From the IMG/VR virus record IMGVR_UViG_3300044802_000020: DNA of 46,553 nt. One strand, written 5' to 3'. This document shows positions 1-46,553 of this stretch, in pieces. The notes beneath the pieces were generated by a model that made no database searches, was not told the DNA's origin, and saw only the letters and a program-made list of their open reading frames with translations. Origin of the DNA: a virus. Numbering within the stretch: the stretch's first letter is position 1; the number at the start of each line of letters is the position of its first letter. The translations under genes and the position numbers were made by a program.

Positions 1-127
1 CGGCGAAGATGGATCTCTGGGTGCGCCGAGCCCTGCACCGTCAAGGCCGCAACGTCGCCGGCAGCGTTGATTTCCACGCGCCCCGAGCTGGTCTCGTCGA
101 AGGTTACCGCCCAAGCCACATCCGCCG
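1..127. repeat. Terminal direct repeat, left copy, identical to 46427..46553. Probably an assembly overlap of a circular or circularly permuted genome.
   Basis: Bases 1-127 (cggcgaagatggatctctgg...ccacatccgccg) read identically at 46427-46553. Confidence 0.97.
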
Positions 128-575
128 CTGTTTCGATGAACAGTTGCGGCTGCGCTTCACCCGCCACGTGCAGCGTAGCCGCGCCCCCGCGTAGGAAAAT
201 CTGCGCCTGGGAGGAACCTTGTATGACCAGATCCGGAGCGCCGCGCGTGACGGTCACGGTAGGAGCTGCATTCTCGTCGACGATGATGGACGGTACCGCC
301 CCGTCGTCTACGTCGATGTCGACGGACGCACGACACGAACCCGCGAGATGCACCGTCGGCGCGCCCGGCCCAAGAATCTTGACCACCGTCGCGGCGTCGC
401 CGTCGATGGTCAGGTTCGGCGAGCCGCGCACCACGAACGTCTGCGCCCCGCCCGTGCAGTGAAGGTCGCACGTGAGCGGGATCGTCAAGCTTATCGGGCC
501 TGAAATCTCTGGCGTTACGCCGTCGCTGATGGCTTCCAGCACCGCCGAGGTCGAGCTGCAAATACGTCCTGCCAT
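1..575 (-). CDS. Beta-solenoid-like repeat protein, N-terminal part. It belongs to a 302-aa ORF that wraps the contig junction and continues at 46553..46093.
   Basis: Manual translation from the ATG at 575-573 (AAGGGGG Shine-Dalgarno about 7 nt upstream) gives MAGRICSSTSAVLEAISDGVTPEISGPISLTIPL... It stays open to base 1 and is in frame with the tracked ORF 46093..46545 (575-119=456, divisible by 3). Confidence 0.8.
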   Translation of the reverse strand, partial: MAGRICSSTSAVLEAISDGVTPEISGPISLTIPLTCDLHCTGGAQTFVVRGSPNLTIDGDAATVVKILGPGAPTVHLAGSCRASVDIDVDDGAVPSIIVDENAAPTVTVTRGAPDLVIQGSSQAQIFLRGGAATLHVAGEAQPQLFIETAADVAWAVTFDETSSGRVEINAAGDVAALTVQGSAHPEIHLR

Positions 576-586
576 GATGTGCCCCC

Positions 587-2536
587 TTAGTAGGAAATGG
601 CCATCTGCCCAAATAAGTTGAGAATTGCGTTGATTTTCGAGTTGTCGCCCCCTTGAGGTACGAACACCACGCCTATGAACGTGCCGGCCGTCAATGCGAG
701 ACCGATGTTCTTAAGAGAAGTCTGCATCATGTTCCCGGATGTCGTTGTATTGTTGATGCCCGTTTGCGCAGCATTTAGGGGTATATTCAGTGTTTCAAGA
801 AGAGTCGTTGTATTCCAATTGATCTGGTAGATGTCGATTCGGATGTAGGGGTTCGACACGGGACCGCCTTGCGAAATTGCAGCACCCGCCATGCCGATAT
901 AGAAGCTGTTCAAAGTGCCATCTTTCGGCACCAAGTAGGGGCTTATTGTCTTGGCGTTCTGCAATCCGTTAGTAGCCCAGTCGGGAATGCCTGCGACGTT
1001 CGTATCATTCGGCCCGAGACAGAGGCCCACGGGATTGCCACCTGAAATTTGCTGGGGTAGGTACAGCGGTACGAAGACGTTGACGGGCTCGGCCGGCGTA
1101 GGCGTGGGAATTCCAACCACTGTTGGCGTGGCTGCGACGGACACGCACGCGGTGGTTCCTGTAGCTGTCCCGGTCGACGTTCCCGTGACGGTCCCCGTTC
1201 CAGTCACGGACCACGTATTCGTCACGGTGCCGGTAGCCGTGAGATTCGCGGTGAGCGTCTTGGTGGCGGTCATCGTCCATGTACGCGTACCCACCCCTGT
1301 AGATGTGCGCGTGTAGGTCGCCGTAACCGTCGCTGTGTAGGTCGTCGATTGTGAGGCGGTCGCCGTGCTCGACGCAGTGACGGTGCCGGTCTTCGTGAAC
1401 GTGGCCGAGCCGAACTCGCCGCCCGTCCCCGTGCCGGTCATCGTCCAGGTCTGCGTAGTCGTGAAAGACACCGTCGCGGTTTGCGTCGCGGACGTGGTCG
1501 CCGTGACCGTGGCCGAAGCACTGCCTGTGCTTGTTACTGTCGAAGTCATGGTCGCCGTACCTGTGTAGCTCGACGTGGACCCCGCGGCCGAAGCCGTGTT
1601 GGTTGCCGAGCCCGTAACGGTGCCGCTCGCCGTCGCCGTATCCGTGTAGGTGTTGGTGACGGTCGTCTTCATCGCGTTACCCTGCTCGGCGCAGATCTGC
1701 GCGGCCGTCGAGACGTATCCTGGCGCCGAGATGGTGAGCGTATTGCTGACCGTTCCACTCGTCGCTGTGGTCGTGCTGGTTCCCGACGTTACGGCAAGGC
1801 CCGGCGCTACTTGCAAAGTGTCGAGCGAGTGTCGCGCGTCCGAAAGCCTGGAATCCGTCGTGTTCACAGCCCCCGCAACGTCCGTCACCGTGTGCGTATG
1901 CGTGTACGTGTACGTCACCGTGAGCGTGGCCGTGTCCGTACTGGCGACGCTGGTGGCCGTAGCCGTGCCGGTGCTCGTTCCCGTCCCCGTGACTTTCGTC
2001 CAAACGCCGCCGATGGCCGAGAAACTGCCGACCGCCTGCGAAGTTGGGGTGTAGGTCCACGTGTCGGTTGACGCCACGGCGGTGACTGTCGCGGTCCCGG
2101 TCGCCGTCCCGGTGCCTGTGACCTTCGTCAACGTGCCTCCGGTGAGAACCATCGTCCCCGTGGCTGTGTTCGTAGAGACGCTGGTAGGCAACCATCCAAC
2201 GTCGATCTTGCCATTCGTACCAGACGCGGGGCACGAGTTCGCGGCGGGCGTCACCTGGCAAATGTCCGTGCTCGCGAGCGTGGCCGTCTGGCACGAGTTC
2301 ACATTCCAAACCGAGCCCGACGGGAGCGTGACCCGAGCCCCGCGGGCAGCCTCCGAACACACAAGCTGGTCAGTGTCCGCGTCCAGCTCGGCGGCTGTAC
2401 TTGTGCCGTGCGTCCCGTTGGTTCCTTCAACCGTCGTTAGAGCCCGTGCTTGAGGAGGAAGAAGCAGGGTCGCGAACAGCTCAAGTCCGCACAGGAAGGC
2501 GAAGAAGCGCCGTGGGATCAAGGTCTTCATGGTCAT
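587..2536 (-). CDS. Thr-rich repeat protein with a signal-peptide-like N-terminus; putative distal fibre or adhesin.
   Basis: 649-aa ORF. The N-terminus MTMKTLIPRRFFAFLCGLELFATLLLPPQARA has basic, hydrophobic and AXA segments. About 430 aa are T/G/A/S-rich T-x-T arrays, followed by a ~170-aa non-repetitive C-terminal domain. The start overlaps the upstream stop (ATGA). Confidence 0.8.
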   Translation of the reverse strand: MTMKTLIPRRFFAFLCGLELFATLLLPPQARALTTVEGTNGTHGTSTAAELDADTDQLVCSEAARGARVTLPSGSVWNVNSCQTATLASTDICQVTPAANSCPASGTNGKIDVGWLPTSVSTNTATGTMVLTGGTLTKVTGTGTATGTATVTAVASTDTWTYTPTSQAVGSFSAIGGVWTKVTGTGTSTGTATATSVASTDTATLTVTYTYTHTHTVTDVAGAVNTTDSRLSDARHSLDTLQVAPGLAVTSGTSTTTATSGTVSNTLTISAPGYVSTAAQICAEQGNAMKTTVTNTYTDTATASGTVTGSATNTASAAGSTSSYTGTATMTSTVTSTGSASATVTATTSATQTATVSFTTTQTWTMTGTGTGGEFGSATFTKTGTVTASSTATASQSTTYTATVTATYTRTSTGVGTRTWTMTATKTLTANLTATGTVTNTWSVTGTGTVTGTSTGTATGTTACVSVAATPTVVGIPTPTPAEPVNVFVPLYLPQQISGGNPVGLCLGPNDTNVAGIPDWATNGLQNAKTISPYLVPKDGTLNSFYIGMAGAAISQGGPVSNPYIRIDIYQINWNTTTLLETLNIPLNAAQTGINNTTTSGNMMQTSLKNIGLALTAGTFIGVVFVPQGGDNSKINAILNLFGQMAISY

Positions 2537-3381
2537 GGGCTCGGCTTTCCTCCGTCTAGGTACACGCTCACAGTGGGGTCGATGTAGAGATTGAACACCG
2601 CAGGACTTGCTTTGAAGCGGAAATTCTCGCGCGCGTTGGCGTCGGTGCCTGCACTATAGGGCAGGCAAAACGCAAGATTGGCCACGCCCACCGAAGCACC
2701 GTTGATGATGTCGATAGGTGCGGTGTGCGTAGCCCCGAACACGACAAGCCTGTGGTCGTCGCCGCGCGCGAAACTGGTATCTGCGGAGGTGTATTTCTTA
2801 ATGCCGTTGATCGTCCCTCCGCTGATCATCGTCAATTCACTTGTGTGGTACGGCGACAATGTGACAATGCCCGAACCGTCAATCGTGGCTGGTCCAATAC
2901 CCCTATGCTGAATGACAGGCCAGATCTTCGACCACGCCGTGTCGCTAGAACCTGTCTTGATCCAAAGGCCGATGGGATCCCCGTCGTTTTCGTCGAATTG
3001 GACGCAAAAAGACGGGCCGCCATCCTCGTATTTCATAGGCGCGGTCAAGCCGATGATCGAAGGGTCTGCACTGATGAAGAACCACAGCGGGCGGCTGGTG
3101 GCGGTGACAGCCTTCAAGTCGAGTTGTGGGACGGGTACGGGGTCCGTGGTCCATTGAATGCCGATAGTCACCGAACCGTCGGAAGAAACCGGCCCTATGT
3201 GCTTGAGCAACGCTTGCCACGACGCCGTGGTCATGGCGTCGGCAAGCGGAATTACTTTCGAGAGTGGAAGGCACGGCGGATTGGGAGGGGTGAGTCCCGC
3301 CAAGAAAGCAGTCTTAGCCGCTTCCTTGGCGGTGTCCGCCTCGGTAAAAAGTTCTGTCGCCGTGTCCTTCCACGCGGTCAT
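2533..3381 (-). CDS. Hypothetical protein of the tail-fibre cluster.
   Basis: 282-aa ORF with ordinary composition, tightly packed between fibre-cluster genes. It abuts the upstream stop and is ATGA-coupled to the downstream start. Confidence 0.8.
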   Translation of the reverse strand: MTAWKDTATELFTEADTAKEAAKTAFLAGLTPPNPPCLPLSKVIPLADAMTTASWQALLKHIGPVSSDGSVTIGIQWTTDPVPVPQLDLKAVTATSRPLWFFISADPSIIGLTAPMKYEDGGPSFCVQFDENDGDPIGLWIKTGSSDTAWSKIWPVIQHRGIGPATIDGSGIVTLSPYHTSELTMISGGTINGIKKYTSADTSFARGDDHRLVVFGATHTAPIDIINGASVGVANLAFCLPYSAGTDANARENFRFKASPAVFNLYIDPTVSVYLDGGKPSP

Positions 3382-4134
3382 TTACGGCACGTAGTTGTAG
3401 CCTTCGATACGCACCCAGCACGCACCGCCAGTGCTCGACGCTTCCTGAATGTTGAGCGTCCAGTCGGACCCCGCCGTACCGGAGCCCGCATCGTAGAAGA
3501 GCGAATTCGTACCGGCCGGCGTGATGGTTACGTGATACTGCCCCGTAGGGAACATCGCAGCGCCACCTGTGACCGTGATGTTCACCGTGTTGTGGCCAGC
3601 TCCCAACGTCACCTTGAACGCCAGCACCGTGACGCGTTCCGTACTTCCAGACACCCAGCCTCCGACAAAGTACCGAAAGAGGCTCGAAATCACCCCATCG
3701 TAGTTCGCGGAGACTCCAGGAATGGCTGTAAAGCTCATTTTGTTGGACAGCAGCACCGCCATGTCGCTTTCATTGTGGCCGCACTTGAGCCACTTGGTGG
3801 AGTCCGTACCGGGCTCCGTTGTGGTCAAGTTGCCCCCCGACACGTTCTGCCACATGTACGTCGAGTGCTGCGTTCGTGCACTTGGCGGGTACGTCTCGGA
3901 AGCGTGCCATTCGGCAACACCACGCTGGCGCAAGTAACGCGTCACCCGGTGCACGATGTTTTCGATCCAGTTGAATCGTTGGCGAGGGGGCGGCGTAGAC
4001 GTCGCCGGCCAGCCGTGGGCAACGTCGCCACCGCTGGGATCGATGTCCCCCGGATTGCTGCCGCCGTCGCCCACAGTACCGCTTTCGCACCACGTAGCCG
4101 TTTCAGGAGTGGGAAGAGTTTCAACCAGGGACAT
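3382..4134 (-). CDS. Tail fibre protein.
   Basis: 250 aa. The segment PPRQRFNWIENIVHRVTRYLRQRGVAEW resembles the conserved N-terminal motif of myovirus tail fibres. The gene sits directly downstream of the baseplate genes. Confidence 0.75.
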   Translation of the reverse strand: MSLVETLPTPETATWCESGTVGDGGSNPGDIDPSGGDVAHGWPATSTPPPRQRFNWIENIVHRVTRYLRQRGVAEWHASETYPPSARTQHSTYMWQNVSGGNLTTTEPGTDSTKWLKCGHNESDMAVLLSNKMSFTAIPGVSANYDGVISSLFRYFVGGWVSGSTERVTVLAFKVTLGAGHNTVNITVTGGAAMFPTGQYHVTITPAGTNSLFYDAGSGTAGSDWTLNIQEASSTGGACWVRIEGYNYVP

Positions 4135-4891
4135 TGCGATTCATCCTTTCCGCGAAAACCCCGCCGCGCGACGGGAACGCTCGATCTCCATAGGGCGCAC
4201 CGTGCGCCGTATCCGCGTCTGCAAAATTGAACACGGGCAGGGCATCGTCCCACACCGTAAACCCGACACTGACACCCATCGGGATAGGTAGCAGGTCGGC
4301 AAAGGCTAGCGCCACCTGGCGCAGCATCGGGATCGTACCAATGCCGATCTCGATTACCATTCCGCCTTCGCGAATCCAAATGGGGTAGCTGCCTGTGTGA
4401 TCGTAGAAGATCAAGAACAGCACGTCGTAAATCTTCTCAACCCAAGCCTTTTCCCCGGTGAGTTTCGTTGTGTTCTTGATCATCTTCGCTTTGAGTGCGA
4501 AGCGATACACACCATCGCCCATCAAGGCAGGATCTTCGAGGGAGTCGCCACGATTGTAGAACACGCCGCCTGCTACGCTGTTAGCGCGGTCCCCGTACGG
4601 CTTCGCATGAAGGAAGGTGATACCGCCCTCCTCGCGGAACCCGAAGAATTCTTTCGGCGCCGCACCTAGGATCTTGCGACGGAGCACTACGATTTCGCCG
4701 ATGACGTCTAGGTTCACCCCTCCGATGTTGTCCACATCCATCAACGAATCGAGGGTGCGTATTCCGTCTTTCACTTCGGCGAACTCAGAAGCGAGCGCTT
4801 CGATATACGCACAGAAGCGATCCGAGCTGCGCAAACTTCCTGCTATGCGCGCGAGTGCGCGAGCTTCAATATCAACGTCGTCGGCACTCAT
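4121..4891 (-). CDS. Baseplate / fibre-attachment protein, in the position of P2 gpI or Mu gp48.
   Basis: 256 aa from the internal ATG (MSADDVDIEARALARIAG...), which forms an ATGA overlap with the stop of the J-like gene. The 73 tracked upstream codons are Arg-rich and lie inside that gene. Confidence 0.7.
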   Translation of the reverse strand: MSADDVDIEARALARIAGSLRSSDRFCAYIEALASEFAEVKDGIRTLDSLMDVDNIGGVNLDVIGEIVVLRRKILGAAPKEFFGFREEGGITFLHAKPYGDRANSVAGGVFYNRGDSLEDPALMGDGVYRFALKAKMIKNTTKLTGEKAWVEKIYDVLFLIFYDHTGSYPIWIREGGMVIEIGIGTIPMLRQVALAFADLLPIPMGVSVGFTVWDDALPVFNFADADTAHGAPYGDRAFPSRGGVFAERMNRNVPG

Positions 4892-6111
4892 ACAGCCACT
4901 ATCGTGATGTTTCCCACGGACAGCGAGGGGTATTGATTGTACGGTGTCGAGAGATCTTGTACCGCAAGCGCGCCACCGTGGGCGGCAAGGCGTACCTGCT
5001 CGACCTTGATCGCGTGCGCTTGCGTGGTGCCCGAGACGGCCGTCAAAATGACGGGCACGAACTCCCCCCAAGGAACGTCGTCGCCTGGCATGAACGTCGT
5101 ATTTGCCCAAGCGGCGACCGCCTGCTTCAACGTCGGACCATCGGTCGACTCGACGAACCCCTGTGCAGGCACCGCTTTGTACCTGATTTCCAGATCGTAC
5201 AAGTACGGATCGGCCACGTCATAGGCAATGTCGTGCCACTGGCCTTGCGAATCCGCCACCTGCACATGAGTGCTTCCGACGTTGTCGCACGCGGGGTTCT
5301 TGTACAGCCAAATGGTCTGTGCGATTTTGTCCACGCCGCCGATTGTAACTGCGTTGCGCACCACAACCCGGCAAGAATGGGCCGGCAACGCCAAATCCCC
5401 CGGTTTGATGTCGACGGCGATAGCCTTCGGATTGACGAAAACGCTCACGTCTCCGATGCCGTCGAGGTCGGCCAGCGCCGCATACAAGCTGTCCAGCATA
5501 CCTTGCCCTGGCTTGGCTACCGAGCGCATGCGCCGCTGGCGGAACTTCTGCGGTGTCTCGGCCACAGTCCCCGTCGTGCTGTCGGTGTAGAAGGCCACGT
5601 CGAGCCAGCCGTACACATCCACCACTTTCTTGGCGGTATTCGTCTGCTTCGTCTGCACCGTGCCGTACGTCGTGGCCGTGCACGACACAAGGTAGTCGTG
5701 GGCGTCGCCTACCGACGGACCAACCGCAACCCCTGTCTCGTAAACCACACCACCTTCTTCGTCGAGAATTTGCGTCCCCGCGGGTAGCGTTTCGCCCGTC
5801 TTCACGTGGACTAGGCACGTAGTTGTCGCCTTCTGGCCCAGCTTGACCGAGATGCCCGACAACGGACCGAGGCGCCACAGGGCTTCGCCGGTCGCATTGT
5901 TGGGGTCGACCACTGCGTAGACATTCTCGGCCACTTGGTAGAGGGTGTCTTCAATCTCGGCGACGATGCCCGCAATCTGGCCATCGGGAGTAGTCCCATC
6001 GAGCACGGCATCCGCCCCGAGAACCTCGGGCGCCTTGAGCTTGGCGACGAGATTGGACAGCAGAATATCGAGGCGCTCGCGCGCAAACCCAGTGTCTGTT
6101 ACTCCGCTCAT
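4888..6111 (-). CDS. Baseplate J-like protein (P2 gpJ / Mu gp47 type).
   Basis: 407 aa. Its size, its position between the W-like and I-like genes, and its overall sequence character fit baseplate wedge J proteins. Confidence 0.75.
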   Translation of the reverse strand: MSGVTDTGFARERLDILLSNLVAKLKAPEVLGADAVLDGTTPDGQIAGIVAEIEDTLYQVAENVYAVVDPNNATGEALWRLGPLSGISVKLGQKATTTCLVHVKTGETLPAGTQILDEEGGVVYETGVAVGPSVGDAHDYLVSCTATTYGTVQTKQTNTAKKVVDVYGWLDVAFYTDSTTGTVAETPQKFRQRRMRSVAKPGQGMLDSLYAALADLDGIGDVSVFVNPKAIAVDIKPGDLALPAHSCRVVVRNAVTIGGVDKIAQTIWLYKNPACDNVGSTHVQVADSQGQWHDIAYDVADPYLYDLEIRYKAVPAQGFVESTDGPTLKQAVAAWANTTFMPGDDVPWGEFVPVILTAVSGTTQAHAIKVEQVRLAAHGGALAVQDLSTPYNQYPSLSVGNITIVAV

Positions 6112-6491
6112 ATACTGGCCCTCACTTGTACTTTGCGAGGAACCCCGTAAATCGTCAGGATTTCGATAGCTACGCGGGCTTCTCGCGTCGAGTGGTCAAG
6201 AAAGAACTGCAATTGCTGAATCGCAGACACGCCTACAACCCCCAGCACTACGCGCACCAATTCAGAACGTGAGAAAGCTTCGTCCGCTGGGCGCGTTCCA
6301 AGGATCTGCTTCTGGCCGTCTTCCTGCTTCCACCACGCCACCCCTAGGCTGGTATCAAGGAACCACTCGCCAAGCGTGAGACGCACGGCCAGCGATACCA
6401 GCACCACGACCGCGTCGGCTCCCGTGACAAAGTCCGACACCCCGTGACCGAAGCACGGTTGACCGTCGTTATCGAGTCGTCTTACCAACAT
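6108..6491 (-). CDS. Small baseplate wedge protein (gpW / gp25-like).
   Basis: 127 aa, located between the spike-like V gene and the J-like gene. The central GEWFLDTSLGV segment resembles the GE-x-F/P-x-x-G core of the W/gp25 family. Confidence 0.6.
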   Translation of the reverse strand: MLVRRLDNDGQPCFGHGVSDFVTGADAVVVLVSLAVRLTLGEWFLDTSLGVAWWKQEDGQKQILGTRPADEAFSRSELVRVVLGVVGVSAIQQLQFFLDHSTREARVAIEILTIYGVPRKVQVRASI

Positions 6492-7156
6492 CAGGATTTC
6501 GCCAAAACATTCTGTGAAGTAGCCCCAAGGGCATAGTACGTCATTTTCGAGAACGGGTCGATTCCGCGAGCCATGACGATGCCGTTGATTGGCGGCTGTA
6601 GCTCGGCCCCGGAAGCGGTCGACTGCACGCCTAGCAGCACTTTTCCAGGCGCCTGGACTAGCACGTCGCCGTTAGAATGTAGGGCGATCCGCACTGAGCC
6701 ATCCCGCAAACGTAACTCGGTTCCGCTGCGTATGTCTTGAAGCAGCTTCGGAAGGCTGTTCGGTCCGATCAAGGCGAATCCGTCGGACAGATCGTGGAAC
6801 CGAATCTCGTCGGGGTCTTGCACGTCGCCGTTGTTCCACCAACGGTCGATGCACCGTTCGGAGAAGAGCAGCAGACACTCGTCGCCCGAAGCAATGTCGA
6901 AGGTCAGTGCGCCACCGGGGAAGATGATCGGCACGTCTTCGCATGGAGGCAACGCCACCGACGAACCGTCAATCTTCAAACGCCGGACGGTAGCCTGTAC
7001 CTTCACGGTTTGCTGTAGGATGTTCGTCGACACCACCTGTGCGGGGAGCGCGGTATGTACGTGCATCAACGCGTACTTGATCGCTTCAACCGTGGCGTCG
7101 TGGTCGTCATCCGTCAAGTCTTGCTGCGTACGTTGCAGCTCTGCCGGGGTACTCAT
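6491..7156 (-). CDS. Baseplate assembly / central spike protein (gpV / Mu gp45-like).
   Basis: 221 aa from the ATG at 7156 (MSTPAELQRTQQDL...), with an ATGA overlap on the upstream stop. The PAQVVS...VKVQ...PPCEDVPIIFPGG pattern is typical of V-type OB-fold spikes. Confidence 0.65.
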   Translation of the reverse strand: MSTPAELQRTQQDLTDDDHDATVEAIKYALMHVHTALPAQVVSTNILQQTVKVQATVRRLKIDGSSVALPPCEDVPIIFPGGALTFDIASGDECLLLFSERCIDRWWNNGDVQDPDEIRFHDLSDGFALIGPNSLPKLLQDIRSGTELRLRDGSVRIALHSNGDVLVQAPGKVLLGVQSTASGAELQPPINGIVMARGIDPFSKMTYYALGATSQNVLAKS

Positions 7157-8091
7157 ATCCGCACCACAGCTTTCTTGGTTGACGTGCTGGGAATAGCATC
7201 GCCCAACGCCACACATTCCACGATGGTCTTTCCTTCGCCGCGAGAATCCCCTTCGTGCCGTAGCTTGTAGACCTTGTACACGCCGTTAGGAGAAAGCCGC
7301 GCAAGGTGCTTCGCCTTAGACTTCGGACCGTTGACGACAAACTGCGAAGTCTGCACCTTCACATCGGCGTTGTTCAATTGCAGCTTGCCGTTGATTTGAA
7401 TGTAGGGGTTGAGCAAGCACATAACCCGAATACCCTTGTCGGACAACTCAGGCGCGGCCAGAAGCCCGGTCTGGTCGTTGACGACAACCGCTTCCGTGTC
7501 TAGCACGCCGGTACTCTCGACGATCTGCAAAGCCCCATCTTGAATCGACCAATGCGCATCGAGGGAAGCCGCCGCACTATGAAGCACCTCGCGCGCTGGG
7601 CTCGAAATGACCTTGGCGCGTACGCGTTTCTTTCCCCTTGAAGCAATCTGCCCTGGCTTTGTGTTGGGCATGGCGCGCAGAGCGGCCTTCACCTCGTCCA
7701 CATCGGACGTGCCCGCGGGTAGCACCGTTTGCACAATGCTGTAGCGGTAGTCGTGGTCCCCGTCTGCGGCTTGAATGTCGATCTTACGGTCGCCACGATC
7801 CCAATAGGAAACCGCGTGTTTGATGTTGCCCAAGAAGATGACGTGCGCGTCCCCCTCGTAACCGGTACTCAAAACCACATCGTCGAATTCGTCGAGGAAC
7901 TTTCGCTCGATGGCCGGGTCCAGGTTGTACACGGTGATGTCGGCCGTGTTCGGGGTGTGTCGAATAGTCTTTTCGACGATAAACTCAATCCGCAGGCCGT
8001 CTTGATGGTTCGCCTTGACGTGGACACCGTCGCCGCCCTTGCCGACGATCAATTCACAGACGCGCAGCCATTGAAGCGTCGCAATTGTCAC
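7153..8091 (-). CDS. Baseplate hub / tail protein (P2 gpD, Mu gp44, XkdQ-like position).
   Basis: 312-aa ORF two genes downstream of the tape measure and upstream of the spike, with well-behaved composition. Confidence 0.55.
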   Translation of the reverse strand: MTIATLQWLRVCELIVGKGGDGVHVKANHQDGLRIEFIVEKTIRHTPNTADITVYNLDPAIERKFLDEFDDVVLSTGYEGDAHVIFLGNIKHAVSYWDRGDRKIDIQAADGDHDYRYSIVQTVLPAGTSDVDEVKAALRAMPNTKPGQIASRGKKRVRAKVISSPAREVLHSAAASLDAHWSIQDGALQIVESTGVLDTEAVVVNDQTGLLAAPELSDKGIRVMCLLNPYIQINGKLQLNNADVKVQTSQFVVNGPKSKAKHLARLSPNGVYKVYKLRHEGDSRGEGKTIVECVALGDAIPSTSTKKAVVRI

Positions 8092-8405
8092 GTCTCCCCC
8101 GGTGCGAAGTAGTAGAGCTTCACGCGCCCGCCGAGGTCGCCATCGTCGGACGTGGCATCAATGCCCTGTTCGCTTTCATCGATCATGAAGAAGTTCCCGA
8201 TCTGGACGCCGAACCCCGAAAGTAGATCGACGCCCAAGAACAAAGAAACCCCCATAGCCAAATAGACTTGGTCCGCGCGTCGCAGAACATCCATGCTCCA
8301 GCTTTGTCGAGCTTCGTTCCACTTGACGATCAAGTCGTATTCGGTGCCGTCGAGTGTGATTGTGACGACCTGGCACGGGTCCGATGTCAACGGCACAACG
8401 ATCAT
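8088..8405 (-). CDS. Hypothetical small tail/baseplate protein.
   Basis: 105-aa ORF, ATGA-coupled on both sides inside the tail module. Confidence 0.75.
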   Translation of the reverse strand: MIVVPLTSDPCQVVTITLDGTEYDLIVKWNEARQSWSMDVLRRADQVYLAMGVSLFLGVDLLSGFGVQIGNFFMIDESEQGIDATSDDGDLGGRVKLYYFAPGET

Positions 8406-9151
8406 GGGTCATCCCCTCCGTTGACGAGCATCGCCTGTCCGGGCGGATCTGGGTATCGGTTGTACGCAATCTTCTCCGCCGTATCTTCGTCGAACACCAC
8501 ATCATCCGAGCCCGACATCAACCGCGCTTTGTACGCTTGACGCTGCTGCGCGAGGGACGGTGTCTGACCTTCGGCTTTGCGCTTCTTTGCCAAACTCGCC
8601 GAACGCGACGTCGAGCCCTTCGCCAAGGGGCGGTACTTCGCCACCAAGACGCGCGATAGGTTGATTCCTACGAAGGAAAGCTCTGCTTCGAGCACTTCGG
8701 AACGCTTGGCGTCTTCGCCGTACTTGATGTTCGTCAAGAACATGTTTCGATACAACCCAAGCCCCATCTGTAGATCGCACAGTTCATGCCGCTTGCGTGT
8801 CGAATCGAGCAAGGACAGTGCAGCCTGCGAGCGCGTAAGGCCCGGCACAATGTAGCTGTATCCGGACTTGTCCACGTCTTGGGGGAGCGCAGGGCCGTCT
8901 TGGTCGTGGGAATCGAGGCTTTGATCGTTGAGTAGATTTTCCGGAGCTGCGTTCGACACAATGACGGTCATCGTGATCTGGACTTGCTCATCGTACGCAT
9001 GATCGTTGATGGGCGAGCCCGTGGCGATGGGGTTGGACGTGACCTTCGTAGGAAGGGACACCTCGGAATTAAGCACCGAATCCCACACAATGGCCCAAGC
9101 CGCATCGGCATCTTGGACGCTGGACATTTTGCGAATGACTGTAGCGCTCAT
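8402..9151 (-). CDS. Tail-associated protein of unknown function, immediately downstream of the tape measure.
   Basis: 249-aa ORF whose start overlaps the tape-measure stop. Confidence 0.75.
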   Translation of the reverse strand: MSATVIRKMSSVQDADAAWAIVWDSVLNSEVSLPTKVTSNPIATGSPINDHAYDEQVQITMTVIVSNAAPENLLNDQSLDSHDQDGPALPQDVDKSGYSYIVPGLTRSQAALSLLDSTRKRHELCDLQMGLGLYRNMFLTNIKYGEDAKRSEVLEAELSFVGINLSRVLVAKYRPLAKGSTSRSASLAKKRKAEGQTPSLAQQRQAYKARLMSGSDDVVFDEDTAEKIAYNRYPDPPGQAMLVNGGDDP

Positions 9152-10743
9152 GATTTGAAAGGCCCTTGTGCGTTACGTGCGCGCCCAGAAGATCCCCGCC
9201 CTCGTCCTTGGCTGTCAACTGCATCCTTCACTTGGCCGTGCAATTGTTCGCCCACGGCTGCCTCGCGCCCCTTGTCGGCTCGAATATCGACGCGGCCGAT
9301 GTCCACTTTCGTATTGTTCTGCACCATCCCGCCGCTTGCCTGCCCCGCGGCCATGGGCGGCGCGTACGCGCTCGACACGGCCAAGGCGGGCGGCACCCAC
9401 GCGCCCCAGTTTCCAGCCGTACCAAGGAAGTGCGCCATGTCGTCGGCGCGTTCTTGCTTGTCGTGCTGAATCGTCCGCTGGTCGTTTTGGCGCTGCTCTT
9501 CCTTGTCCAGAAAGTTTTCGACCCCCTTCACCCCGAGCTTGCCCAGCACCCAGCGAAGCGAGCGCCCGGCATAGTCGACCTTGAAGAACCACTCGACGGC
9601 ACGGCGAACCTTGTCGACGACCGTATCCCAGGCTTCACCAAACCACGAGATGACGGCGCCCCAGTTTTCCTTAAGCGTGTGCGCCACCGCAATGATGGTG
9701 AAGATGTCCGCCAGAATCAGCGCCACAGGGCCGAGTATCGGCAACAAACCCCAAAGCGCAGCGACTACGCCTGAAATCCACGTCGCAAACTTGAGCGCTA
9801 CAAGCGCAGTGACAATTGTCTCGATGGCTTGCAGGGGCGTGATGATGTCGTTAAACGGAGCCCAAAGCTCGGAGACCTTATCCTTCACCGCCACCACGCC
9901 GTCGTAAATGCGCCCGATGTAGTAGATGACAATCCACAACCAGTCCCCGAACTTCGTCAACACATCGTTTCGGTTGATCGTCCACCACTCTGTAAAGGCG
10001 TCCGTCACGCGCATGATGGCAGGCGCAAGCTCGTTGCCGATCAACGTCGTGATTTGTCCGATGATCCGATGAAGCCCCATGAAGGCTATTTCAGTCTCGT
10101 GCGCGCGTTTGTAATCCTGGTCGGTCAGGAAGCCGCCCTTGCGTGCTTTGTTGACCGCATCGAGGAACTCTTCCCCGCCCATCTCGGCCATAAGATTGGA
10201 GAGCTTAGGCGTCAAGCCCAGATGCCCAGCCACGGCCAAGCGCATACCCGGATCCCACTTCGCGAATTTGTCGGACAACTCGGCGAAGAGTTCGTCTGTC
10301 GTCTTGAGCGCGCCGGTAGCCGCGTCCTTCGTGTCGATGCCAAGCTGCTTAAACAGCTTCGTGTACCGGGGGAACCCAGCCGCCGCCGCGCCCGCCGCGC
10401 GCGTGACGCCCATCAAAGCTTCGTGCATCTGGTCGGCCGACACGCCAGCCTGGCCCGCGACACGGTCGAACGCGTCGACGCTGGTAGCCGCTACCCCGAT
10501 AGCCTCCGAAGTCTCTTGCACGGCCGCTGCCGACTCGACGGCATGCTCTACGAACTCCATCAGGCGATGGCCCAGCTCGACGGCAGCCATCACCCCAAGC
10601 GCTTCGAGCATGTGGTGCACGCTCGAAATAGCGTGCTGGAATTTCTCGATAGCTCCGTGGTCGGCACGCACGCCGAGACGGACGAAGAACTCCTCTAGAA
10701 GCGAGCCGCCCCCGGAGTGGCCGTATCCTGCGCTCTCACTCAT
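9148..10743 (-). CDS. Tail tape measure protein.
   Basis: 531 aa, helix-rich, with a central hydrophobic block (WLWIVIYYIGRIY...LVALKFATWISGVVAALWGLLPILGPVALILADIFTIIAVA). It lies directly after the frameshifted chaperone pair. Confidence 0.85.
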   Translation of the reverse strand: MSESAGYGHSGGGSLLEEFFVRLGVRADHGAIEKFQHAISSVHHMLEALGVMAAVELGHRLMEFVEHAVESAAAVQETSEAIGVAATSVDAFDRVAGQAGVSADQMHEALMGVTRAAGAAAAGFPRYTKLFKQLGIDTKDAATGALKTTDELFAELSDKFAKWDPGMRLAVAGHLGLTPKLSNLMAEMGGEEFLDAVNKARKGGFLTDQDYKRAHETEIAFMGLHRIIGQITTLIGNELAPAIMRVTDAFTEWWTINRNDVLTKFGDWLWIVIYYIGRIYDGVVAVKDKVSELWAPFNDIITPLQAIETIVTALVALKFATWISGVVAALWGLLPILGPVALILADIFTIIAVAHTLKENWGAVISWFGEAWDTVVDKVRRAVEWFFKVDYAGRSLRWVLGKLGVKGVENFLDKEEQRQNDQRTIQHDKQERADDMAHFLGTAGNWGAWVPPALAVSSAYAPPMAAGQASGGMVQNNTKVDIGRVDIRADKGREAAVGEQLHGQVKDAVDSQGRGRGSSGRARNAQGPFKS

Positions 10744-11358
10744 CCGGGGAATCCTCCTTCTGTTGTTCTTTTTGCCGCGCCCTGTACTCGTCTTCTTCGG
10801 CGATGACCTCGTGGAAGTCCGCGAGGTCGTTTATGTCGTAAGTACCATCGGACAGCTCACGACGCGAGCAAAGCGGGGGATCTACTCGGCAAGGGAGCCA
10901 GATGTACCAATGGATATTGGCGGATTCGATGGGCTCGACTCCGCCCCCACTTCTTCGCTCGAAAGTGAGAGGGCGCCTTCTAAAAAATCGGCGAAGTTCA
11001 CCTTGAACGCTTCCACCGCCACTTTGAAAGCGTCCAGCAAACGACCTTGAAACGTGGTTTCCAGGGTGACTTTCCCCGTCTTCTCTTGGTCGACACAAGA
11101 CGTCGATGTGTAGAGCGTGTCCATGGCGAGGCGAATTTCGTCATCGTTCAACTTGCCGAGCAAGTCTCCGGTGAGCTTCGCCGCTGCCGCGCGTACGTCA
11201 ACCTTCGCGCCGCGCGTGCCGGCTGCAATCTCGGCCAAAGGCGACCCGAGATTGCGAACGACGATCAACAGCACCTTGAAAGCCATACCGGCGGGCAGCA
11301 TTCCAAAGCGGAAACGCCGCCCCCCGATGACCTTTGTCACGTCCTTTGTCATGGTCAT
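10736..11358 (-). CDS. Tail assembly chaperone, -1 frameshift fusion product (gpGT analogue, about 207 aa).
   Basis: The frame of ORF 10736..11098 is -1 relative to 10882..11358. Its C-terminal half (IHWYIWLPCRVDPPLCSRRELSDGTYDINDLADFHEVIAEEDEYRARQKEQQKEDSPDE) looks protein-like, while its N-terminal half is off-frame Arg-rich. A T TTT TTA site joins the two frames. Confidence 0.75.
10882..11358 (-). CDS. Tail assembly chaperone, zero-frame product (gpG analogue).
   Basis: 158-aa ORF between the tube and tape-measure genes. It contains the slippery heptamer 33 codons before its stop. Confidence 0.85.
   Translation of the reverse strand: MTMTKDVTKVIGGRRFRFGMLPAGMAFKVLLIVVRNLGSPLAEIAAGTRGAKVDVRAAAAKLTGDLLGKLNDDEIRLAMDTLYTSTSCVDQEKTGKVTLETTFQGRLLDAFKVAVEAFKVNFADFLEGALSLSSEEVGAESSPSNPPISIGTSGSLAE
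10981..10987 (-). promoter_or_regulatory. Programmed -1 ribosomal frameshift slippery heptamer T TTT TTA.
   Basis: The minus strand reads GCC GAT TTT TTA GAA in the zero frame (plus strand taaaaaa at 10981-10987). This is a perfect X XXY YYZ site. Confidence 0.75.
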
Positions 11359-11361
11359 GAC

Positions 11362-11832
11362 TTAACGACCCACGGCTTCCGCGGTAGCCGTCAACAGACC
11401 CGCGAAGGTCGGATCGGCCAGATCCATCACCCCGCGCTCGAAGGTGAATTCCCAGACGCGCTTGCTCGCCTTGGCGCCTTGCTCGGGACTGGCCGGGCTG
11501 CTGATGTAGCCATACCACCCCGCGATCTTGTCCTGGCGGTAGCTGTCTTTCGCCGAGAACACCACCGGGACGAAGGATCGCGGCCCGCCCTTCTGCGCCG
11601 CGTACAGCGTCGACAGAAGCGCGTTTCCGCTCGACGTAGGGGCGAGCGTAAGCGTGACCTTGACCGACTTGTCCGCGGTCAAGTAGATCGTCATGATGCC
11701 GTCGGCGCCCATCGAGTGGGTATCTTTCCCGAGCCACTCGAATTTGACAACGCCATCCCCCTCGTCGAAGCCCGTGATCTGTGTCCCGTTGACGAACGTT
11801 ACCCAGTCGATGAAACTGATTGCTTTTGCCAT
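11362..11832 (-). CDS. Tail tube protein.
   Basis: 156-aa ORF directly downstream of the sheath gene and upstream of the chaperone pair. Confidence 0.75.
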   Translation of the reverse strand: MAKAISFIDWVTFVNGTQITGFDEGDGVVKFEWLGKDTHSMGADGIMTIYLTADKSVKVTLTLAPTSSGNALLSTLYAAQKGGPRSFVPVVFSAKDSYRQDKIAGWYGYISSPASPEQGAKASKRVWEFTFERGVMDLADPTFAGLLTATAEAVGR

Positions 11833-11870
11833 GTCCTTGACCTTTCACTAGCAGTCGGCGAACGCTTCGC

Positions 11871-13343
11871 CTAAGGGCTGAAAATCAGCTTGAGGTTGGC
11901 CTTCTGGATGGCCCCCGAACCCGTCGCCAGCGCCGTGATGGGCGGCGAAACGCGAGTGTTGCGGTCGGCCTGGCTCATGCTGGAGATGGGCTCGGCGTAC
12001 ACGTAGAAGCCGTCTTTCAAGTATCCGCCCGGCTTCACCGTGCCCACACCCGTAACGGTCCTCGGCCAGTACCCCGGCGCCAGAAGTCCGTTGTTGACGG
12101 CCTTGCGAAGTGCGGTCTCGAAAGCCGTCACCAGCAAAGCCACGTCTTCGTCAGTCTGCGCGAGTCGTCCCATGGCGGTCATGGCCGCGTAGACCTGCGT
12201 CTTGATCTCCAGGTCGAGCCAGGACAGCCCGAACACCTGATCGATGTACGTACCGTCGCCCATGGTGCCGTACGTGAAAATGGGGCTGTTCGCGCCGAAC
12301 GAAGCCACGACGTTGCAGTTCTTCGCGCGCAGACCATCGTAGATGCTTTGGTCGATGTTCTCGCCCGACACGCCACCGATGGCCTTACCCCACAGGGTGA
12401 TGACCGAGCGATATTGCGTGTAGTCCACGACCGCAATACGCGCGAGCGCGCCCACGCCTGCGTTGGGCGTATCCGTCGAGTACGTGACGAAGGTGTACTT
12501 GTTCGACTTCCGCTTGGTGTACCCCGCGATGTCCGTATCGCCGCTGGTCGGCGTAGCGTACGCAGCCGGGCTGTTGGTCGTCGCCGCCATGGGGCGCTTG
12601 TTCGCGAGCGCCCAATCCGAGGCGTTCTGCAAGTCGGTCAGATCCGCATCGCTCGCCATGGCGAAAGAGAACCAAGACGAGGTGAAGACCTTCGCCGCCG
12701 TCAAAGAATCGTCGACGACGGTTTCCGCCGCGATCCCCACCGCGCGACGTGCGCCTTCTTCGACGGTCAGGCCGAGAAGCGCGGCCGTCGTGGTGTCGGT
12801 GCCGGCCGTCGTGGCGAAACTGACTTGACTCGAAGTCCCTGTGGTGGGGGAGCTGACCAGGAAGAACCCGTCCGCCGTGTACGTGCACGTGGTGCTTGCG
12901 AGCCCCGCGGCCAACTGCGACTGAATCGCAGTGGCCACGGCCGCGAAGTCGGCACAGCCCGAGAGGTCGAGCGCCGTCACGTGGATCGTGGTGGTGTCCA
13001 CGGTGACATCGAACGCGCCCGCCGTGATGGCCTTCAAGGCGAGCAACGCCCCGTGCGCACCGCCCAGCAGCACACCGGCCTGTGCCGTCGAGAATCGCCG
13101 CGCGATGTACAGCCCGCTAAGCGATGGGTTCTGCGCGAAGGCAACCATCGCCGCTTTGTACTCGGGGTCGGACGCCGAGAATCGCGAAGCAAGCGTGTCA
13201 GAGGTGAAGTATTTCACCTTTTCGTAGACCGCCAGCTTGGCGGACTTTCCGAAGATGCACACCCCTTGCAAGCTCGGCGTGGCAGGCGGAAGCTGCGGAA
13301 CCTCGATGGTCAAACCGATTACGTTGTTGATGTCGAGACTCAT
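11871..13343 (-). CDS. Contractile tail sheath protein.
   Basis: 490 aa. Its size and its position upstream of the tube gene fit the sheath proteins that co-occur with this capsid/portal gene set. Confidence 0.75.
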   Translation of the reverse strand: MSLDINNVIGLTIEVPQLPPATPSLQGVCIFGKSAKLAVYEKVKYFTSDTLASRFSASDPEYKAAMVAFAQNPSLSGLYIARRFSTAQAGVLLGGAHGALLALKAITAGAFDVTVDTTTIHVTALDLSGCADFAAVATAIQSQLAAGLASTTCTYTADGFFLVSSPTTGTSSQVSFATTAGTDTTTAALLGLTVEEGARRAVGIAAETVVDDSLTAAKVFTSSWFSFAMASDADLTDLQNASDWALANKRPMAATTNSPAAYATPTSGDTDIAGYTKRKSNKYTFVTYSTDTPNAGVGALARIAVVDYTQYRSVITLWGKAIGGVSGENIDQSIYDGLRAKNCNVVASFGANSPIFTYGTMGDGTYIDQVFGLSWLDLEIKTQVYAAMTAMGRLAQTDEDVALLVTAFETALRKAVNNGLLAPGYWPRTVTGVGTVKPGGYLKDGFYVYAEPISSMSQADRNTRVSPPITALATGSGAIQKANLKLIFSP

Positions 13344-13972
13344 GGTATGGGCACCTCGATGGCTGTTTGGTGGACGTCCCCGCCCGGTTCCGCAACTATA
13401 AGCTGCGCTTGCAAGGCGGCCAAGAATTGAACCTTCGTGGTCTCGCGGGCCACGATGCCGAAGTCAAGATCTACCTGCCCGCGCGACTCGAAAAGCGAAT
13501 CGTTCAAGGCCGTAAGGTCGCGCGCCGCGCTCTTCTGCCCCAAGAACGCGATGCCGTTCTGCTGCAAAAGCATACGCACCGACGGGAGCCAGAAGCGCGA
13601 AGGTAGCCGGTTGGCTTGGTTGAAGCCCCACTGGCTTTGCTCCATGATGCCGACCGAATCGACGAACGCGCCTTCGTCGGCCGACGTGGGCGCCCGACGC
13701 GCTCGATAGAACTGCACCGACGCCGTGAATTCTTGATACGTGTCGAGGTAGTAATCCATCTCGACCGCGTCGACAGCCGCCCCGGAAACATCGCCGACTT
13801 TCTCGGGCGTGGCTTTGTTCCCTTGCGCGTAGATGAAAACCGTAGCGAACTCGTCGCCCGAATCCCCGATAGGCAACGTCTGATTCGCCGGACGTACCGT
13901 GTTGACAGCCATGCCGGCGGCTTCACGGACGATGCCACAAAGATTGTTGCTCAACAAATCTTGGAAGTTCAC
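13340..13972 (-). CDS. Virion neck / tail-completion protein, assigned from position only.
   Basis: 210 aa from a GTG at 13972 that forms a GTGA overlap with the upstream stop (VNFQDLLSNN...). An alternative start at MAVNTV is possible. The upstream 60 tracked codons are Arg-rich. Confidence 0.6.
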   Translation of the reverse strand: MNFQDLLSNNLCGIVREAAGMAVNTVRPANQTLPIGDSGDEFATVFIYAQGNKATPEKVGDVSGAAVDAVEMDYYLDTYQEFTASVQFYRARRAPTSADEGAFVDSVGIMEQSQWGFNQANRLPSRFWLPSVRMLLQQNGIAFLGQKSAARDLTALNDSLFESRGQVDLDFGIVARETTKVQFLAALQAQLIVAEPGGDVHQTAIEVPIP

Positions 13973-14361
13973 GTCGAGATCCTCGTCGGGGTTGCCGCGT
14001 GGTACTCCTGCGCGTACGCGACGTAATAGCCGTACGCCTCGTAACGCTCGACCTTCATCACCCGGTACTTGCCCCCGTTCCATCCCACCACGTCGCTGTC
14101 GTTGGCAGCGCCTACCATGAAGAGCGATTGCGCGCTGTAGATCTCGATCCACCCGTCCATACGCTCGCCTTCGGGCATGGGCGTAGTCTTGTCGGGGTTG
14201 CTCGTCGGTTGTACGATGGCAGTCAACTCCGTGGGCGTGTGCGTGTTCCGGTAGCGACCTTCGAGCCCCGCAACGAAGCCGCCGACAGGACGATAGCGCA
14301 CGATGTCCGAAAGGAACTCGGGATCGGTCACAAGCTCGGACAGATCAAGCGTCGGCCGCAT
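13969..14361 (-). CDS. Head-tail joining / neck protein, assigned from position only.
   Basis: 130 aa from the ATG at 14361 (MRPTLDLSELVTDPEF...), which overlaps the upstream TAA by 1 nt. Confidence 0.65.
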   Translation of the reverse strand: MRPTLDLSELVTDPEFLSDIVRYRPVGGFVAGLEGRYRNTHTPTELTAIVQPTSNPDKTTPMPEGERMDGWIEIYSAQSLFMVGAANDSDVVGWNGGKYRVMKVERYEAYGYYVAYAQEYHAATPTRIST

Positions 14362-14864
14362 TAGTCGTGCCCCCAGGTTACGGCCTGCTCCATGTTGCCT
14401 GTATCCTTGAGCGGTTGATCGCCCTTCTTCCCGTCGCGCGTTTTCGCTGCGATGGTTGCGTCGGCGTTCGGCTCGGCCCACGTCTTGCTGGTCGCGATGG
14501 CGCGCTTAATTTCCCCGGCAGCCATCGCTCCGAGCTGGCCGATTGCCTGCTCGTAAGACATGCGCCCTTTGAGCGTCAAAATCAGGTTGATCCGATTGAG
14601 CCGCGAAAACTTCATTTTCCCTTGGGTGATCCCGTGGCGCATGAACGCGCGCTCCGGAGTGTGCACGGTGCCGTCGGCGTTGTGCGTGCCCAGCTCATTC
14701 CACGCGGCGACTTGCGCCACCGTCAAAAAGCCGTCGTCTTCGGTCTCGGGATGCGACTTCCCCTTGATGAAGCCGGCCTTGACGGTCCCGCGCATGGTCT
14801 TGAAGTGCTGCGCGAGTGCTGCCAAGCCACCGTTGTGTACGGTGTGCTCGACGTGCCCGCTCAC
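14361..14864 (-). CDS. Head-tail adaptor / tail-completion protein (HK97 gp10-like position).
   Basis: 167 aa from the GTG at 14864 (VSGHVEHTVHNGGLAALAQHF...), with a GTGA overlap on the upstream stop. Confidence 0.6.
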   Translation of the reverse strand: MSGHVEHTVHNGGLAALAQHFKTMRGTVKAGFIKGKSHPETEDDGFLTVAQVAAWNELGTHNADGTVHTPERAFMRHGITQGKMKFSRLNRINLILTLKGRMSYEQAIGQLGAMAAGEIKRAIATSKTWAEPNADATIAAKTRDGKKGDQPLKDTGNMEQAVTWGHD

Positions 14865-15319
14865 TGCGGTTCCCCTGTGGGTGGAATGTCTGCCGCTGGG
14901 AAGACCAAAGGATCGGCGCTGCACAAACCCGTGCCGCTGTCGTCGAGCCACTTTGCGCCCGACGCGAGCACGCCGCGCCCCACCTGCCCCCTAAGCCAAC
15001 AAAGACGCTGTCCATAGGTCGTCGACATCCAAGGATCTTCGGATTGCTTCTGTAGCATCGCCGCGTTCCGCGTGATGTTGAGCTTCCCCGCGCCCTTGGA
15101 AACAACGTCGCGCGCGAAGGTCGCCGAGGGTGCGGCCGTCGCGCGCGCTTGTTCTTCTGCTTCAATCGCGCAGTAATGGGCGGCGTAGAGCCCTTGGGCC
15201 ATGTCCGCGTACTCCTCGTAAGCCTCCCCAATGAAAAGGAGGGCTTCCGAAAGGTACGTCTCGATATTCGCGTTAGTGGCGAACTGCGGATACCGAGCTT
15301 TGAACGTGGCCGAGTTCAT
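14861..15319 (-). CDS. Head-tail connector protein (DUF4054-like).
   Basis: 152 aa. The N-terminus MNSATFKARYPQFATNANIETYLSEA matches the F-x-x-x-(Y/F)P-x-F opening typical of DUF4054 connector proteins. The gene follows the capsid gene. Confidence 0.65.
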   Translation of the reverse strand: MNSATFKARYPQFATNANIETYLSEALLFIGEAYEEYADMAQGLYAAHYCAIEAEEQARATAAPSATFARDVVSKGAGKLNITRNAAMLQKQSEDPWMSTTYGQRLCWLRGQVGRGVLASGAKWLDDSGTGLCSADPLVFPAADIPPTGEPQ

Positions 15320-15334
15320 CGCCGCCCGTCGCGC

Positions 15335-16507
15335 TTAGTGAGCCGAGCCGCCCGTGCCCAGCACCTTGTCCATGTAGAGCATGGACTTGGGGTAGCGCAG
15401 CTCATAGCCGCCGCAGCGCTGCTCGCCCGGCACATTCACGCGCAGGTTGACGAGCTGTGGAGCCTGGAAACGAAGGGGCATGGGTACGTGGAACACGGCC
15501 ATGTCTTCGTTGTTCACCCAGAACACCGCTCGGCTGTTGCTGCCCGAGACCGCGCCGCCCGTAGTGGCTGCGCCTGCCGTGTCGAGACCCCAGATCGGAC
15601 GAATCCGAACGTTGACCTCCATGGTCGCTTGGGAAATGTTGTTCTTCACCAAGAAGGTGAAGATCGTTGTATCGGAGTAGGTCGACCGAGCCGTCGAAAC
15701 GATCCGGTTCCACGCCTGTACCGGAACGCCGATGTCCGTCGCCACGTAGTTGAACCCCATGGCGGTGAAGACGTAGTTCAGGCCGAAGTTGAGATCGTAC
15801 AGGATCGTGTCGGCCGTGGCCGCGTCCCAGTTCCCCGTGAGGGAAGTTCCGTTGGTGCTGCCCACGGCGATCTGCGGACAGGTCGACTGATTGAGGAACC
15901 CCTTGATGTTCTTCGAGGCGATGCCGAAGAGCGCGGCCTTGTTGAGCGCGCGTTCCGCGGCCTGCGTCGCCTTGACCAGCCGGCGCTCATTGAGGGGGCG
16001 TCGGAGGTAGGCGGTCTGTCGCAGCTCTTGGAGGGTGTAGAAGTACCCGATGCGGCCGTGCGCGACCGAGTGGTTCTCGTCATCGTACTGGACATCGACG
16101 TACGGGAAATCGTCTCCCTTGTCACTGCCCCAGTCCGCTTCGCCGACACCGTCTTCCTTCTCGAAACGGATGTTGTCGGCCCACTCGCCCGCCTCGCCCG
16201 TGACCGTCATCAACTGGCGGTACTGCATGGGGAGGTACAGACGCTCACGGACCTTTGCCTCCGTGTAAGTCGTCTGCCCGATGACGAACGAAAGAGCTTC
16301 GTTCGCGTCGCGAGCGGCGCCGGGGACGCGCGCGTATTCGTGCCCGTCGCCAATGATCTTGGCCATGTCGGGCGCCCACGCGGCGTGAAGCTCGCGCAAG
16401 CGCTGCTCGCTCACGAGAACTTCCTTGAACAGGTCCATGCCATCCGCGACCGAGATCAAGCGTCGGCCCGGCTTGCCGGGGATTTCTTTTCCGATATTGA
16501 ATTCCAT
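15335..16507 (-). CDS. Major capsid protein (HK97-fold, DUF2184-like).
   Basis: 390 aa, located downstream of the protease/scaffold and decoration genes. Its size and sequence character fit the capsid family that pairs with DUF1073 portals. Confidence 0.8.
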   Translation of the reverse strand: MEFNIGKEIPGKPGRRLISVADGMDLFKEVLVSEQRLRELHAAWAPDMAKIIGDGHEYARVPGAARDANEALSFVIGQTTYTEAKVRERLYLPMQYRQLMTVTGEAGEWADNIRFEKEDGVGEADWGSDKGDDFPYVDVQYDDENHSVAHGRIGYFYTLQELRQTAYLRRPLNERRLVKATQAAERALNKAALFGIASKNIKGFLNQSTCPQIAVGSTNGTSLTGNWDAATADTILYDLNFGLNYVFTAMGFNYVATDIGVPVQAWNRIVSTARSTYSDTTIFTFLVKNNISQATMEVNVRIRPIWGLDTAGAATTGGAVSGSNSRAVFWVNNEDMAVFHVPMPLRFQAPQLVNLRVNVPGEQRCGGYELRYPKSMLYMDKVLGTGGSAH

Positions 16508-16553
16508 CGTCCTTTGTCCTTTGCTGGAGGTTGTTTGCTAAGCCCTGTCCCGG

Positions 16554-17066
16554 TTAGGACGTGGTCTTCATGGAGCGGCCCGCGCGCAACACGACCTTGG
16601 CGAGTTGCCCCGCCGTTGCCGCACCTTCGTAGGTGCAAGTGCCGGGCACCGCGTACCGCGTGGAACCGTTGGCCGCGCCACCGCTGGCCGCGCCCCACGT
16701 GACGCCACCCGTGCCGCCGTCGACGAGAATCAGCAGAGCGTCGCCGTCCGCCGCGTTCTCGCCAGCGACAATCAGGATCGGCCCCTCTTCTACGACGGAA
16801 GCGGAGTCGTACTGATTGTACTTCGCGACGCCTCCCAAAATGGGGTGCATCGGGTTCTTCTCGGCGATGCCGACGAACGCCGTGTGCGAGCCGTCGAAAG
16901 GCACGCATCCGCCGCTGGCGCCTTGGGCGAGAGGTCCACCCCAGGCGGCGCCTGCCGCATCTTCCACGACTCGCGAGCGACGCACGGCAAGCGCGCCGTC
17001 GATGACTTGGCCGGCATAGCCCCGGTCGAACTCGAAGCTGCCGACGCTTCCTAGATCTACTGACAT
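16554..17066 (-). CDS. Putative capsid decoration / cement protein (DUF2190-like).
   Basis: 170-aa Gly/Ala-rich ORF immediately upstream of the major capsid gene. Confidence 0.6.
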   Translation of the reverse strand: MSVDLGSVGSFEFDRGYAGQVIDGALAVRRSRVVEDAAGAAWGGPLAQGASGGCVPFDGSHTAFVGIAEKNPMHPILGGVAKYNQYDSASVVEEGPILIVAGENAADGDALLILVDGGTGGVTWGAASGGAANGSTRYAVPGTCTYEGAATAGQLAKVVLRAGRSMKTTS

Positions 17067-17105
17067 GTGATTTCCTTTCGTTCGGGTTTCGGTTTCGGCC
17101 TTGGG

Positions 17106-18362
17106 CTACTTGCCGGCAGGCTTCTGTCCCGGAATGAAATTCTTGCGAAGGTAGGTCTCCGTGCTCATGTCGGGGATCTCGTCACCGCCATCCGACGCAG
17201 CGGCTTCCTTCTTCTTCGTTTTGGAACCGTCCGCGCTGAAAGCGTGGGCGATGTCATCGCGGCGCTTGGACGCGTCCTGTGTCGAGCCCTTGACCGAAGC
17301 CACGGCCGCGTTGCACGCCGTACGGATCTGGTCGTCGCTCGCCTTGTCGAGCGCGACCCCTGCGAGCACGGCATCGACGACGTTCTTGACCGACGTGTGC
17401 CGCGTGGAAAGATCGGACACCATCTTTCGGCGCAGCTCGGCCGAAGTGAGACCTTCCGGCTTCACTTCGGGGCAATGCGCTCCGCAATCGGCGAGCAACA
17501 CCACACGCTCGTTGACAAGCGCGTCCACGTCCGTCTTCGGGATCGTGCCTTCGCGCAGCTTCGCCAACTCGGCGCCGTGGTCGCTCACGAGCTTGGAGAC
17601 GGCCGCCCCGTGCGCTTCTTCCTTCGCGCGAAGAGTGGTGCGCGCGTCGTCACGCTCGCCCGACAATTTCTTGACGAGCGTTGCCGCCGTCCCCTCGGGC
17701 ACTTCGTAGTCGACGCTGTCGATGGTCATCTTCACTGTTGCCATGGTCTTGTCCTCGTTCGGTTGATGGTCTGCGATCCGGCAGCCAGGGCCACCGCGGG
17801 CAACGTCCGTAACGGCAAGATGGTTGCCCCGCACCTTGCGCATGATTCCGTGGTAGGGCTGCCCGTCGCTGTGAACGCCGGCTTGCTTGTCGCACTCGAA
17901 GCCGTACCCCACGGAAAGCTGCGACCTGCCCGAGAAAACATTCGAGATCGCCGTAGCATCGTTGATGCGTACGCGACCACCGACGTAGCCGTCCTTCGCC
18001 TGCCACTTGCAATCGCGCACATGTCCGATTGCAAGCTGCTTCCAATTGTCCGAAGTCACCCCGTTGGGATACGTAACCCGATCCGGGTGCATATCCGTGA
18101 TGGGCATATCCTCGAACGAAGCGATGGATTCAGGGTCGGAAACTTCGTCTTCGGGGCGAAGCAGCGTCACGATGTCGTCAGGCTGTTTGTCCGCGAAGAT
18201 TTGCTGTCCGTCTTCACCTACCAGCTCGCGCGCACGGTAGCGTTGCAACCCCGTACGCGAAAGACGCGCGGGCGCTGTCAAGTAATTGGTGCCGGGAGTA
18301 ATCACCCGCTGGGACGCTTCCACCGGCATCAAATCGAAGACGAGGGGGATTGCGTAATTCAT
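17106..18362 (-). CDS. Prohead protease / scaffolding protein (DUF2213-like).
   Basis: 418 aa from the ATG at 18362 (MNYAIPLVFDLMPVEAS...), with an ATGA overlap on the upstream stop. A globular N-terminal domain is followed by a charged helical C-terminal half, as expected of a scaffold. Confidence 0.65.
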   Translation of the reverse strand: MNYAIPLVFDLMPVEASQRVITPGTNYLTAPARLSRTGLQRYRARELVGEDGQQIFADKQPDDIVTLLRPEDEVSDPESIASFEDMPITDMHPDRVTYPNGVTSDNWKQLAIGHVRDCKWQAKDGYVGGRVRINDATAISNVFSGRSQLSVGYGFECDKQAGVHSDGQPYHGIMRKVRGNHLAVTDVARGGPGCRIADHQPNEDKTMATVKMTIDSVDYEVPEGTAATLVKKLSGERDDARTTLRAKEEAHGAAVSKLVSDHGAELAKLREGTIPKTDVDALVNERVVLLADCGAHCPEVKPEGLTSAELRRKMVSDLSTRHTSVKNVVDAVLAGVALDKASDDQIRTACNAAVASVKGSTQDASKRRDDIAHAFSADGSKTKKKEAAASDGGDEIPDMSTETYLRKNFIPGQKPAGK

Positions 18363-19273
18363 GCCGCTTCTTCTTCCATCGGCGCCAAGCCGAGCCACTG
18401 TTCCAGCGCATCGAGATCGACGCACGGAAGAGCGTCACAACGGCAGAGAATATCTTCCCCTGGATGGCAGGGCTCGCCGTCGATGGTGCCGGCCAACGGT
18501 CCGGGCTCGTCCCATCGGTGAATCGTGGTGTTGAGTTCCCAGTGATCCGGCCGGGTCCGTTCATCGTCCGTCGCCGCCCACTCGTATTGCTCGATCCCCA
18601 CGTCCGTCTGACGAACTTGGTTGAACGCGGAATTGAGCTTCGCCGTCTGGTCTCGGGCGATGACCTCGGCACGCGCGTCGGTGTCTTCCCCCATGCGGTC
18701 GATGTCGTCGACGAGGTTTTCCCAACGTCCGCCCGCGCGCCAGTTGCCGGCGACCTTGTCCGCGATGCCCTGGAAATACTCTTCGGGAATCGTCTTGATA
18801 AGGTCGACGTTCTCGATGACCTTCTCGCCAAGCACCTTCCCAATCCGCCCGTGGGGGGAAAGATAGGGCTCGATGTTCACGCTCATGGAGTCGCGGATCG
18901 AGCGTGACAGGCGCTCATCGACGGCCGCGAGGTTCCGCTTGGCTGCGAGCGAGGCGATCTTCTCGGCCTGCTTATGAATTCCCCCGAAGCGTCGCGCGAC
19001 ATCGCCGACGATCTGTTGCAGGCGCGGAGGAACGGCCGCGTCGTGCGCGAGTTGGCCGGGGAAGTCGCGGCGAAGCTCGGGCAGAAGGTGCTTCGTCGCG
19101 ATGATCTTCAAGGCGCCGGTCAAAACCCGCAGATCCCCTAGGTAGTCCATCTCGCACTTGTGCGACGGGCGCACAGGCCGCAGCTTGCGCAAGCGCTTTC
19201 GGAAGCGCTCGCTCCGATGCCCTGGAGGCTGGGCGCCGGGGACTACAAGCTGCGCAACGTGAACGTGCAACAT
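18359..19273 (-). CDS. Head morphogenesis / minor capsid protein (SPP1 gp7 / Mu gpF-like).
   Basis: 304 aa from the ATG at 19273, the first start after the portal stop, with GGAG 12 nt upstream. The C-terminus ...TDDERTRPDHWELNTTIHRWDEP...CHPGEDILCRCDALP is typical of the gp7/F family. The tracked 485-aa ORF extends off-frame into the portal gene. Confidence 0.7.
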   Translation of the reverse strand: MLHVHVAQLVVPGAQPPGHRSERFRKRLRKLRPVRPSHKCEMDYLGDLRVLTGALKIIATKHLLPELRRDFPGQLAHDAAVPPRLQQIVGDVARRFGGIHKQAEKIASLAAKRNLAAVDERLSRSIRDSMSVNIEPYLSPHGRIGKVLGEKVIENVDLIKTIPEEYFQGIADKVAGNWRAGGRWENLVDDIDRMGEDTDARAEVIARDQTAKLNSAFNQVRQTDVGIEQYEWAATDDERTRPDHWELNTTIHRWDEPGPLAGTIDGEPCHPGEDILCRCDALPCVDLDALEQWLGLAPMEEEAA

Positions 19274-19320
19274 TGATGCCTGGCTCCAGGATACGCGCGC
19301 ACCTAGAAAACCAAAATTTC

Positions 19321-20847
19321 CTAGGGCGCGGGAGGCTTTGGCGGCCCACTTTCCCCGGTCTTCTTTGACTTCAAGAACAGCGCTTGTTTCTGCGCTTCCT
19401 GCATCTGTGCTTCCGTCGCCGCCTCTTCCAAGTCCTTGACCATGTTCACTTCGGCGTTCTCCAAAGCCCCGTAGACCTTGTCTTCCTTGAGCTGCTTTGC
19501 GACGGTGTGACGGCCCAGCACTTCGAGTTCTACGTAGATCTGGTCTCGTTGGGCATTCTGCAAGAGCCGTTGCGACTTCTGCCCCGCGGTCTCGGTGAAC
19601 AGTGGACGCGGCGTGATGTGGAAGTTGGGCGGGACTTTCCCGAAACGGTGCATGCACAGAATCTTTAGCCCCTTCTTCACCTGTGGCGAGAGTAGCGACT
19701 TCTGCGCCTGTACAACCGACGTGCGGTAGTTCTGGTCGTCGGACTCCCCCGTAGCGTTCAAGCCTCCGGGCGAACGTCCGAAAAGCTTGGTGTCGGGAGT
19801 CTGCGCGGCGGCGCACACGTTCGCGCGGAAGTCCTCGACGATGGCGCCCAACCCGGAGAAGTTGTTCCCCTTCTTTTCGTAGCGATCTTGCGCGTCCATC
19901 ATAAGCATACGATTGGCGCTCTTCTGCGTCGCTGCGATGTTGAAGCGGGCGTTGATCTTGTCCGACCCCTTGGGCATCGCGAGCGTTTGCGCAAGGTTCG
20001 CGATCATCATCACGTCAACGTTCGCCTCGAAGAACATCGTAGCCAACAACGCCATGACCGAGGAGTAGTCCTTCACATCCTCGATGACGTGTTGAAGTTC
20101 CGAATCTCCCCACATCGCGTTTTGCAGGTACGAGCGGTAGGGAAGATGCCGGCCATCGAAGACCAGCACGCGCGACCAATGCACGCGCACCCCCGCTTCC
20201 GCCTCGCTACCTCCGAGCACGTAGAAGCGAGGCTTGAGAAAATTCGGACTGGGCAAGTCGCCACCCTTGTCCATCAACTCGGTGGCGGACATACGCCAGC
20301 GGTCGAAGACGTGGACGTATTCGAGGCAGCCTTCCCCGAGAGTGTCGACGTCGAGCGGCTCGGTCGGATCTTGGCCCTTGATGCCGAAGATCATCGCGCT
20401 TCCCCCGTAGAGTCGAGCCCACAGGGTGCTTTCCAAGAACTTCTGCTCGAAAGCGAACTCTTCCATGGCATCGTCAACCTGCTGCTGGCGATCCTTGTCG
20501 TCATCCTTGCCGTCCCACTGGACATCGTACCACTCGCGCACCATGTCCGTGCCCCGCACGTCGACGATATTCTTGCAAAGCCAGTTCGACCGATAGTAGG
20601 TCTCGGCCACCGAGTATTGCAACGGCTCGACGAAGCCGTAGCCGGTGAAGCTGCGCTTGTCGCGATTCGTGCCGAGCCCCGCGGCGACGTTCTGCAAACC
20701 ATCGTTGGCCTTCATGTGGATCAACTGCCGCTGGAGTTCCACCATCGCGTGCAAGGCGTCCTTGTCGGTCGTGAAGCGTGCGGCTGCATCCATGGCCAGC
20801 GCGCGCGGGTCTTGGGGTTTACGCCATCGTTTCAGGAAATCGAACAT
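19321..20847 (-). CDS. Portal protein (DUF1073-like).
   Basis: 508-aa ORF directly downstream of the large terminase, of portal size. Confidence 0.8.
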   Translation of the reverse strand: MFDFLKRWRKPQDPRALAMDAAARFTTDKDALHAMVELQRQLIHMKANDGLQNVAAGLGTNRDKRSFTGYGFVEPLQYSVAETYYRSNWLCKNIVDVRGTDMVREWYDVQWDGKDDDKDRQQQVDDAMEEFAFEQKFLESTLWARLYGGSAMIFGIKGQDPTEPLDVDTLGEGCLEYVHVFDRWRMSATELMDKGGDLPSPNFLKPRFYVLGGSEAEAGVRVHWSRVLVFDGRHLPYRSYLQNAMWGDSELQHVIEDVKDYSSVMALLATMFFEANVDVMMIANLAQTLAMPKGSDKINARFNIAATQKSANRMLMMDAQDRYEKKGNNFSGLGAIVEDFRANVCAAAQTPDTKLFGRSPGGLNATGESDDQNYRTSVVQAQKSLLSPQVKKGLKILCMHRFGKVPPNFHITPRPLFTETAGQKSQRLLQNAQRDQIYVELEVLGRHTVAKQLKEDKVYGALENAEVNMVKDLEEAATEAQMQEAQKQALFLKSKKTGESGPPKPPAP

Positions 20848-20856
20848 CGCAGCACC

Positions 20857-22209
20857 TCACAGAGTGTCGAAAATTGTAGGCGTCCGAGTGACGAGATCTT
20901 CGTGTGAATACCGTATGGCATCCCATCCGTGATCGTACCCCGGCTTGAGCAATCGCAAAGGTTTCTTGGTCAACGGGTCCAGCTTGTAGCTCCATAGGCG
21001 ACACTCTTCGAGTACGTTCGTACACGATGGGTGTACATAGATGCGCTCGAAGCCCCGTAGATAGGCGATGCCGTCTTCTACGCATCCCGGCCACTTCTCG
21101 CACGACCGCATGAGGATCATTCCGTCGACGTTCACGAGGTGTGAAATGGTCTCGGGGCGCGCGTTGTCCGCGATGCTGGCGTATCGGCGAAACTCACTGA
21201 TGGAATCGAGCACGGTGTGCAGGTGTGTGATCTCGGCCCCCAGCGTGCCGGGCATCGCATACGCCTCCTCGGCGATGTACAGATTACGGCGCAAGGGCAG
21301 TTGAACGTCCGCACCTTCGATCTCCGTCGTGCGGCCGATGTCTTCGGGGTTGAGTAGCTCGACATAGGACTTCGTACCCGCGCTCGGGTCTTGCGAAAAG
21401 CCGAAGTCGACGCCGAGATACGGCCCGCTGAAATTCTGCCGTCCCGTCATGCGTACGTCGAAGTCCTTCGAGCACCATTTGCCGTCGAGCACTTGGGCAT
21501 CGTTCTTGAACCAAGTCTTACCGCCCCAAATGTGTTCGTAGCGTTCCGGGTCGTGCTCGCGCATGTACTCGGCTTGGCTGCGTAGAACTTCGGGAAGCCA
21601 TGGGTTGTCTTTCCAGCCGACTTGCAGCACGACCGCACCGGGGAGCCTGCGAGTCGGGATCGCGAACATCTGGTAAATCGGGTCTTGCTCCTCGCGCGGG
21701 TTGAAGCTAATCCAGATCTCCGACCCAGGACTTCGGATGGTGGGGTCGAGCACATCCCACGACTCTTGCGAGATGGTCTCGGCTTCTTCGATCCAGCAAA
21801 TGTCGATAGCTTCCATCGACTTCTTCGCGGACATGTTGTGATGGAGCCCCACGAAGATGAACTGCGAACCCGTCCAGCGATTGACGATCTCCGTGTCGTT
21901 GATGACGTACTCCGACTCAAGCCCCAACCGCACGATCTGGCTCTTGAGGAGGTAGTGCACCGACTCACGGATCGACTTCTGAAACTCGCGCGCGCAAAGG
22001 ATACGAAGCTTCTTCCTGCACGCGAGCACGACAAGGGCGCGCGCGATGGTCCACGACTTCACCGACCCACGGCCCCCGTAGACCACGCGATAGCGCGGAC
22101 CTTGGACGAAGAACCGACGCATGCAGCGCGGAACCTCGAAGATGACTTGCTCCCCGCGAGCTGGCCCAAGCTCGGACTCTGCGAGTAGCGCCCACTGCGA
22201 TTCAAGCAT
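20857..22209 (-). CDS. terL: Terminase large subunit.
   Basis: 450 aa from the ATG at 22209 (MLESQWALLAE...). It has a Walker A-like VVYGGRGSVKSW and a Walker B-like ICWIEEAE, with a nuclease-type C-terminal half. Confidence 0.85.
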   Translation of the reverse strand: MLESQWALLAESELGPARGEQVIFEVPRCMRRFFVQGPRYRVVYGGRGSVKSWTIARALVVLACRKKLRILCAREFQKSIRESVHYLLKSQIVRLGLESEYVINDTEIVNRWTGSQFIFVGLHHNMSAKKSMEAIDICWIEEAETISQESWDVLDPTIRSPGSEIWISFNPREEQDPIYQMFAIPTRRLPGAVVLQVGWKDNPWLPEVLRSQAEYMREHDPERYEHIWGGKTWFKNDAQVLDGKWCSKDFDVRMTGRQNFSGPYLGVDFGFSQDPSAGTKSYVELLNPEDIGRTTEIEGADVQLPLRRNLYIAEEAYAMPGTLGAEITHLHTVLDSISEFRRYASIADNARPETISHLVNVDGMILMRSCEKWPGCVEDGIAYLRGFERIYVHPSCTNVLEECRLWSYKLDPLTKKPLRLLKPGYDHGWDAIRYSHEDLVTRTPTIFDTL

Positions 22210-22918
22210 CGAAAATGGTCTTTGCTTCGTCGACGGCGTCTTCGCTGTAGTCTCGCGCCTGCTGTTTCGGTTGCGGGTCTTGCGTCGCGGTCGTAGCATC
22301 GACGAACTTGACGGTGACTTCTCGAAGCTGTCTTTCCCCGCCAGCGGGCAACGGCTTTCCGTCCGAAGTCACGTCCACGCCCGAACGCCAACGCTTCGGG
22401 AACCGCACGGCCAAGAATCGCAACGCTGTATCGGCCGCATCCTTGGTAGGGAATTCACGGCGCGCGTGGATGAACTTGTGGACGACGGCCGTGCACCGCG
22501 CTTCCACCCCGGCAGCCATCGCACCGACCGCGCGAGCGAAAATCCAATACGGTCCGCTGCCTTCCTTCTCGCCTCGCATGATCCACGTGGCGACCATGCG
22601 CGACGATACGCTAGCCACGTCGCACGCCTGCTCGAAGTACATCCCCATGCCGAGCAACCCAAGGATCTTCTCGACGCGCTCGATCTTGAACTTCGACGTG
22701 CTGCGGTCGTTGGCCCTCGCCGTGGGGGGGACCAACTTCCCGCTCTTGTTCCGCTTCCACGACTTGTGTTTGACGGGCTTGCCCTGTACCGGCCAAGCGT
22801 ACTCTTTGAACGACTTCGCGAGCGCGGCCTTCACCGCGGCGGGGTCGGAGAAGTCGATATACTCGGGCTCGGTCTCGTCGGACGGTTCGGGAAAATCCTG
22901 CTTCTTTTGGTCGGACAT
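22202..22918 (-). CDS. terS: Terminase small subunit (putative, HTH-containing).
   Basis: 238 aa from the ATG at 22918 (MSDQKKQDFPEP...), with AGGGGTG upstream. A helix-turn-helix-like segment is present (GMYFEQACDVASVSSRMVATWIMRG). The gene overlaps the terL start by 8 nt. The tracked upstream 102 codons are off-frame-like. Confidence 0.65.
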   Translation of the reverse strand: MSDQKKQDFPEPSDETEPEYIDFSDPAAVKAALAKSFKEYAWPVQGKPVKHKSWKRNKSGKLVPPTARANDRSTSKFKIERVEKILGLLGMGMYFEQACDVASVSSRMVATWIMRGEKEGSGPYWIFARAVGAMAAGVEARCTAVVHKFIHARREFPTKDAADTALRFLAVRFPKRWRSGVDVTSDGKPLPAGGERQLREVTVKFVDATTATQDPQPKQQARDYSEDAVDEAKTIFDA

Positions 22919-22979
22919 GGACGCACCCCTAAAATAGACCCGTTGCCCCTCCCAGGGAAGAAACCAAAGGAGATCCCAC

Positions 22980-23198
22980 ATGGCAATCAAACGAAGGTCA
23001 GGCGGCGGTGGCGGAAATCGCGCCCCGCGAGTTGGTGGACGCGCAAGCCGCGCTGTCGCGGCAAACATGCGCACCGAAGGACGCGTTTTCAACCCGAAGA
23101 CGCGCAAGCTGGAACGTGAGAAGACCGGCATTCCCCGCGCCGCGCGGGAGTCGGCCGCCATGAGCGCGGCAGCCGGATCGAGCAACGAGGAAAAGTAG
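22980..23198 (+). CDS. Small, highly basic Gly/Arg-rich protein of unknown function.
   Basis: 72 aa (MAIKRRSGGGGGNRAPRVGGRASR...). A strong AAGGAG lies 7 nt upstream of the ATG. The TAG stop overlaps the GTG start of the next gene (TAGTG). Confidence 0.7.
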   Translation: MAIKRRSGGGGGNRAPRVGGRASRAVAANMRTEGRVFNPKTRKLEREKTGIPRAARESAAMSAAAGSSNEEK

Positions 23199-23866
23199 TG
23201 CCCTCGCTGCTTGAAGCAGCCCACGGAAGAGCCGCCGAGGTAGCGAAACTATCCGGCGGCTCTCTTCTTTTGGGGCTGTCTGGGAAAGATTCTTTCGTCA
23301 CGCTGGCCATCGCCGCCGAGCACTTCAAGCGGATCGAGTGCTTCCACCTGTACACCGTGCGCGGCCTGCGTTGTCTCGAAATTCCCCTGCAAGTCGTGTG
23401 CGCGCGCTTCGGTGCCAAGCTACACTACGTGCCGAGCCCGAACCTCGCGCGACTCATGAAGCACGGCGTTTTGCGTACGCACATCTCGAAGCTCACGCGG
23501 CGCCCCGAGATGAAGCGCGAAGACTGCGAACGGCTCATCCGTCGGCGTACGGGCATCGAATGGATCGCCTACGGTGAGCGCCTATCTGATTCGTTCGCGC
23601 GCCGTCTGTTCTGGCGGAAGATCAACGGCATTTACGAGAAGGGGAAGCGCGCGGCGCTCATCGTCGATTGGCTGGACGCTAACGTGTACGCGTACATGCG
23701 CGCGATGAAGATCCCAACCCCCTGTACCTTCGGCTCTTCGACGAAGTCGACGGGCTTCGGCCTTTCACGCGAAACGCTGCGCTGGCTTTCCGAGACGCAC
23801 CCGGACGACTACGAAAAAGTGTTGCGAGTTTTCCCCGGTGCGGGCGCGCAGCTCATCGACGTTTAG
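23198..23866 (+). CDS. PAPS-reductase-like PP-loop protein (IbrA / DndC-like superfamily).
   Basis: 222 aa with a GTG start and GAGG 9 nt upstream. The N-terminal LLLGLSGKDSFVTLAIA resembles the SGGxDS PP-loop of PAPS reductase-family enzymes but is one Gly short. Confidence 0.6.
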   Translation: MPSLLEAAHGRAAEVAKLSGGSLLLGLSGKDSFVTLAIAAEHFKRIECFHLYTVRGLRCLEIPLQVVCARFGAKLHYVPSPNLARLMKHGVLRTHISKLTRRPEMKREDCERLIRRRTGIEWIAYGERLSDSFARRLFWRKINGIYEKGKRAALIVDWLDANVYAYMRAMKIPTPCTFGSSTKSTGFGLSRETLRWLSETHPDDYEKVLRVFPGAGAQLIDV

Positions 23867-24165
23867 CCCAGCACGCGACGGGCAGGTATCGGCGGCAAGC
23901 GCACAGGCGGCGGGGCTGGCACCATACACTTACACCGCGTGTGGTATCCCATCGTGTGCCGATGCACGTCGCTAATCACGACGCGCCCCAGGCAGCGTTT
24001 CGCAAGCCAGTGCTCGACTTCTTCGCCTTCTTCGGACACGGCTTCGTGCCCATCCCATTGATCGCACGTCCAAGACTCCCCGCACTTCGTACACGTCAAG
24101 CGCACCAATGCGTGCTGCGCGCGATGATCAACCTTCACGGGCGGCGGAACTGTATTCGACACCAT
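23863..24165 (-). CDS. Cys-rich small protein (possible zinc ribbon).
   Basis: 100 aa from the ATG at 24165 (MVSNTVPPPVKVD...). It contains CTKCGESWTC and CKC motifs. It is the last gene of the minus-strand mini-operon, and its stop overlaps the convergent plus-strand stop. Confidence 0.65.
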   Translation of the reverse strand: MVSNTVPPPVKVDHRAQHALVRLTCTKCGESWTCDQWDGHEAVSEEGEEVEHWLAKRCLGRVVISDVHRHTMGYHTRCKCMVPAPPPVRLPPIPARRVLG

Positions 24166-24173
24166 AGCCGTAC

Positions 24174-24842
24174 CTACGCGAACGGCCCAAACACCCGCGC
24201 GCGGTGAGGGTCCGAGCACCAAAACGAAGAGCCCCGGCGCTGAGCTGTGCTCCCTAACGCGTCCTGCACCGCTTGCAGCACTCCAGGAAACGAGGTCGTG
24301 AAGTCATGCCCGGCGATAACCCCCGTCGGCTTCAACTTGGGCAGAAACGCACGAAGAAGCTCGACGGTGTCTTGGTAGCCGTGCTGGGCGTCGATGAACA
24401 CGAAATCAAGGCTCGCGTCCGCGTACGTCGCCGCGCGCTCTTGCCCCTTCGCCGACACGAGCTGCACGTACTTTTCCAGCCCTGCATGAAAGACCAGATC
24501 CCGCACAAGGTTGTCGTGCGGCCTGCCTGCGAGAATCGACGCGCGAAGCCCCGCGGGCACGTCCACGGCACCCGGCACGGGAAGCGCCATGATTTCATCG
24601 TACGTACGCAAGAGCCCGGACGCATCCCAGCCGAACACGTCGAAAGCGTCGAAAGCGATCTTCTTCCCCGACGCCTGGATCGCTTCGGCCATGTACAGCG
24701 TCGACTTGCCGAACATCACGCCGACTTCGACGAACGCCGCACCTTCGGCCGGCGCACGCGAGACCGCCTCGGAGTAGAGATCCGCGAAGTCGAAATACCC
24801 CGGCACGTTCTCCCAAGAAATCGCCAAGCCTCGAAGGTTCAT
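24174..24842 (-). CDS. Class I SAM-dependent methyltransferase (Methyltransf_24 / CmcI-like).
   Basis: 222 aa. FVEVGVMFGKSTLYMAE is a motif I-like segment, and LDFVFIDAQHGYQDTVELLRAFLPKLKPTGVIAGHDF fits the family. Confidence 0.75.
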   Translation of the reverse strand: MNLRGLAISWENVPGYFDFADLYSEAVSRAPAEGAAFVEVGVMFGKSTLYMAEAIQASGKKIAFDAFDVFGWDASGLLRTYDEIMALPVPGAVDVPAGLRASILAGRPHDNLVRDLVFHAGLEKYVQLVSAKGQERAATYADASLDFVFIDAQHGYQDTVELLRAFLPKLKPTGVIAGHDFTTSFPGVLQAVQDALGSTAQRRGSSFWCSDPHRARVFGPFA

Positions 24843-25564
24843 GACAGCACCTTGTGATCGACGTACCGAGTCCCCGCTTCAAGCCCGAGTTTTTCGAGCC
24901 ACGCATCCTTCGCCTTGCGGGAAGGGAACACGACCATGGCAATGCGTGCGGTGTCGAGGTCTTGACGATCCGACTTCCCCTTCTCGCGCATCTTCTGACG
25001 ACGATCCTTCGCCTCGGCGGCTTCCTGCTCGCGTGCTTCGGTCATTTCGTCGAGGTCATCGACAACGGCCTTCGTCTCGGGCGTCTGCTCTTCTTCGCTG
25101 AAAAGCCCCTTGCCCTGCTCGCCTAGCAGCGCTTCCATGCCGACTTGATCGAATCCCGTAGCGTCGAGGTCGAGACCTGGCAACACATCGGCGAGCGCGA
25201 CAAGATCCCAATCCCCCCCAAGGGCGGGATTGTTGAAGGCGATGTTCTCTTCGCGTTCCTGTTGCGGCGCGAGCTTCACCACACACACGTAGAGGAGATA
25301 CGCGCTTGTCCCCATGAGCGCATCGAGAATAGCCAGGCGCTTGTGTCCACCTACGATGTTGCTCGTAACCGAGTTCACCGTCACGGCTTGCAGCAAACCC
25401 CGCTTCTTGATCTTCGCAGTGAGGCGCTTCTGCGCATCCTTCGAGATGGTGCGCGGGTTGTATGGCGCGTTCTTGATCTTGCGGCGATCCCAGCGCTCGA
25501 CCACGAACTTCTGATAGGGGCAGAGGGCGAGATCTTTCGACACGGTAGCTACTTGCTTTGACAT
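24839..25564 (-). CDS. ParB N-terminal-domain (ParB/Srx-fold) protein.
   Basis: 241 aa from the ATG at 25564, with AAAGG 8 nt upstream. It carries APYNPRTISKDAQKRL and IVGGHKRLAILDAL (GxxRxxA-type). An alternative GTG at 25666 adds 34 codons of low GC3 and was not preferred. Confidence 0.75.
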   Translation of the reverse strand: MSKQVATVSKDLALCPYQKFVVERWDRRKIKNAPYNPRTISKDAQKRLTAKIKKRGLLQAVTVNSVTSNIVGGHKRLAILDALMGTSAYLLYVCVVKLAPQQEREENIAFNNPALGGDWDLVALADVLPGLDLDATGFDQVGMEALLGEQGKGLFSEEEQTPETKAVVDDLDEMTEAREQEAAEAKDRRQKMREKGKSDRQDLDTARIAMVVFPSRKAKDAWLEKLGLEAGTRYVDHKVLS

Positions 25565-25734
25565 GTTCGCCTTTGCTGACGTTGAAGATTGCGTACGACT
25601 TTTGCGCAAAGATGCGCTGTTTCGTGCCCCCCTTCGTCGAAGCTTCTTTCTTTGAGCGCGTGCCACTGCGCGATGCTGCCCAACACAACGGCGTCGACGT
25701 TATCCATGCACCACATGACGACCATCGGAAACGC

Positions 25735-25965
25735 CTACCCGTAGACCAGGGGAACCTTGACCTTCTTCGCACGCATCGCCCGGCGCTGCTGATGGTTCGG
25801 CCCTGTGCTGGGCGTGAACGTACCGGCTAACGCCGCGCGCTTCTCTTTGCTCGGCACACGCGCAAGGGGTCCGAACTTCGCGACCTCAAGCTTATATGTC
25901 AAAGCATCTTCACCGTTGCGGCTTGCGCGCGCGAGCATGGACTTCGGAACAAGGATTCTTCCCAT
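25735..25965 (-). CDS. Small hypothetical protein, first gene of the minus-strand mini-operon.
   Basis: 76 aa (MGRILVPKSMLARASRNGEDALTYKLEVAKF...), with GAAAGG upstream. It faces the AT-rich control region. Confidence 0.55.
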   Translation of the reverse strand: MGRILVPKSMLARASRNGEDALTYKLEVAKFGPLARVPSKEKRAALAGTFTPSTGPNHQQRRAMRAKKVKVPLVYG

Positions 25966-26059
25966 CGGCCTGCCTTTCGATGGGCAGAGAATACCACTGA
26001 ATGAGGACGGACCGCTACGATCTACGCGTGACGCGGGAGGGAAGAAAAAGGCGCTTTGC

Positions 26060-26300
26060 GTCCTAAAAAGCTCGTGTTTCGAGTTACGAGTTACGAGGGG
26101 GTCTACCTTACTATTGAATTCTTCTCTTCTACTATATATGGTATTGTTTAATTATTCACCCTATACTACGTATTGTCTTTCTCTTTCTTAGGTAAAAACT
26201 AAACTTGAAACTCGATCCGGGATAGTACGAAAGGGGCTTAAAATATAGGGTTTCTGTGTGTTTCAACTTTGTAACCGTGTTCGACAACAAAGAAGGGAAA
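26060..26300. promoter_or_regulatory. AT-rich divergent control region, a candidate for early promoters and/or the replication origin.
   Basis: Hand counts of lines 26101-26280 give about 30-38% GC, against well over 55% for most lines elsewhere. A tandem GAGTTAC GAGTTAC GAG sits at 26081-26097. The region lies between divergent genes starting at 25965 (-) and 26310 (+). Confidence 0.6.
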
Positions 26301-26309
26301 GTCGGCAAC

Positions 26310-26732
26310 ATGGCCACCGTCAACGTGATGATTTCGTTCCCCACGGAGTTCTACCTAAAACTGTCCGCAGAGGCCGAGAAGCTCGGTAAGTCGATCCCGG
26401 CCCTCGTCCGCGAAAAAGTCGGATCGGACGCAGTGCGTTCGGGACGCCCCAAACTTGACGCGGATGTGAAAATTCGAGCTATGATCTGCGACCTGCAATC
26501 CTTCATCGCCGACCAAAAAGCGGGGCGTCCGATCTCCGAACAGCGCCAGAAAATGTCGCGCTACTGGGCGCAAGAGCTGGGCAAGAAAGGGCTGCACTAC
26601 CCGCCCGACGGATGGCTTCTCAAAGGAACCCCTTTCGAGGATTTGCAGCCCGTCACGCATCCGCCGATCATCATTCAAGACCAGGGCGCAGCAGTACCCC
26701 TCAAGCGACGTACAAAGAAGGGTGCGAAATGA
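26310..26732 (+). CDS. Ribbon-helix-helix (CopG/Arc-like) DNA-binding protein, putative early regulator.
   Basis: 140 aa from the ATG at 26310. The N-terminus MATVNVMISFPTEFYLKLSAEAEKLGKSIPALVREKV fits a beta-strand, helix, helix RHH pattern. Confidence 0.65.
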   Translation: MATVNVMISFPTEFYLKLSAEAEKLGKSIPALVREKVGSDAVRSGRPKLDADVKIRAMICDLQSFIADQKAGRPISEQRQKMSRYWAQELGKKGLHYPPDGWLLKGTPFEDLQPVTHPPIIIQDQGAAVPLKRRTKKGAK

Positions 26733-27139
26733 TCCGCGAACTGCTGGACGCCGAGAGGGGTCTTCGTGCGTGCCGTACGGAAAGCGACGATCGTTTGCCG
26801 GCGAAAGACTGCCGTCTCATAGCGGCGGAACTCGACCGTCTGCGCGCGGAAAATGAGCTGTATCGGTTGATGGTACAGACTTCGGCGTATCGAACGCTTA
26901 CTGCCGCTATTCCGGCGGTAGGCTCCGTCGTGCGCGTGGTGAACTACTTTAGTGCATGGTGTTTCGCGCTCATATTTTGGACTTGTATAGGAGCCGCATC
27001 TTACCTCTGGATCAATAGGGGGGAGTTTGTACCTTCCGTCGCGGTGCCGTTCATCGGGTTGTGCTTCTCGACGTCCGGGCTGTACCTGGACTTCCGTTCA
27101 AAGCGCCCCCGGCGTTCTGTGGGCTCCCTCACTAACTAA
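26729..27139 (+). CDS. Membrane protein with a coiled-coil N-terminus and two predicted C-terminal TM helices.
   Basis: 136 aa from the ATG at 26729, with an ATGA overlap. Hydrophobic stretches are FSAWCFALIFWTCIGAASYLWI and VAVPFIGLCFSTSGLYL. Confidence 0.7.
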   Translation: MIRELLDAERGLRACRTESDDRLPAKDCRLIAAELDRLRAENELYRLMVQTSAYRTLTAAIPAVGSVVRVVNYFSAWCFALIFWTCIGAASYLWINRGEFVPSVAVPFIGLCFSTSGLYLDFRSKRPRRSVGSLTN

Positions 27140-27159
27140 TTACCTGTCATTGATTTTGT

Positions 27160-27189
27160 TTGACACCTTCCGCGTCTCGGTTCTACATT
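27160..27189 (+). promoter_or_regulatory. Sigma70-like promoter candidate, TTGACA-N18-TACATT.
   Basis: TTGACA at 27160-27165 and TACATT at 27184-27189, in the 231-bp gap upstream of the primase/helicase gene. Confidence 0.4.
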
Positions 27190-27244
27190 CAGGGCAAGGC
27201 AGGCTCTTTCCGTTGTTGTATCTCCCACACACCCACGTGGATCG

Positions 27245-27340
27245 TAAGTGCTCGCGCTCCCCTCTGGCTCTCGGGGAGCGTGTGAGCCTGCCTGCCGTAC
27301 GCGCGTCGATGGGCCGTGCTGGACCGAGCGCGAGCACTTA
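27245..27340 (+). promoter_or_regulatory. Long-range perfect 15-bp inverted repeat enclosing a 66-nt GC-rich segment; candidate structured 5' leader or operator.
   Basis: taagtgctcgcgctc (27245-27259) is the exact reverse complement of gagcgcgagcactta (27326-27340). An inner ctcccc/ggggag hairpin lies at 27257-27278. Confidence 0.5.
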
Positions 27341-27370
27341 GGTTCCACGCGGCAGAACGGAACGTCGCCG

Positions 27371-29431
27371 ATGGACCAACGAGAAGCACGCAAGCTATGG
27401 ATCGCAGATCTCGCCCGCTCGGGGCTCACGCTCGAAGAAGTACAGAAGTGCGGCTGGAAATTATGGAAGCCGGCCGAGGTCGCCGCCGAGTTCCCGCACG
27501 CGGGCGAGACGTGGGCTTACGAGATACCGTATCCGCAGAAGTACCGCGGGGCTGCGCCGAAGCTCTTCCGCATCCGCGTACTGGGCGAGCCTGCGTTGCC
27601 GTTCGGTGCGAAGCCTGACGGCAGCAAGCGCGTCCCGAAGTATTGGCAGCCGCACGGCTCGACCTCCGGTGTCTACTTTCCCCCCATGACCGATTGGCCG
27701 GCGTGCCTCGAAGCGCCTGCTGGGCAGATCTTCCTTGTCGAAGGTGAGAAGAAAGCGTTCAAGGCTTGCAGAGAAGGGCTCTTCACTCTCGGGCTCGGTG
27801 GTGTGTGGTCGTGGAAGTCCAAGACACAAGGGGTGTCGTGCTTGCCCGAGCTGGAAGCCATCCGTTGGGCTCAACGCCCGGTCGTGATCGCTTTCGATAG
27901 CGACGCGGCGACGAACGCCGACGTTGCGCGCGCCATCGCGGCGCTGGCCGAACAACTCACCATGCGAGGGGCGCGCGTAACGGTGGCGACGGTGCCAGAA
28001 ATCGAGCCTGGGAAGAAGGCAGGTCTCGACGACTTCCTTGTAGTGAAGGGGGCGGCCGCTTTCAGGCGCTACGTGTTGACCGCCGAGGTGGGCGAGTTCG
28101 CCTCGAAGCTCTGGAATCTGTCGTCGCGCTACTGCCTCATCCAACACCCTGCCATCGTCATGGACGAACAGACCACGGACGAATACTCGCGCCCCGTGGC
28201 TAAGCCGATGCCGGTGCAGGCGTTCAAGACCGTTGCCGGCAACGTGCAGGCCATCGAAATGGTCATCAACGATTCCGGCGAAGAGCGCGCAAAAAAAGTG
28301 AACGTCGCTGACAAATGGCTGGAGTGGCCTTGTCGGCGACAGTATCACGCACTCACCTATGAACCAGGCGGGGAACTCATCCTCAACCACGGCACGCGAT
28401 ACAACACGTGGCGTGGGCTGGGTGTGGCGCCGAAGAAGGGGTCGATCAAGCCCTGGAAAGACCTTCTCGATCATCTGTTCCAATCGAGCCCGCGCGAGCA
28501 TCGCGATTGGTTCGAGCGTTGGTGCGCGTGGCCGCTCAAGCATCTGGGTGCGAAACTTTCGTCCGCCGTCGGCTTGTGGGGGCTCCCAGGGCGCGGGAAG
28601 TCGATCCTTGCCGAGAAGATCCTTGCGCCCATCTACGGCGCGAACTTCACGAGTATTTCACAGGTGGACCTCGAAGCCGACTTCAACGAGTGGGCAGTGG
28701 GGCGCCAGCTTGTGCTTGTCGACGAAGTGTCCGCGACCGAGTCGCGCACGCGCGCGGATCGCTTCAAGAAGCTTGTCACCCAAGCCGAGATGCAAGTCTC
28801 GATGAAGTTCATCCCCCGCTACGCGATACCGGACCACACGAACTACATCATGACATCGAACAGCCCAAAGGCGTTTTATGTCGAGGACAACGACCGTCGC
28901 TTTTTCATCCACCGCGTACCTGACGCCCAGCTCCCCGAAGACTTCTTTCGCGCGCTCGTCGAGGATTGGGTGGGTTTCTACAAGCCGCCGACGTACGGCC
29001 CTGGCCCGGCTGCGCTGCTGTACTACTTCCTTCATGATCTGGACTTCGGCACGTTCGACCCGAAGGCCCCGCCGCCTATCACGGAAGACAAGCTCGACAT
29101 GATCGAGACCTCCCGCCATCCGGCCGAAGATTGGTTGCGTTCGTTCGTCGGCTCCGAGCTGTTCGAGATGCGCGGCCGTCGTGCGGTGTACACGCTTGGC
29201 GAGCTGTGCGCGCTGTACAGGACGGAAGGCCCGCACGGGGCAGCGTCGATGTCGCCGAACGGCTTCGGCGCGTACGTGCGCAACGTGGGCATGATTAAGC
29301 GCTTGGCTCGCGAGGGTGCGAAGACCACGCGCCTTGTGGCTGTCACCGACACGCATTTGTGGCAGCGGCGCGAGTCGAAGCACTGGCTCGAAGAACTCTA
29401 TCGCGGCAACGCAGGGGAGAAGAAGTTCTGA
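27371..29431 (+). CDS. Primase/helicase: Toprim-type primase domain fused to a D5/P4-type SF3 helicase.
   Basis: 686 aa from the ATG at 27371 (MDQREARKLW...). Toprim-like IFLVEGEKKAFKA and VVIAFDSDAATN are present. Walker A is GLPGRGKS and Walker B is LVLVDEV. Confidence 0.85.
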   Translation: MDQREARKLWIADLARSGLTLEEVQKCGWKLWKPAEVAAEFPHAGETWAYEIPYPQKYRGAAPKLFRIRVLGEPALPFGAKPDGSKRVPKYWQPHGSTSGVYFPPMTDWPACLEAPAGQIFLVEGEKKAFKACREGLFTLGLGGVWSWKSKTQGVSCLPELEAIRWAQRPVVIAFDSDAATNADVARAIAALAEQLTMRGARVTVATVPEIEPGKKAGLDDFLVVKGAAAFRRYVLTAEVGEFASKLWNLSSRYCLIQHPAIVMDEQTTDEYSRPVAKPMPVQAFKTVAGNVQAIEMVINDSGEERAKKVNVADKWLEWPCRRQYHALTYEPGGELILNHGTRYNTWRGLGVAPKKGSIKPWKDLLDHLFQSSPREHRDWFERWCAWPLKHLGAKLSSAVGLWGLPGRGKSILAEKILAPIYGANFTSISQVDLEADFNEWAVGRQLVLVDEVSATESRTRADRFKKLVTQAEMQVSMKFIPRYAIPDHTNYIMTSNSPKAFYVEDNDRRFFIHRVPDAQLPEDFFRALVEDWVGFYKPPTYGPGPAALLYYFLHDLDFGTFDPKAPPPITEDKLDMIETSRHPAEDWLRSFVGSELFEMRGRRAVYTLGELCALYRTEGPHGAASMSPNGFGAYVRNVGMIKRLAREGAKTTRLVAVTDTHLWQRRESKHWLEELYRGNAGEKKF

Positions 29432-29694
29432 TGTGCTACATCCACGCAACACGGAAAGAGAAGTCGGGAACGGTGTACTTCATGGGGCGTTACGTTGGGC
29501 ATTGTACGCGTAAACAGTGGCGGCGCCAGCAGCAGAGGATTAGGCGCTTTTGCAACCTCCGTTCTCCTCGCAAAGGGAGCCATTCGGATCGGTACTGCAA
29601 AGGATGCTTGCGCAACTATCAATGGTTGACGGCGTTGATCTCGCCCAAAACCGCGCCAGATTTCTACATGCCTACGAAGATGGGGGACGCATGA
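29431..29694 (+). CDS. Small basic Cys-containing protein, hypothetical.
   Basis: 87 aa from the ATG at 29431, which overlaps the primase TGA by 1 nt. Confidence 0.6.
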   Translation: MCYIHATRKEKSGTVYFMGRYVGHCTRKQWRRQQQRIRRFCNLRSPRKGSHSDRYCKGCLRNYQWLTALISPKTAPDFYMPTKMGDA

Positions 29695-30089
29695 TCTCCG
29701 CGCTTCGTTGGGATTGGTCCGCGCAGCACATCGGGCGCGTCCGCGCGCGTGCCGCACAACGCGTGCACCGTGAGACTTTCTTGTACGGCGCGCGACACTT
29801 GTCGGATCGTATGCTCAAAGCTCGCATGGACTACGAAGGGCGGAAGCCTATCGAGGTCCGGATCAAGCGCCCCATCACGCCGGATGCGGTGCTGACACCC
29901 TGCGAATACCACGTGGAGAAGTTGCAGCGGAAGCTTGAGGCGGATTTCTTGCACGCCGTAGACCCTGGACGATACCCCAGCACGAACCAGTGGGACCGAG
30001 GACGGGATCAAGCGCATCGCGAGTACGCTAATCAAGCGCGGTATTGCGGTTTCAACGAGTACGGCTTCGAGGTCCATTTCAAGCGATGA
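29691..30089 (+). CDS. Hypothetical protein.
   Basis: 132 aa from the ATG at 29691, with an ATGA overlap on the upstream stop. Confidence 0.65.
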   Translation: MISALRWDWSAQHIGRVRARAAQRVHRETFLYGARHLSDRMLKARMDYEGRKPIEVRIKRPITPDAVLTPCEYHVEKLQRKLEADFLHAVDPGRYPSTNQWDRGRDQAHREYANQARYCGFNEYGFEVHFKR

Positions 30090-30427
30090 TGTCCGCCGCG
30101 CGCATCACACCCCACGACGTTGAACGGCTGCGAGCCGAACAGCGGCGCAAGAAGTTACGCCGCCAGCATGTAAGGGATCGCGAGACGGCCAAGTTCATCC
30201 GTTGGTGTCTGTTCAAAATTCTGGGCGATCAGTGCGTAAAGTGCGGGAGTTTTCTACATCTTCAACTAGACCACCCCAACGGCCGCGACTGGGAGCCACG
30301 GACGAAAAGCGCTATTTCTCGGGCGCGGCTGTACTGGCGCGACTTCGAGGCGGGTAACCTACGGATTCTCTGCTCCATTTGCAATCGAAGAGACGGGGCT
30401 AACCGGAGATGGCGCAATGGTGGATGA
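30086..30427 (+). CDS. HNH endonuclease.
   Basis: 113 aa from the ATG at 30086. It carries CVKCGSFLHLQLDHPNGRDW...NLRILCSICNRRDG, a CxxC...H-x-D-H...N...CxxC-N beta-beta-alpha-metal pattern. Confidence 0.75.
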   Translation: MMSAARITPHDVERLRAEQRRKKLRRQHVRDRETAKFIRWCLFKILGDQCVKCGSFLHLQLDHPNGRDWEPRTKSAISRARLYWRDFEAGNLRILCSICNRRDGANRRWRNGG

Positions 30428-30671
30428 AGAAGACGACCATTTGTTCGACGACCGCGCCTTGCGCATGCAGCGGATCGATGGGCTCGCGTACAGGTTCTTC
30501 GTCGCGTGCAAGCAAGAACACCTCACGTGGCGGGAGGCAGCGGCCACGGCGTGTAGCCTGGTTGAACACCTCGCGAAGAAGCGCCCCGAAGATCGCGCGG
30601 CTATCTGCGCGCTGCTCTCGCTGTCCCTCGGCCGCGTGCGCGAGATGACGGAAGGAACCCCGGATGCCTAA
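30417..30671 (+). CDS. Hypothetical protein.
   Basis: 84-aa ORF with GGAG upstream. It overlaps the HNH gene end. Confidence 0.6.
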   Translation: MVDEEDDHLFDDRALRMQRIDGLAYRFFVACKQEHLTWREAAATACSLVEHLAKKRPEDRAAICALLSLSLGRVREMTEGTPDA

Positions 30672-30861
30672 GTCCATCGGAGATCTCTACAGGCTGCAAT
30701 CGGACGTCGACACAGCCCAGTCGGCGAAGCACTACCAGCAAGTACGGGCGGACAAAGCGCGCCGCGCGCTGGCCGATGCCCTGGCGGGGCTCGCGGCGGC
30801 AGACGAGCGCCTCGAAACCGCGCAGCGGGCGCTTGAGGAGTACACGTGCACGACGACGTGA
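30664..30861 (+). CDS. Small coiled-coil protein, hypothetical.
   Basis: 65-aa ORF with GAAGGAA upstream. Confidence 0.55.
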   Translation: MPKSIGDLYRLQSDVDTAQSAKHYQQVRADKARRALADALAGLAAADERLETAQRALEEYTCTTT

Positions 30862-31316
30862 GGATTTGCCCCTACTGCCACGGACGGAAGGTGTTCGGCG
30901 CATTTCGAGCCCCGTGTATCTGCACCATTGGAACCGGCGAGCCCCGGCGCCCGGCCCTGGTCCGTGTCGCCCACCGCACGCGCGACAAGCTCGCGGCGGT
31001 GAAGTACCCGACCAACCATGACCGCCCCACGATGCGCGGCGAGTGCCCGGATACGCGGCCGTGCCCCTTCGTCGGCTGCCCGCACAACAACTACCTCGAA
31101 GTGCTCCCTTCGGGAGACATCCGCTTCCACCACCCCCACCGCGAGCCGTGGCAGGTTCCCGCTCGCGAGTCGTGCACGCTCGACGTTGCCGAATGGCCGG
31201 AAGGTGCCACGCTGGAAGAAGTCGGGCGGATGTTGAACCTCACGCGCGAACGTGTCCGCCAGATAGAAGCGGCGGGATTGCGCAAGCTGAAAGCCTCACA
31301 CCATGACGATGTTTGA
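30846..31316 (+). CDS. Zn-finger plus sigma-70 region-4-like HTH protein, putative transcription factor.
   Basis: 156 aa with a GTG start and GAGGAG 6-7 nt upstream. It has CPYCHG and CPFVGCPH Cys motifs. The C-terminal TLEEVGRMLNLTRERVRQIEAAGLRKLK matches the sigma70 region 4.2 HTH signature. Confidence 0.7.
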   Translation: MHDDVRICPYCHGRKVFGAFRAPCICTIGTGEPRRPALVRVAHRTRDKLAAVKYPTNHDRPTMRGECPDTRPCPFVGCPHNNYLEVLPSGDIRFHHPHREPWQVPARESCTLDVAEWPEGATLEEVGRMLNLTRERVRQIEAAGLRKLKASHHDDV

Positions 31317-31596
31317 AGCACTGGCATTCTTGGGCCTTACTGCGGAAGCCTCCGAACATGAGATCCGAGCGGCCTACCTTGCGGCTTGCCGACGGCTGCA
31401 CCCTGACACGGGTAGCGGCGACATGGAAACCTGGCAACGTTTGAAGGTTGCTCGGAAGGTCTTGGAAGAAACCAAAAATGAGCGGACAAAGTGCCCGACT
31501 TGCAAGGGTTTGAAGGTCGAAAAAATACTAGGCGGCAATTGGAGCGTACTTATAACTACATGTAGGACATGCCAGGGAAGTGGCCGAAAACCCTAG
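31303..31596 (+). CDS. Mini-DnaJ: a J-domain with the HPD motif plus one CxxCxG zinc centre.
   Basis: 97 aa. It contains FEALAFLGLTAEASEHEIRAAYLAACRRLHPDTG, then CPTCKG and CRTCQGSG. Confidence 0.75.
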   Translation: MTMFEALAFLGLTAEASEHEIRAAYLAACRRLHPDTGSGDMETWQRLKVARKVLEETKNERTKCPTCKGLKVEKILGGNWSVLITTCRTCQGSGRKP

Positions 31597-31655
31597 GATT
31601 TCACCGCGTCAAAACTTTTTAGAAAAAATATCTTGTCACTTGTCAGTGACGGGTT

Positions 31656-32288
31656 ATGATGTCCGAAGAAAGGCGGACGGACATCGTGCAAAAAATCAAG
31701 CAAGTTTGGATCTATCGATGCTCTTCTAGTAGGTCTCAAAGTGTCGCGGATCTAGAGCTGCTAACAATCGAGTTTCGCCATGCCGCTGTGACGGATGCCG
31801 CGCACATGGTGGCACAAGCGGCAAGATCGGAAGGTCCGGACGTCGTCAAATACTACGCGGATCGATGCGAAGCAATCCGCAACGCATCGAAGAGCGGAAG
31901 CAGGCCGCGCGGTTCAACGGTCTACTTCGACGCGTTCCATAACCGCGAGTTCACGATCCGTGCACAGCGCAACTTTTCCGACACTGGCGAATGGTACGGA
32001 ATGCGCATTGACGGCGCTACCCTTCGATCCGAAGTAGTCAAGGCGCTAGCGGTTATCGTGGAAGCTATCGCACCTTCCGACGCGGTCCGAAAGCTTGGCG
32101 CCGTCCATGCGCGCTATGCTGGCGAGTCTTACGCATGGGTAGCAGAGTCGGAAACTGGCGAGCTTGCCGCCATTCTTCAACCGCGCCACTACCCTAGCGA
32201 TGCGCGACACTGCGCGCGCGCTGCTGTCACCTGTACACATGGAGCGTACAACCGACATGATCCGCACGGCTGCAAGCCAATCTATTGA
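31656..32288 (+). CDS. Hypothetical protein in a lower-GC accessory patch.
   Basis: 210-aa ORF of natural composition with no motif I recognise. Confidence 0.65.
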   Translation: MMSEERRTDIVQKIKQVWIYRCSSSRSQSVADLELLTIEFRHAAVTDAAHMVAQAARSEGPDVVKYYADRCEAIRNASKSGSRPRGSTVYFDAFHNREFTIRAQRNFSDTGEWYGMRIDGATLRSEVVKALAVIVEAIAPSDAVRKLGAVHARYAGESYAWVAESETGELAAILQPRHYPSDARHCARAAVTCTHGAYNRHDPHGCKPIY

Positions 32289-32520
32289 TGTCAAAACCAA
32301 GACCGCAGATCTCAGGAAGCGACTCGGCAAGACCTTAGCGGATCGCATCGCTGAGACCTACACAAGCGCGGACGTTGAAGCGCTTCCGCCTGGAAACACA
32401 GCTTGGCGCTTGTCCAATGCAATTTCATGGGTAGCGAAACAGGACGACGTCGACGCGGAAACGCGCCTGGACTTGGAAAAGGAAGCAGGCGCCGCACTCG
32501 GGAAGCGCGCCACAGTCTAA
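32257..32520 (+). CDS. Hypothetical protein.
   Basis: 87 aa from the ATG at 32257, with GGAG 12 nt upstream. An alternative ATG lies at 32239. The tracked start at 32164 lies deep inside the previous gene. Confidence 0.5.
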   Translation: MIRTAASQSIDVKTKTADLRKRLGKTLADRIAETYTSADVEALPPGNTAWRLSNAISWVAKQDDVDAETRLDLEKEAGAALGKRATV

Positions 32521-32540
32521 CAGGATCCGCCTTTCTAATC

Positions 32541-32570
32541 CTACCCGGAAGATTGGAGGCTTCCGGGTAG
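32541..32570 (+). terminator. Terminator-like hairpin with an 11-bp perfect stem, an 8-nt loop and no U-tract.
   Basis: ctacccggaag (32541-32551) pairs exactly with cttccgggtag (32560-32570). The hairpin begins 21 nt after the stop at 32520. Confidence 0.5.
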
Positions 32571-32637
32571 TCTAGAGCGGCGAATCTTCACACCTACAAA
32601 CAAAGGCGGAAACCATAAGATTGGTTAGCATTTAGAC

Positions 32638-32868
32638 ATGGAGGATCAAATGAATAAACGCCAAGCATGGGACATCGACGCCCGCGCGCACGTTCGTAAC
32701 ATCAAGGAAAGCCTGAAAAACAACGGTCGATACGTATATGGTCGATTGGCAAACGGTCATTGGATCCGCATCGTTAATGCCAAGAGCCAGAAGGGATCGA
32801 TTCTGGGCCAGGTCGTTCGAAGCAGTGGTCTTTGCTGGGAAAAAATCAACCAGTGGGATGAACGATGA
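32638..32868 (+). CDS. Small hypothetical protein.
   Basis: 76-aa ORF. An alternative start at 32650 is preceded by GGAGG. The stop overlaps the lipoprotein start (ATGA). The antisense ORF 32632..32892 was judged spurious. Confidence 0.6.
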   Translation: MEDQMNKRQAWDIDARAHVRNIKESLKNNGRYVYGRLANGHWIRIVNAKSQKGSILGQVVRSSGLCWEKINQWDER

Positions 32869-33473
32869 AGCGTCAATTAGGCATGGTAACATCTATGGCG
32901 CTGGCCTTGCTCATGTCGTGCACGTCTGAGACCTCCCACGTCATGCACGATGCAAGGCCAGCGCTTCCTATGCGCGGACCTTCGACGTCCGGGCAAGTCG
33001 AATCGCTACCAGATAGGCCAAGTGGTGCCGAGCTACGCGCAGCCGACGCAAGCGCACCCATGCGCGCGGAAGCCTCGCCAGTCGCACCCATGGCCGAAGA
33101 TGTAAGACCTCCCAGCGGCACCGATGCCCGCGCAGCCGACGCAAGCGCACCCATGCGCGCGGAAGCCTCGCCAGTCGATGCAAGCGCGCCGATGCGTGCC
33201 GAGGTCAACCCACTGTGCGCACCCAACGAAGCCGGTTTCAGCTCGTGCGGCGCCCAAGGGGTCACGAACCAAGTCCCGTGCTGCATGTGCAGCCATCCGG
33301 GCTTTGGTGCGCCGAGTTTGCTTCTGCCACAAGCGCCCATGTGCGACTTACCGAGCACGACCATAGCGGAAGCCGCGCTGTCGCAACCGTGCACGTCTTG
33401 GGCGCAGTTCTACTTATGCCGTACGTGTCCGACCGACTCACAACCCGATGATGGAAGGTATTGCAAATCATGA
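32865..33473 (+). CDS. Lipoprotein with internal tandem repeats and a Cys-rich C-terminal domain.
   Basis: 202 aa. The signal peptide plus lipobox is MKRQLGMVTSMALALLMS-C. AADASAPMRAEASPV occurs twice with a third partial copy. There are 9 Cys in the last ~90 aa. Confidence 0.75.
   Translation: MKRQLGMVTSMALALLMSCTSETSHVMHDARPALPMRGPSTSGQVESLPDRPSGAELRAADASAPMRAEASPVAPMAEDVRPPSGTDARAADASAPMRAEASPVDASAPMRAEVNPLCAPNEAGFSSCGAQGVTNQVPCCMCSHPGFGAPSLLLPQAPMCDLPSTTIAEAALSQPCTSWAQFYLCRTCPTDSQPDDGRYCKS
33036..33177 (+). repeat. Perfect 49-bp direct repeat with a 93-bp period, inside the lipoprotein gene.
   Basis: cgcgcagccgacgcaagcgcacccatgcgcgcggaagcctcgccagtcg occurs at 33036-33084 and again at 33129-33177. 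A degenerate partial third copy follows at about 33178-33207. Confidence 0.9.
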
Positions 33474-33730
33474 ACCCACGACCCACGACCTACAAAGCCA
33501 AAGTCCACGACCCGGCCCGCAGAGGGGGAGCTTGCAACGTGAAGAGCATCCGCGTGTTCTCAGTGTGCGCCGAAGCCCTGACCTACGCACGCGAGACCGT
33601 CGAAGCCGACCACCTGCTAAGCGTCGAGATCATCCAAGAAGCGCGCGACGATAGAAACTCTGTGATGTCGAAGTGCACGCTTGGACACTGGCGCTGGAAC
33701 GTTGACGCTGTTCGGAGCTTCCCGCTATGA
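33470..33730 (+). CDS. Hypothetical protein.
   Basis: 86 aa from the ATG at 33470, with an ATGA overlap on the lipoprotein stop. Confidence 0.6.
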   Translation: MNPRPTTYKAKVHDPARRGGACNVKSIRVFSVCAEALTYARETVEADHLLSVEIIQEARDDRNSVMSKCTLGHWRWNVDAVRSFPL

Positions 33731-34107
33731 AGTGCATCACGCTTAAACCTGCATGGGCTTGGGCCGTGTTCCACGCTGGGAAGGACATCGAAAACCGTAC
33801 CTGGGAGACCTCCTACCGCGGACCTCTGGCGATCCACGCATCGGCGAGCATCGCCAGTGCGGACGATGACGCCGAGGTCATCAAGCGGATCTGTGGCGTC
33901 GATGTGCCGCTTGATTTGCAGTGTGGCGCGGTCGTGGGTGTGGTCGACTTGGTCGACGTGGCGCCAGACTTTCGGAGTCGGTGGTATTCGCCAGGCTTGA
34001 TCGGTTGGAAGCTCGCCAAGCCGCGCGCGTGCGTTCCCGTCGATGTCAAGGGCAAGCTCGGGCTGTGGGAGTTTCCCGAGGCGTCGATTATTCTTGACAA
34101 GCCCTAA
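33727..34107 (+). CDS. ASCH (PUA-like) domain protein.
   Basis: 126 aa. MKCITLKPAWAWAVFHAGKDIENRTWETSYRGPLAIHAS matches the ASCH opening (K-x-PWA...G-x-K-x-x-E-x-R...G-x-x-x-IH). Confidence 0.7.
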   Translation: MKCITLKPAWAWAVFHAGKDIENRTWETSYRGPLAIHASASIASADDDAEVIKRICGVDVPLDLQCGAVVGVVDLVDVAPDFRSRWYSPGLIGWKLAKPRACVPVDVKGKLGLWEFPEASIILDKP

Positions 34108-34132
34108 GTGATAATTTAGGAATGGTGTCTAC

Positions 34133-34726
34133 ATGATCATTTCCATCGAAGGCGTGGACGGGGTCGGCAAGACGAAGGTTGCAAAGGCCCTCGCTGGTCG
34201 GCTGCACATCTGCTACCAGAAATTCCCAGATCGCACGACCGAAAGCGGGAAGTTGTTGGCGGCCGTGCTGCAAGGGCAAGCGCGGATTCATCCGGTAGCG
34301 TTCCAGGCTCTTCAAATCGCCAACCGTCTCGAGCAACTCCCGCTTCTTCACCACGCCTACCAAGGCGGAACGCACCTTGTGTGTGACCGCTACACGCTGT
34401 CCGGGGCTGTGTACGGCAGGCTCGAAGGTCTACGTATGGGATGGTTGCTTAGTATGTTGCGCGCCGTTCCTGCCGCCAACGTCGAAGTGCTCCTAACGTG
34501 CGACGTGAAGAAGCTCGACGGCGAACGATTGGCAGGCCGAGATCGTGAGATGTACGAAACGGGAGGGGTCGAACGCCTCGCCCAGACACAGAGCAAATTC
34601 GAGGGCTTTTTCGAGACTCGGGAAACGAACCGCCGCGCTCGCTGGTTGAAGTACGACACGACATACGTCGCCCCTGAAATCATCGCAAAACGCATCGCGG
34701 ATACCCTGAAAGGCTGCTTCGTATGA
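34133..34726 (+). CDS. tmk: Thymidylate (dTMP) kinase-like P-loop kinase.
   Basis: 197 aa. It has the P-loop MIISIEGVDGVGKT and a DRY-type segment LVCDRYTLSGAVY. Confidence 0.75.
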   Translation: MIISIEGVDGVGKTKVAKALAGRLHICYQKFPDRTTESGKLLAAVLQGQARIHPVAFQALQIANRLEQLPLLHHAYQGGTHLVCDRYTLSGAVYGRLEGLRMGWLLSMLRAVPAANVEVLLTCDVKKLDGERLAGRDREMYETGGVERLAQTQSKFEGFFETRETNRRARWLKYDTTYVAPEIIAKRIADTLKGCFV

Positions 34727-35190
34727 AAGCGAAAACGTTCAAAGTTCCCGAGACACTCGGCGCCTGCGCGGATCTAATCCTTCGACTGCGCGTGACGAAG
34801 TCCGCCTTGCAAGCCGAGGTCGACAAGGTCGATGCGCAAATCTCGGCCGTGGAACAAAACCTCATCAACAAACTACCGGCCGACGATGCCGACGGGGTCG
34901 TGGGCAGGCTGGCGAAGGCTGTCATTCAGTCCAAGACAATCCCGACCGTTGAAGAAGACGGTTGGCCGAAGGTCTACGCGTTCATCTTGGAATCGGCCAT
35001 CGCCGAGGGGATGAAGAAGGGCGTACGCAACGCTCAAATGCTCGCGCGGACCGTCGCCGAGAAGGCGAATTTCGATTTGCTACAGCGGCGCCTGAATACG
35101 CGCGCCGTGACCGACCGCTGGGAAGCAAAGGAAGCCGTCCCCGGCGTGACGAAGTTCATCAAGAAGACGGTGTCTGTGACCAAGCGCTAA
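34723..35190 (+). CDS. Hypothetical protein.
   Basis: 155-aa ORF, ATGA-coupled to tmk. Confidence 0.7.
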   Translation: MKAKTFKVPETLGACADLILRLRVTKSALQAEVDKVDAQISAVEQNLINKLPADDADGVVGRLAKAVIQSKTIPTVEEDGWPKVYAFILESAIAEGMKKGVRNAQMLARTVAEKANFDLLQRRLNTRAVTDRWEAKEAVPGVTKFIKKTVSVTKR

Positions 35191-35196
35191 TTGTGC

Positions 35197-35247
35197 GGCC
35201 GACGAGCCTTTGCGCGTTTTCCGTCTGCGCGCAAAGGCTCGTCGGCC
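35197..35247 (+). terminator. Very strong hairpin with a 20-bp perfect stem and an 11-nt loop; terminator, attenuator or RNA processing site.
   Basis: ggccgacgagcctttgcgcg (35197-35216) is the exact reverse complement of cgcgcaaaggctcgtcggcc (35228-35247). There is no downstream T-run. Confidence 0.6.
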
Positions 35248-35275
35248 AAACCTTCAACCCAGATAGAGGATCCCA

Positions 35276-36145
35276 ATGTCGAAGAAGACCACCAAAGAGA
35301 CCACCACCGCCCTGGCCCCCCGTGACCCGAACGTCGCGATGGAGCCGTGGGAAAAAGAACTCGAAGCCGAAGCGCAGAAGGCAAAGGATTCTGTCGCCGA
35401 TATTGGCGGCGGTCTGTTCGCCAGTATCAAGGGCGGCAAGCTCACGATTGGCGACAACGTGATCCCCGGCAATCAACTCGCGTGCATCGTTCTTGCCCAT
35501 TGTGCAGGAAAGACCTACTACCCTACCGGCTACAATCCCAAAGTCGCGGAGTCGCCGAAGTGCTACGCGTTCGGCCCGACACTCAAGGGCATGGTTCCGC
35601 ACAAGGAAGCGGACGCACCCCAACACCCCGCTTGCGATGACTGCAAGCACAATGTGTTTGGCACAGCCATCACCGGCAACGGCAAAGCCTGCAAGGATTC
35701 CATTCGCATGGTCTTCATCGAGGGGGGCTCGCTGGGCACGAACGGTGTCTTCATTCCGTACACTGACAAGCCGTCCGACCTGGGACGGCTCCAGAAGAAC
35801 GAAGCCGTCAAGCTGTCCATTCCCCCTACGAGCTTGGGCGCGTTCGCCAAGTACGTGCGCGCCATCGCCGAGACGAGCAAGCGGCCACTGTACGGCGTCC
35901 ACACCTTGATCAAGGTGGCGATGACCAGCAAGGGCGGCGCGGACTACCCCGAGGTGTCCTTCGAGTGCCTCGGCATGGTGTCAAAGGACCAGATCGGCGT
36001 GCTGCGCGCTCGCGCGTCGGCTGCCGAGCCCGAGCTGTCCCAGCCCTACCCCAAGATGGGCGCGAAGAAGGACGCGGATACCGACGAAGACGAGCCCACG
36101 ACCTCGAAGGCGGGCGGGAAGAAGAGCAAGGGCGGCAAGTTCTAA
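35276..36145 (+). CDS. Hypothetical protein, possibly DNA-binding or SSB-like from its position in the replication module.
   Basis: 289 aa with GAGGA upstream. It has a central Cys cluster (PACDDCKHNVFGTAITGNGKACKDS) and a charged, low-complexity C-terminal tail (KKDADTDEDEPTTSKAGGKKSKGGKF). Confidence 0.7.
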   Translation: MSKKTTKETTTALAPRDPNVAMEPWEKELEAEAQKAKDSVADIGGGLFASIKGGKLTIGDNVIPGNQLACIVLAHCAGKTYYPTGYNPKVAESPKCYAFGPTLKGMVPHKEADAPQHPACDDCKHNVFGTAITGNGKACKDSIRMVFIEGGSLGTNGVFIPYTDKPSDLGRLQKNEAVKLSIPPTSLGAFAKYVRAIAETSKRPLYGVHTLIKVAMTSKGGADYPEVSFECLGMVSKDQIGVLRARASAAEPELSQPYPKMGAKKDADTDEDEPTTSKAGGKKSKGGKF

Positions 36146-36190
36146 CAGACTCCACAACACACCCCATCAACGCGACACGAAAGTAACCAC

Positions 36191-36415
36191 ATGGCCCGCA
36201 GAAGCAGAGCAACCGAGACAGTGACCGAGACCGAGACCCCCGCGAAGAAGATCCGAAAGCTCGACATCGCCGCGCTTCGGGAGAAAGCCTCCGAGCTGGA
36301 CGGCGCCGAGGGCGAGATGTTGACGAAGCGGATCGACGCTTTCGTCGAGGCGTCCGAGGCGCGCAAGATCGCCGGCAAGAAGCTTCGCCAGGCGCTTGCC
36401 TTCCTGCAAGACTAA
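36191..36415 (+). CDS. Small hypothetical protein.
   Basis: 74-aa ORF, charged and helical in character. Confidence 0.55.
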   Translation: MARRSRATETVTETETPAKKIRKLDIAALREKASELDGAEGEMLTKRIDAFVEASEARKIAGKKLRQALAFLQD

Positions 36416-36457
36416 CCCGCCCCCGCCATGGCACCCGGCGGGCTCGAAACGGTACCA

Positions 36458-36564
36458 AGGAACCTTGAGTGCTGAACGGTAAGGCAGCTTCCCCGGAAGT
36501 CGCTACGCCATCCGCGTACTAGCAGTGATGGATAAGCGGTGCGGGTTCAAATCCCGTAGGTTCC
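36458..36564 (+). ncRNA. tRNA-like structured RNA candidate with a T-arm and a 7-bp acceptor-type closing stem. It is non-canonical at 107 nt and no anticodon could be assigned.
   Basis: The T-arm gcggg-TTCAAAT-cccgt lies at 36540-36556. GGAACCT (36458-36464) pairs perfectly with AGGTTCC (36557-36563). A GG-containing D-like loop is present. The element sits in a 180-bp gap with no convincing ORF. Confidence 0.4.
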
Positions 36565-36595
36565 CCGGACCAACGAAAACGAAAGGGATACGAAT

Positions 36596-36805
36596 ATGCT
36601 TGTGAAAGAAGCTCTGGAGTCGTGGGCGTCGCTCAACACGTTTCTGCGTTCGGCGACAGAAGAAGATGCGAAGAAGGTGCTCGACGCCGAGAAGAAAGGG
36701 GCTCGTCGCGAGCTGTTCTTGCTTCGCGCGCATGCTCGTTTCAACCGCGAGCGGGCGCAGCGTGAACGGAAGGAATTGCAGGCGATAGGAGTCGCAGCGA
36801 AATGA
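36596..36805 (+). CDS. Small hypothetical protein.
   Basis: 69-aa ORF with AAGGGA upstream. Confidence 0.6.
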   Translation: MLVKEALESWASLNTFLRSATEEDAKKVLDAEKKGARRELFLLRAHARFNRERAQRERKELQAIGVAAK

Positions 36806-36975
36806 GAGGATCCCCTGCCGAGTTCATGAATCTGTCGGAGCGTCTTGAAGGACACCTGGTTTCGAGGATTCGCACGTATGACCGAAACAACGCACGAATC
36901 GCGACGCTGGAAACAGAGAAAGAACTACAGCGGCAGAAGATCGCCACACTAGAAGAGCAATTCAACGCGGCATAG
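36802..36975 (+). CDS. Small coiled-coil protein of 57 aa, below the ORF-track length cutoff.
   Basis: Manual translation gives MRGSPAEFMNLSERLEGHLVSRIRTYDRNNARIATLETEKELQRQKIATLEEQFNAA. The start forms an ATGA overlap with the upstream stop. Confidence 0.55.
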   Translation: MRGSPAEFMNLSERLEGHLVSRIRTYDRNNARIATLETEKELQRQKIATLEEQFNAA

Positions 36976-36995
36976 TCGAGAAAGAAAGGTGTCTA

Positions 36996-37172
36996 ATGCC
37001 TATCCCCGAAATGCCGAAGACCTCGCCAGAAGCTTTGGTACGCGCCGAGGTTATCTTGCGCGATTGGATGGTGCGCGGGGTAGGCGATACACAAGATGTG
37101 ACGGCGGAACTTCTTCTCATGATCGTCGAGCTGCAAATTCAAGTCGAACGTCTGCGACAAAAGCCATGGTAA
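36996..37172 (+). CDS. Small protein of 58 aa, below the ORF-track length cutoff.
   Basis: Manual translation gives MPIPEMPKTSPEALVRAEVILRDWMVRGVGDTQDVTAELLLMIVELQIQVERLRQKPW, with GAAAGG upstream. The stop overlaps the polymerase ATG (ATGGTAA). Confidence 0.55.
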   Translation: MPIPEMPKTSPEALVRAEVILRDWMVRGVGDTQDVTAELLLMIVELQIQVERLRQKPW

Positions 37173-39160
37173 AGCGTAGTTGCAAGAATTGGGTCTGTAT
37201 AGACTTCGAGACCTTCCCGATTCGCAGGCGCCCCGAGTACCCGCCGAAGCCCGTCGGCGTAGCTATCAAGTACGCGGGAAAGAAAGCCCACTACTACGCT
37301 TTCGCCCATCCCAATGGGGGGAACAACAGCACATACGCCGAAGCTCGGCGAGCGTTGAAGGCGGCGTACCAGTCCGAAGCGCTGTGCTTCCACAATGCGA
37401 AGTTCGACCTGGAAGTCGCCCACGTACACATGGGGATGCCGATGCCGTCCTTCGGCAAGGTCTACGATACGCAGCTTATGCTGTTCATCGACGACCCACG
37501 GGCGAAGTCCTACAAGCTCAAGCCGTCGGCGGAACGGCTGCTCGGCGAGCCGCCCCACGAGCGCGACGAGTTGATCGACTGGCTCGTCAAGCATCAGCCC
37601 GTGCCCGGTGTGCGTCTCACCAAGAACGAATATCCGGCCAAGGATGCGAAAGTCGAATACGCGGGCGCGTACGTCGCCTATGCTCCAGTGCCCCTTGTGT
37701 TCCGTTACGCGTGCGGCGACGTGGCGCGAACCGAGAAGCTCGCAAAGCTTCTCGTGCGGAAGCTGACCGCCACCGAGCAAATCAAGGCGGCGGATGTCGA
37801 GCACGGCATCCTTGCCCCAATCCTGCAAATGGAGCGCGACGGTGTCCCGGTCGACCTTAAGCGTCTGCGCGCTGACGTGACGAAGTACAACGCAGCGCTG
37901 GCGAAGGCCGAGGAGTGGTTGTGCAAGAAAATGAAGGCGCCGGTCGGCACTAATTGGGATTCGTCCGCTACTCTGTTGAAGCTACTCAAAGCCGCGGGGC
38001 TCGTCGATGCGTCGAAGCTGCACAAGACGAAGAAGCCCGGCAAGGACGGCAAGCCGCGCGACAGTTCAAGCAAGGATTCGCTCGCTGGGGCTGTCACGAG
38101 CGAACAGACGTTGTCCGTGCTCAAGTACAGGTCGCGACTGTGCGTATCGCTACGCACCTTCATGGAGCCATGGCTAGAGGTCGCCGAGAAGTCGAAGGGG
38201 TTCGTCTATACGACGTGGAACACCACGCGCACAGATGACAGTGGCGCCCGCACGGGTCGACTGTCGAGCACGCCTAATTTCCAGAACTTGCCGAAGCGCG
38301 CGCCGTACCTGTTCGGTACAAGCTCCGAAGGCGCAAAGGCGGTGCCTGCATGGTGGGTGAAGATGGGGCTTCCCGACCTCCCGAACGTGCGCGGCTACGT
38401 CGTGCCGCTGCCCGGCCACGTGCTCGTCGACCGCGACTATAGCCAACAGGAATTGCGCATCTTCGCCCACTACGCCGAGGGGGAGCTTCTCGCGAAGTAC
38501 CTGCTCGACAACTGGCTCGACGTGCACGGCCTGGTCAACGCTCGCGTCAATGAACTGATGCTATCCGAGATCTCCCGTGACGTGGTCAAGCGTCTGGTAT
38601 TCGCGACGGTGTACGGAATGGGCCGTCCGGGGGTCGCGCGGCTGTCGTCGGAGTACGGCATCCCTGGACCGAAGCTCATCGAGATCGCCGATGCTGTGAA
38701 AAAGGCCGTGCCTGGGCTGATCGCGCTCAACCGGATGCTGCGGAAGCGCTGCGATTTGAAGCTTCCAATCCGCACGTGGGGCGGGCGTGTGTACTACGTC
38801 GAAGAGCCGCGCATCGTAGATGGGAAGATGCGCACCTTCGAGTACAAAATGCTCAACCTGCTGATTCAGGGGAGCGCGGCCGACAATACTAAACGAGCAT
38901 TGCTCAACTTCTGGGAGTACATCATCAAGCATCGGTTGCCGTGGCGGATCTTGATGTCAGTACATGACGAGTTTGTTCTGTCGGTGCCCCGCAAAGATCT
39001 GCGCCGCGCGCAGGAAGCGCTACGGGCGGCGATGGCCGATGTCGAGTTCGACTTGCCAATGCTGTCCGAGGGCAAGTACGGCGCCAACTGGGGAGCGCTC
39101 AAGTCCTACGATAAGAAAGGTGCGGTCGTGTACCAACGAGAGGAGCGGAAAGCAGCATGA
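37166..39160 (+). CDS. Family A DNA polymerase with a 3'-5' exonuclease domain and a polymerase domain, and no 5' nuclease domain.
   Basis: 664 aa from the ATG at 37166 (MVKRSCKNWVCIDFETFP, Exo I DxE). Motif A is DYSQQELRIFAH, motif B-like is RDVVKRLVFATVYGMG, and motif C is SVHDEFV. The tracked GTG start at 36989 adds an Arg-rich off-frame-like extension. Confidence 0.9.
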   Translation: MVKRSCKNWVCIDFETFPIRRRPEYPPKPVGVAIKYAGKKAHYYAFAHPNGGNNSTYAEARRALKAAYQSEALCFHNAKFDLEVAHVHMGMPMPSFGKVYDTQLMLFIDDPRAKSYKLKPSAERLLGEPPHERDELIDWLVKHQPVPGVRLTKNEYPAKDAKVEYAGAYVAYAPVPLVFRYACGDVARTEKLAKLLVRKLTATEQIKAADVEHGILAPILQMERDGVPVDLKRLRADVTKYNAALAKAEEWLCKKMKAPVGTNWDSSATLLKLLKAAGLVDASKLHKTKKPGKDGKPRDSSSKDSLAGAVTSEQTLSVLKYRSRLCVSLRTFMEPWLEVAEKSKGFVYTTWNTTRTDDSGARTGRLSSTPNFQNLPKRAPYLFGTSSEGAKAVPAWWVKMGLPDLPNVRGYVVPLPGHVLVDRDYSQQELRIFAHYAEGELLAKYLLDNWLDVHGLVNARVNELMLSEISRDVVKRLVFATVYGMGRPGVARLSSEYGIPGPKLIEIADAVKKAVPGLIALNRMLRKRCDLKLPIRTWGGRVYYVEEPRIVDGKMRTFEYKMLNLLIQGSAADNTKRALLNFWEYIIKHRLPWRILMSVHDEFVLSVPRKDLRRAQEALRAAMADVEFDLPMLSEGKYGANWGALKSYDKKGAVVYQREERKAA

Positions 39161-39390
39161 AGATCGGAAAGTACATCCTGGCTCGCAATGAAGAGCACGC
39201 GCGCGAAGTGGTACGCGAGATGTTCACCGACGGTTCTTCGTGGGGCGCGGACCATTACGAGATGGTCTTCGATTCGTACCTGCAAGCGCACCACGAACTG
39301 TTGGTCGCCCAATCGTCGGGGTTCATAGAAGATTTCTTCGTGTTCTTCATCGAAGTTCAAGTTTTCACTGTCCAGAAAGCCGAGGGTTAA
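39157..39390 (+). CDS. Small hypothetical protein.
   Basis: 77-aa ORF, ATGA-coupled to the polymerase stop. Confidence 0.6.
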   Translation: MKIGKYILARNEEHAREVVREMFTDGSSWGADHYEMVFDSYLQAHHELLVAQSSGFIEDFFVFFIEVQVFTVQKAEG

Positions 39391-39393
39391 GCC

Positions 39394-40119
39394 TTGCCCA
39401 TCCAACGTCTGCCCCAATTGACCGCGTGGTCCTACTCCCGTCTGACGACCTGGGAGGAATGCCCTCTCAAGTGCAAGCTCAAGAACATCGACAAGATCCA
39501 AGAGCCCGACGGCCCGGCCAAGGGGCGAGGGATCGCGATTGAAGGCGAAGTGATGGACTACATTTTCGGCCGCGCGAAGACGTTGCCGGAAAGCTGCGCA
39601 CGCTTCCCCGAAGAGCTGGCGGCGCTGCGGAAAATCTCGAATCGTCTAGTCATCAAGAAGAAGCTCGCGTTTACGCGCGAGTGGAAGCTGTGCGACTACT
39701 TCGGTTCGGACGCGTGGTTGCGCATCGAAATGGATCTGTTCTGGGAAGAACTCATCCCCGGCCAGAAAAAGCACTGGCGCGTGCGCGTGGTCGACATCAA
39801 GACCGGCAAGATCTACGAAGACAAGGTCGACCAAGTCGAGCTGTACAACCTGTGCGCGCTGCTGCTGGACGAACCCGACGATTTCGTCACGCACAGCCCA
39901 CAGACGGCGTTCTCCGAGCTGTACTACCTCGACCAGGGGGAGACACGCGACAGGGCCATGGTGGCGTCCGACGTCGCGAAGGCCAAGTCGTATTGGGAGA
40001 ACCGCGCCGTGCGCATGCTGGCGGACACGGCATTTCAACCCACCCCTTCGTACCGCTGCAAGTGGTGCTTCTTCCGCAAGGCCAACAAAGCCGAGGGCGG
40101 CGGACAATGCCCCTACTGA
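39394..40119 (+). CDS. PD-(D/E)XK nuclease, Cas4/RecB-like, with a four-Cys cluster.
   Basis: 241 aa with a TTG start and GAGGG 9 nt upstream. It has an N-terminal Cys (EECPLKC), VVDIKTGK (D-x-K), QVELY (QhxxY), and a C-terminal CKWC...C cluster. Confidence 0.75.
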   Translation: MPIQRLPQLTAWSYSRLTTWEECPLKCKLKNIDKIQEPDGPAKGRGIAIEGEVMDYIFGRAKTLPESCARFPEELAALRKISNRLVIKKKLAFTREWKLCDYFGSDAWLRIEMDLFWEELIPGQKKHWRVRVVDIKTGKIYEDKVDQVELYNLCALLLDEPDDFVTHSPQTAFSELYYLDQGETRDRAMVASDVAKAKSYWENRAVRMLADTAFQPTPSYRCKWCFFRKANKAEGGGQCPY

Positions 40120-40355
40120 CGGTTGAAGACATGGCGAACCTCTGCGCTCGTTATGACGACCTGGAAAGACAGTACAAGCGTGCAACGGGGCTCGGGTACG
40201 AAGAATACAGTCGCTTCAAGGAGTGCGAGAAAGAGATCCTAGAAACGGTGCGGAAAGTGTTGGAGCACGTGAGGCACACAGAGTCGGCCATCGGTGCCGC
40301 AATTCTGGCTTCGTTCAACACGTGGGCACTTCTCCGCGGGGGGTTCCCGTCGTGA
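40107..40355 (+). CDS. Small hypothetical protein.
   Basis: 82 aa from the ATG at 40107 (MPLLTVEDMANLCARYDDLERQYK...). The upstream part of the tracked ORF overlaps the nuclease gene off-frame. Confidence 0.6.
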   Translation: MPLLTVEDMANLCARYDDLERQYKRATGLGYEEYSRFKECEKEILETVRKVLEHVRHTESAIGAAILASFNTWALLRGGFPS

Positions 40356-40663
40356 CCGAAGCACGCTATCAAGCCAAGTTTTTGAAACGTGCTCGGCTCG
40401 AAGGTTGGGTGGCCTGGAAGATCCAAGCGCCAGGCACCAATGGAGTGCCCGACACGCTGCTGTTAGTGCCGACTGCCAAGGGGCATGGGCGCGCGGTGTT
40501 CGTCGAGCTGAAAGCGGCGGGTGAAGAACCGACGGACCTTCAAGAATACTACCTCAACCTTCTTCGTCGATGCGGCTTCGTGGCGTTCTGGGCGGACACA
40601 ACAGCCGACATCGAAGACCTCATCAAGTACATTCGCGCCCAGCTACGAAAACGCAAGCGATGA
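40352..40663 (+). CDS. VRR-NUC domain nuclease.
   Basis: 103 aa from the GTG at 40352, with a GTGA overlap. It contains GVPDTLLLVP...AVFVELKAAGEEPTDLQEYYLNLLRRCG, a PD...E-x-K...Q pattern. Confidence 0.7.
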   Translation: MTEARYQAKFLKRARLEGWVAWKIQAPGTNGVPDTLLLVPTAKGHGRAVFVELKAAGEEPTDLQEYYLNLLRRCGFVAFWADTTADIEDLIKYIRAQLRKRKR

Positions 40664-42135
40664 AATTCATCCCCCGAGAGTACCAAAAGGCAGGCATCCG
40701 CTTCCTTGTTTCCCGTCGCGAGGCTGCGCTACTGCTTAAGCCTGGACGTGGGAAGACGGCCGCGACGCTGGCCGCGTTCCAATTGCTCGCGCGGACCTCG
40801 AAGATGCGGGCTCTCGTGCTCGCCCCTCTGCGCGTCTGTTACGACGTCTGGAGCGCGAGCGGCGAGATCGGGCGCTGGGACCAATTCAAGGGATTGCGCG
40901 TGGCGCTACTACACGGGCCGAAGAAGGAAGAAGAGTTCCGCAAGAAAGCGGACATCTACGTCATCAACTACGAAGGTCTCGACTGGTTATGTGCGCCCCG
41001 TGATGCTCTCAAGGCGTACGGGCTGCGCAACGTCTCGCGACTAGACGAGCTTCTCGGACTGTCGTCCGGGGGGCTCGTGCTCGTGTGCGACGAGCTGTCC
41101 AAGTTCAAGCATACGAAGACGAAGCGCTTCAAGGCGCTTCGTCCGTACCTGCCACGCTTCGCGTTCCGCTGGGGGCTCACGGGCTCGCCGGCTGCGAACA
41201 GTCTAGAAAACCTGTTCGGTGAGTGCTACGTGCTCGACTTAGGCAAGCGCCTTGGGCGGTACATTACGCACTTCCGACAGAACTACTTCATCCCCTGTGG
41301 GTTCCAGGGCAAGGAATGGCGCCCGGCGCCCGGAGCGGAAGAGCGTATCTATGCGGCCATCAAGGATCTGGCGCTGGTCATCGACACGCCCGACTCGGGG
41401 GAACCGGAACTCGTCACCAACAATGTGTGGGTTGACTTGCCACCGAAAGCCCGGAAGTTTTACGACGTGCTCGAAGAGGAGATGATTGCCGAGATCGACG
41501 GCAACGTCGTTGTAGCGGGGTCCGCGGGCGTCGTCTCGGGCAAATGTCGTCAGATTGCGAGCGGTGGAATATACACCCATGGTCTGACGCAACTTCCGAA
41601 GGGGCGCGGGATTCAAGGCGTGCCCGAAGTTCAACCTGTGCACGATGCGAAGACGGAAGCCCTGGTCGACCTCGTCGACGAGCTGCAAGGACAGCCCCTT
41701 ATGGTGGGCTTTGAGTTCAAACACGACCGCGCCCGCATCCGCAAGGCGCTTGGCAACGTGCCCAGCATAGACGGAGACTGCAACCCCGCGCAAGCATCCG
41801 CCATCATCGCCGACTGGAACGCGAGCAAAACACCTGTGCTTCTCATTCACCCCCAGGCGGGGGGTCACGGGCTCAATCTGCAAGGCTGTTCGTGTGCGAA
41901 CTTCTGCTTCTACACATGTCCGTGGGACCGCGAGCTGTACGATCAAGTCATCGCGCGCGTGTGCCGGCAGGGGTCGAAGGCCGAAGTTGTCGTAGTCCAT
42001 CGCCTTCTGGCACGCGACACGGTCGACGAAGCCGTGGTGCGCGCGCTCGGAGCGAAGGGGAAGACCGAAGCGGCGCTCTTCGCAGCGCTCAAAGAGTACA
42101 GCCAGGAAAGGAAGGCCAAGAAATGCGCTCGGTAG
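40660..42135 (+). CDS. SNF2-family (SF2) helicase/translocase.
   Basis: 491 aa from the ATG at 40660, with an ATGA overlap. Motif I is LLLKPGRGKT, motif II is LVCDELSKF, and the C-terminal helicase domain contains HPQAGGHGLNLQ. Confidence 0.8.
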   Translation: MKFIPREYQKAGIRFLVSRREAALLLKPGRGKTAATLAAFQLLARTSKMRALVLAPLRVCYDVWSASGEIGRWDQFKGLRVALLHGPKKEEEFRKKADIYVINYEGLDWLCAPRDALKAYGLRNVSRLDELLGLSSGGLVLVCDELSKFKHTKTKRFKALRPYLPRFAFRWGLTGSPAANSLENLFGECYVLDLGKRLGRYITHFRQNYFIPCGFQGKEWRPAPGAEERIYAAIKDLALVIDTPDSGEPELVTNNVWVDLPPKARKFYDVLEEEMIAEIDGNVVVAGSAGVVSGKCRQIASGGIYTHGLTQLPKGRGIQGVPEVQPVHDAKTEALVDLVDELQGQPLMVGFEFKHDRARIRKALGNVPSIDGDCNPAQASAIIADWNASKTPVLLIHPQAGGHGLNLQGCSCANFCFYTCPWDRELYDQVIARVCRQGSKAEVVVVHRLLARDTVDEAVVRALGAKGKTEAALFAALKEYSQERKAKKCAR

Positions 42136-42482
42136 ATCTCCAGAAAATCACGTTGCGAATGAATGGCGAAGGTCGCACGTGCCTCTACTTCGGCGCCTCA
42201 AACGCAACCATTCGTATGCAGTCCGGACCTCTCATCGTCGAGACGTTGAGCCAGGCCGATTTGCTGCGACAATTCCCCGTCGATGTACTAGCGGACGCCG
42301 AGACACGCACGCGACGCGCGCGCCTGGACTCTGCCGGGCATCAATACGTGCTGCACGCGGCATTGGCGGGAGCTTCTGCCATGGCCGTGAATCTGCTTTA
42401 CGACATCCACACCCCCGATCTGACACTGCTTCGACAAGTTGAAGAGCGCATCGCTCCCAAGCCTGCAAAGGATCCACTATGA
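42123..42482 (+). CDS. Hypothetical protein.
   Basis: 119 aa from the ATG at 42123, which overlaps the SNF2 gene end by 13 nt. Confidence 0.6.
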   Translation: MRSVDLQKITLRMNGEGRTCLYFGASNATIRMQSGPLIVETLSQADLLRQFPVDVLADAETRTRRARLDSAGHQYVLHAALAGASAMAVNLLYDIHTPDLTLLRQVEERIAPKPAKDPL

Positions 42483-44158
42483 AACTGTACGCCTGTTACA
42501 CCGCGTCTCACCATGCAATGCTGACCTCGCACTTTCTCCCCACGGCCGAGCGTGAATTCGGCAAGGCTGTGTTCTACGACGGCCACCGTGTGCCGTGGTA
42601 CTTGTTTCCCGGCGCACGTTTGTTCGTTCGGAAGATGCTTCAATACACCCCTTCGGGTGCGTTCGACTCGGCCGGCTTTCAACGCACGTGCATCAAGAAA
42701 GTCGAGTTCATCCTTGGAGCGCTGGCGGCAGAAACGGAGCCGTTTATCTTTTCCGACGTGGACGTTCGCTTTTATGGGCCGGTGGTTGATGACCTGGCGA
42801 AGTGCCTCGGCGACTTGGACATGGTTTTTCAGTGGGACGGGCCACGCGGGATAGAGTGCAGCGGGTTCATGGTGTTGAGGCCAAGCCCAAAGTTGCTGCG
42901 ATTCTGGCAAGGCGTGCGCGACCTGATGGCCGAGCGGGGCTACATGGACCAGCCCGCCCTGCACCACAGGCTGGCGAGCGACACCGTGAAGCGGGAAAGC
43001 GACGGCGGGAACATTACGTGGAGGACGCTCCCCGTGCGGTACTGGACATTCGGCCATAGCGACAAGCACTGGACGCCCGGCACGCCGGTCAACCCCCCTA
43101 CGGGTATGCTGGTACACCATGCGAATTGGACCGTCGGCGTCGACAACAAAATGAAGCTTCTCGACGCGGTCTGTAATCACGTCGCTGGAATACGGCCGTC
43201 CGACCCCGCTATTTACCTCGGCGGGAAGCGCATCGAACCGTGTGCGGCGGATCTGTTGACTGTCGTCTCGCCGAAAGAGTCGTATTTCCCCCTAGTCGTG
43301 GAAGGCAAAGGCGTGATTCAGGACGCGAAGATCGTTTTGGACGTAGTCGTGAAGCAGCCCCCGGCGCGCCACATTCCGACGACCGAGGAGATCCAAAACT
43401 GGCGCGACGAAGAAGCCTTGCTCCGACAGACCGCCAAGCATCACGCGCTACCGCTGGCGCTCGTGTTGCAGTTCTGGGAGAAGGACAAGGACGCTGCCCT
43501 ACGGTTGGCCGAGCTGCTCGCCGACATCGAGCCCGAGCCCCGAGATGACGTGCTCTTCGTCTTCGCCGCGCAGCAAGGAACCCAGCTCGAAGCAGCCGAC
43601 GAAAAGCGCATGATCCGCGTAGGTCGGAAGTTTCGGTACACCAAGCTCGTGGCGAAGATCGACCCGCGCAAAGTGTACCCCGGCGTGTGCTTCGACCCAT
43701 GGGCTAGCGCCTTCGCTCAAATCTGTAACGCCTACTACGAAGGAAACCGCATGTGTGGTTCGGCGTTCTTCTTCGAGGCGGACGGCGCACCGATGACGAA
43801 GGACTGGATCGACCGTCTCAAGGCCGCGCACGCCGAGACCAGGCTTCACGGTAAGCGGGCCACCGGCCCACGGATGCGCGAGCACGACCATATCAACGGC
43901 ACCATGATCCTGGATGCGTCCCTGTGGCGGGACCGGCCCAGCCTTCACCAATGCCCCGCCGAAGAGCCGTGGGACATCTGGCACGGCCCGATCTTCATCG
44001 TCGAATCGCACCCCTCGAACATCATCCGCAACGAGTATGGGCTGTCCTACACGCGCGATTCCTTTGCCCAGCTCGGCCGTGAATCGGCTTGGTGCACATC
44101 CTGCAAAGACGGAACCGCCCACCATTGGGCTCGGCAACTCCTCACGCCCCGAAAGTAA
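42479..44158 (+). CDS. Two-domain glycosyltransferase-like protein: an N-terminal nucleotide-diphospho-sugar transferase fold and a second GT-like C-terminal half.
   Basis: 559 aa. The N-terminal half has IFSDVDVRFYGP (DxD), CSGFMVLRPS and DQPALHHRL, as in Nucleotid_trans-type GT-A enzymes. The C-terminal half has FFFEADGAPMTKDWIDRL. Confidence 0.65.
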   Translation: MKLYACYTASHHAMLTSHFLPTAEREFGKAVFYDGHRVPWYLFPGARLFVRKMLQYTPSGAFDSAGFQRTCIKKVEFILGALAAETEPFIFSDVDVRFYGPVVDDLAKCLGDLDMVFQWDGPRGIECSGFMVLRPSPKLLRFWQGVRDLMAERGYMDQPALHHRLASDTVKRESDGGNITWRTLPVRYWTFGHSDKHWTPGTPVNPPTGMLVHHANWTVGVDNKMKLLDAVCNHVAGIRPSDPAIYLGGKRIEPCAADLLTVVSPKESYFPLVVEGKGVIQDAKIVLDVVVKQPPARHIPTTEEIQNWRDEEALLRQTAKHHALPLALVLQFWEKDKDAALRLAELLADIEPEPRDDVLFVFAAQQGTQLEAADEKRMIRVGRKFRYTKLVAKIDPRKVYPGVCFDPWASAFAQICNAYYEGNRMCGSAFFFEADGAPMTKDWIDRLKAAHAETRLHGKRATGPRMREHDHINGTMILDASLWRDRPSLHQCPAEEPWDIWHGPIFIVESHPSNIIRNEYGLSYTRDSFAQLGRESAWCTSCKDGTAHHWARQLLTPRK

Positions 44159-44160
44159 CC

Positions 44161-44676
44161 ATGGCTCGCTGGACAAAGCTTCACGACCTCGCGAGAGCCT
44201 ACGCGCGGAGCACGTGCGACGCCAAGAAGGTGTGGAAGTTCGACCTGTCCTTCAAGCAAAGGATGCGCCAAATGTCGGTCGAATCCGCGTGCTGGGGCTC
44301 GCTTTACGACATCGGGCTACGGGAGCAAGGCGACCACATGAAAGAGCTTGTACGCTACTGCCCCGTGCGCGGCCAAGACGAGAACGCCGAAATCAACTTA
44401 GGCGAGGTGAAAGCTTCTGCGCTTCAGCCGCAACCATCGACATGTAGGCATCCCACGGCCACCGAGGGCCAGGGTCGACGTGCGAGCCCGACTGCGGGTA
44501 AGCCCGCGTCACATCCCAGTGCCCACAGATCCCCCGTCGAGCCTTCAAAAGATCCGAAGGTCCGAGCTTCTCGATTGGGATCTGCCAAGCCTGGCAAAGC
44601 TGCGCCACGAGCCGCGACGAAAGCCGCAGCACCGCCTGCCCGGCCGAAGTCGCCCACTCGGTCGCCTCGGCGATGA
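44161..44676 (+). CDS. Hypothetical protein whose C-terminal 94 codons run antisense through the amidase gene.
   Basis: 171 aa from the ATG at 44161. The first ~80 codons have high GC3 and ordinary composition. No in-frame stop occurs before 44674-44676. The tail is P/A/S/K/R-rich. Confidence 0.5.
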   Translation: MARWTKLHDLARAYARSTCDAKKVWKFDLSFKQRMRQMSVESACWGSLYDIGLREQGDHMKELVRYCPVRGQDENAEINLGEVKASALQPQPSTCRHPTATEGQGRRASPTAGKPASHPSAHRSPVEPSKDPKVRASRLGSAKPGKAAPRAATKAAAPPARPKSPTRSPRR

Positions 44677-45016
44677 TGTCCCCGTCTTCGGTGCGCACTT
44701 CCTTGGTGCGCCCGGCGTGCTCGATGCCTATTCCGCGGGCGTTGGCCTTGGGCGCGTGCCAGGCCACGTCTGCTTCGCGTACGTACTGGTAGACGGCCTG
44801 GGGGTCCACGCCGAAGTGCGCCGACTTGGGCGCGTAGCGTGGCTTCCCTGTGGCCGGATCGACCGACACGTCGAGGTCGCGGAAGACCTCCCCGAGCCTG
44901 CGAGCCATGCCCGGCTGACATGGCAGCTCCATCGTGTGGATCACAATGAGGTCGACCCGCTCACGGTTCGCGTGGTGGAAGCACCGCGCTTGAATGAAGT
45001 TCTGCGTCGCGCTCAT
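44393..45016 (-). CDS. N-acetylmuramoyl-L-alanine amidase endolysin (Amidase_2 / PGRP / T7-lysozyme type).
   Basis: 207 aa from the ATG at 45016, with an ATGA overlap. It contains LIVIHTME, HFGVD, AWHAPKANARGIGIEHAG and GHWDVT...VDPGPRWPWDAY. Confidence 0.85.
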   Translation of the reverse strand: MSATQNFIQARCFHHANRERVDLIVIHTMELPCQPGMARRLGEVFRDLDVSVDPATGKPRYAPKSAHFGVDPQAVYQYVREADVAWHAPKANARGIGIEHAGRTKEVRTEDGDIIAEATEWATSAGQAVLRLSSRLVAQLCQAWQIPIEKLGPSDLLKARRGICGHWDVTRAYPQSGSHVDPGPRWPWDAYMSMVAAEAQKLSPRLS

Positions 45017-45705
45017 GGGGCAGGCTTCGCCAGATTGACGGTGACGGTGCGGCGCTGCGACAGCCAGAAGGCCGCGCGCCGGGCAGGGGCCGAAGTCGTC
45101 TGCGTTGTGATGTAAGCCGCCACACACTTAATTTCAGCAGCGGCCCAGCGGCCGTCAGTCAAAAGCCCTTCCATGCAGGCCGTCGGATCTTTCTCCCCGA
45201 GCCCGTACAAGCACGCGAAGATGCTCTGTACGGCGGCGGAATTCTCCGGATTGACCTTCGCGCAGTCGACCACGTCGGCCAACGCTTGATCGGCCTTCAC
45301 TCCGTGGCAGCCACCAAGGGCGCCTATGATAGCGAAGACCAGCACCGCGGGAGTCACGGGGGGCAGGGTGCCTCGTTGTAAGGCGCGGGCCAGGTAGGTT
45401 GCTCCGGTAGCCACTACGCCAGCCGCGACGGCCGTCTTCGGCGAAACGACGCCCGCCGCACTCGTGGCTATGGCCGCGATGTTGGTCAGGATGGCGCCCC
45501 ACACTTCCGTCGTCGCCAACAGGCTTTTGAGGTCGGCGCCGGCCTTGATTTTCTGCAAGGACCGCACGATCCCGTACATGCCGGCCACCACGGCGACGAG
45601 CAAAGCGGAGAAATTCGGGGGTACGACTTGTTCGTAGGCGAGACCTGTCAAGGCCAGCGCGGACAGAAGCGCGATGGCGAGTGTGAGGGCTTTGGCGCGA
45701 TTCAT
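45013..45705 (-). CDS. Multi-pass membrane protein with a Cys-containing C-terminal domain; holin candidate.
   Basis: 230 aa with 4-5 hydrophobic helices (ALTLAIALLSALALTGLA, ALLVAVVAGMYGIV, VWGAILTNIAAIATSAAGVV, AVLVFAIIGALGG). It lies immediately upstream of the endolysin. Confidence 0.6.
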   Translation of the reverse strand: MNRAKALTLAIALLSALALTGLAYEQVVPPNFSALLVAVVAGMYGIVRSLQKIKAGADLKSLLATTEVWGAILTNIAAIATSAAGVVSPKTAVAAGVVATGATYLARALQRGTLPPVTPAVLVFAIIGALGGCHGVKADQALADVVDCAKVNPENSAAVQSIFACLYGLGEKDPTACMEGLLTDGRWAAAEIKCVAAYITTQTTSAPARRAAFWLSQRRTVTVNLAKPAP

Positions 45706-46061
45706 GGGACGACTCCTTTGGACATGGTGAGGATGGCAGGGGCTGTGCCTGGGATGGAAGAGACGTGTTTTTCTTCCAGGATTTTGAGTACGTCGGTACG
45801 TACGACGTTGCGGATGTCCGAGATCGTGAATCGAAGCAGGAAATAGCCGCTCAATTGAAGGGCGAAAAAGAACCCCATGGCGAAAGCGAAGTCAAGACGG
45901 AACCTTCGTACCCAGCGTTTCACCCAGCAATTATCGTGCATCTGTCTCACGAATAGCTCGGATGCTGGGGTTTCGCTCATCTTGATCAAAGTATCCGAGG
46001 ACAGGGAGTCGATGGACGGGTGCTCGCCAGTGTCGGACAACGCATTGAAGGGCCATGCCAT
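45702..46061 (-). CDS. Single-TM membrane protein of the lysis cassette.
   Basis: 119 aa from the ATG at 46061 (MAWPFNALSD...), with AAAGGAA upstream. The TM segment is FAFAMGFFFALQLSGYFLL. The gene is ATGA-coupled to the next gene. Confidence 0.6.
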   Translation of the reverse strand: MAWPFNALSDTGEHPSIDSLSSDTLIKMSETPASELFVRQMHDNCWVKRWVRRFRLDFAFAMGFFFALQLSGYFLLRFTISDIRNVVRTDVLKILEEKHVSSIPGTAPAILTMSKGVVP

Positions 46062-46092
46062 GGGGTTCCTTTCAGGTAGCGTGTGGCAGCAG

Positions 46093-46553
46093 TCAAACCG
46101 GAGGCTCGAAGACAGGAGGTGACGTTCCTTCGATACGTTGAAGCAAGCAAGTTCCATTGACCGTCGGAGTCTCCCCGGAAATCTGTACCGCCACGCTTCG
46201 ATCTGGCGTGACGGTCACACTTCCCGAGACAAGAAGCTGCGAATTGTGGTGCGCTTCGACCGCGAACGGTACGCTGGCGCTCCCCGTGATGGACAAATTC
46301 GATTGGTTGTAGGTGGAGAGCGTAGAAGCGGCATCGTCGGCCGCTGTGATGCTGGACGCGGTGTCGTCCCACGCGTAGCACATAGCCGTCGCGCTCCCCG
46401 CGAAGTCCACCGTCGCGCGCGAAGAACGGCGAAGATGGATCTCTGGGTGCGCCGAGCCCTGCACCGTCAAGGCCGCAACGTCGCCGGCAGCGTTGATTTC
46501 CACGCGCCCCGAGCTGGTCTCGTCGAAGGTTACCGCCCAAGCCACATCCGCCG
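46093..46553 (-). CDS. Beta-solenoid-like repeat protein, C-terminal part of the junction-spanning 302-aa ORF (see 1..575).
   Basis: The tracked ORF 46093..46545 begins at an internal GTG. The frame stays open to the window edge and continues, through the 127-bp repeat, to the ATG at 575. Confidence 0.8.
   Translation of the reverse strand, partial: ADVAWAVTFDETSSGRVEINAAGDVAALTVQGSAHPEIHLRRSSRATVDFAGSATAMCYAWDDTASSITAADDAASTLSTYNQSNLSITGSASVPFAVEAHHNSQLLVSGSVTVTPDRSVAVQISGETPTVNGTCLLQRIEGTSPPVFEPPV
46427..46553. repeat. Terminal direct repeat, right copy, identical to 1..127.
   Basis: Exact 127-nt identity read off both ends. Confidence 0.97.

Follow-up and report, generated by a model that had tools for sequence, protein, structure and literature searches.

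Phage host range is determined mainly by the tail fibres, whose folding and assembly are taken to occur in the cytoplasm. To our knowledge, every characterised tailed-phage fibre is assembled in that compartment, including the distal pieces of T4, G7C and CBA120, none of which is known to us to bear a signal peptide, and we know of no tailed phage that assembles a virion protein from the periplasm. Exported proteins encoded in or next to the tail-fibre cluster, such as T5 Llp, Cor of phages phi80, T1 and N15, and lambda Lom, are either small lipoproteins or barrels of the outer membrane, and they act by blocking or modifying receptors. The literature searched contained no precedent for a tail fibre that is exported or bears a signal peptide, and the publications on phages CSP1 and phi1422 contained nothing relevant.

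A fibre that begins with a signal peptide has been described in Bdellovibrio bacteriovorus, whose MAT fibres continue with a conserved domain of ~100-130 aa that has no fold relative in the PDB, a long shaft resembling a phage tail fibre, and swappable, diverse C-terminal tips (Caulton et al. 2024, PMC10769870). The present analysis concerns a 46,553-nucleotide stretch of viral DNA (IMG/VR record IMGVR_UViG_3300044802_000020; hereafter the window), which is a complete, circular phage genome of 46 kb. Its nearest cultured relative by large terminase (44.6% identity) is Bdellovibrio phage phi1422, in which the structural module has the same order and the GC content is 44%, compared with about 60% in the window. 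Directly after its tail fibre gp67, phi1422 encodes gp68, a protein of 614 aa with a Sec-like leader (MKFMIAFIIALFSVTMATAQ) that has no detectable sequence similarity to the window protein described below and no match in Pfam, PHROGs or NCBIfam.

A Four-Part Protein in the Tail-Fibre Cluster

The minus strand of the window carries, in order, genes for Baseplate_J, a DUF2612 protein, a 250-aa fibre N-terminal protein, a 282-aa protein and, at 587..2536, a leader-bearing putative distal tail-fibre protein of 649 aa plus stop. The last of these is built from four parts: a leader, a domain with paired cysteines, a Thr-rich shaft and a C1q/TNF-like tip. The start codon (ATG) overlaps the stop codon of the upstream ORF at 2533..3381 (ATGA) and is preceded by GGAGGA at a distance of ~12 nt. 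Public gene calls had shortened the ORF to 228 aa (P0128). A leaderless isoform has no obvious start, because no in-frame ATG, GTG or TTG occurs between codons 7 and 58, and a dual start was ruled out on the same ground.

The nearest full-length homologue, with 74% identity, is encoded on IMG/VR contig L007. The 649-aa protein has no match in Pfam, PHROGs or NCBIfam, none among PDB sequences, and neither a DNA nor a protein match among GenBank phages, which leaves it outside any curated fibre family in these collections. Two other identities were considered and rejected. A lipoprotein of the Llp/Cor type was excluded since the cleavage region has no L-x-[GA]-C lipobox and the protein, at 649 aa, is not small. 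An autotransporter adhesin had been suggested by the C-terminal ..MAISY, which resembles a beta-signal; the C-terminus is instead that of a ~165-aa jelly-roll also found on cytoplasmic fibres, the L007 protein ends in ..TFP, and the C-termini elsewhere in the family are unrelated.

The N-Terminal Domain and Its Family

Residues 33-127 (95 aa; 2156..2440, minus strand) form a conserved N-domain that is supported by a profile, by cysteine covariation and by an AF2 model. It contains the cysteine pairs C60/C82 and C93/C102, with a phage-fibre motif, TDI..TP.A..P.SGTNGKIDVGWLPTSV, as the second half of the domain. The AF2 model reaches a pLDDT of 84-92 over residues 50-125, a modest model confidence, and a Foldseek search of the PDB with it returned nothing better than E=2.7.

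The profile, A2, was built from the N-domain alone, without the leader, and scored exhaustively against 1.84 billion representative proteins. It recovered 119 protein clusters, 74 of them with the domain starting at most 45 aa from the N-terminus, although these counts exceed the number of independent events because the family members are related. A word-indexed profile search with the same domain found a single protein, as against the 119 clusters of the exhaustive search; a locus scan with the N-domain profile found one contig in IMG/VR and no match in JGI metagenomes, and a search of species-representative genomes with one conserved A2 peptide pattern gave a single confirmed locus, on a 3-kb MAG contig. 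Full-length copies of the N-domain all lie in leader-bearing proteins with the exception of P0064, the listed sequence of which begins with V and reflects either the use of an alternative start or a gene call that is doubtful. The leaderless matches to the profile carry only the repeat motif (..IPVAGTDxKIDxxWLP), in phage fibre-like proteins.

The genes of all nine homologues that were looked up (9/9) belong to, or adjoin, the tail, baseplate or lysis modules of phages, among them myoviruses and a siphovirus. The tails of the carriers are unrelated to one another, as seen in the P0004 phage with Phage_sheath_1/T4_gp19, the E217/Pam3-like L003, L011, and the P0019 siphovirus with Phage_tube_2. 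Directly upstream of the fibre, L001 and L003 encode a second, homologous leader protein of ~160 aa, which has no match in the curated libraries (Pfam, PHROGs, NCBIfam). Proteins that combine the leader and the N-domain appear to constitute an undescribed family of at least 74 clusters, in which the leader would be nearly constant (71 of 74 pass the crude rule given below) and the genes would regularly occupy the tail-fibre position of phages.

The cysteines of the N-domain behave as pairs. Among 46 N-domains, 29 have C60 together with C82 and 17 have neither, with no discordant case (Fisher 6e-13). Position 102 supplies the partner of C93 in 16 domains; in the other 11, a reading of the alignment places a Cys two residues downstream (IPC). 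The total number of cysteines is even in 42 of the 46, and the L007 protein, despite its 74% identity, has lost both C93 and C102. This comparison supports the presence of two disulfides that would stabilise residues 33-127, and the pairing implies that oxidation probably takes place after export.

The Leader

Residues 1-32 (2441..2536, minus strand) form a signal-peptide-like leader, MTMKTLIPRRFFAFLCGLELFATLLLPPQARA, recognised from sequence features, from homologues and from a helix at residues 9-25 of the AF2 model. It runs MTMKTLIPRRFF..PPQARA, with a predicted signal peptidase I site between A32 and L33. The basic RR-containing n-region, hydrophobic core and A-x-A site described for this N-terminus in the earlier note are all found, and the leaders of homologues keep the same pattern. 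The n-region is basic (K4, R9, R10), and acidic residues are absent before the core. The hydrophobic stretch extends from F11 to L26 and is interrupted by E19; its best 10-residue Kyte-Doolittle mean, 2.02, makes this core the least hydrophobic in the family, yet it passes the crude Sec-leader rule. In the c-region, P27-P28-Q-A30-R-A32, small residues occupy positions -3 and -1 after helix breakers. The L007 leader has AWA before the cleavage point, Arg31 being replaced by Trp. At the nucleotide level, identity to L007 is 98-100% over the leader and the 40 nt that precede it, compared with about 68-70% over the remainder of the gene, a contrast that reflects a recombination block rather than demonstrable selection.

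Across the family, the Sec-leader rule, which is crude and not a trained predictor, is passed by 71 of the 74 clusters with an N-terminal N-domain, as against 6.8% of 558 background ORFs. The three failures have short N-termini resembling truncated gene calls, or an Asp in the hydrophobic core. Most family leaders are short and of the MK(R/H) type typical of Sec. Their sequences are divergent, whereas the basic n-region, the hydrophobic core and a small-x-small motif (often AWA) abutting the domain are constant. Because the n/h/c organisation and the cleavage motif are held at a fixed distance from the domain while the sequence drifts freely, the pattern is typical of a signal peptide and not of a structural interface. 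An export signal on a protein encoded in the fibre cluster, which the earlier note had called unexpected, is thus upheld, the leader being kept in homologues that were found with a leaderless profile. Homologues without the hydrophobic segment, which would have argued against export, were not found among proteins with a full-length N-terminal domain. On these grounds, the 649-aa protein is very likely exported and cleaved.

The Threonine-Rich Shaft and the C-Terminal Tip

The Thr-rich shaft spans residues 128-463 (1148..2155, minus strand), as judged from spacing statistics and from comparison with L007. It is shorter than the ~430 residues first estimated: about 340 aa lie between the 95-aa Cys domain and the ~165-aa tip. 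Threonine accounts for 24% of the whole protein and for 35.6% of residues 121-463, and the alternation noted earlier goes well beyond composition, with 86 T-x-T pairs at spacing 2, compared with 42.9 +/- 4.2 in shuffles (z=+10.3), and only 9 adjacent TT, compared with 43 (z=-8.1). The sole protein-level duplication covers 43 residues (TKVTGTGTxTGTAT..SVASTDT, at residues 137 and 180). No tandem repeat is found in the DNA of the shaft, which rules out a recent repeat expansion as its origin, and despite the strong period-2 signal there are no fixed-length tandem repeats of the kind expected of a T-x-T beta-solenoid antifreeze or ice-binding protein. Between the window and L007, 143 synonymous and 69 amino-acid differences fall in the shaft, which indicates probable purifying selection. 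The structure prediction proposed for the repeat region was carried out as an AF2 monomer, but its confidence over the shaft is low; the period-2 threonines point to a folded beta structure, as do the conserved motifs and the purifying selection. Sister phages have a collagen-like shaft in the place where the window protein has threonines, and this position, together with the selection, speaks against a mucin-like region.

Residues 464-649 (590..1147, minus strand) comprise a linker and a C1q/TNF-like jelly-roll tip, identified through homologues P0129-P0134, AF2 and Foldseek, with a core of ~165 aa at about residues 487-649 (590..1078, minus strand). The AF2 model of the tip is all-beta and of low confidence (mean pLDDT 54), and its Foldseek matches include the TNF family, ExsFA, viral collagen-repeat proteins and minor tail (phage tail) proteins. 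The tip is present in a single copy in the window genome. The same tip family also ends leaderless collagen-like fibres in L009, L014 and probably L008, and in L009 and probably L008 it is joined to collagen repeats. A fibre-type receptor-binding role is likely for this tip.

A Fibre in Two Polypeptides

The genes upstream of the leader-bearing protein belong to a tail module. The baseplate wedge gene (DUF2612/Phage_Wedge1) at 4121..5110 adjoins the gene for the 250-aa protein (3382..4134, minus strand), which has a tail-fibre N-terminal domain with PHROG tail-fibre and Pfam matches and has homologues in L003, L007, L008 and L011. The 282-aa protein that follows (2533..3381, minus strand) is a putative proximal fibre piece. 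Its residues 1-155 are a fibre N-terminus, or anchor, that matches the fibre proteins of L014 and L008 (74% identity to the latter), and residues 140-282 (2536..2964, minus strand) form a domain, here called X, for which a role as docking platform is proposed from its recurrence and synteny. Neither the 282-aa protein nor the domain X proteins match Pfam, PHROGs or NCBIfam. Downstream, in the same operon, an ORF of 302 aa wraps around the circular genome (1..575, continued 46426..46093, minus strand); it encodes a repetitive beta-rich sequence with a homologue behind the fibre in both L007 and L014.

The sister phage L014, in which both flanks are syntenic with the window, has one leaderless fibre of 554 aa. 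Residues 1-145 of that fibre match the 282-aa protein (55% identity, E 2e-46), and residues 387-551 match the tip of the 649-aa protein (49% identity, E 1e-48). Because this single L014 fibre joins the N-terminus of one window protein to the tip of the other, the window fibre appears to be split into two polypeptides, of which the distal one bears the leader. Domain X lies directly upstream of the leader-bearing fibres of the window, L007 and L003/L004 (48% identity), with weaker matches upstream of those of L011 (E 1.6e-4), L012 (E 1e-3), L006 (E 4e-3) and L002. It is absent from L008 and L014, and was not found in the part of L001 that was covered. From this synteny, docking of the N-domain on domain X is proposed.

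Export, Assembly and Alternative Readings

The model that we favour, and to which we give an even chance of being right, is that the 649-aa protein is a Sec-exported, disulfide-bonded, distal receptor-binding half-fibre, added to the virion once the holin has triggered or the cell has lysed. Late in infection, Sec would export the precursor, which would be cleaved after A32; the Dsb system of the host would oxidise the mature protein, and trimerisation would follow in the periplasm. Holin lesions or lysis would then merge the periplasm with the cytoplasm, allowing the N-domain to dock on the C-terminal domain X of the 282-aa protein carried by the virion and so giving the particle its receptor-binding tip. 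A diderm envelope, which such a route would use, is what we infer for the host from an Amidase_2 endolysin and a multi-pass membrane protein with a Cys-rich tail. Attachment to the virion once the compartments have mixed is the inferential step, and its probability is close to even, if slightly on the lower side. The broader proposal of a two-compartment virion assembly, in which a Sec-exported, periplasm-folded distal half-fibre is common to about 75 clusters from uncultured phages, is more tentative.

The leader and the Cys pairs, which point to an extracytoplasmic location, would also suit an exported protein that never joins the virion and binds receptors either free or attached to the envelope. 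It could mask the receptors of the infected cell or of lysis debris, as Llp and Cor do, or alter adhesion at the host surface in the manner of MAT fibres. Phages are known to encode exported proteins next to receptor-binding genes (T5 Llp, Cor, lambda Lom), the ~160-aa leader protein next to the fibre in L001 and L003 suggests an exported module, and the retention of the N-domain across unrelated tails would fit a partner derived from the host better than one in the baseplate. MAT fibres share the architecture (PMC10769870), and phi1422, the nearest cultured relative by terminase, has a leader at the same position, on gp68. With a single copy of the tip in the genome, however, there is no virion-borne copy whose receptor could be masked, which weakens a decoy function, and L014 places the same tip family at the end of an ordinary fibre. 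The gene also overlaps a fibre gene (ATGA) in a late structural cluster, whereas superinfection exclusion is needed early; domain X co-occurs with the leader-bearing family, and purifying selection on a shaft longer than 300 aa goes beyond what a masking protein requires. A protein that stays off the particle is therefore doubtful, and virion attachment of an exported half-fibre is preferred.

The remaining alternatives concern the route and the modification of the protein. Tat export, which would carry across a fibre that is already folded, and perhaps trimeric, in the cytoplasm, draws on P8-R-R-F-F-A13 (Z-R-R-x-phi-phi) in the 649-aa protein and in L007, and on a weakly hydrophobic core with a Glu, a 32-aa leader and an Arg31 in the c-region; it is unlikely, given that this motif occurs in one of 74 family leaders, most of which are short MK(R/H)-type Sec leaders, that Arg31 is replaced by Trp in L007, and that paired cysteines favour folding and oxidation after export. 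The Tat half of the signal first called Sec/Tat-like is accordingly poorly supported. That the protein is an ordinary fibre assembled in the cytoplasm, with its hydrophobic helix buried in a baseplate or fibre joint or inserting into the host membrane, accords with the position of the gene in a tail-fibre cluster, with fibre motifs common to leaderless phage fibres, with the break at Glu19 and with the habit of the tailed-phage fibres that have been characterised. It is quite improbable in view of an n/h/c pattern and cleavage-type motif maintained at a fixed distance across 74 clusters while the sequence drifts, of cysteines that covary in pairs, and of a full-length N-domain that occurs only with a leader (P0064 excepted); another role for the hydrophobic N-terminus, as the earlier note had allowed, is likewise unsupported, only the physicochemical pattern of the leaders being conserved and not their sequence. 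The same note had suggested mucin-like O-glycosylation of the Thr array by the phage glycosyltransferase-like protein at 42479..44158, which is a PF03407 nucleotide-sugar transferase. A GT2 gene lies two genes upstream of the family member in L001, threonine makes up 16.4% of the family against 10.6% of leaderless relatives (p=1e-12), and cytoplasmic glycosylation before Sec export has precedents in AIDA-I/Aah and HMW1/HMW1C. The PF03407 gene, however, encodes a protein without a leader and adjoins an SNF2 helicase in the replication module, where it is kept in L011, with a homologue in L007; the gene tables around P0004, P0006, P0008, P0019, P0033 and P0081 contain no glycosyltransferase, and the strict period-2 pattern, like the conserved motifs and selection, points to a folded structure. 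Such a modification is very unlikely, though it would be compatible with an exported half-fibre.

A conserved fibre family with secretory leaders and paired cysteines challenges the assumption of cytoplasmic assembly. If these proteins reach the virion, morphogenesis would include a step relying on host Sec, signal peptidase, Dsb and the timing of lysis, which would open new routes to host resistance and constrain the making or engineering of these phages in heterologous hosts; if they stay off it, the secretion of fibre-like receptor-binding proteins by phages serves a purpose that has yet to be described. The family offers a defined module, consisting of the leader, the N-domain and domain X on the partner, and it explains why automated gene callers and annotation pipelines overlook such genes.

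Comparison with Known Systems

The two-piece or branched fibres of T4 (proximal and distal half-fibres, gp34-gp37) and G7C (gp63.1-gp66) and the tailspikes of CBA120, whose pieces are linked non-covalently, resemble the window pair in having a virion-bound proximal protein and a separate distal one. As in these fibres, the genes of the pair are adjacent, here with overlapping start and stop, and the distal piece has a variable tip and, at its N-terminus, a conserved putative docking module. Collagen-like phage fibres with C1q/TNF-like heads, as well as BclA/ExsFA, have the family or fold of the tip in common with the window protein, but they have neither a leader nor a Cys-paired N-domain, whereas the window has a period-2 Thr shaft and two polypeptides. 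Unlike Llp, Cor and Lom, the window protein has no lipobox, is 649 aa long, is built as a fibre and carries the only copy of the tip in its genome.

When compared by architecture, MAT fibres and the leader-bearing family have the same order of leader, conserved N-domain, fibre and variable tips, and P0001, P0002, P0006-P0008 and P0027 carry, on a reading of their sequences, capping-loop motifs of the MAT type (xVGIGTTxP). MATs are chromosomal genes of a predator whose products are displayed on the cell, whereas the window family is encoded in phage tail modules, and the window protein differs from MATs in its Thr shaft, in its C1q/TNF-like tip and in having no S74 chaperone-protease domain. 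By this analogy of build, the Bdellovibrio MAT fibres appear to be the closest analogue of the leader-bearing phage fibre, and secreted fibre adhesins of this kind may have evolved from the proposed two-compartment fibre family or be its sibling.

Genome and gene order

The window carries an exact 127-bp direct repeat at its ends (1-127 and 46427-46553) and is therefore a circular assembly, a complete genome of 46,426 bp. It belongs to a tailed phage with genes for a terminase, portal, major capsid, DUF3383/E217-type sheath, Dit-like protein, Baseplate_J and DUF2612/Wedge1, and it also encodes a family-A DNA polymerase, a primase-helicase, an SNF2 helicase and an Amidase_2 endolysin. Judged by its large terminase, it is closest among cultured phages to Bdellovibrio phage phi1422 (44.6% identity). 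Sheath identity to myoviruses of Burkholderia, Bordetella, Ralstonia and Acinetobacter is 30-35%, and no DNA-level match to the genome was found among GenBank phages.

The 649-aa fibre protein (587..2536, minus strand) is encoded by the fourth gene after Baseplate_J, following the DUF2612 gene (4121..5110), a 250-aa protein with a tail-fibre N-terminal domain (3382..4134) and a 282-aa protein (2533..3381), whose stop codon is overlapped by the fibre ATG. Downstream on the same strand lie a 302-aa ORF that crosses the contig junction (575..1 then 46426..46093), a 151-aa ORF, a 230-aa multi-pass membrane protein (45013-45705, minus strand) and the endolysin. The 230-aa protein begins with several membrane helices, contains a lipobox-like ..IIGALGGC.. 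and has a C-terminal domain with six cysteines, and tblastn finds homologues in L007, the contig of the closest full-length fibre homologue (about 13205-13825, 96%), and in a further contig, L002 (19014-19772, 31%). Its role may be in lysis, as a holin-like or spanin-like protein, and it is a hint that the host is diderm and forms disulfides in its periplasm.

Architecture of the fibre protein

The leader, the Thr-rich composition and the Thr alternation described in the earlier note are all confirmed, although its two-part layout gives way to four parts: a leader (residues 1-32), a cysteine-containing N-domain (33-127), a Thr shaft (128-463) and a globular C-terminal domain or tip (about 487-649). 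Thr pairs at spacing 2 are twice as frequent as in shuffled sequences (z=+10.3), whereas pairs of neighbouring Thr are five-fold depleted (z=-8.1), with no tandem repeat found at the DNA level. Compared with the L007 protein, the shaft retains 78.7% amino-acid against 70.3% nucleotide identity, with 143 synonymous versus 69 replacement codon differences, so by this comparison it is under purifying selection. Shared motifs such as YTRTxTGxGTRTWT can be read in several family members (clusters P0001, P0002 and P0008), and Thr content is higher in the leader-bearing family than in leaderless relatives (16.4% vs 10.6%, p=1e-12); Thr-richness and T-x-T excess are thus family traits. The shaft stands where the fibres of sister phages have a collagen shaft.

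An AlphaFold2 model of the N-terminal 200 residues places a leader helix at 9-25 and is confident for the N-domain (pLDDT 84-92 for residues 50-125), which has no fold neighbour in the PDB, while shaft confidence in the monomer model is low. The tip model is all-beta and of low confidence (mean pLDDT 54). Foldseek places it near TNF-family ligands, the BclA-like ExsFA and tail-tip proteins of phages, and in the viral library near collagen-repeat and minor tail proteins, so that the tip is predicted to be a C1q/TNF-like fibre head. It is present in a single copy in the genome, and its homologues were found in metagenomes only.

The family has escaped notice because public gene calling truncates its members. 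The present protein is called at 228 aa (P0128), and homologues in other contigs (P0129-P0134; L008 10001-10510; L009 10001-10483) are called at 126-169 aa, such that family size and annotation are underestimated. Public calls leave Thr-rich or collagen-like shafts uncalled, and long spurious ORFs on the plus strand overlie the fibre gene (for example 951..1316, 1481..2071 and 2061..2453).

A leader common to the family

The first search returned clusters P0001-P0008, which have their first ~120 residues in common. A profile of the N-domain beginning after the putative cleavage site was then scored against 1.84 billion representative proteins, giving 119 clusters at E<=1e-3; in 74 of them the domain starts no more than 45 residues from the N-terminus. 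Of these 74, 71 satisfy a crude Sec rule, which asks for a net positive n-region, a core of 10 residues with KD>=1.9 that lacks K/R/D, and small residues at -3/-1; the pass rate among 558 background ORFs is 6.8%. The three failures are apparently truncated gene calls or have an Asp within an otherwise typical core. Homologues without the hydrophobic segment had been named in the earlier note as an argument against export, and a Sec-type leader is instead kept by nearly all clusters with an N-terminal domain. The leaders themselves cannot be aligned, and the residues immediately preceding the profile are typically AWA, AFA or ASA.

The full-length N-domain occurs only in leader-bearing proteins, with the sole exception of P0064, which is listed with an initial V, reflecting either an alternative start codon or a gene call that is doubtful. 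Leaderless matches are confined to the domain's second half, ..TP.A..IPVAGTDGKID..WLP, present as repeats; this fibre motif matched no curated family when sought in the present protein. In long fibre-like leaderless proteins (P0017, of 1802 aa, P0043, P0047, P0106 and others), ..TP.A..IPVA.TDGKID..WLP.. is repeated up to 15 times, and this half of the domain appears to be a general phage fibre repeat.

The leader of the present protein contains RRFFA, a weak core with Glu19, and Arg31. A Tat-type motif occurs in only 1 of the 74 family leaders; of the Sec/Tat-like signal first proposed, Sec is favoured, with Tat a less probable route for this particular leader. The 96 nt that encode the leader and the 40 nt before the start codon are 98-100% identical between window 2441-2576 and L007 9865-10000, as against about 67-70% nucleotide identity over the remainder of the gene; the change is abrupt and marks a recombination boundary where the leader meets the N-domain. 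Among species-representative genomes, the only match is L006 (CAYOME010000028.1, 3078 bp), binned in a Candidatus Saccharibacteria MAG and encoding a protein that ends in domain X (described below) and, after it, a match to the N-domain; the contig is probably a piece of phage DNA assigned to the wrong bin.

Paired cysteines

Across 46 aligned N-domains, C60 and C82 are both present in 29 and both absent in 17, and never occur singly (Fisher 6e-13). The partner of C93 lies at position 102 in 16 aligned sequences, and in the other 11 the Cys is two residues downstream; in the L007 protein (74% identical), C93 and C102 are lost together. Where the first pair is missing, another is often gained upstream, and the cysteine count is even in 42 of 46. 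This paired gain and loss points to disulfides, and hence to an oxidising compartment.

A fibre divided between two genes

Nine homologues had contigs that were looked up, and every one is located within or next to a tail, baseplate or lysis module of a phage; an endolysin lies two to five genes downstream of the leader-bearing fibre gene in the window, L001, L012 and the P0081 contig. The tails differ: the phages include myoviruses (that of P0004, with Phage_sheath_1/T4_gp19, and L003 and L011, which are E217/Pam3-like) and a Phage_tube_2 siphovirus (P0019).

The syntenic sister L014, a gap-free 47.9-kb IMG/VR contig collinear on both sides, has a single leaderless 554-aa fibre, whose N-terminus matches that of the 282-aa protein (55% identity, E 2e-46) and whose tip matches the tip of the 649-aa protein (49%, E 1e-48). 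Sequence comparison thus strongly supports a fibre split over two genes in the window lineage, the proximal gene keeping the fibre N-terminus and ending in a ~140-aa domain, termed X, and the distal gene beginning with the leader and N-domain and finishing with the tip. The L008 fibre resembles the L014 arrangement, interrupted by a scaffold gap, and in L009 the tip follows collagen G-X-Y repeats in one frame. The deposited L008 and L009 scaffolds have 100-nt N runs inside these collagen-like repeats (9881-9980 and 9776-9875, respectively), which break the fibre reading frame.

In L007 (87%) and L003/L004 (48%), the protein encoded immediately before the leader-bearing fibre likewise ends in domain X. 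There are weaker matches at the same position in L011 (E 1.6e-4), L012 (E 1e-3) and L006 (E 4e-3), and the domain is recognised in L002 through likeness to the L003 protein. It is absent from L008 and L014, both without a leader-bearing fibre. Because of this co-occurrence and the overlapping start and stop, we propose from synteny that X is a docking site for the N-domain.

The glycosyltransferase-like gene

The link between the fibre and the phage glycosyltransferase-like protein is weak. The PF03407 protein (42479-44158, plus strand, about 550 aa) has no leader, and its gene adjoins an SNF2 helicase both in the window (40570-42135, plus strand) and in L011 (15412-17070, beside a SNF2-family helicase at 17198-18685); a further homologue in L007 (14700-16328) is 65% identical to the window protein, against 45% for that of L011. 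No glycosyltransferase appears in the gene tables around P0004, P0006, P0008, P0019, P0033 and P0081. With this non-fibre context, the suggestion that the fibre is its substrate loses ground. PF03407 denotes a nucleotide-diphospho-sugar transferase, with a methyltransferase close by in L011 and a Methyltransf_24 gene in the window at 24174..24842, and the context may indicate DNA or other non-fibre modification.

Proposed route and alternatives

A leader of the export type, cysteines of the disulfide type, the build of a fibre, a genuine fibre tip and the split-fibre arrangement, each observed or strongly supported, make the protein a candidate tail fibre or receptor-binding protein that takes a secretory route. 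The precursor would be exported by Sec and cleaved at A32|L33, then oxidised by Dsb and trimerised in the periplasm, and when the compartments merge through holin lesions or lysis, the mature fibre would attach to particle-borne X. Folded proteins can pass through lesions of the size made by holins, and T4 adds its fibres late, in a step that can be carried out in vitro. An export signal on a fibre protein, as raised in the earlier note, is supported by independent comparative tests, namely leader frequency and paired cysteines, and the protein is very probably exported. That an ordinary fibre assembles in the cytoplasm with a structural hydrophobic N-terminus is quite improbable, fitting poorly with both the family-wide leader pattern and the Cys pairs.

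Attachment to the particle after compartment mixing has close to an even chance. The main competing explanation, appreciably less likely, is that the protein is exported yet stays off the virion, serving in receptor masking or as a cell-surface adhesin. Conservation of the N-domain across unrelated tails would suit such a role, as would a second homologous 160-aa leader protein just upstream in L001 and L003; the single-copy tip and the L014 arrangement speak against it. The ~160-aa protein (L001 4289-4765; L003 9513-10004, the same as L004 7076-7567), absent from the window, has a signal-peptide-like leader of its own (for example MKNLAALTLVIVLSALTVAPQSARA|T); its two copies are 43-47% identical, and it lies immediately upstream of the leader-bearing fibre, its stop overlapping or abutting the fibre start. 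It may be a periplasmic partner or chaperone.

Comparison with known systems

Full-text literature searches returned no report of signal-peptide-bearing tail fibres in tailed phages. In phi1422, which infects Bdellovibrio, gp68 (NC_019525.1, 40429-42273; 614 aa) directly follows the tail fibre gp67, the position held by the present protein, and has a Sec-like leader, MKFMIAFIIALFSVTMATAQ, although its sequence is unrelated. The phi1422 proteins gp75 and gp01 (coordinates given as 44298-44810 and 1-828) are leader-bearing too. Judged on architecture, the closest analogue of the family is the Bdellovibrio MAT fibre family, whose members have a signal peptide, a ~130-aa conserved N-domain without a PDB relative, a trimeric shaft resembling those of phages and interchangeable tips (PMC10769870). 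MAT fibres are chromosomally encoded and displayed on the cell surface, whereas the family described here is encoded by phages.

Follow-up and report, generated by a model that had tools for sequence, protein, structure and literature searches.

The closest described systems to the genes considered here are IbrA/IbrB of E. coli ECOR-9 and the corresponding K-12 pair YbdN/YbdM, in which a protein of the PAPS-reductase family is accompanied by a protein of the ParB/Srx fold, and which are found in a prophage or mobile-element setting. In published accounts, IbrA/IbrB are presented as regulators or co-activators of prophage transcription (PMC8813620, PMC4490671). A PAPS-reductase-family ATP pyrophosphatase is likewise present in DndB/DndC, SspD, BrxP and TdpC, and the dnd system has an accompanying ParB-fold protein. 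In DNA phosphorothioation systems, according to PMC12914056, the first chemical step is the adenylylation of a DNA phosphate; the same text, citing An et al. 2025, states that TdpC, a single PAPS-reductase-like protein, suffices for phosphorothioation via an adenylated intermediate. The ParB fold itself binds CTP, ATP or GTP, includes serine kinases and sulfiredoxin among its members, and in phages and prophages is commonly fused to DNA methyltransferases (PMC12704722).

Organization of the locus

The window analysed here (the whole 46,553-nucleotide viral stretch) carries such a pair within positions 22980-25965, a region in which a sequence-only reading had described six genes in two converging operons as a possible nucleic-acid modification module. 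All six open reading frames were found in that arrangement, with the motifs that had been quoted (LSGKDS at 23276-23293 in the PAPS-like frame; NPR at 25451-25459 and GGHKRLA at 25331-25351 in the ParB-like frame). The features of the region and its surroundings are as follows.

20857-22299: TerL gene (Terminase_3), directly downstream of the TerS candidate
22202-22918, minus: candidate small terminase subunit (TerS) at the head of the packaging operon (phrog_4102, terminase small subunit, E 2.4e-4)
22919-22979: divergent intergenic region of 61 bp, from the TerS start to the small basic gene start, as read from the sequence
22980-23198, plus: GR72, basic Gly/Arg/Ala-rich protein, 72 aa, conserved third cassette member
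23198-23866, plus: PP-loop ATP-pyrophosphatase of the PAPS-reductase family, 222 aa (PF01507, phrog_424)
23852-24857: lineage-specific insertion (cargo slot) of 1006 nt between the PAPS-like and ParB-like genes
23863-24165, minus: Cys-rich open reading frame (CxxC...CxC), 100 aa, an orphan of uncertain coding status
24174-24842, minus: class I SAM-dependent O-methyltransferase (Methyltransf_24), 222 aa (PF13578, 2.6e-17)
24839-25564, minus: ParB/Srx-fold partner, 241 aa counted from Met35 (phrog_9353)
25735-25965, minus: 76-aa protein leading the leftward operon (tblastn E 7e-12 in relative L004, 9e-14 in L009)
25966-26255: AT-rich control region from which the leftward operon (76-aa protein to ParB-like protein) and the rightward early genes diverge
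42479-44158, plus: Nucleotid_trans glycosyltransferase, 559 aa (PF03407, 2.4e-11)

Three of these genes, encoding the small basic protein (22980-23198), the PP-loop enzyme (23198-23866) and the ParB/Srx-fold partner (24839-25564), form a conserved phage cassette that is interrupted by unrelated cargo. The plus strand reads TTAG at 23863-23866, so that the TAG stop of the PAPS-like gene (23864-23866) and the TAA stop on the opposite strand (23863-23865) overlap, as the sequence-only reading had noted. The TerS candidate diverges from the cassette and is conserved in relatives; neither a repeat nor a consensus promoter was found in the intergenic region that separates them. The control region has a GC content of 0.43, against 0.60 for the genome, and contains the sole sigma-70-like site of the region. 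The 76-aa protein matches no Pfam or PHROG family, and its conservation is limited to the closest relatives.

The cargo between the paired genes

Homology (blastn) to the nearest relative, L009, extends over 23127-23851 and 24858-25522 and is interrupted precisely at 23852-24857; the equivalent slot holds 63 nt in L009 and a different filler of 486 nt in L004. Both the methyltransferase and the Cys-rich frame lie within this insertion, and neither was found in any of 8 close relatives or 80 wider loci. The proposal that all six genes cooperate in a single pathway that modifies a base, the backbone or RNA in several steps, in which the methyltransferase and a zinc-ribbon partner would each have a step of their own, is consistent with the adjacency of the genes and with the ATGA overlap of the ParB-like stop and the methyltransferase start, but it is largely refuted by this co-occurrence census and is now highly improbable. 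Because the six-gene set never co-occurs elsewhere, it does not stand as a single module, while its PAPS-like/ParB-like core does.

The methyltransferase assignment itself was confirmed, and the protein appears from its model (AF2, pLDDT 94) to be a sugar or small-molecule O-methyltransferase. The best fold matches are MeT1 (M. hassiacum), CalS11, MycF, Rv0187 and COMT, with Foldseek matches to sugar O-methyltransferases at E 2e-10 to 3e-7 and TM 0.53-0.68, and relatives of the protein also match TylF. Sequence identity to MeT1, CalS11 and MycF/TylF is only 16-20%, and unlike those enzymes the methyltransferase described here comes from a phage and is associated with a PF03407 glycosyltransferase. 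That glycosyltransferase is encoded 18 kb away in the window, and homologues of the two proteins adjoin one another in five other phages (L014, L015/16, L017 and LR756501), among them a 735-kb megaphage; the glycosyltransferase homologues at four loci and in the megaphage are full-length (39-43% identity, E 1e-120 to 1e-133). It is therefore the glycosyltransferase, rather than the cassette, that is likely to be the functional partner of the methyltransferase, and the sugar-type fold and these neighbours speak against a methyltransferase dedicated to the module. The Cys-rich frame may not be a real gene: a search of 5.8 billion proteins gave no homologue, no family matches it, its codon score is weak (0.015, where the neighbours reach 0.18-0.30), although none of the other five frames scores better, and it lacks a clear ribosome-binding site.

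The PP-loop enzyme

Searched alone, the PAPS-like protein falls under the Pfam cut-off for PF01507 (E 0.0076; 16.7 bits against 22.5). It matches phrog_424 (E 7e-7), and PF01507 is matched by 61 of 63 diverse relatives, which together bear out its assignment to the PP-loop/PAPS-reductase superfamily. The family comprises 801 representative clusters and displays an S-GKDS loop, a GxRxxDSxxR motif and a W..DV..Y motif. SGGKDS, G126, R135 and D204 are invariant in the 63 representatives (27-60% identical to the protein of this phage), and because of that invariance the protein is predicted to be an enzyme rather than a scaffold. Its AF2 model is a generic PP-loop fold of only moderate confidence (pLDDT 63), with TtuA among the best fold matches.

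The protein is a short form with neither DUF3440 nor a conserved cysteine; across the alignment of 63 representatives, no cysteine column is conserved above 60%. Taken at face value, its name in IMG and in many phage records would make it a genuine PAPS reductase, the product of an auxiliary metabolic gene that enhances sulfate assimilation by the host, but this is extremely unlikely for a protein that scores under the Pfam cut-off, lacks conserved cysteines, ends in ...GAQLIDV with no CysH-type catalytic-Cys motif there, and is obligatorily paired with a ParB-fold protein.

The same cysteine census bears on whether the pair inserts sulfur into DNA, by phosphorothioation or otherwise, in the manner of DndC, SspD or TdpC and using a host cysteine desulfurase. 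The shared Pfam family, the echo of dndBC in the pairing of a ParB-like (DndB-type) with a PAPS-reductase-like (DndC-type) protein, and the sufficiency of TdpC alone (PMC12914056) all point in this direction. However, the family has neither a conserved cysteine nor an Fe-S ligand set, the pair matched none of the PADLOC Dnd, Ssp or BREX models (nor those for Dpd, in agreement with the sequence-only reading, which had recognised neither Dnd nor Dpd), and the scanned genes of the window include no DndA-, DndD- or DndE-like gene, desulfurase, DndD/SspC ATPase or restriction partner. The setting, moreover, is a phage packaging module and not a defence island, and sulfur insertion is very unlikely.

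The ParB-like partner

The longest frame of the ParB-like gene extends over 24839-25666, and relatives and codon score indicate that translation probably starts at Met35 (25564). An N-terminal domain bearing NPR and GGH(K/Q)R is followed by a conserved C-terminal domain; no helix-turn-helix domain was detected in a Pfam scan. The protein matches phrog_9353 (1e-45), phrog_498 (ParB-methyltransferase fusions, 8e-23) and PADLOC MTase_II (4e-13), and the profile of its family matches ParB/Noc/Spo0J N-terminal domains (E 2e-4), which upholds its earlier designation as a ParB-type protein. Outside the partner family, the sequences nearest to it are N-terminal domains of DNA methyltransferases from phages (including tblastn matches to annotated phage methylases), the closest being those of the phrog_498 fusions (PF02195 plus PF01555), which suggests that this type of ParB domain goes with DNA modifiers. 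The partner differs from those fusions in that it lacks a methyltransferase domain, carries a conserved C-terminal domain of its own, and is constantly accompanied by a PP-loop enzyme encoded as a distinct gene.

Comparison by hhalign with YbdN and YbdM (probability 95%, E 2e-8; 88%, E 3e-6) established the suspected likeness to IbrA/IbrB as a distant homology. For YbdN this homology is restricted to the PP-loop domain: YbdN is a protein of 406 aa with a C-terminal DUF3440, whereas the phage protein has 222 aa and a different, short helical C-terminus. In addition, ybdN is preceded by a gap of 146 nt with no annotated small Gly-tailed gene, unlike the phage cassette, and in the window the two genes converge with cargo between them.

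A proposed mechanism and the packaging-gene setting

The reading that we favour, tentatively and at somewhat less than an even chance, is that the cassette encodes a PP-loop adenylyl-transfer enzyme targeted by an NTP-binding ParB-fold partner. The enzyme would carry out an ATP-driven adenylylation of an oxyanion, a chemistry common to Cys-independent members of the PAPS family (CysD, FAD synthetase) and to the first step of DndC and TdpC on DNA, while the partner would provide NTP-gated binding and targeting, the role that this domain has in its fusions to DNA methyltransferases of phages. Phage DNA, marked at about the time of packaging, would be the likeliest substrate; the small basic protein could be a DNA-binding cofactor or itself the substrate. 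Several observations count against this scheme. The PP-loop in the clade of this phage is one residue short of the family consensus (a deletion common to 10 of the 63 representatives), which could weaken ATP binding; box II of the partner is GGH(K/Q)R rather than GERR; the ParB-like gene lies here on the strand opposite to the PAPS-like gene, in an apparently early leftward operon; and the gene that follows the PAPS-like gene shows no recognisable likeness to ParB in several of the cultured phages. The IbrAB phenotype reportedly described by Sandt et al. in 2002, the only experimental one known to us for the homologous pair, is transcriptional.

The association of the two genes is widespread. 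A ParB-like gene is kept beside the PAPS-like gene in 48 of 52 de-replicated IMG/VR relatives, which supports the pairing noted in the sequence-only reading, and lies directly downstream in 38 of the 52, the order also seen in IbrA/IbrB; the partner profile is matched over its full length in 39 viral loci. A large terminase subunit is encoded within 3.5 kb of the pair in at least 25 of 45 loci, the terminases belong to four different Pfam families, and a packaging-side position recurs in cultured Lactobacillus, Riemerella, Pasteurella and Cutibacterium phages.

Irrespective of terminase family, the pair lies directly before terS-terL or diverges from it, a position typical of late activators. 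The main rival explanation is therefore that the two proteins, like IbrA/IbrB, co-activate transcription of late or prophage genes, with the ParB-like protein loading on DNA near the packaging operon and, together with the PAPS-like protein, turning on late transcription. The homology to YbdN/YbdM described above is in keeping with such a role, and CTP clamps of the ParB fold are able to control transcription (KorB, PMC11790492; BisD, bioRxiv 10.1101/2024.09.16.613209). A scaffold, however, would have no need of strictly conserved, catalytic-type PP-loop motifs; the partner lacks a detectable helix-turn-helix, and a search around terS revealed no repeated binding site. In Lactobacillus phage JNU_P7 an ArpU-family regulator lies just upstream of the pair, which therefore need not be the late activator of that phage, and a transcriptional phenotype could be secondary to DNA modification. 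We regard co-activation as a rather unlikely explanation, if one of some weight.

Constant proximity to terS/terL, and the label of nuclease or ParB-like nuclease that several records give the partner, might instead indicate a packaging accessory, in which the ParB-like protein, like the HNH proteins next to terS, serves as a nuclease or DNA-binding helper of terminase and the PAPS-like protein as an ATP-using cofactor. The association is independent of terminase family, however, and thus of packaging chemistry, and the ParB-like gene of this phage is part of the leftward operon issuing from the AT-rich early control region; such a role is improbable.

The small basic protein

The GR72 gene is preceded, at 7 nt, by an AAGGAG ribosome-binding site. 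The PAPS-like gene, to which it is translationally coupled, begins with a GTG that overlaps the TAG stop of GR72. Its codon score is weak, yet the frame is conserved, with homologues in the equivalent position in L009 (E 6e-17) and L004 (E 7e-13) and positional equivalents in L011 and L012. Across the family these proteins are 36-100 aa long, very basic and of low complexity, and many relatives share a Gly-rich tail (...RRKS.GG.GG) that is conserved across GC contents of 0.36-0.69. The frame that ends at the PAPS-like start is basic, with at least 3 Gly in its last 6 residues, at 20 of 56 loci, whereas 0.7% of 3749 control frames have this composition, and it has a C-terminal Gly at 26 of 56 (controls, 8.4%); the C-termini of the PAPS-like proteins, which are under the same constraint from a downstream ribosome-binding site, gave 0 of 52.

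These tails, and the coupling of the two genes, raise the prospect of a peptide-directed system in which the small protein is the substrate, yielding a modified or conjugated peptide: the target of adenylylation by the enzyme would be either the Gly-rich tail or a phospho-serine within the conserved (R/K)(R/K)xS site, the phosphate being supplied by an Srx/SerK-like ParB-fold partner of the kind known from the serine kinases and sulfiredoxin of that fold (PMC12704722). In TtuA-TtuB, TtuA being a fold match noted above, and in NcsA-SAMP2/Urm1, a PP-loop enzyme works with a small Gly-Gly-ended protein, as the cassette enzyme may with the small protein encoded beside it. The TtuB and SAMP2/Urm1 carriers, however, are beta-grasp proteins, for which fold the cassette proteins are too short and too low in complexity, and TtuA and NcsA bind a [4Fe-4S] cluster through cysteines that have no conserved counterpart in the cassette family. 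GR72 itself ends in ...SSNEEK and its closest relatives in ...SSNEG, not GG; the Gly-richness partly coincides with the Shine-Dalgarno sequence of the next gene; and the small frame is absent from cultured Lactobacillus, Riemerella and Gordonia phages that carry the enzyme. We know of no PF01507 member that acts on a peptide, and consider this explanation quite unlikely.

Under the favoured scheme of DNA adenylylation, marking of the DNA could also account for the ability of the E. coli homologues to alter prophage gene expression. A nucleic-acid-modifying role for the PAPS-like/ParB-like core, a widespread phage gene pair, is plausible but unproven.

Gene Content of the Window

The sequence-only reading had taken six open reading frames (ORFs) at 22980-25965 to be a possible nucleic-acid modification module. 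All six were found where it had placed them, its family labels agreed with family searches (PF01507, phrog_424, PF13578 and phrog_9353), and the overlapping stop codons at which the two gene sets converge were confirmed as the plus-strand sequence TTAG at 23863-23866.

22980-23198, plus strand: small Gly/Arg-rich basic ORF, 72 aa, with a strong AAGGAG ribosome-binding site
23198-23866, plus strand: PAPS-reductase-like (hereafter PAPS-like) ORF, 222 aa, carrying LSGKDS; PF01507 E 0.0076, below cut-off; phrog_424 E 7e-7
23863-24165, minus strand: Cys-rich ORF, 100 aa
24174-24842, minus strand: methyltransferase, 222 aa; PF13578 E 2.6e-17
24839-25666, minus strand: ParB-like ORF with NPR and GGHKRLA motifs; phrog_9353 E 1e-45; weak ParB_N match
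25735-25965, minus strand: 76-aa ORF

The TAG stop of the small basic ORF overlaps the GTG start of the PAPS-like ORF, the methyltransferase ATG overlaps the ParB-like stop (as ATGA), and the true start of the ParB-like protein is probably Met35 (25564). To the left of the six ORFs, family searches identified a large terminase subunit (Terminase_3) and a candidate small subunit, and to the right a DUF3854/DUF5906 primase-helicase; repeats, promoters and terminators were sought across 22.7-26.4 kb, and none rose above chance. A 290-bp AT-rich stretch at 25966-26255 (GC 0.43 versus 0.60), which separates the leftward operon of the 76-aa and ParB-like genes from the rightward early genes and contains the only sigma-70-like match in the area, is probably a divergent early control region.

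An exact 127-bp direct repeat at the window ends (1-127 and 46427-46553) indicates that the window is a complete, circularly assembled phage genome of approximately 46.4 kb. Neither near-identical phage DNA nor a close relative among cultured phages was found, a genome-collection scan for prophage hosts returned no matches, and the window contains no tRNA, no RNA family in Rfam and, among the genes scanned, no integrase. Its replication/lysis arm encodes the following proteins.

34133-34726: thymidylate kinase
36989-39160: family A DNA polymerase
39394-40119: PD-(D/E)XK nuclease
40570-42135: SNF2-type helicase
44393-45127: N-acetylmuramoyl-L-alanine amidase

The small plus-strand product of 30846-31316, which displays a sigma-70 region 4 domain (E 4e-11) and is kept in relatives (L009 12193-12453 and L010 8365-8553), may be a sigma factor encoded by the phage, or a late regulator. 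At 31303-31596 on the plus strand lies a gene for a 97-aa protein that combines a J domain with a portion of the CxxCxGxG zinc-finger region of DnaJ; so minimal a DnaJ-like gene is unusual in a phage.

A Conserved Gene Pair and a Variable Slot

Comparison with eight related metagenomic phages, in which PAPS-like protein identity ranges from 56 to 82%, demonstrated that the large and small terminase subunit genes (TerL and TerS), a small ORF, and the PAPS-like gene with an abutting ParB-like gene are kept in all eight, the ParB-like gene being either co-directional with the PAPS-like gene or convergent with it through overlapping stops. The methyltransferase and Cys-rich ORF were present in none of the eight. 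At the DNA level the window is homologous to its nearest relative, L009, over 23127-23851 and 24858-25522, and the 1006 nt between those blocks correspond to 63 nt in L009 and to a different, 486-nt filler in another relative, L004. This break in homology, and the differing fillers found at it, therefore identify the methyltransferase and Cys-rich ORF as cargo in a variable slot. The adjacency of a PAPS-reductase-like gene to a ParB-like gene, by which IbrA/IbrB-type pairs are recognized, is found in the viral relatives, and it is because of the insertion that the two genes lie 1 kb apart and convergent in the window. Filler ORFs between the two genes in other phages belong to no informative family.

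A profile scan of IMG/VR, which yielded 80 loci, grouped at 90% identity into 52 clusters, further established the generality of the pairing: a ParB-like ORF adjoins the PAPS-like gene in 48 of the 52 clusters (directly downstream in 38, downstream after a gap in five, and directly upstream in five). A methyltransferase homologue was found at none of the 80 loci; in view of this result, and of the absence of both cargo genes from the eight relatives, the six-gene island could not be upheld as proposed, and a six-gene pathway is considered highly improbable. The partner profile was matched end to end by 39 partners, indicating that the partner is drawn from a single dedicated family and is not simply any protein with a ParB domain. 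In five viral clusters (L045, L035, L043, L037 and L058) the ParB-like gene is of a different subtype, with a DG.HR motif and a weaker match to the partner profile, and sits directly upstream of the PAPS-like gene.

The large ORFs flanking 45 of these loci encode portal proteins and 25 TerL proteins, the latter spread over four different terminase families of Pfam, and in cultured Lactobacillus, Riemerella, Pasteurella and Cutibacterium phages the pair likewise adjoins terminase genes. The pair is therefore a marker for the start of the packaging module, whichever type of packaging machinery the phage uses; that it acts as a helper in packaging is regarded as improbable.

A Tad2-like gene (PF11195, anti-Thoeris family) lies on the minus strand of a further relative (L011 8639-8854), approximately 1.3 kb from the ParB-like gene of that relative, and the neighbourhood of the cassette may collect counter-defence cargo.

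A Short PP-Loop Protein Lacking Conserved Cysteines

In an exhaustive search, homologues of the PAPS-like protein made up 801 representative clusters, 466 of them at E<=1e-10, and almost all were 200-300 aa long. The window protein itself scores 16.7 bits against PF01507, where the gathering cut-off is 22.5, and 61 of 63 diverse relatives match that family at E<=0.01 (best 3e-15); the family profile matches the CysD, TtuA and CysH structures. Near its N-terminus the family displays the consensus SGGKDS, in agreement with the SGGxDS PP-loop of PF01507; the PP-loop of the window clade (23276-23293 in the window) reads S-GKDS, one residue short, a deletion that recurs in ten of the 63 representatives, from different subgroups. 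The PP-loop, D109, W122, G126, R135, W158, P202 and D204 are invariant or nearly so. Two further motifs, GxRxxDSxxR (in the window protein YGERLSDSFARR, where G126 and R135 never vary and D131 and S132 are conserved at 86-89%) and W..DV..Y (DWLDANVYAY, with W158 conserved at 95%), correspond to the GxRxxE/DSxxR and W..DV..Y motifs that characterize the nucleotide/phosphosulfate pocket of CysH, CysD and DndC.

No cysteine column in the family alignment exceeds 60% conservation, and the family therefore possesses neither an Fe-S ligand set nor a catalytic thiol. The C-terminal catalytic cysteine of CysH (in an ECGLH-type motif) is likewise absent from the window protein, which ends ...VFPGAGAQLIDV. 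As judged from the alignment, this absence speaks against PAPS reduction, against thiolation and against sulfur insertion of the Dnd type. That the protein might be a true PAPS reductase, as its family label would suggest, is thus scarcely credible. Phosphorothioation is very unlikely: conserved Cys/Fe-S ligands are a criterion for DndC, SspD and BrxP and are missing here, the PADLOC Dnd, Ssp and BREX models were unmatched at E<=0.1, and the neighbours of those enzymes (desulfurase and P-loop ATPase) were not found among the window proteins scanned.

A search of solved structures by sequence returned no match to the PAPS-like protein, and its moderately confident AF2 model (pLDDT 63) gave matches no more specific than the PP-loop superfamily at large (TtuA, APS reductase, LarE, and GMP and NAD synthetases). 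NCBIfam and PADLOC yielded nothing informative, apart from a likeness of the ParB domain to methyltransferase fusions. The IbrA-type protein YbdN of E. coli (406 aa) carries DUF3440 after its PAPS_reduct domain, whereas the 222-aa window protein has no DUF3440 by Pfam, and the profile of its family aligns with YbdN over the PP-loop domain only (hhalign 95%, E 2e-8, residues 26-219). By these comparisons it is a short-form relative of YbdN, and not an IbrA orthologue.

The ParB-Like Partner

Across 44 partners the N, P and R of box I are invariant, and G-H-Q-R nearly so. The partner profile aligns to boxes I and II of ParB/Noc/Spo0J (E 2e-4 to 7e-4) over the N-terminal domain only, and the xNPR motif and box II arginine would place the protein in the ParB/Srx superfamily. 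Canonical ParB CTPases (partition proteins, Noc and KorB) are defined by a GERRxRA box II, by HTH and C-terminal dimerisation domains, and by partnership with a ParA; the ParB-like partner, in contrast, has GGH(K/Q)R in place of GERR. Its one Pfam match, to ParB_N, is weak, no HTH being detected, and the window genes scanned yielded no ParA.

Outside the partner family it is most closely related to phage DNA methyltransferases, through their N-terminal domains (phrog_498, 8e-23; PADLOC MTase_II, 4e-13), and tblastn matched many annotated methylases. The partner also aligns with YbdM (88% probability), and a search of solved structures by sequence gave marginal matches only. According to a 2025 survey, the ParB/Srx fold binds CTP, ATP or GTP, takes in the kinases SerK and SbnI as well as sulfiredoxin, and is frequently fused to methyltransferases in phages (PMC12704722).

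The Cargo and a Glycosyltransferase

The methyltransferase was modelled with confidence (pLDDT 94), and its best fold matches are the sugar 1-O-methyltransferase MeT1, the TDP-rhamnose 3'-O-methyltransferase CalS11, MycF, and mycobacterial and catechol O-methyltransferases, with no DNA methyltransferase near the top; a sequence search of solved structures gave only marginal matches. PF13578 (Methyltransf_24) is its sole Pfam domain, PF01555, PF02384 and PF00145 being absent, and the 'DNA methyltransferase' label of phrog_2675 belongs to a 599-position multidomain profile.

The closest homologues of the methyltransferase (50-66% identity) reside in three other phage types, each 0.1-2 kb from a PF03407 glycosyltransferase of 505-569 aa. 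Those glycosyltransferases, which are sometimes accompanied by FkbM- or TylF-type methyltransferases and in one case fused to a TylF-type methyltransferase domain, are homologous over their full length (39-43% identity, E 1e-120 to 1e-133) to a protein encoded elsewhere in the window. The two genes also adjoin in a 735-kb uncultured megaphage (LR756501.1).

Window 42479-44158, plus strand: PF03407 glycosyltransferase, 559 aa
L014 2676-4193, L015 7114-9396, L016 1719-3251 and L017 2019-3728: glycosyltransferase homologues, in every case beside a methyltransferase homologue
LR756501.1 331819-333913: glycosyltransferase homologue beside a methyltransferase homologue

From this neighbourhood of homologues elsewhere, it follows that the methyltransferase most likely methylates a sugar handled by the 42479-44158 glycosyltransferase, candidate targets being a virion protein, a host glycan or a DNA sugar. 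The two genes look like a recurrent phage glycosyltransferase/O-methyltransferase set. A hypermodified-base pathway was considered and dropped, since the early genes that were scanned yielded no base-hydroxymethylase, for either dUMP or dCMP. The Cys-rich ORF has weak coding statistics, and no homologue of it was found.

A Small Basic Protein Upstream of the Pair

The small basic protein is conserved in L009 (E 6e-17) and L004 (E 7e-13), and has positional equivalents in two further relatives, L011 and L012. The ORF whose end meets the PAPS-like start encodes, in 20 of 56 loci, a basic protein (pI>10) with at least three Gly among its last six residues, as against 0.7% of control small ORFs from the same loci (n=3749); a terminal Gly occurs in 26 of 56, as against 8.4% of controls. 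Tails such as ...RRKS.GG.GG, ...KKAGTSGGG and ...GAGGGGG are common to several sequence-distinct groups, at GC contents of 0.36-0.69. The Gly tail partly coincides with the Shine-Dalgarno sequence of the next gene; PAPS-like C-termini, under the same constraint, are Gly-rich in 0 of 52. The window protein ends ...AAAGSSNEEK and its nearest relatives ...SSNEG, and cultured Lactobacillus, Riemerella and Gordonia phages have no such small ORF.

Ubiquitin-like and sulfur-carrier proteins combine a beta-grasp fold with a C-terminal Gly-Gly; a Gly-rich C-terminus occurs in 20-26 of 56 relatives, whereas the window protein ends EEK, and the length (36-100 aa) and low complexity of the small proteins argue against a beta-grasp fold. 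No mention of a small basic third component was found in the literature searched. The YejK-type nucleoid protein of PAPS reductase/ParBc operons (PANGU preprint) was rejected as a counterpart, the small basic protein being unrelated to it in size and type.

A hitherto unrecognized phage system of peptide modification or conjugation, centred on the Gly-tailed protein, is an unlikely explanation. The Cys-less PP-loop enzyme would activate the small protein by adenylylating its C-terminal carboxylate or, alternatively, a phospho-serine placed by the Srx/SerK-like ParB-fold partner, and the activated protein would then be modified, or covalently attached to a target, for example phage DNA or a packaging protein. 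If true, this would represent a new use of the PAPS-reductase fold and a biochemical function for IbrAB-type pairs.

Proposed Function and Significance

The results above show the make-up, conservation and position of the cassette, a conservation pattern in the PP-loop protein that befits an enzyme, its lack of conserved cysteines, and the relatedness of the partner's ParB domain to those fused to DNA methyltransferases; how the cassette works is inferred from them and from known chemistry. CysD and FAD synthetase, which are Cys-independent members of PF01507, move AMP from ATP onto a sulfate or phosphate oxyanion. DNA phosphorothioation by TdpC, the sole gene required, begins with an adenylated intermediate (PMC12914056). 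On the basis of these two chemistries, the reading tentatively favored, at somewhat less than even probability, is that the PAPS-like enzyme performs an ATP-dependent adenylyl transfer onto phage DNA, which the ParB-fold partner would target and in which the small basic protein would serve as a DNA-binding cofactor or co-substrate. The main rival, that the pair activates late or prophage transcription in the manner of IbrAB, is possible at lower probability: it agrees with the position of the pair, but leaves the strict enzyme motifs unexplained, and is weakened by the case of phage JNU_P7, where a regulator of the ArpU family lies close upstream of the pair.

Knowledge of IbrAB dates from 2002, and E. 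coli K-12 carries YbdNM. The pairing of PAPS-like and ParB-like genes is already known and widely annotated, and no paper resolving its biochemistry was found in the literature searched. New here are the distinction drawn between core and cargo, a short, Cys-less form served by a single dedicated partner family, the terminase-independent position of the pair, and the Gly-tailed small protein. That distinction corrects an attractive over-reading, in that the adjoining methyltransferase appears to belong to a separate glycosyltransferase/O-methyltransferase set that recurs in unrelated phages, the 735-kb megaphage among them. Few unexplained gene pairs in phages and prophages are as common as those of this kind, which are regularly and wrongly annotated as sulfur-metabolism genes; the 801 clusters represent the short form alone. 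A short form devoid of the cysteines that sulfur chemistry requires, one specific ParB-fold partner that accompanies it where the packaging module begins, and a small basic Gly-tailed protein often coupled to it provide leads on a question that is now two decades old.

Follow-up and report, generated by a model that had tools for sequence, protein, structure and literature searches.

Phage particles were long held not to be glycosylated, and to our knowledge virion glycosylation has been documented only in mycobacteriophages, where the glycans reportedly shield virions from antibodies; the abstract of the mycobacteriophage study is also said to note little evidence of glycosylation in other phages. 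In a eukaryotic virus, the A064R protein of chlorovirus PBCV-1 carries two rhamnosyltransferase domains and a methyltransferase domain and builds part of the capsid protein N-glycan. The Pfam family PF03407, which we take to be of the CAZy GT77 type, presumably comprises the plant RGXT and extensin arabinosyltransferases and Dictyostelium AgtA, and no member studied in a phage was apparent in the literature searched. In mycobacteriophages, virion O-glycosylation (Freeman et al. 2023, Cell Host Microbe 31:1216; cited in PMC12619734 and PMC13313380) is proposed to be the work of soluble glycosyltransferases that the phage encodes, often together with methyltransferases, and that modify capsid and tail proteins in the cytoplasm; this model is adopted here. 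T4 alpha-GT and beta-GT, arabinosyltransferases (GT-B) and JGT-like GT-A enzymes acting on 5hmC are likewise phage-encoded, soluble and dependent on nucleotide-sugars, some of them encoded near replication genes.

The window (the whole stretch of viral DNA analysed) is a complete genome of 46.4 kb with a 127-bp terminal overlap. Homologs and a structural model define a tandem GT-A glycosyltransferase gene at 42479..44158 (+ strand), which has an ATG start and encodes 559 aa. Its GC content at codon positions 1/2/3 (0.62/0.44/0.78) is like that of other window genes. A database search returned 58 homologs (best E = 8e-245), with full-length homologs (~50) found in uncultivated phages only, and an alignment of 44 full-length proteins displayed 39 invariant residues distributed across both halves. 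A chance ORF is far from enough to explain this reading frame, which is a real gene. No sequence relation to the mycobacteriophage transferases was detectable, and when 50,697 phage records, including actinobacteriophages, were searched by tblastn, the two matches were a near-identical pair of records from an uncultured 735-kb phage. The protein showed neither a signal peptide nor a membrane segment, its longest hydrophobic run being 8 residues, and the product is almost certainly a soluble cytoplasmic glycosyltransferase. The full-length model (pLDDT 85) consists of two confident domains with a disordered linker between them (~residues 241-297; 43199..43369, + strand). This linker has a pLDDT <50 at residues 245-297, is gapped in the alignment and predicted to be disordered, and varies in length and sequence among homologs. 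An earlier note made from the DNA sequence had described this ORF as a two-domain protein of 559 aa, in agreement with the ORF list and the model, and all five motifs it quoted (FSDVDVRF, GFMVLRPS, DQPALHHRL, FFFEADGAP and HINGTMILD) are present in the translation. Its statement that the gene closes the early operon is nearly correct: no further large + strand gene intervenes before the lysis and tail genes, which run convergently on the - strand, but a small + strand ORF follows from 44161. No intrinsic terminator was found downstream of the transferase gene. The first ~85 residues of the small ORF look similar in L001, a close relative of the window, when the translations are compared by eye. 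On the upstream side, the stop codon of a 119-aa ORF (42123..42482, + strand) overlaps the transferase start (ATGA). This ORF was considered as a conserved partner of the transferase and rejected as a family-wide one because it is conserved solely in L001.

The N-terminal domain (residues 1-240; 42479..43198, + strand) was assigned to the PF03407, or GT77-GT8-like, type by Pfam and by fold. PF03407 matched residues 61-228 (profile positions 42-208 of 208) with 44.5 bits against a gathering cutoff of 22 (E = 2.4e-11), and a precomputed PF03407 domain was present in 48 of the 58 homologs. The pLDDT exceeded 90 across most of residues 1-240. The best viral fold match was a phage 'nucleotide-diphospho-sugar transferase' of PF03407 type (TM 0.91), and glycogenin-type structures were among the Foldseek matches (TM ~0.5). 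The motif D93-V-D95 (FSDVDVRF; 42755..42763, + strand), invariant in the 44 aligned sequences, is the predicted DxD motif of this domain, binding the metal and the nucleotide-sugar. D157-Q158 (DQPALHHRL; 42947..42952, + strand) is also invariant, as are H213, N216 and W217 of the motif H213-H214-A-N216-W217 (43115..43129, + strand), in which H214 and A215 occur in at least 90% of sequences. By analogy with GT8 enzymes we take the latter motif to be a candidate second metal ligand. D157-Q158 and H213 agree, by analogy alone, with GT8-type retaining enzymes, and a domain with this GT8/GT77-type motif set would probably act with retaining stereochemistry. The profile match above cutoff, the DxD motif and the GT-A fold are thus shared with PF03407 enzymes, whereas the window protein is only 26-34% identical to members found outside the orthologous phage group and differs from them by its fusion to a second, unrelated GT-A domain.

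The C-terminal domain (residues 298-559; 43370..44155, + strand) had no Pfam, PHROG or PDB-sequence match, searched as a single sequence and as a 14-sequence profile, and none of the 120 homologs listed carried a Pfam domain. Modelled alone, it reached a pLDDT of 94.5 and a pTM of 0.89. Foldseek returned 161 PDB matches at E <=1e-3, the best 50 of which were all glycosyltransferases or GT-A-fold domains. Foldseek probability was 1.0 against GnT-I, COLGALT1, CHSY3 and glycogenin, with GnT-I (E = 3.8e-7, TM 0.49) and CHSY3 (TM 0.53-0.56) as the best matches. The motif E433-A-D435 (FFFEADGAP; 43775..43783, + strand) is an ExD that appears equivalent to the DxD and is invariant, stand-alone paralogs included, while H471-I-N473 (HINGTMILD; 43889..43897, + strand), with invariant His and Asn, is a candidate metal ligand. 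Further C-terminal residues (H451, D336, D349, E351, D499 and K543-D544) are invariant and also conserved in the stand-alone paralogs. A GT-A fold is therefore modelled in both halves, by Pfam and fold in the N-terminal half and by fold in the C-terminal half. This bears out the earlier view of the N-terminal half as a GT-A nucleotide-sugar transferase, with PF03407 above its cutoff, and, as far as the model goes, of the C-terminal half as a second, divergent sugar transferase with a conserved ExD and His. On the strength of the models, the C-terminal domain represents a hitherto undescribed GT-A sequence family. The family comprises 319 clusters, and its distant members are fused only to GT2, GT9, PF03407, DUF6492 or TylF domains. 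Whatever the acceptor, this GT-A family has no Pfam entry and could qualify as a new CAZy family as soon as an activity is shown.

The top PDB matches of the full-length protein were tandem GT-A enzymes (LH3, CHSY3/CHPF, LARGE1, PmHS2, COLGALT1, WbbM and K4CP; fold E 7e-10 to 2e-5), which also have two GT-A domains per chain. Their identity to the window protein is, however, only 8-14%, domain orientation is not comparable (rmsd 15-26 Å), and several are polymerases that alternate two sugars, whereas no sign of polymerisation was seen in the window protein. In LH3 and COLGALT1 one GT-A-like domain each is regarded as non-catalytic. With these two as the best full-length fold matches and with modest TM-scores of the C-terminal domain against active enzymes (0.4-0.56), a single catalytic domain is conceivable, the C-terminal one serving as an accessory GT-A-like module for acceptor binding or oligomerisation. 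We consider this distinctly unlikely, as 17-21 C-terminal residues (the ExD, two His, several Asp, Glu and Lys) are invariant and stay so at 35-50% overall identity, in stand-alone and triplicated copies alike, and the family is found as stand-alone proteins of ~250 aa in >100 clusters, which is unexpected for a mere accessory module. Since each half has its own acidic and His-containing motif, invariant across ~50 orthologs and stand-alone paralogs, both domains are likely to be active.

O-methyltransferase, sulfotransferase-like or further glycosyltransferase-type genes lay directly 3' of the transferase gene, or were fused to it, in 13 of the 17 distinct loci. The islands of these relatives encode TylF-type and FkbM-type O-methyltransferases, two sulfotransferase-like families and extra glycosyltransferase domains, and the fusions seen were N-C-TylF methyltransferase and C-N-C. 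Both transferase domains were fused or linked to glycan-building and glycan-tailoring enzymes only. This recurrence of tailoring and extra glycosyltransferase genes suggests that the family builds a tailored product, presumably a short capped oligosaccharide, rather than a single sugar. The fused relatives P0031 and P0178 share the GT-GT-methyltransferase logic of A064R, which is also a virus-encoded cytoplasmic enzyme proposed for a capsid protein. The window protein has no methyltransferase domain, and it is likened to this enzyme of a eukaryotic virus by domain logic alone; multi-GT proteins of giant viruses were among the viral fold matches. No link of PF03407/GT77 to a phage function, or of sulfotransferases to phage capsids, was found in the literature searched. 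A further family in the relatives' islands, x249/x250, has an invariant S-D-x-V motif ('DSDCVF'-type) and was considered as a possible GT-A family, but no relation was detectable by PDB profile search or by profile-profile comparison with the C-terminal domain. The window genome itself holds the core enzyme only, plus an unlinked Methyltransf_24 methyltransferase gene (24174..24842, - strand; Pfam E = 2.5e-17), and no sugar-activation gene was found among the window ORFs scanned. The Methyltransf_24 protein is 41% identical to a methyltransferase that L041 encodes two genes beyond its transferase, on the downstream side (tblastn). It also matches phrog_2675 'DNA methyltransferase', and its cluster has ParB-like and PAPS-reductase-like genes. 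It is a possible unlinked sugar-tailoring partner and could equally be a DNA methyltransferase.

The explanation we favour, held at somewhat under an even chance, is that the two-GT-A enzyme builds a short glycan on a virion head protein. Each domain would bind a host nucleotide-sugar via a divalent cation and transfer one sugar, so that the protein would lay down two successive residues of the glycan. In most relatives, the enzymes of neighbouring genes (methyltransferases, sulfotransferase-like proteins and extra glycosyltransferase domains) would then extend and cap it. Among virion head proteins, the most plausible acceptor would be the major capsid protein, at an extended loop that contains Ser/Thr (15533-15592), and the sugars would be added in the cytoplasm while the head is being assembled or earlier. 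Such a modification would parallel mycobacteriophage virion glycosylation in function, with unrelated enzymes. More specifically, and with appreciably more doubt, it may be the core enzyme of a capsid-glycosylation system outside the actinobacteriophages, tied to one head type, in which a methylated and sulfated oligosaccharide (O-methyltransferases, PAPS-dependent sulfotransferases) is placed on an extended surface loop of an HK97-fold capsid protein.

Genome context points to the head. All phages carrying the transferase (carriers) with visible head genes have the same portal, scaffold and capsid protein families as the window, and stand-alone C-domain genes display the same association with that head type. 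The transferase gene lies inside the head operon in 10 of the 17 distinct loci, where it directly follows portal and is followed by MuF, scaffold, cement and capsid genes. The replication and tail modules of carriers vary, with contractile and non-contractile tails. The candidate acceptor is the window's major capsid protein (15335..16507, - strand), identified by homology as of the DUF2184/PF09950 type; it shares 31% identity with its PF09950 counterparts in L003 and L004 and is a homolog of Pam3 gp7 (PDB 8hdt). As 571 phage records carry a capsid-protein homolog without the transferase, this capsid type is common, and the shared head type may therefore reflect mere common ancestry of the carriers. 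The putative O-glycosylation site is the loop WGLDTAGAATTGGAVSGSNS (residues 306-325; 15533..15592, - strand), which extends 8 residues beyond the canonical 12-residue loop and contains 6 Ser/Thr. When 80 non-redundant capsid proteins were compared, 13 of the 15 from carriers and 4 of the remaining 65 had a loop of at least 17 residues (Fisher p = 7e-10, a value that ignores kinship), and the closest capsid relatives of the window without a transferase (40-43% identity) have the short 12-residue loop. A neighbour-joining tree places the carriers in one large clade and, besides it, the window; only ~2-3 independent events thus underlie the pattern, and the association of loop and transferase is largely phylogenetic. 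Exceptions occur in both directions: L116 and L118 combine a C-domain-type gene with a short loop, and KpV79, CASP1 and L099 have a long loop with no transferase in view. In the Pam3 capsid paper an insertion near the loop (residues 214-224) is placed on the inner surface (PMC9942802), and that paper gives no description of capsid residues 242-254. The internal position of the window's candidate site differs from the mycobacteriophage acceptor sites, which are reportedly C-terminal extensions of capsid and tail-tube proteins; the window capsid protein ends in ...DKVLGTGGSAH, with no Ser/Thr-rich extension.

A virion protein is the best reading of the acceptor, though a tentative one, and three others were weighed against the capsid. 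The earlier note had also proposed virion glycosylation, with the Thr-rich fibre-cluster protein as acceptor. That protein exists as described (587..2536, - strand; 649 aa, 23% Thr), its long TxT-type repeats would suit O-glycosylation alone or besides the capsid, and it is conserved along with the transferase in the closest relative, L001 (76-81% identity), with a moderately Thr-rich fibre in L041. As a conserved acceptor it was nevertheless rejected: the covered fibre regions of carriers L040, L042 and L043 contain no protein of at least 200 aa with >15% Thr, head-island carriers likewise display none, and its N-terminus resembles a secretion signal which, if the protein were cleaved and exported, would take it away from a cytoplasmic transferase. 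The general proposal of a glycosylated virion thus survives, as a head protein and its capsid loop, while the fibre as acceptor is quite improbable. Somewhat better placed, but still unlikely, is a glycoconjugate of the host envelope, for instance an O-antigen or exopolysaccharide precursor linked to undecaprenyl, an LPS core or an S-layer glycan. The cell surface would then be altered in infection, which might, for example, keep progeny or competitor phages from adsorbing to debris or to cells already infected. At the inner membrane, soluble GT-A enzymes commonly act on acceptors that are linked to lipids. Stand-alone N-terminal domain homologs occur on many bacterial and archaeal MAG chromosomes, sometimes adjoining the same methyltransferase and sulfotransferase families as the phage islands, and the GT2 and GT9 heptosyltransferase-like domains fused to distant C-terminal members are typical of LPS and polysaccharide pathways. 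The phage, however, looks virulent, as it encodes PolA, a primase-helicase and an SNF2 helicase of its own and no integrase turned up among the ORFs scanned, and no Pfam-recognisable flippase, polymerase or ABC exporter was found among the called island genes. An envelope acceptor would also leave unexplained the restriction to one head-module type, the frequent embedding in the head operon and the capsid-loop correlation.

The third reading is phage DNA, in which a base would be glycosylated as an anti-restriction hypermodification on the T4 precedent. Here and in 5 other loci the replication operon (thymidylate kinase ... PolA, nuclease, SNF2 helicase, transferase) ends with the transferase gene, a position that counts against a virion acceptor and would equally suit a DNA-directed enzyme. 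The operon includes a thymidylate-kinase-like nucleotide kinase, and L002 has a Mom gene 3 kb from the transferase. Clusters for pre-replicative pyrimidine hypermodification characteristically contain such kinases (PMC13326640), and oligosaccharide DNA modifications exist (PMC13326640; bioRxiv 10.1101/2023.12.21.572611). Phage DNA glycosyltransferases always accompany an enzyme making the hydroxylated base, yet none was detected in the window, although the genome is complete. When nearly all ORFs of at least 150 aa were scanned with Pfam and PHROG, no thymidylate-synthase-type hydroxymethylase or hydroxylase, TET/JBP dioxygenase or C5-methyltransferase was detected, in line with the earlier remark that no hydroxymethylase was seen. 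Short of a very divergent or novel enzyme, a hydroxyl-bearing base would thus have no known source. A 289-aa protein encoded beside the thymidylate-kinase-like gene (35276..36145) was considered as a divergent thymidylate-synthase homolog and rejected, as this Cys4 protein matches nothing in PDB or Pfam and is also found upstream of PolA in phages without the transferase (just upstream in AXL3). By published description, phage DNA glycosyltransferases have another fold class or GT-A motif set than the window protein: they are GT-B, or JGT-like GT-A with R...DDD...EDY/F motifs, with no PF03407 member among them. Neither window domain has DDD or EDY/F at conserved positions, the JGT-like motifs being taken from that description, and T4 alpha-GT and beta-GT were absent among the best 50 fold matches of the full-length protein and of the C-terminal domain. 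The O-methyltransferase and sulfotransferase partners and the GT2/GT9 fusions would be unprecedented for DNA glycans, and the transferase is not basic (pI 7.6; C-terminal domain 6.6). DNA glycosylation, as the earlier note had suggested it, is disfavoured and in our estimate very improbable, with no hydroxyl-base enzyme detected in the complete genome and domain partners that all build or tailor glycans.

If glycosylation of the head protein is correct, virion glycosylation would have arisen independently, with unrelated enzymes and in other hosts, possibly Gram-negative (hints of Myxococcota). Sulfated and methylated sugars would join the chemistry of phage particles, and the C-terminal domain family would provide a sequence marker for such phages in metagenomes. 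Compared with the mycobacteriophages, the hosts are probably not actinobacteria and the sulfotransferase-like partners are new. The hints of a host are weak: three short MAG contigs bear the label Myxococcales or Polyangia, and the large terminase comes nearest to that of Bdellovibrio phage phi1422.

The ends of the window (1-127 and 46427-46553) form an exact 127-bp direct repeat, and the assembly is therefore circularly closed and the phage genome, at 46,426 bp, complete. The minus strand encodes a myovirus structural module and lysis cassette, comprising a portal (PF06381), a MuF-like protein, a scaffold-type head protein of the PF09979 family (best PHROG match 'head maturation protease'), a cement-like protein, a DUF2184-type capsid protein (15335-16507), a sheath (DUF3383), baseplate J and hub proteins and an amidase-type endolysin, whose homolog in the related phage locus L001 carries Pfam Amidase_2. 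The early operon on the plus strand opens with a DUF3854/DUF5906 primase-helicase, a sigma-70 region 4 protein and a thymidylate-kinase-like kinase, continues with 155-aa and 289-aa proteins without assigned function, PolA and a PD-(D/E)XK nuclease, and closes with a VRR-NUC-like protein, an SNF2 helicase, a 119-aa ORF and the transferase. A beta-helix-like ORF of ~310 aa spans the end junction on the minus strand, with a homolog in L001 (13560-14492).

The transferase gene (42479..44158, +) starts with ATG and encodes 559 aa, with a codon-position GC of 0.62/0.44/0.78 that matches the other genes of the window. A search of 5.8 billion proteins returned 58 homologs, all metagenomic and none meaningfully named; some 50 were full length, with 36-65% identity to the transferase. 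Alignment of 44 full-length members contained 39 invariant residues over both halves, and the gene is real and under purifying selection over its whole length. The 559-aa sequence (pI 7.6) contains no signal peptide and no membrane segment. Only one cellular-genome record carried the full two-domain protein, a contig of 3.8 kb that had been assigned to a Myxococcales MAG. A small ORF (44161-44676, +) begins 3 nt beyond the stop codon of the transferase; over its first ~85 residues a visible similarity to L001 (11634..) was seen when the translations were compared by eye, and the rest of the frame is low-complexity and antisense to the amidase gene at its 3' end. No intrinsic terminator was found between the convergent genes at this 3' side (transferase side +, amidase side -).

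An earlier note had described the protein as a two-domain, glycosyltransferase-like one. All five motifs that it quoted were found in the translation, and the description was borne out by a PF03407 match in the N-terminal half and a GT-A fold in the model of the C-terminal half. By sequence the N-terminal domain is a PF03407 member (Nucleotide-diphospho-sugar transferase), with residues 61-228 scoring 44.5 bits where the curated cutoff is 22. Across the 44-sequence alignment D93xD95 (the DxD), Q118, D120, D157-Q158, H213, N216 and W217 were invariant and H214 nearly so (at least 90%). Homologs of this domain alone, 26-34% identical, were present in many bacterial MAGs, some of them adjoining the same methyltransferase and sulfotransferase families as the phage islands. 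No link between PF03407 or GT77 and any phage function was found in the literature searched.

The C-terminal half matched nothing in Pfam, PHROG or the PDB sequences, whether the query was the single sequence or a profile of 14 sequences. Modelled alone, this domain reached a pLDDT of 94.5 and a pTM of 0.89, and the best 50 of its 161 PDB matches were all glycosyltransferases or GT-A-fold domains, the first being GnT-I (E = 3.8e-7), with COLGALT1, CHSY3, B3GalT5, GfsA, glycogenin, POMGnT1, XylT1 and UGGT among the others, at modest TM-scores of 0.4-0.56. Its invariant residues (E433xD435, H451, H471, N473, D336, D349, E351, D499 and K543-D544) persist in stand-alone paralogs as well as in a triplicated C-N-C arrangement, which argues that the domain is catalytic and not an accessory module. 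When 1.84 billion cluster representatives were searched exhaustively with phmmer, 319 clusters were recovered at E <= 1e-3 and 151 at <= 1e-10; the domain is a small GT-A family, previously undescribed. Its distant members are fused only to GT2, GT9, PF03407, DUF6492 or TylF domains, and stand-alone C-domain genes also occur within or adjoining the same type of head module. An AlphaFold2 model of the whole protein on the family alignment (mean pLDDT 85) displayed two confident domains joined by a disordered linker (residues 245-297). The best PDB matches of this model were enzymes with two GT-A domains per chain (LH3, CHSY3/CHPF, LARGE1, heparosan synthase 2, COLGALT1, WbbM and K4CP), a likeness at the fold level only. 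The protein is a tandem GT-A enzyme of a phage, with a second domain that founds an undescribed family.

The two-domain gene was located in 17 distinct loci, onto which we mapped a panel of proteins. In six (the window, L001, L040, L041, L042 and L043) the gene is the last of the same replication module, in phages with contractile tails in some cases and non-contractile tails in others. It directly follows the portal gene in ten loci (L003, L004, L046, L047, L048, L049, L051, L053, L055 and L056), with the MuF, scaffold, cement and capsid genes coming after it, and lies upstream of the terminase genes in the remaining one (L002). The portal, scaffold and capsid families of the window were common to all carriers with visible head genes, at 28-42% identity.

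Tailoring or further assembly enzymes come next after the transferase gene in 13 of the 17 loci. These include O-methyltransferases of the TylF (PF05711) and FkbM (PF05050) types, stand-alone N-like or C-like domain copies and two sulfotransferase-like families (L003 12774-13397, L004 14247-15029, L040 11656-12315, L048 10568-12081, L053 12931-14498). Pfam matches of the latter were weak, and both contain PAPS-binding-type motifs (HIPKTAG.T ... MLRDP in one, LARSGG.. ... RDP..W.S in the other); no report of phage sulfotransferases tied to capsid genes was found. A family of ~250 aa, x249/x250 (L003 11275-12767, where it is duplicated, L051 4207-4971, L056 11494-12288, L005 3346-3786), also recurs among these downstream genes. 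Its S-D-x-V ('DSDCVF'-type) motif is invariant, no relationship to a known family or to the C-terminal domain was detectable, and it may be another glycosyltransferase. Fusion proteins in the transferase family have the orders N-C-TylF and C-N-C, the former recalling the GT-GT-methyltransferase order of chlorovirus A064R. From the neighbouring tailoring genes, the fusions and the neighbourhoods, the family therefore helps to build a short, tailored oligosaccharide. The transferase is the core of a glycan-building island, which in relatives includes sulfotransferase-like genes, and the window has the minimal version of it.

The earlier note had proposed virion protein as one target, with a Thr-rich fibre as the acceptor. 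A virion target is plausible given the head module common to all carriers, inside which the gene lies in most, and the evidence points to the capsid rather than the fibre. We compared the capsid proteins of nine carriers with those of 12 GT-less phages, and then 80 further IMG/VR loci. The 12-residue loop of non-carriers (consensus RGLNTAGAGGTR) corresponds in carriers to one of 17-35 residues, of which 1-10 (mostly 5-6) are Ser/Thr; the window has WGLDTAGAATTGGAVSGSNS at this position (residues 306-325; nt 15533-15592, -). Among 80 non-redundant capsid proteins a short loop occurred 61 times without the transferase and twice with it, and a long loop four times without and 13 times with it (Fisher p = 7e-10, ignoring the relatedness of the proteins). 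In a neighbour-joining tree the carriers formed one large clade plus the window, and the association therefore represents only two or three independent events, to which some capsids are exceptions. In the nearest relatives of the window capsid (40-43% identity) the loop is of the short form, and no transferase is in view there. The loop aligns to residues 242-254 of Pam3 gp7 (PDB 8hdt), which the Pam3 capsid paper does not describe (PMC9942802). We infer the capsid protein as a candidate acceptor. Virion glycosylation in mycobacteriophages is the closest functional model, although the enzymes are unrelated in sequence to the transferase and the window capsid lacks the C-terminal Ser/Thr extension that is the site used there. 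In actinobacteriophages a transferase together with a methyltransferase has been read as a sign of glycosylated virions (PMC13313380).

The Thr-rich fibre (587-2536, -; 649 aa, 23% Thr) is not a conserved partner of the transferase, being found in L001 and weakly in L041 and missing from the fibre regions of L040, L042 and L043. Action on host envelope glycans is a reasonable but less probable alternative, which would leave the association with the head module unexplained. Glycosylation of a phage DNA base, the other target raised in the earlier note, agrees with the position of the gene after the replication genes and with the thymidylate-kinase-like gene in the same operon, yet is less likely still: the complete genome has no known means of making a hydroxylated base, and among the window ORFs scanned there was no homolog of thymidylate synthase, no TET/JBP dioxygenase and no C5-methyltransferase. 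The known DNA glycosyltransferases of phages are moreover GT-B enzymes, or JGT-like GT-A enzymes with other motifs (bioRxiv 10.1101/2023.12.21.572611; PMC13326640), and the partners of the transferase family (O-methyltransferases, sulfotransferases, GT2/GT9 fusions) are of glycan-pathway types.

The 289-aa protein (35276-36145, +) was considered as a hydroxymethylase and rejected, as it is a Cys4 protein that is also upstream of PolA in the GT-less Stenotrophomonas phage AXL3. It shares four invariant Cys and a GKAC motif with its AXL3 counterpart (L044 10751-11653), had no Pfam or PDB match, and always lies just upstream of PolA, both in the phage group of the window and in AXL3 (gp43), Pseudoxanthomonas phage PW916 and further phages. 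It may bind DNA or be an accessory protein of the replisome. In AXL3 (L044, NC_071036 25000-40000), which has a related replication module, the region downstream of the helicase encodes a thymidylate kinase, a hydrolase, a methyltransferase and, by annotation, two thymidylate synthases; this gene set suggests a modified pyrimidine in that phage.

A Methyltransf_24 gene of the window (24174..24842, -) is unlinked to the transferase and 41% identical to the methyltransferase adjoining it in L041, and could equally encode a DNA methyltransferase. With a ParB-like gene (24839-25666, -) and a PAPS-reductase-like gene on the opposite strand (23198-23866, +), it forms a trio (23198-25666) that precedes the terminase genes and resembles predicted DNA-modification modules of the IbrA/IbrB type.

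The fibre has a signal-like N-terminus (MTMKTLIPRRFFAFLCGLELFATLLLPPQARA), an apparent secretion signal, as does a fibre-like protein of L041 (6432-8663), an unexpected feature in a tail component whose assembly is cytoplasmic. The capsid ORF has an N-terminus ~60 residues longer than most database homologs, which align from residues 62-66; either this is an added segment or delta-like domain, or the start codon was placed too far upstream. Finally, a 202-aa early protein (32865-33473, +) without a family match begins like a lipoprotein (lipobox LLMSC), contains DASAPMRAEASPV as a tandem repeat and is rich in Cys at its C-terminus; it may be a surface protein of the superinfection-exclusion type.
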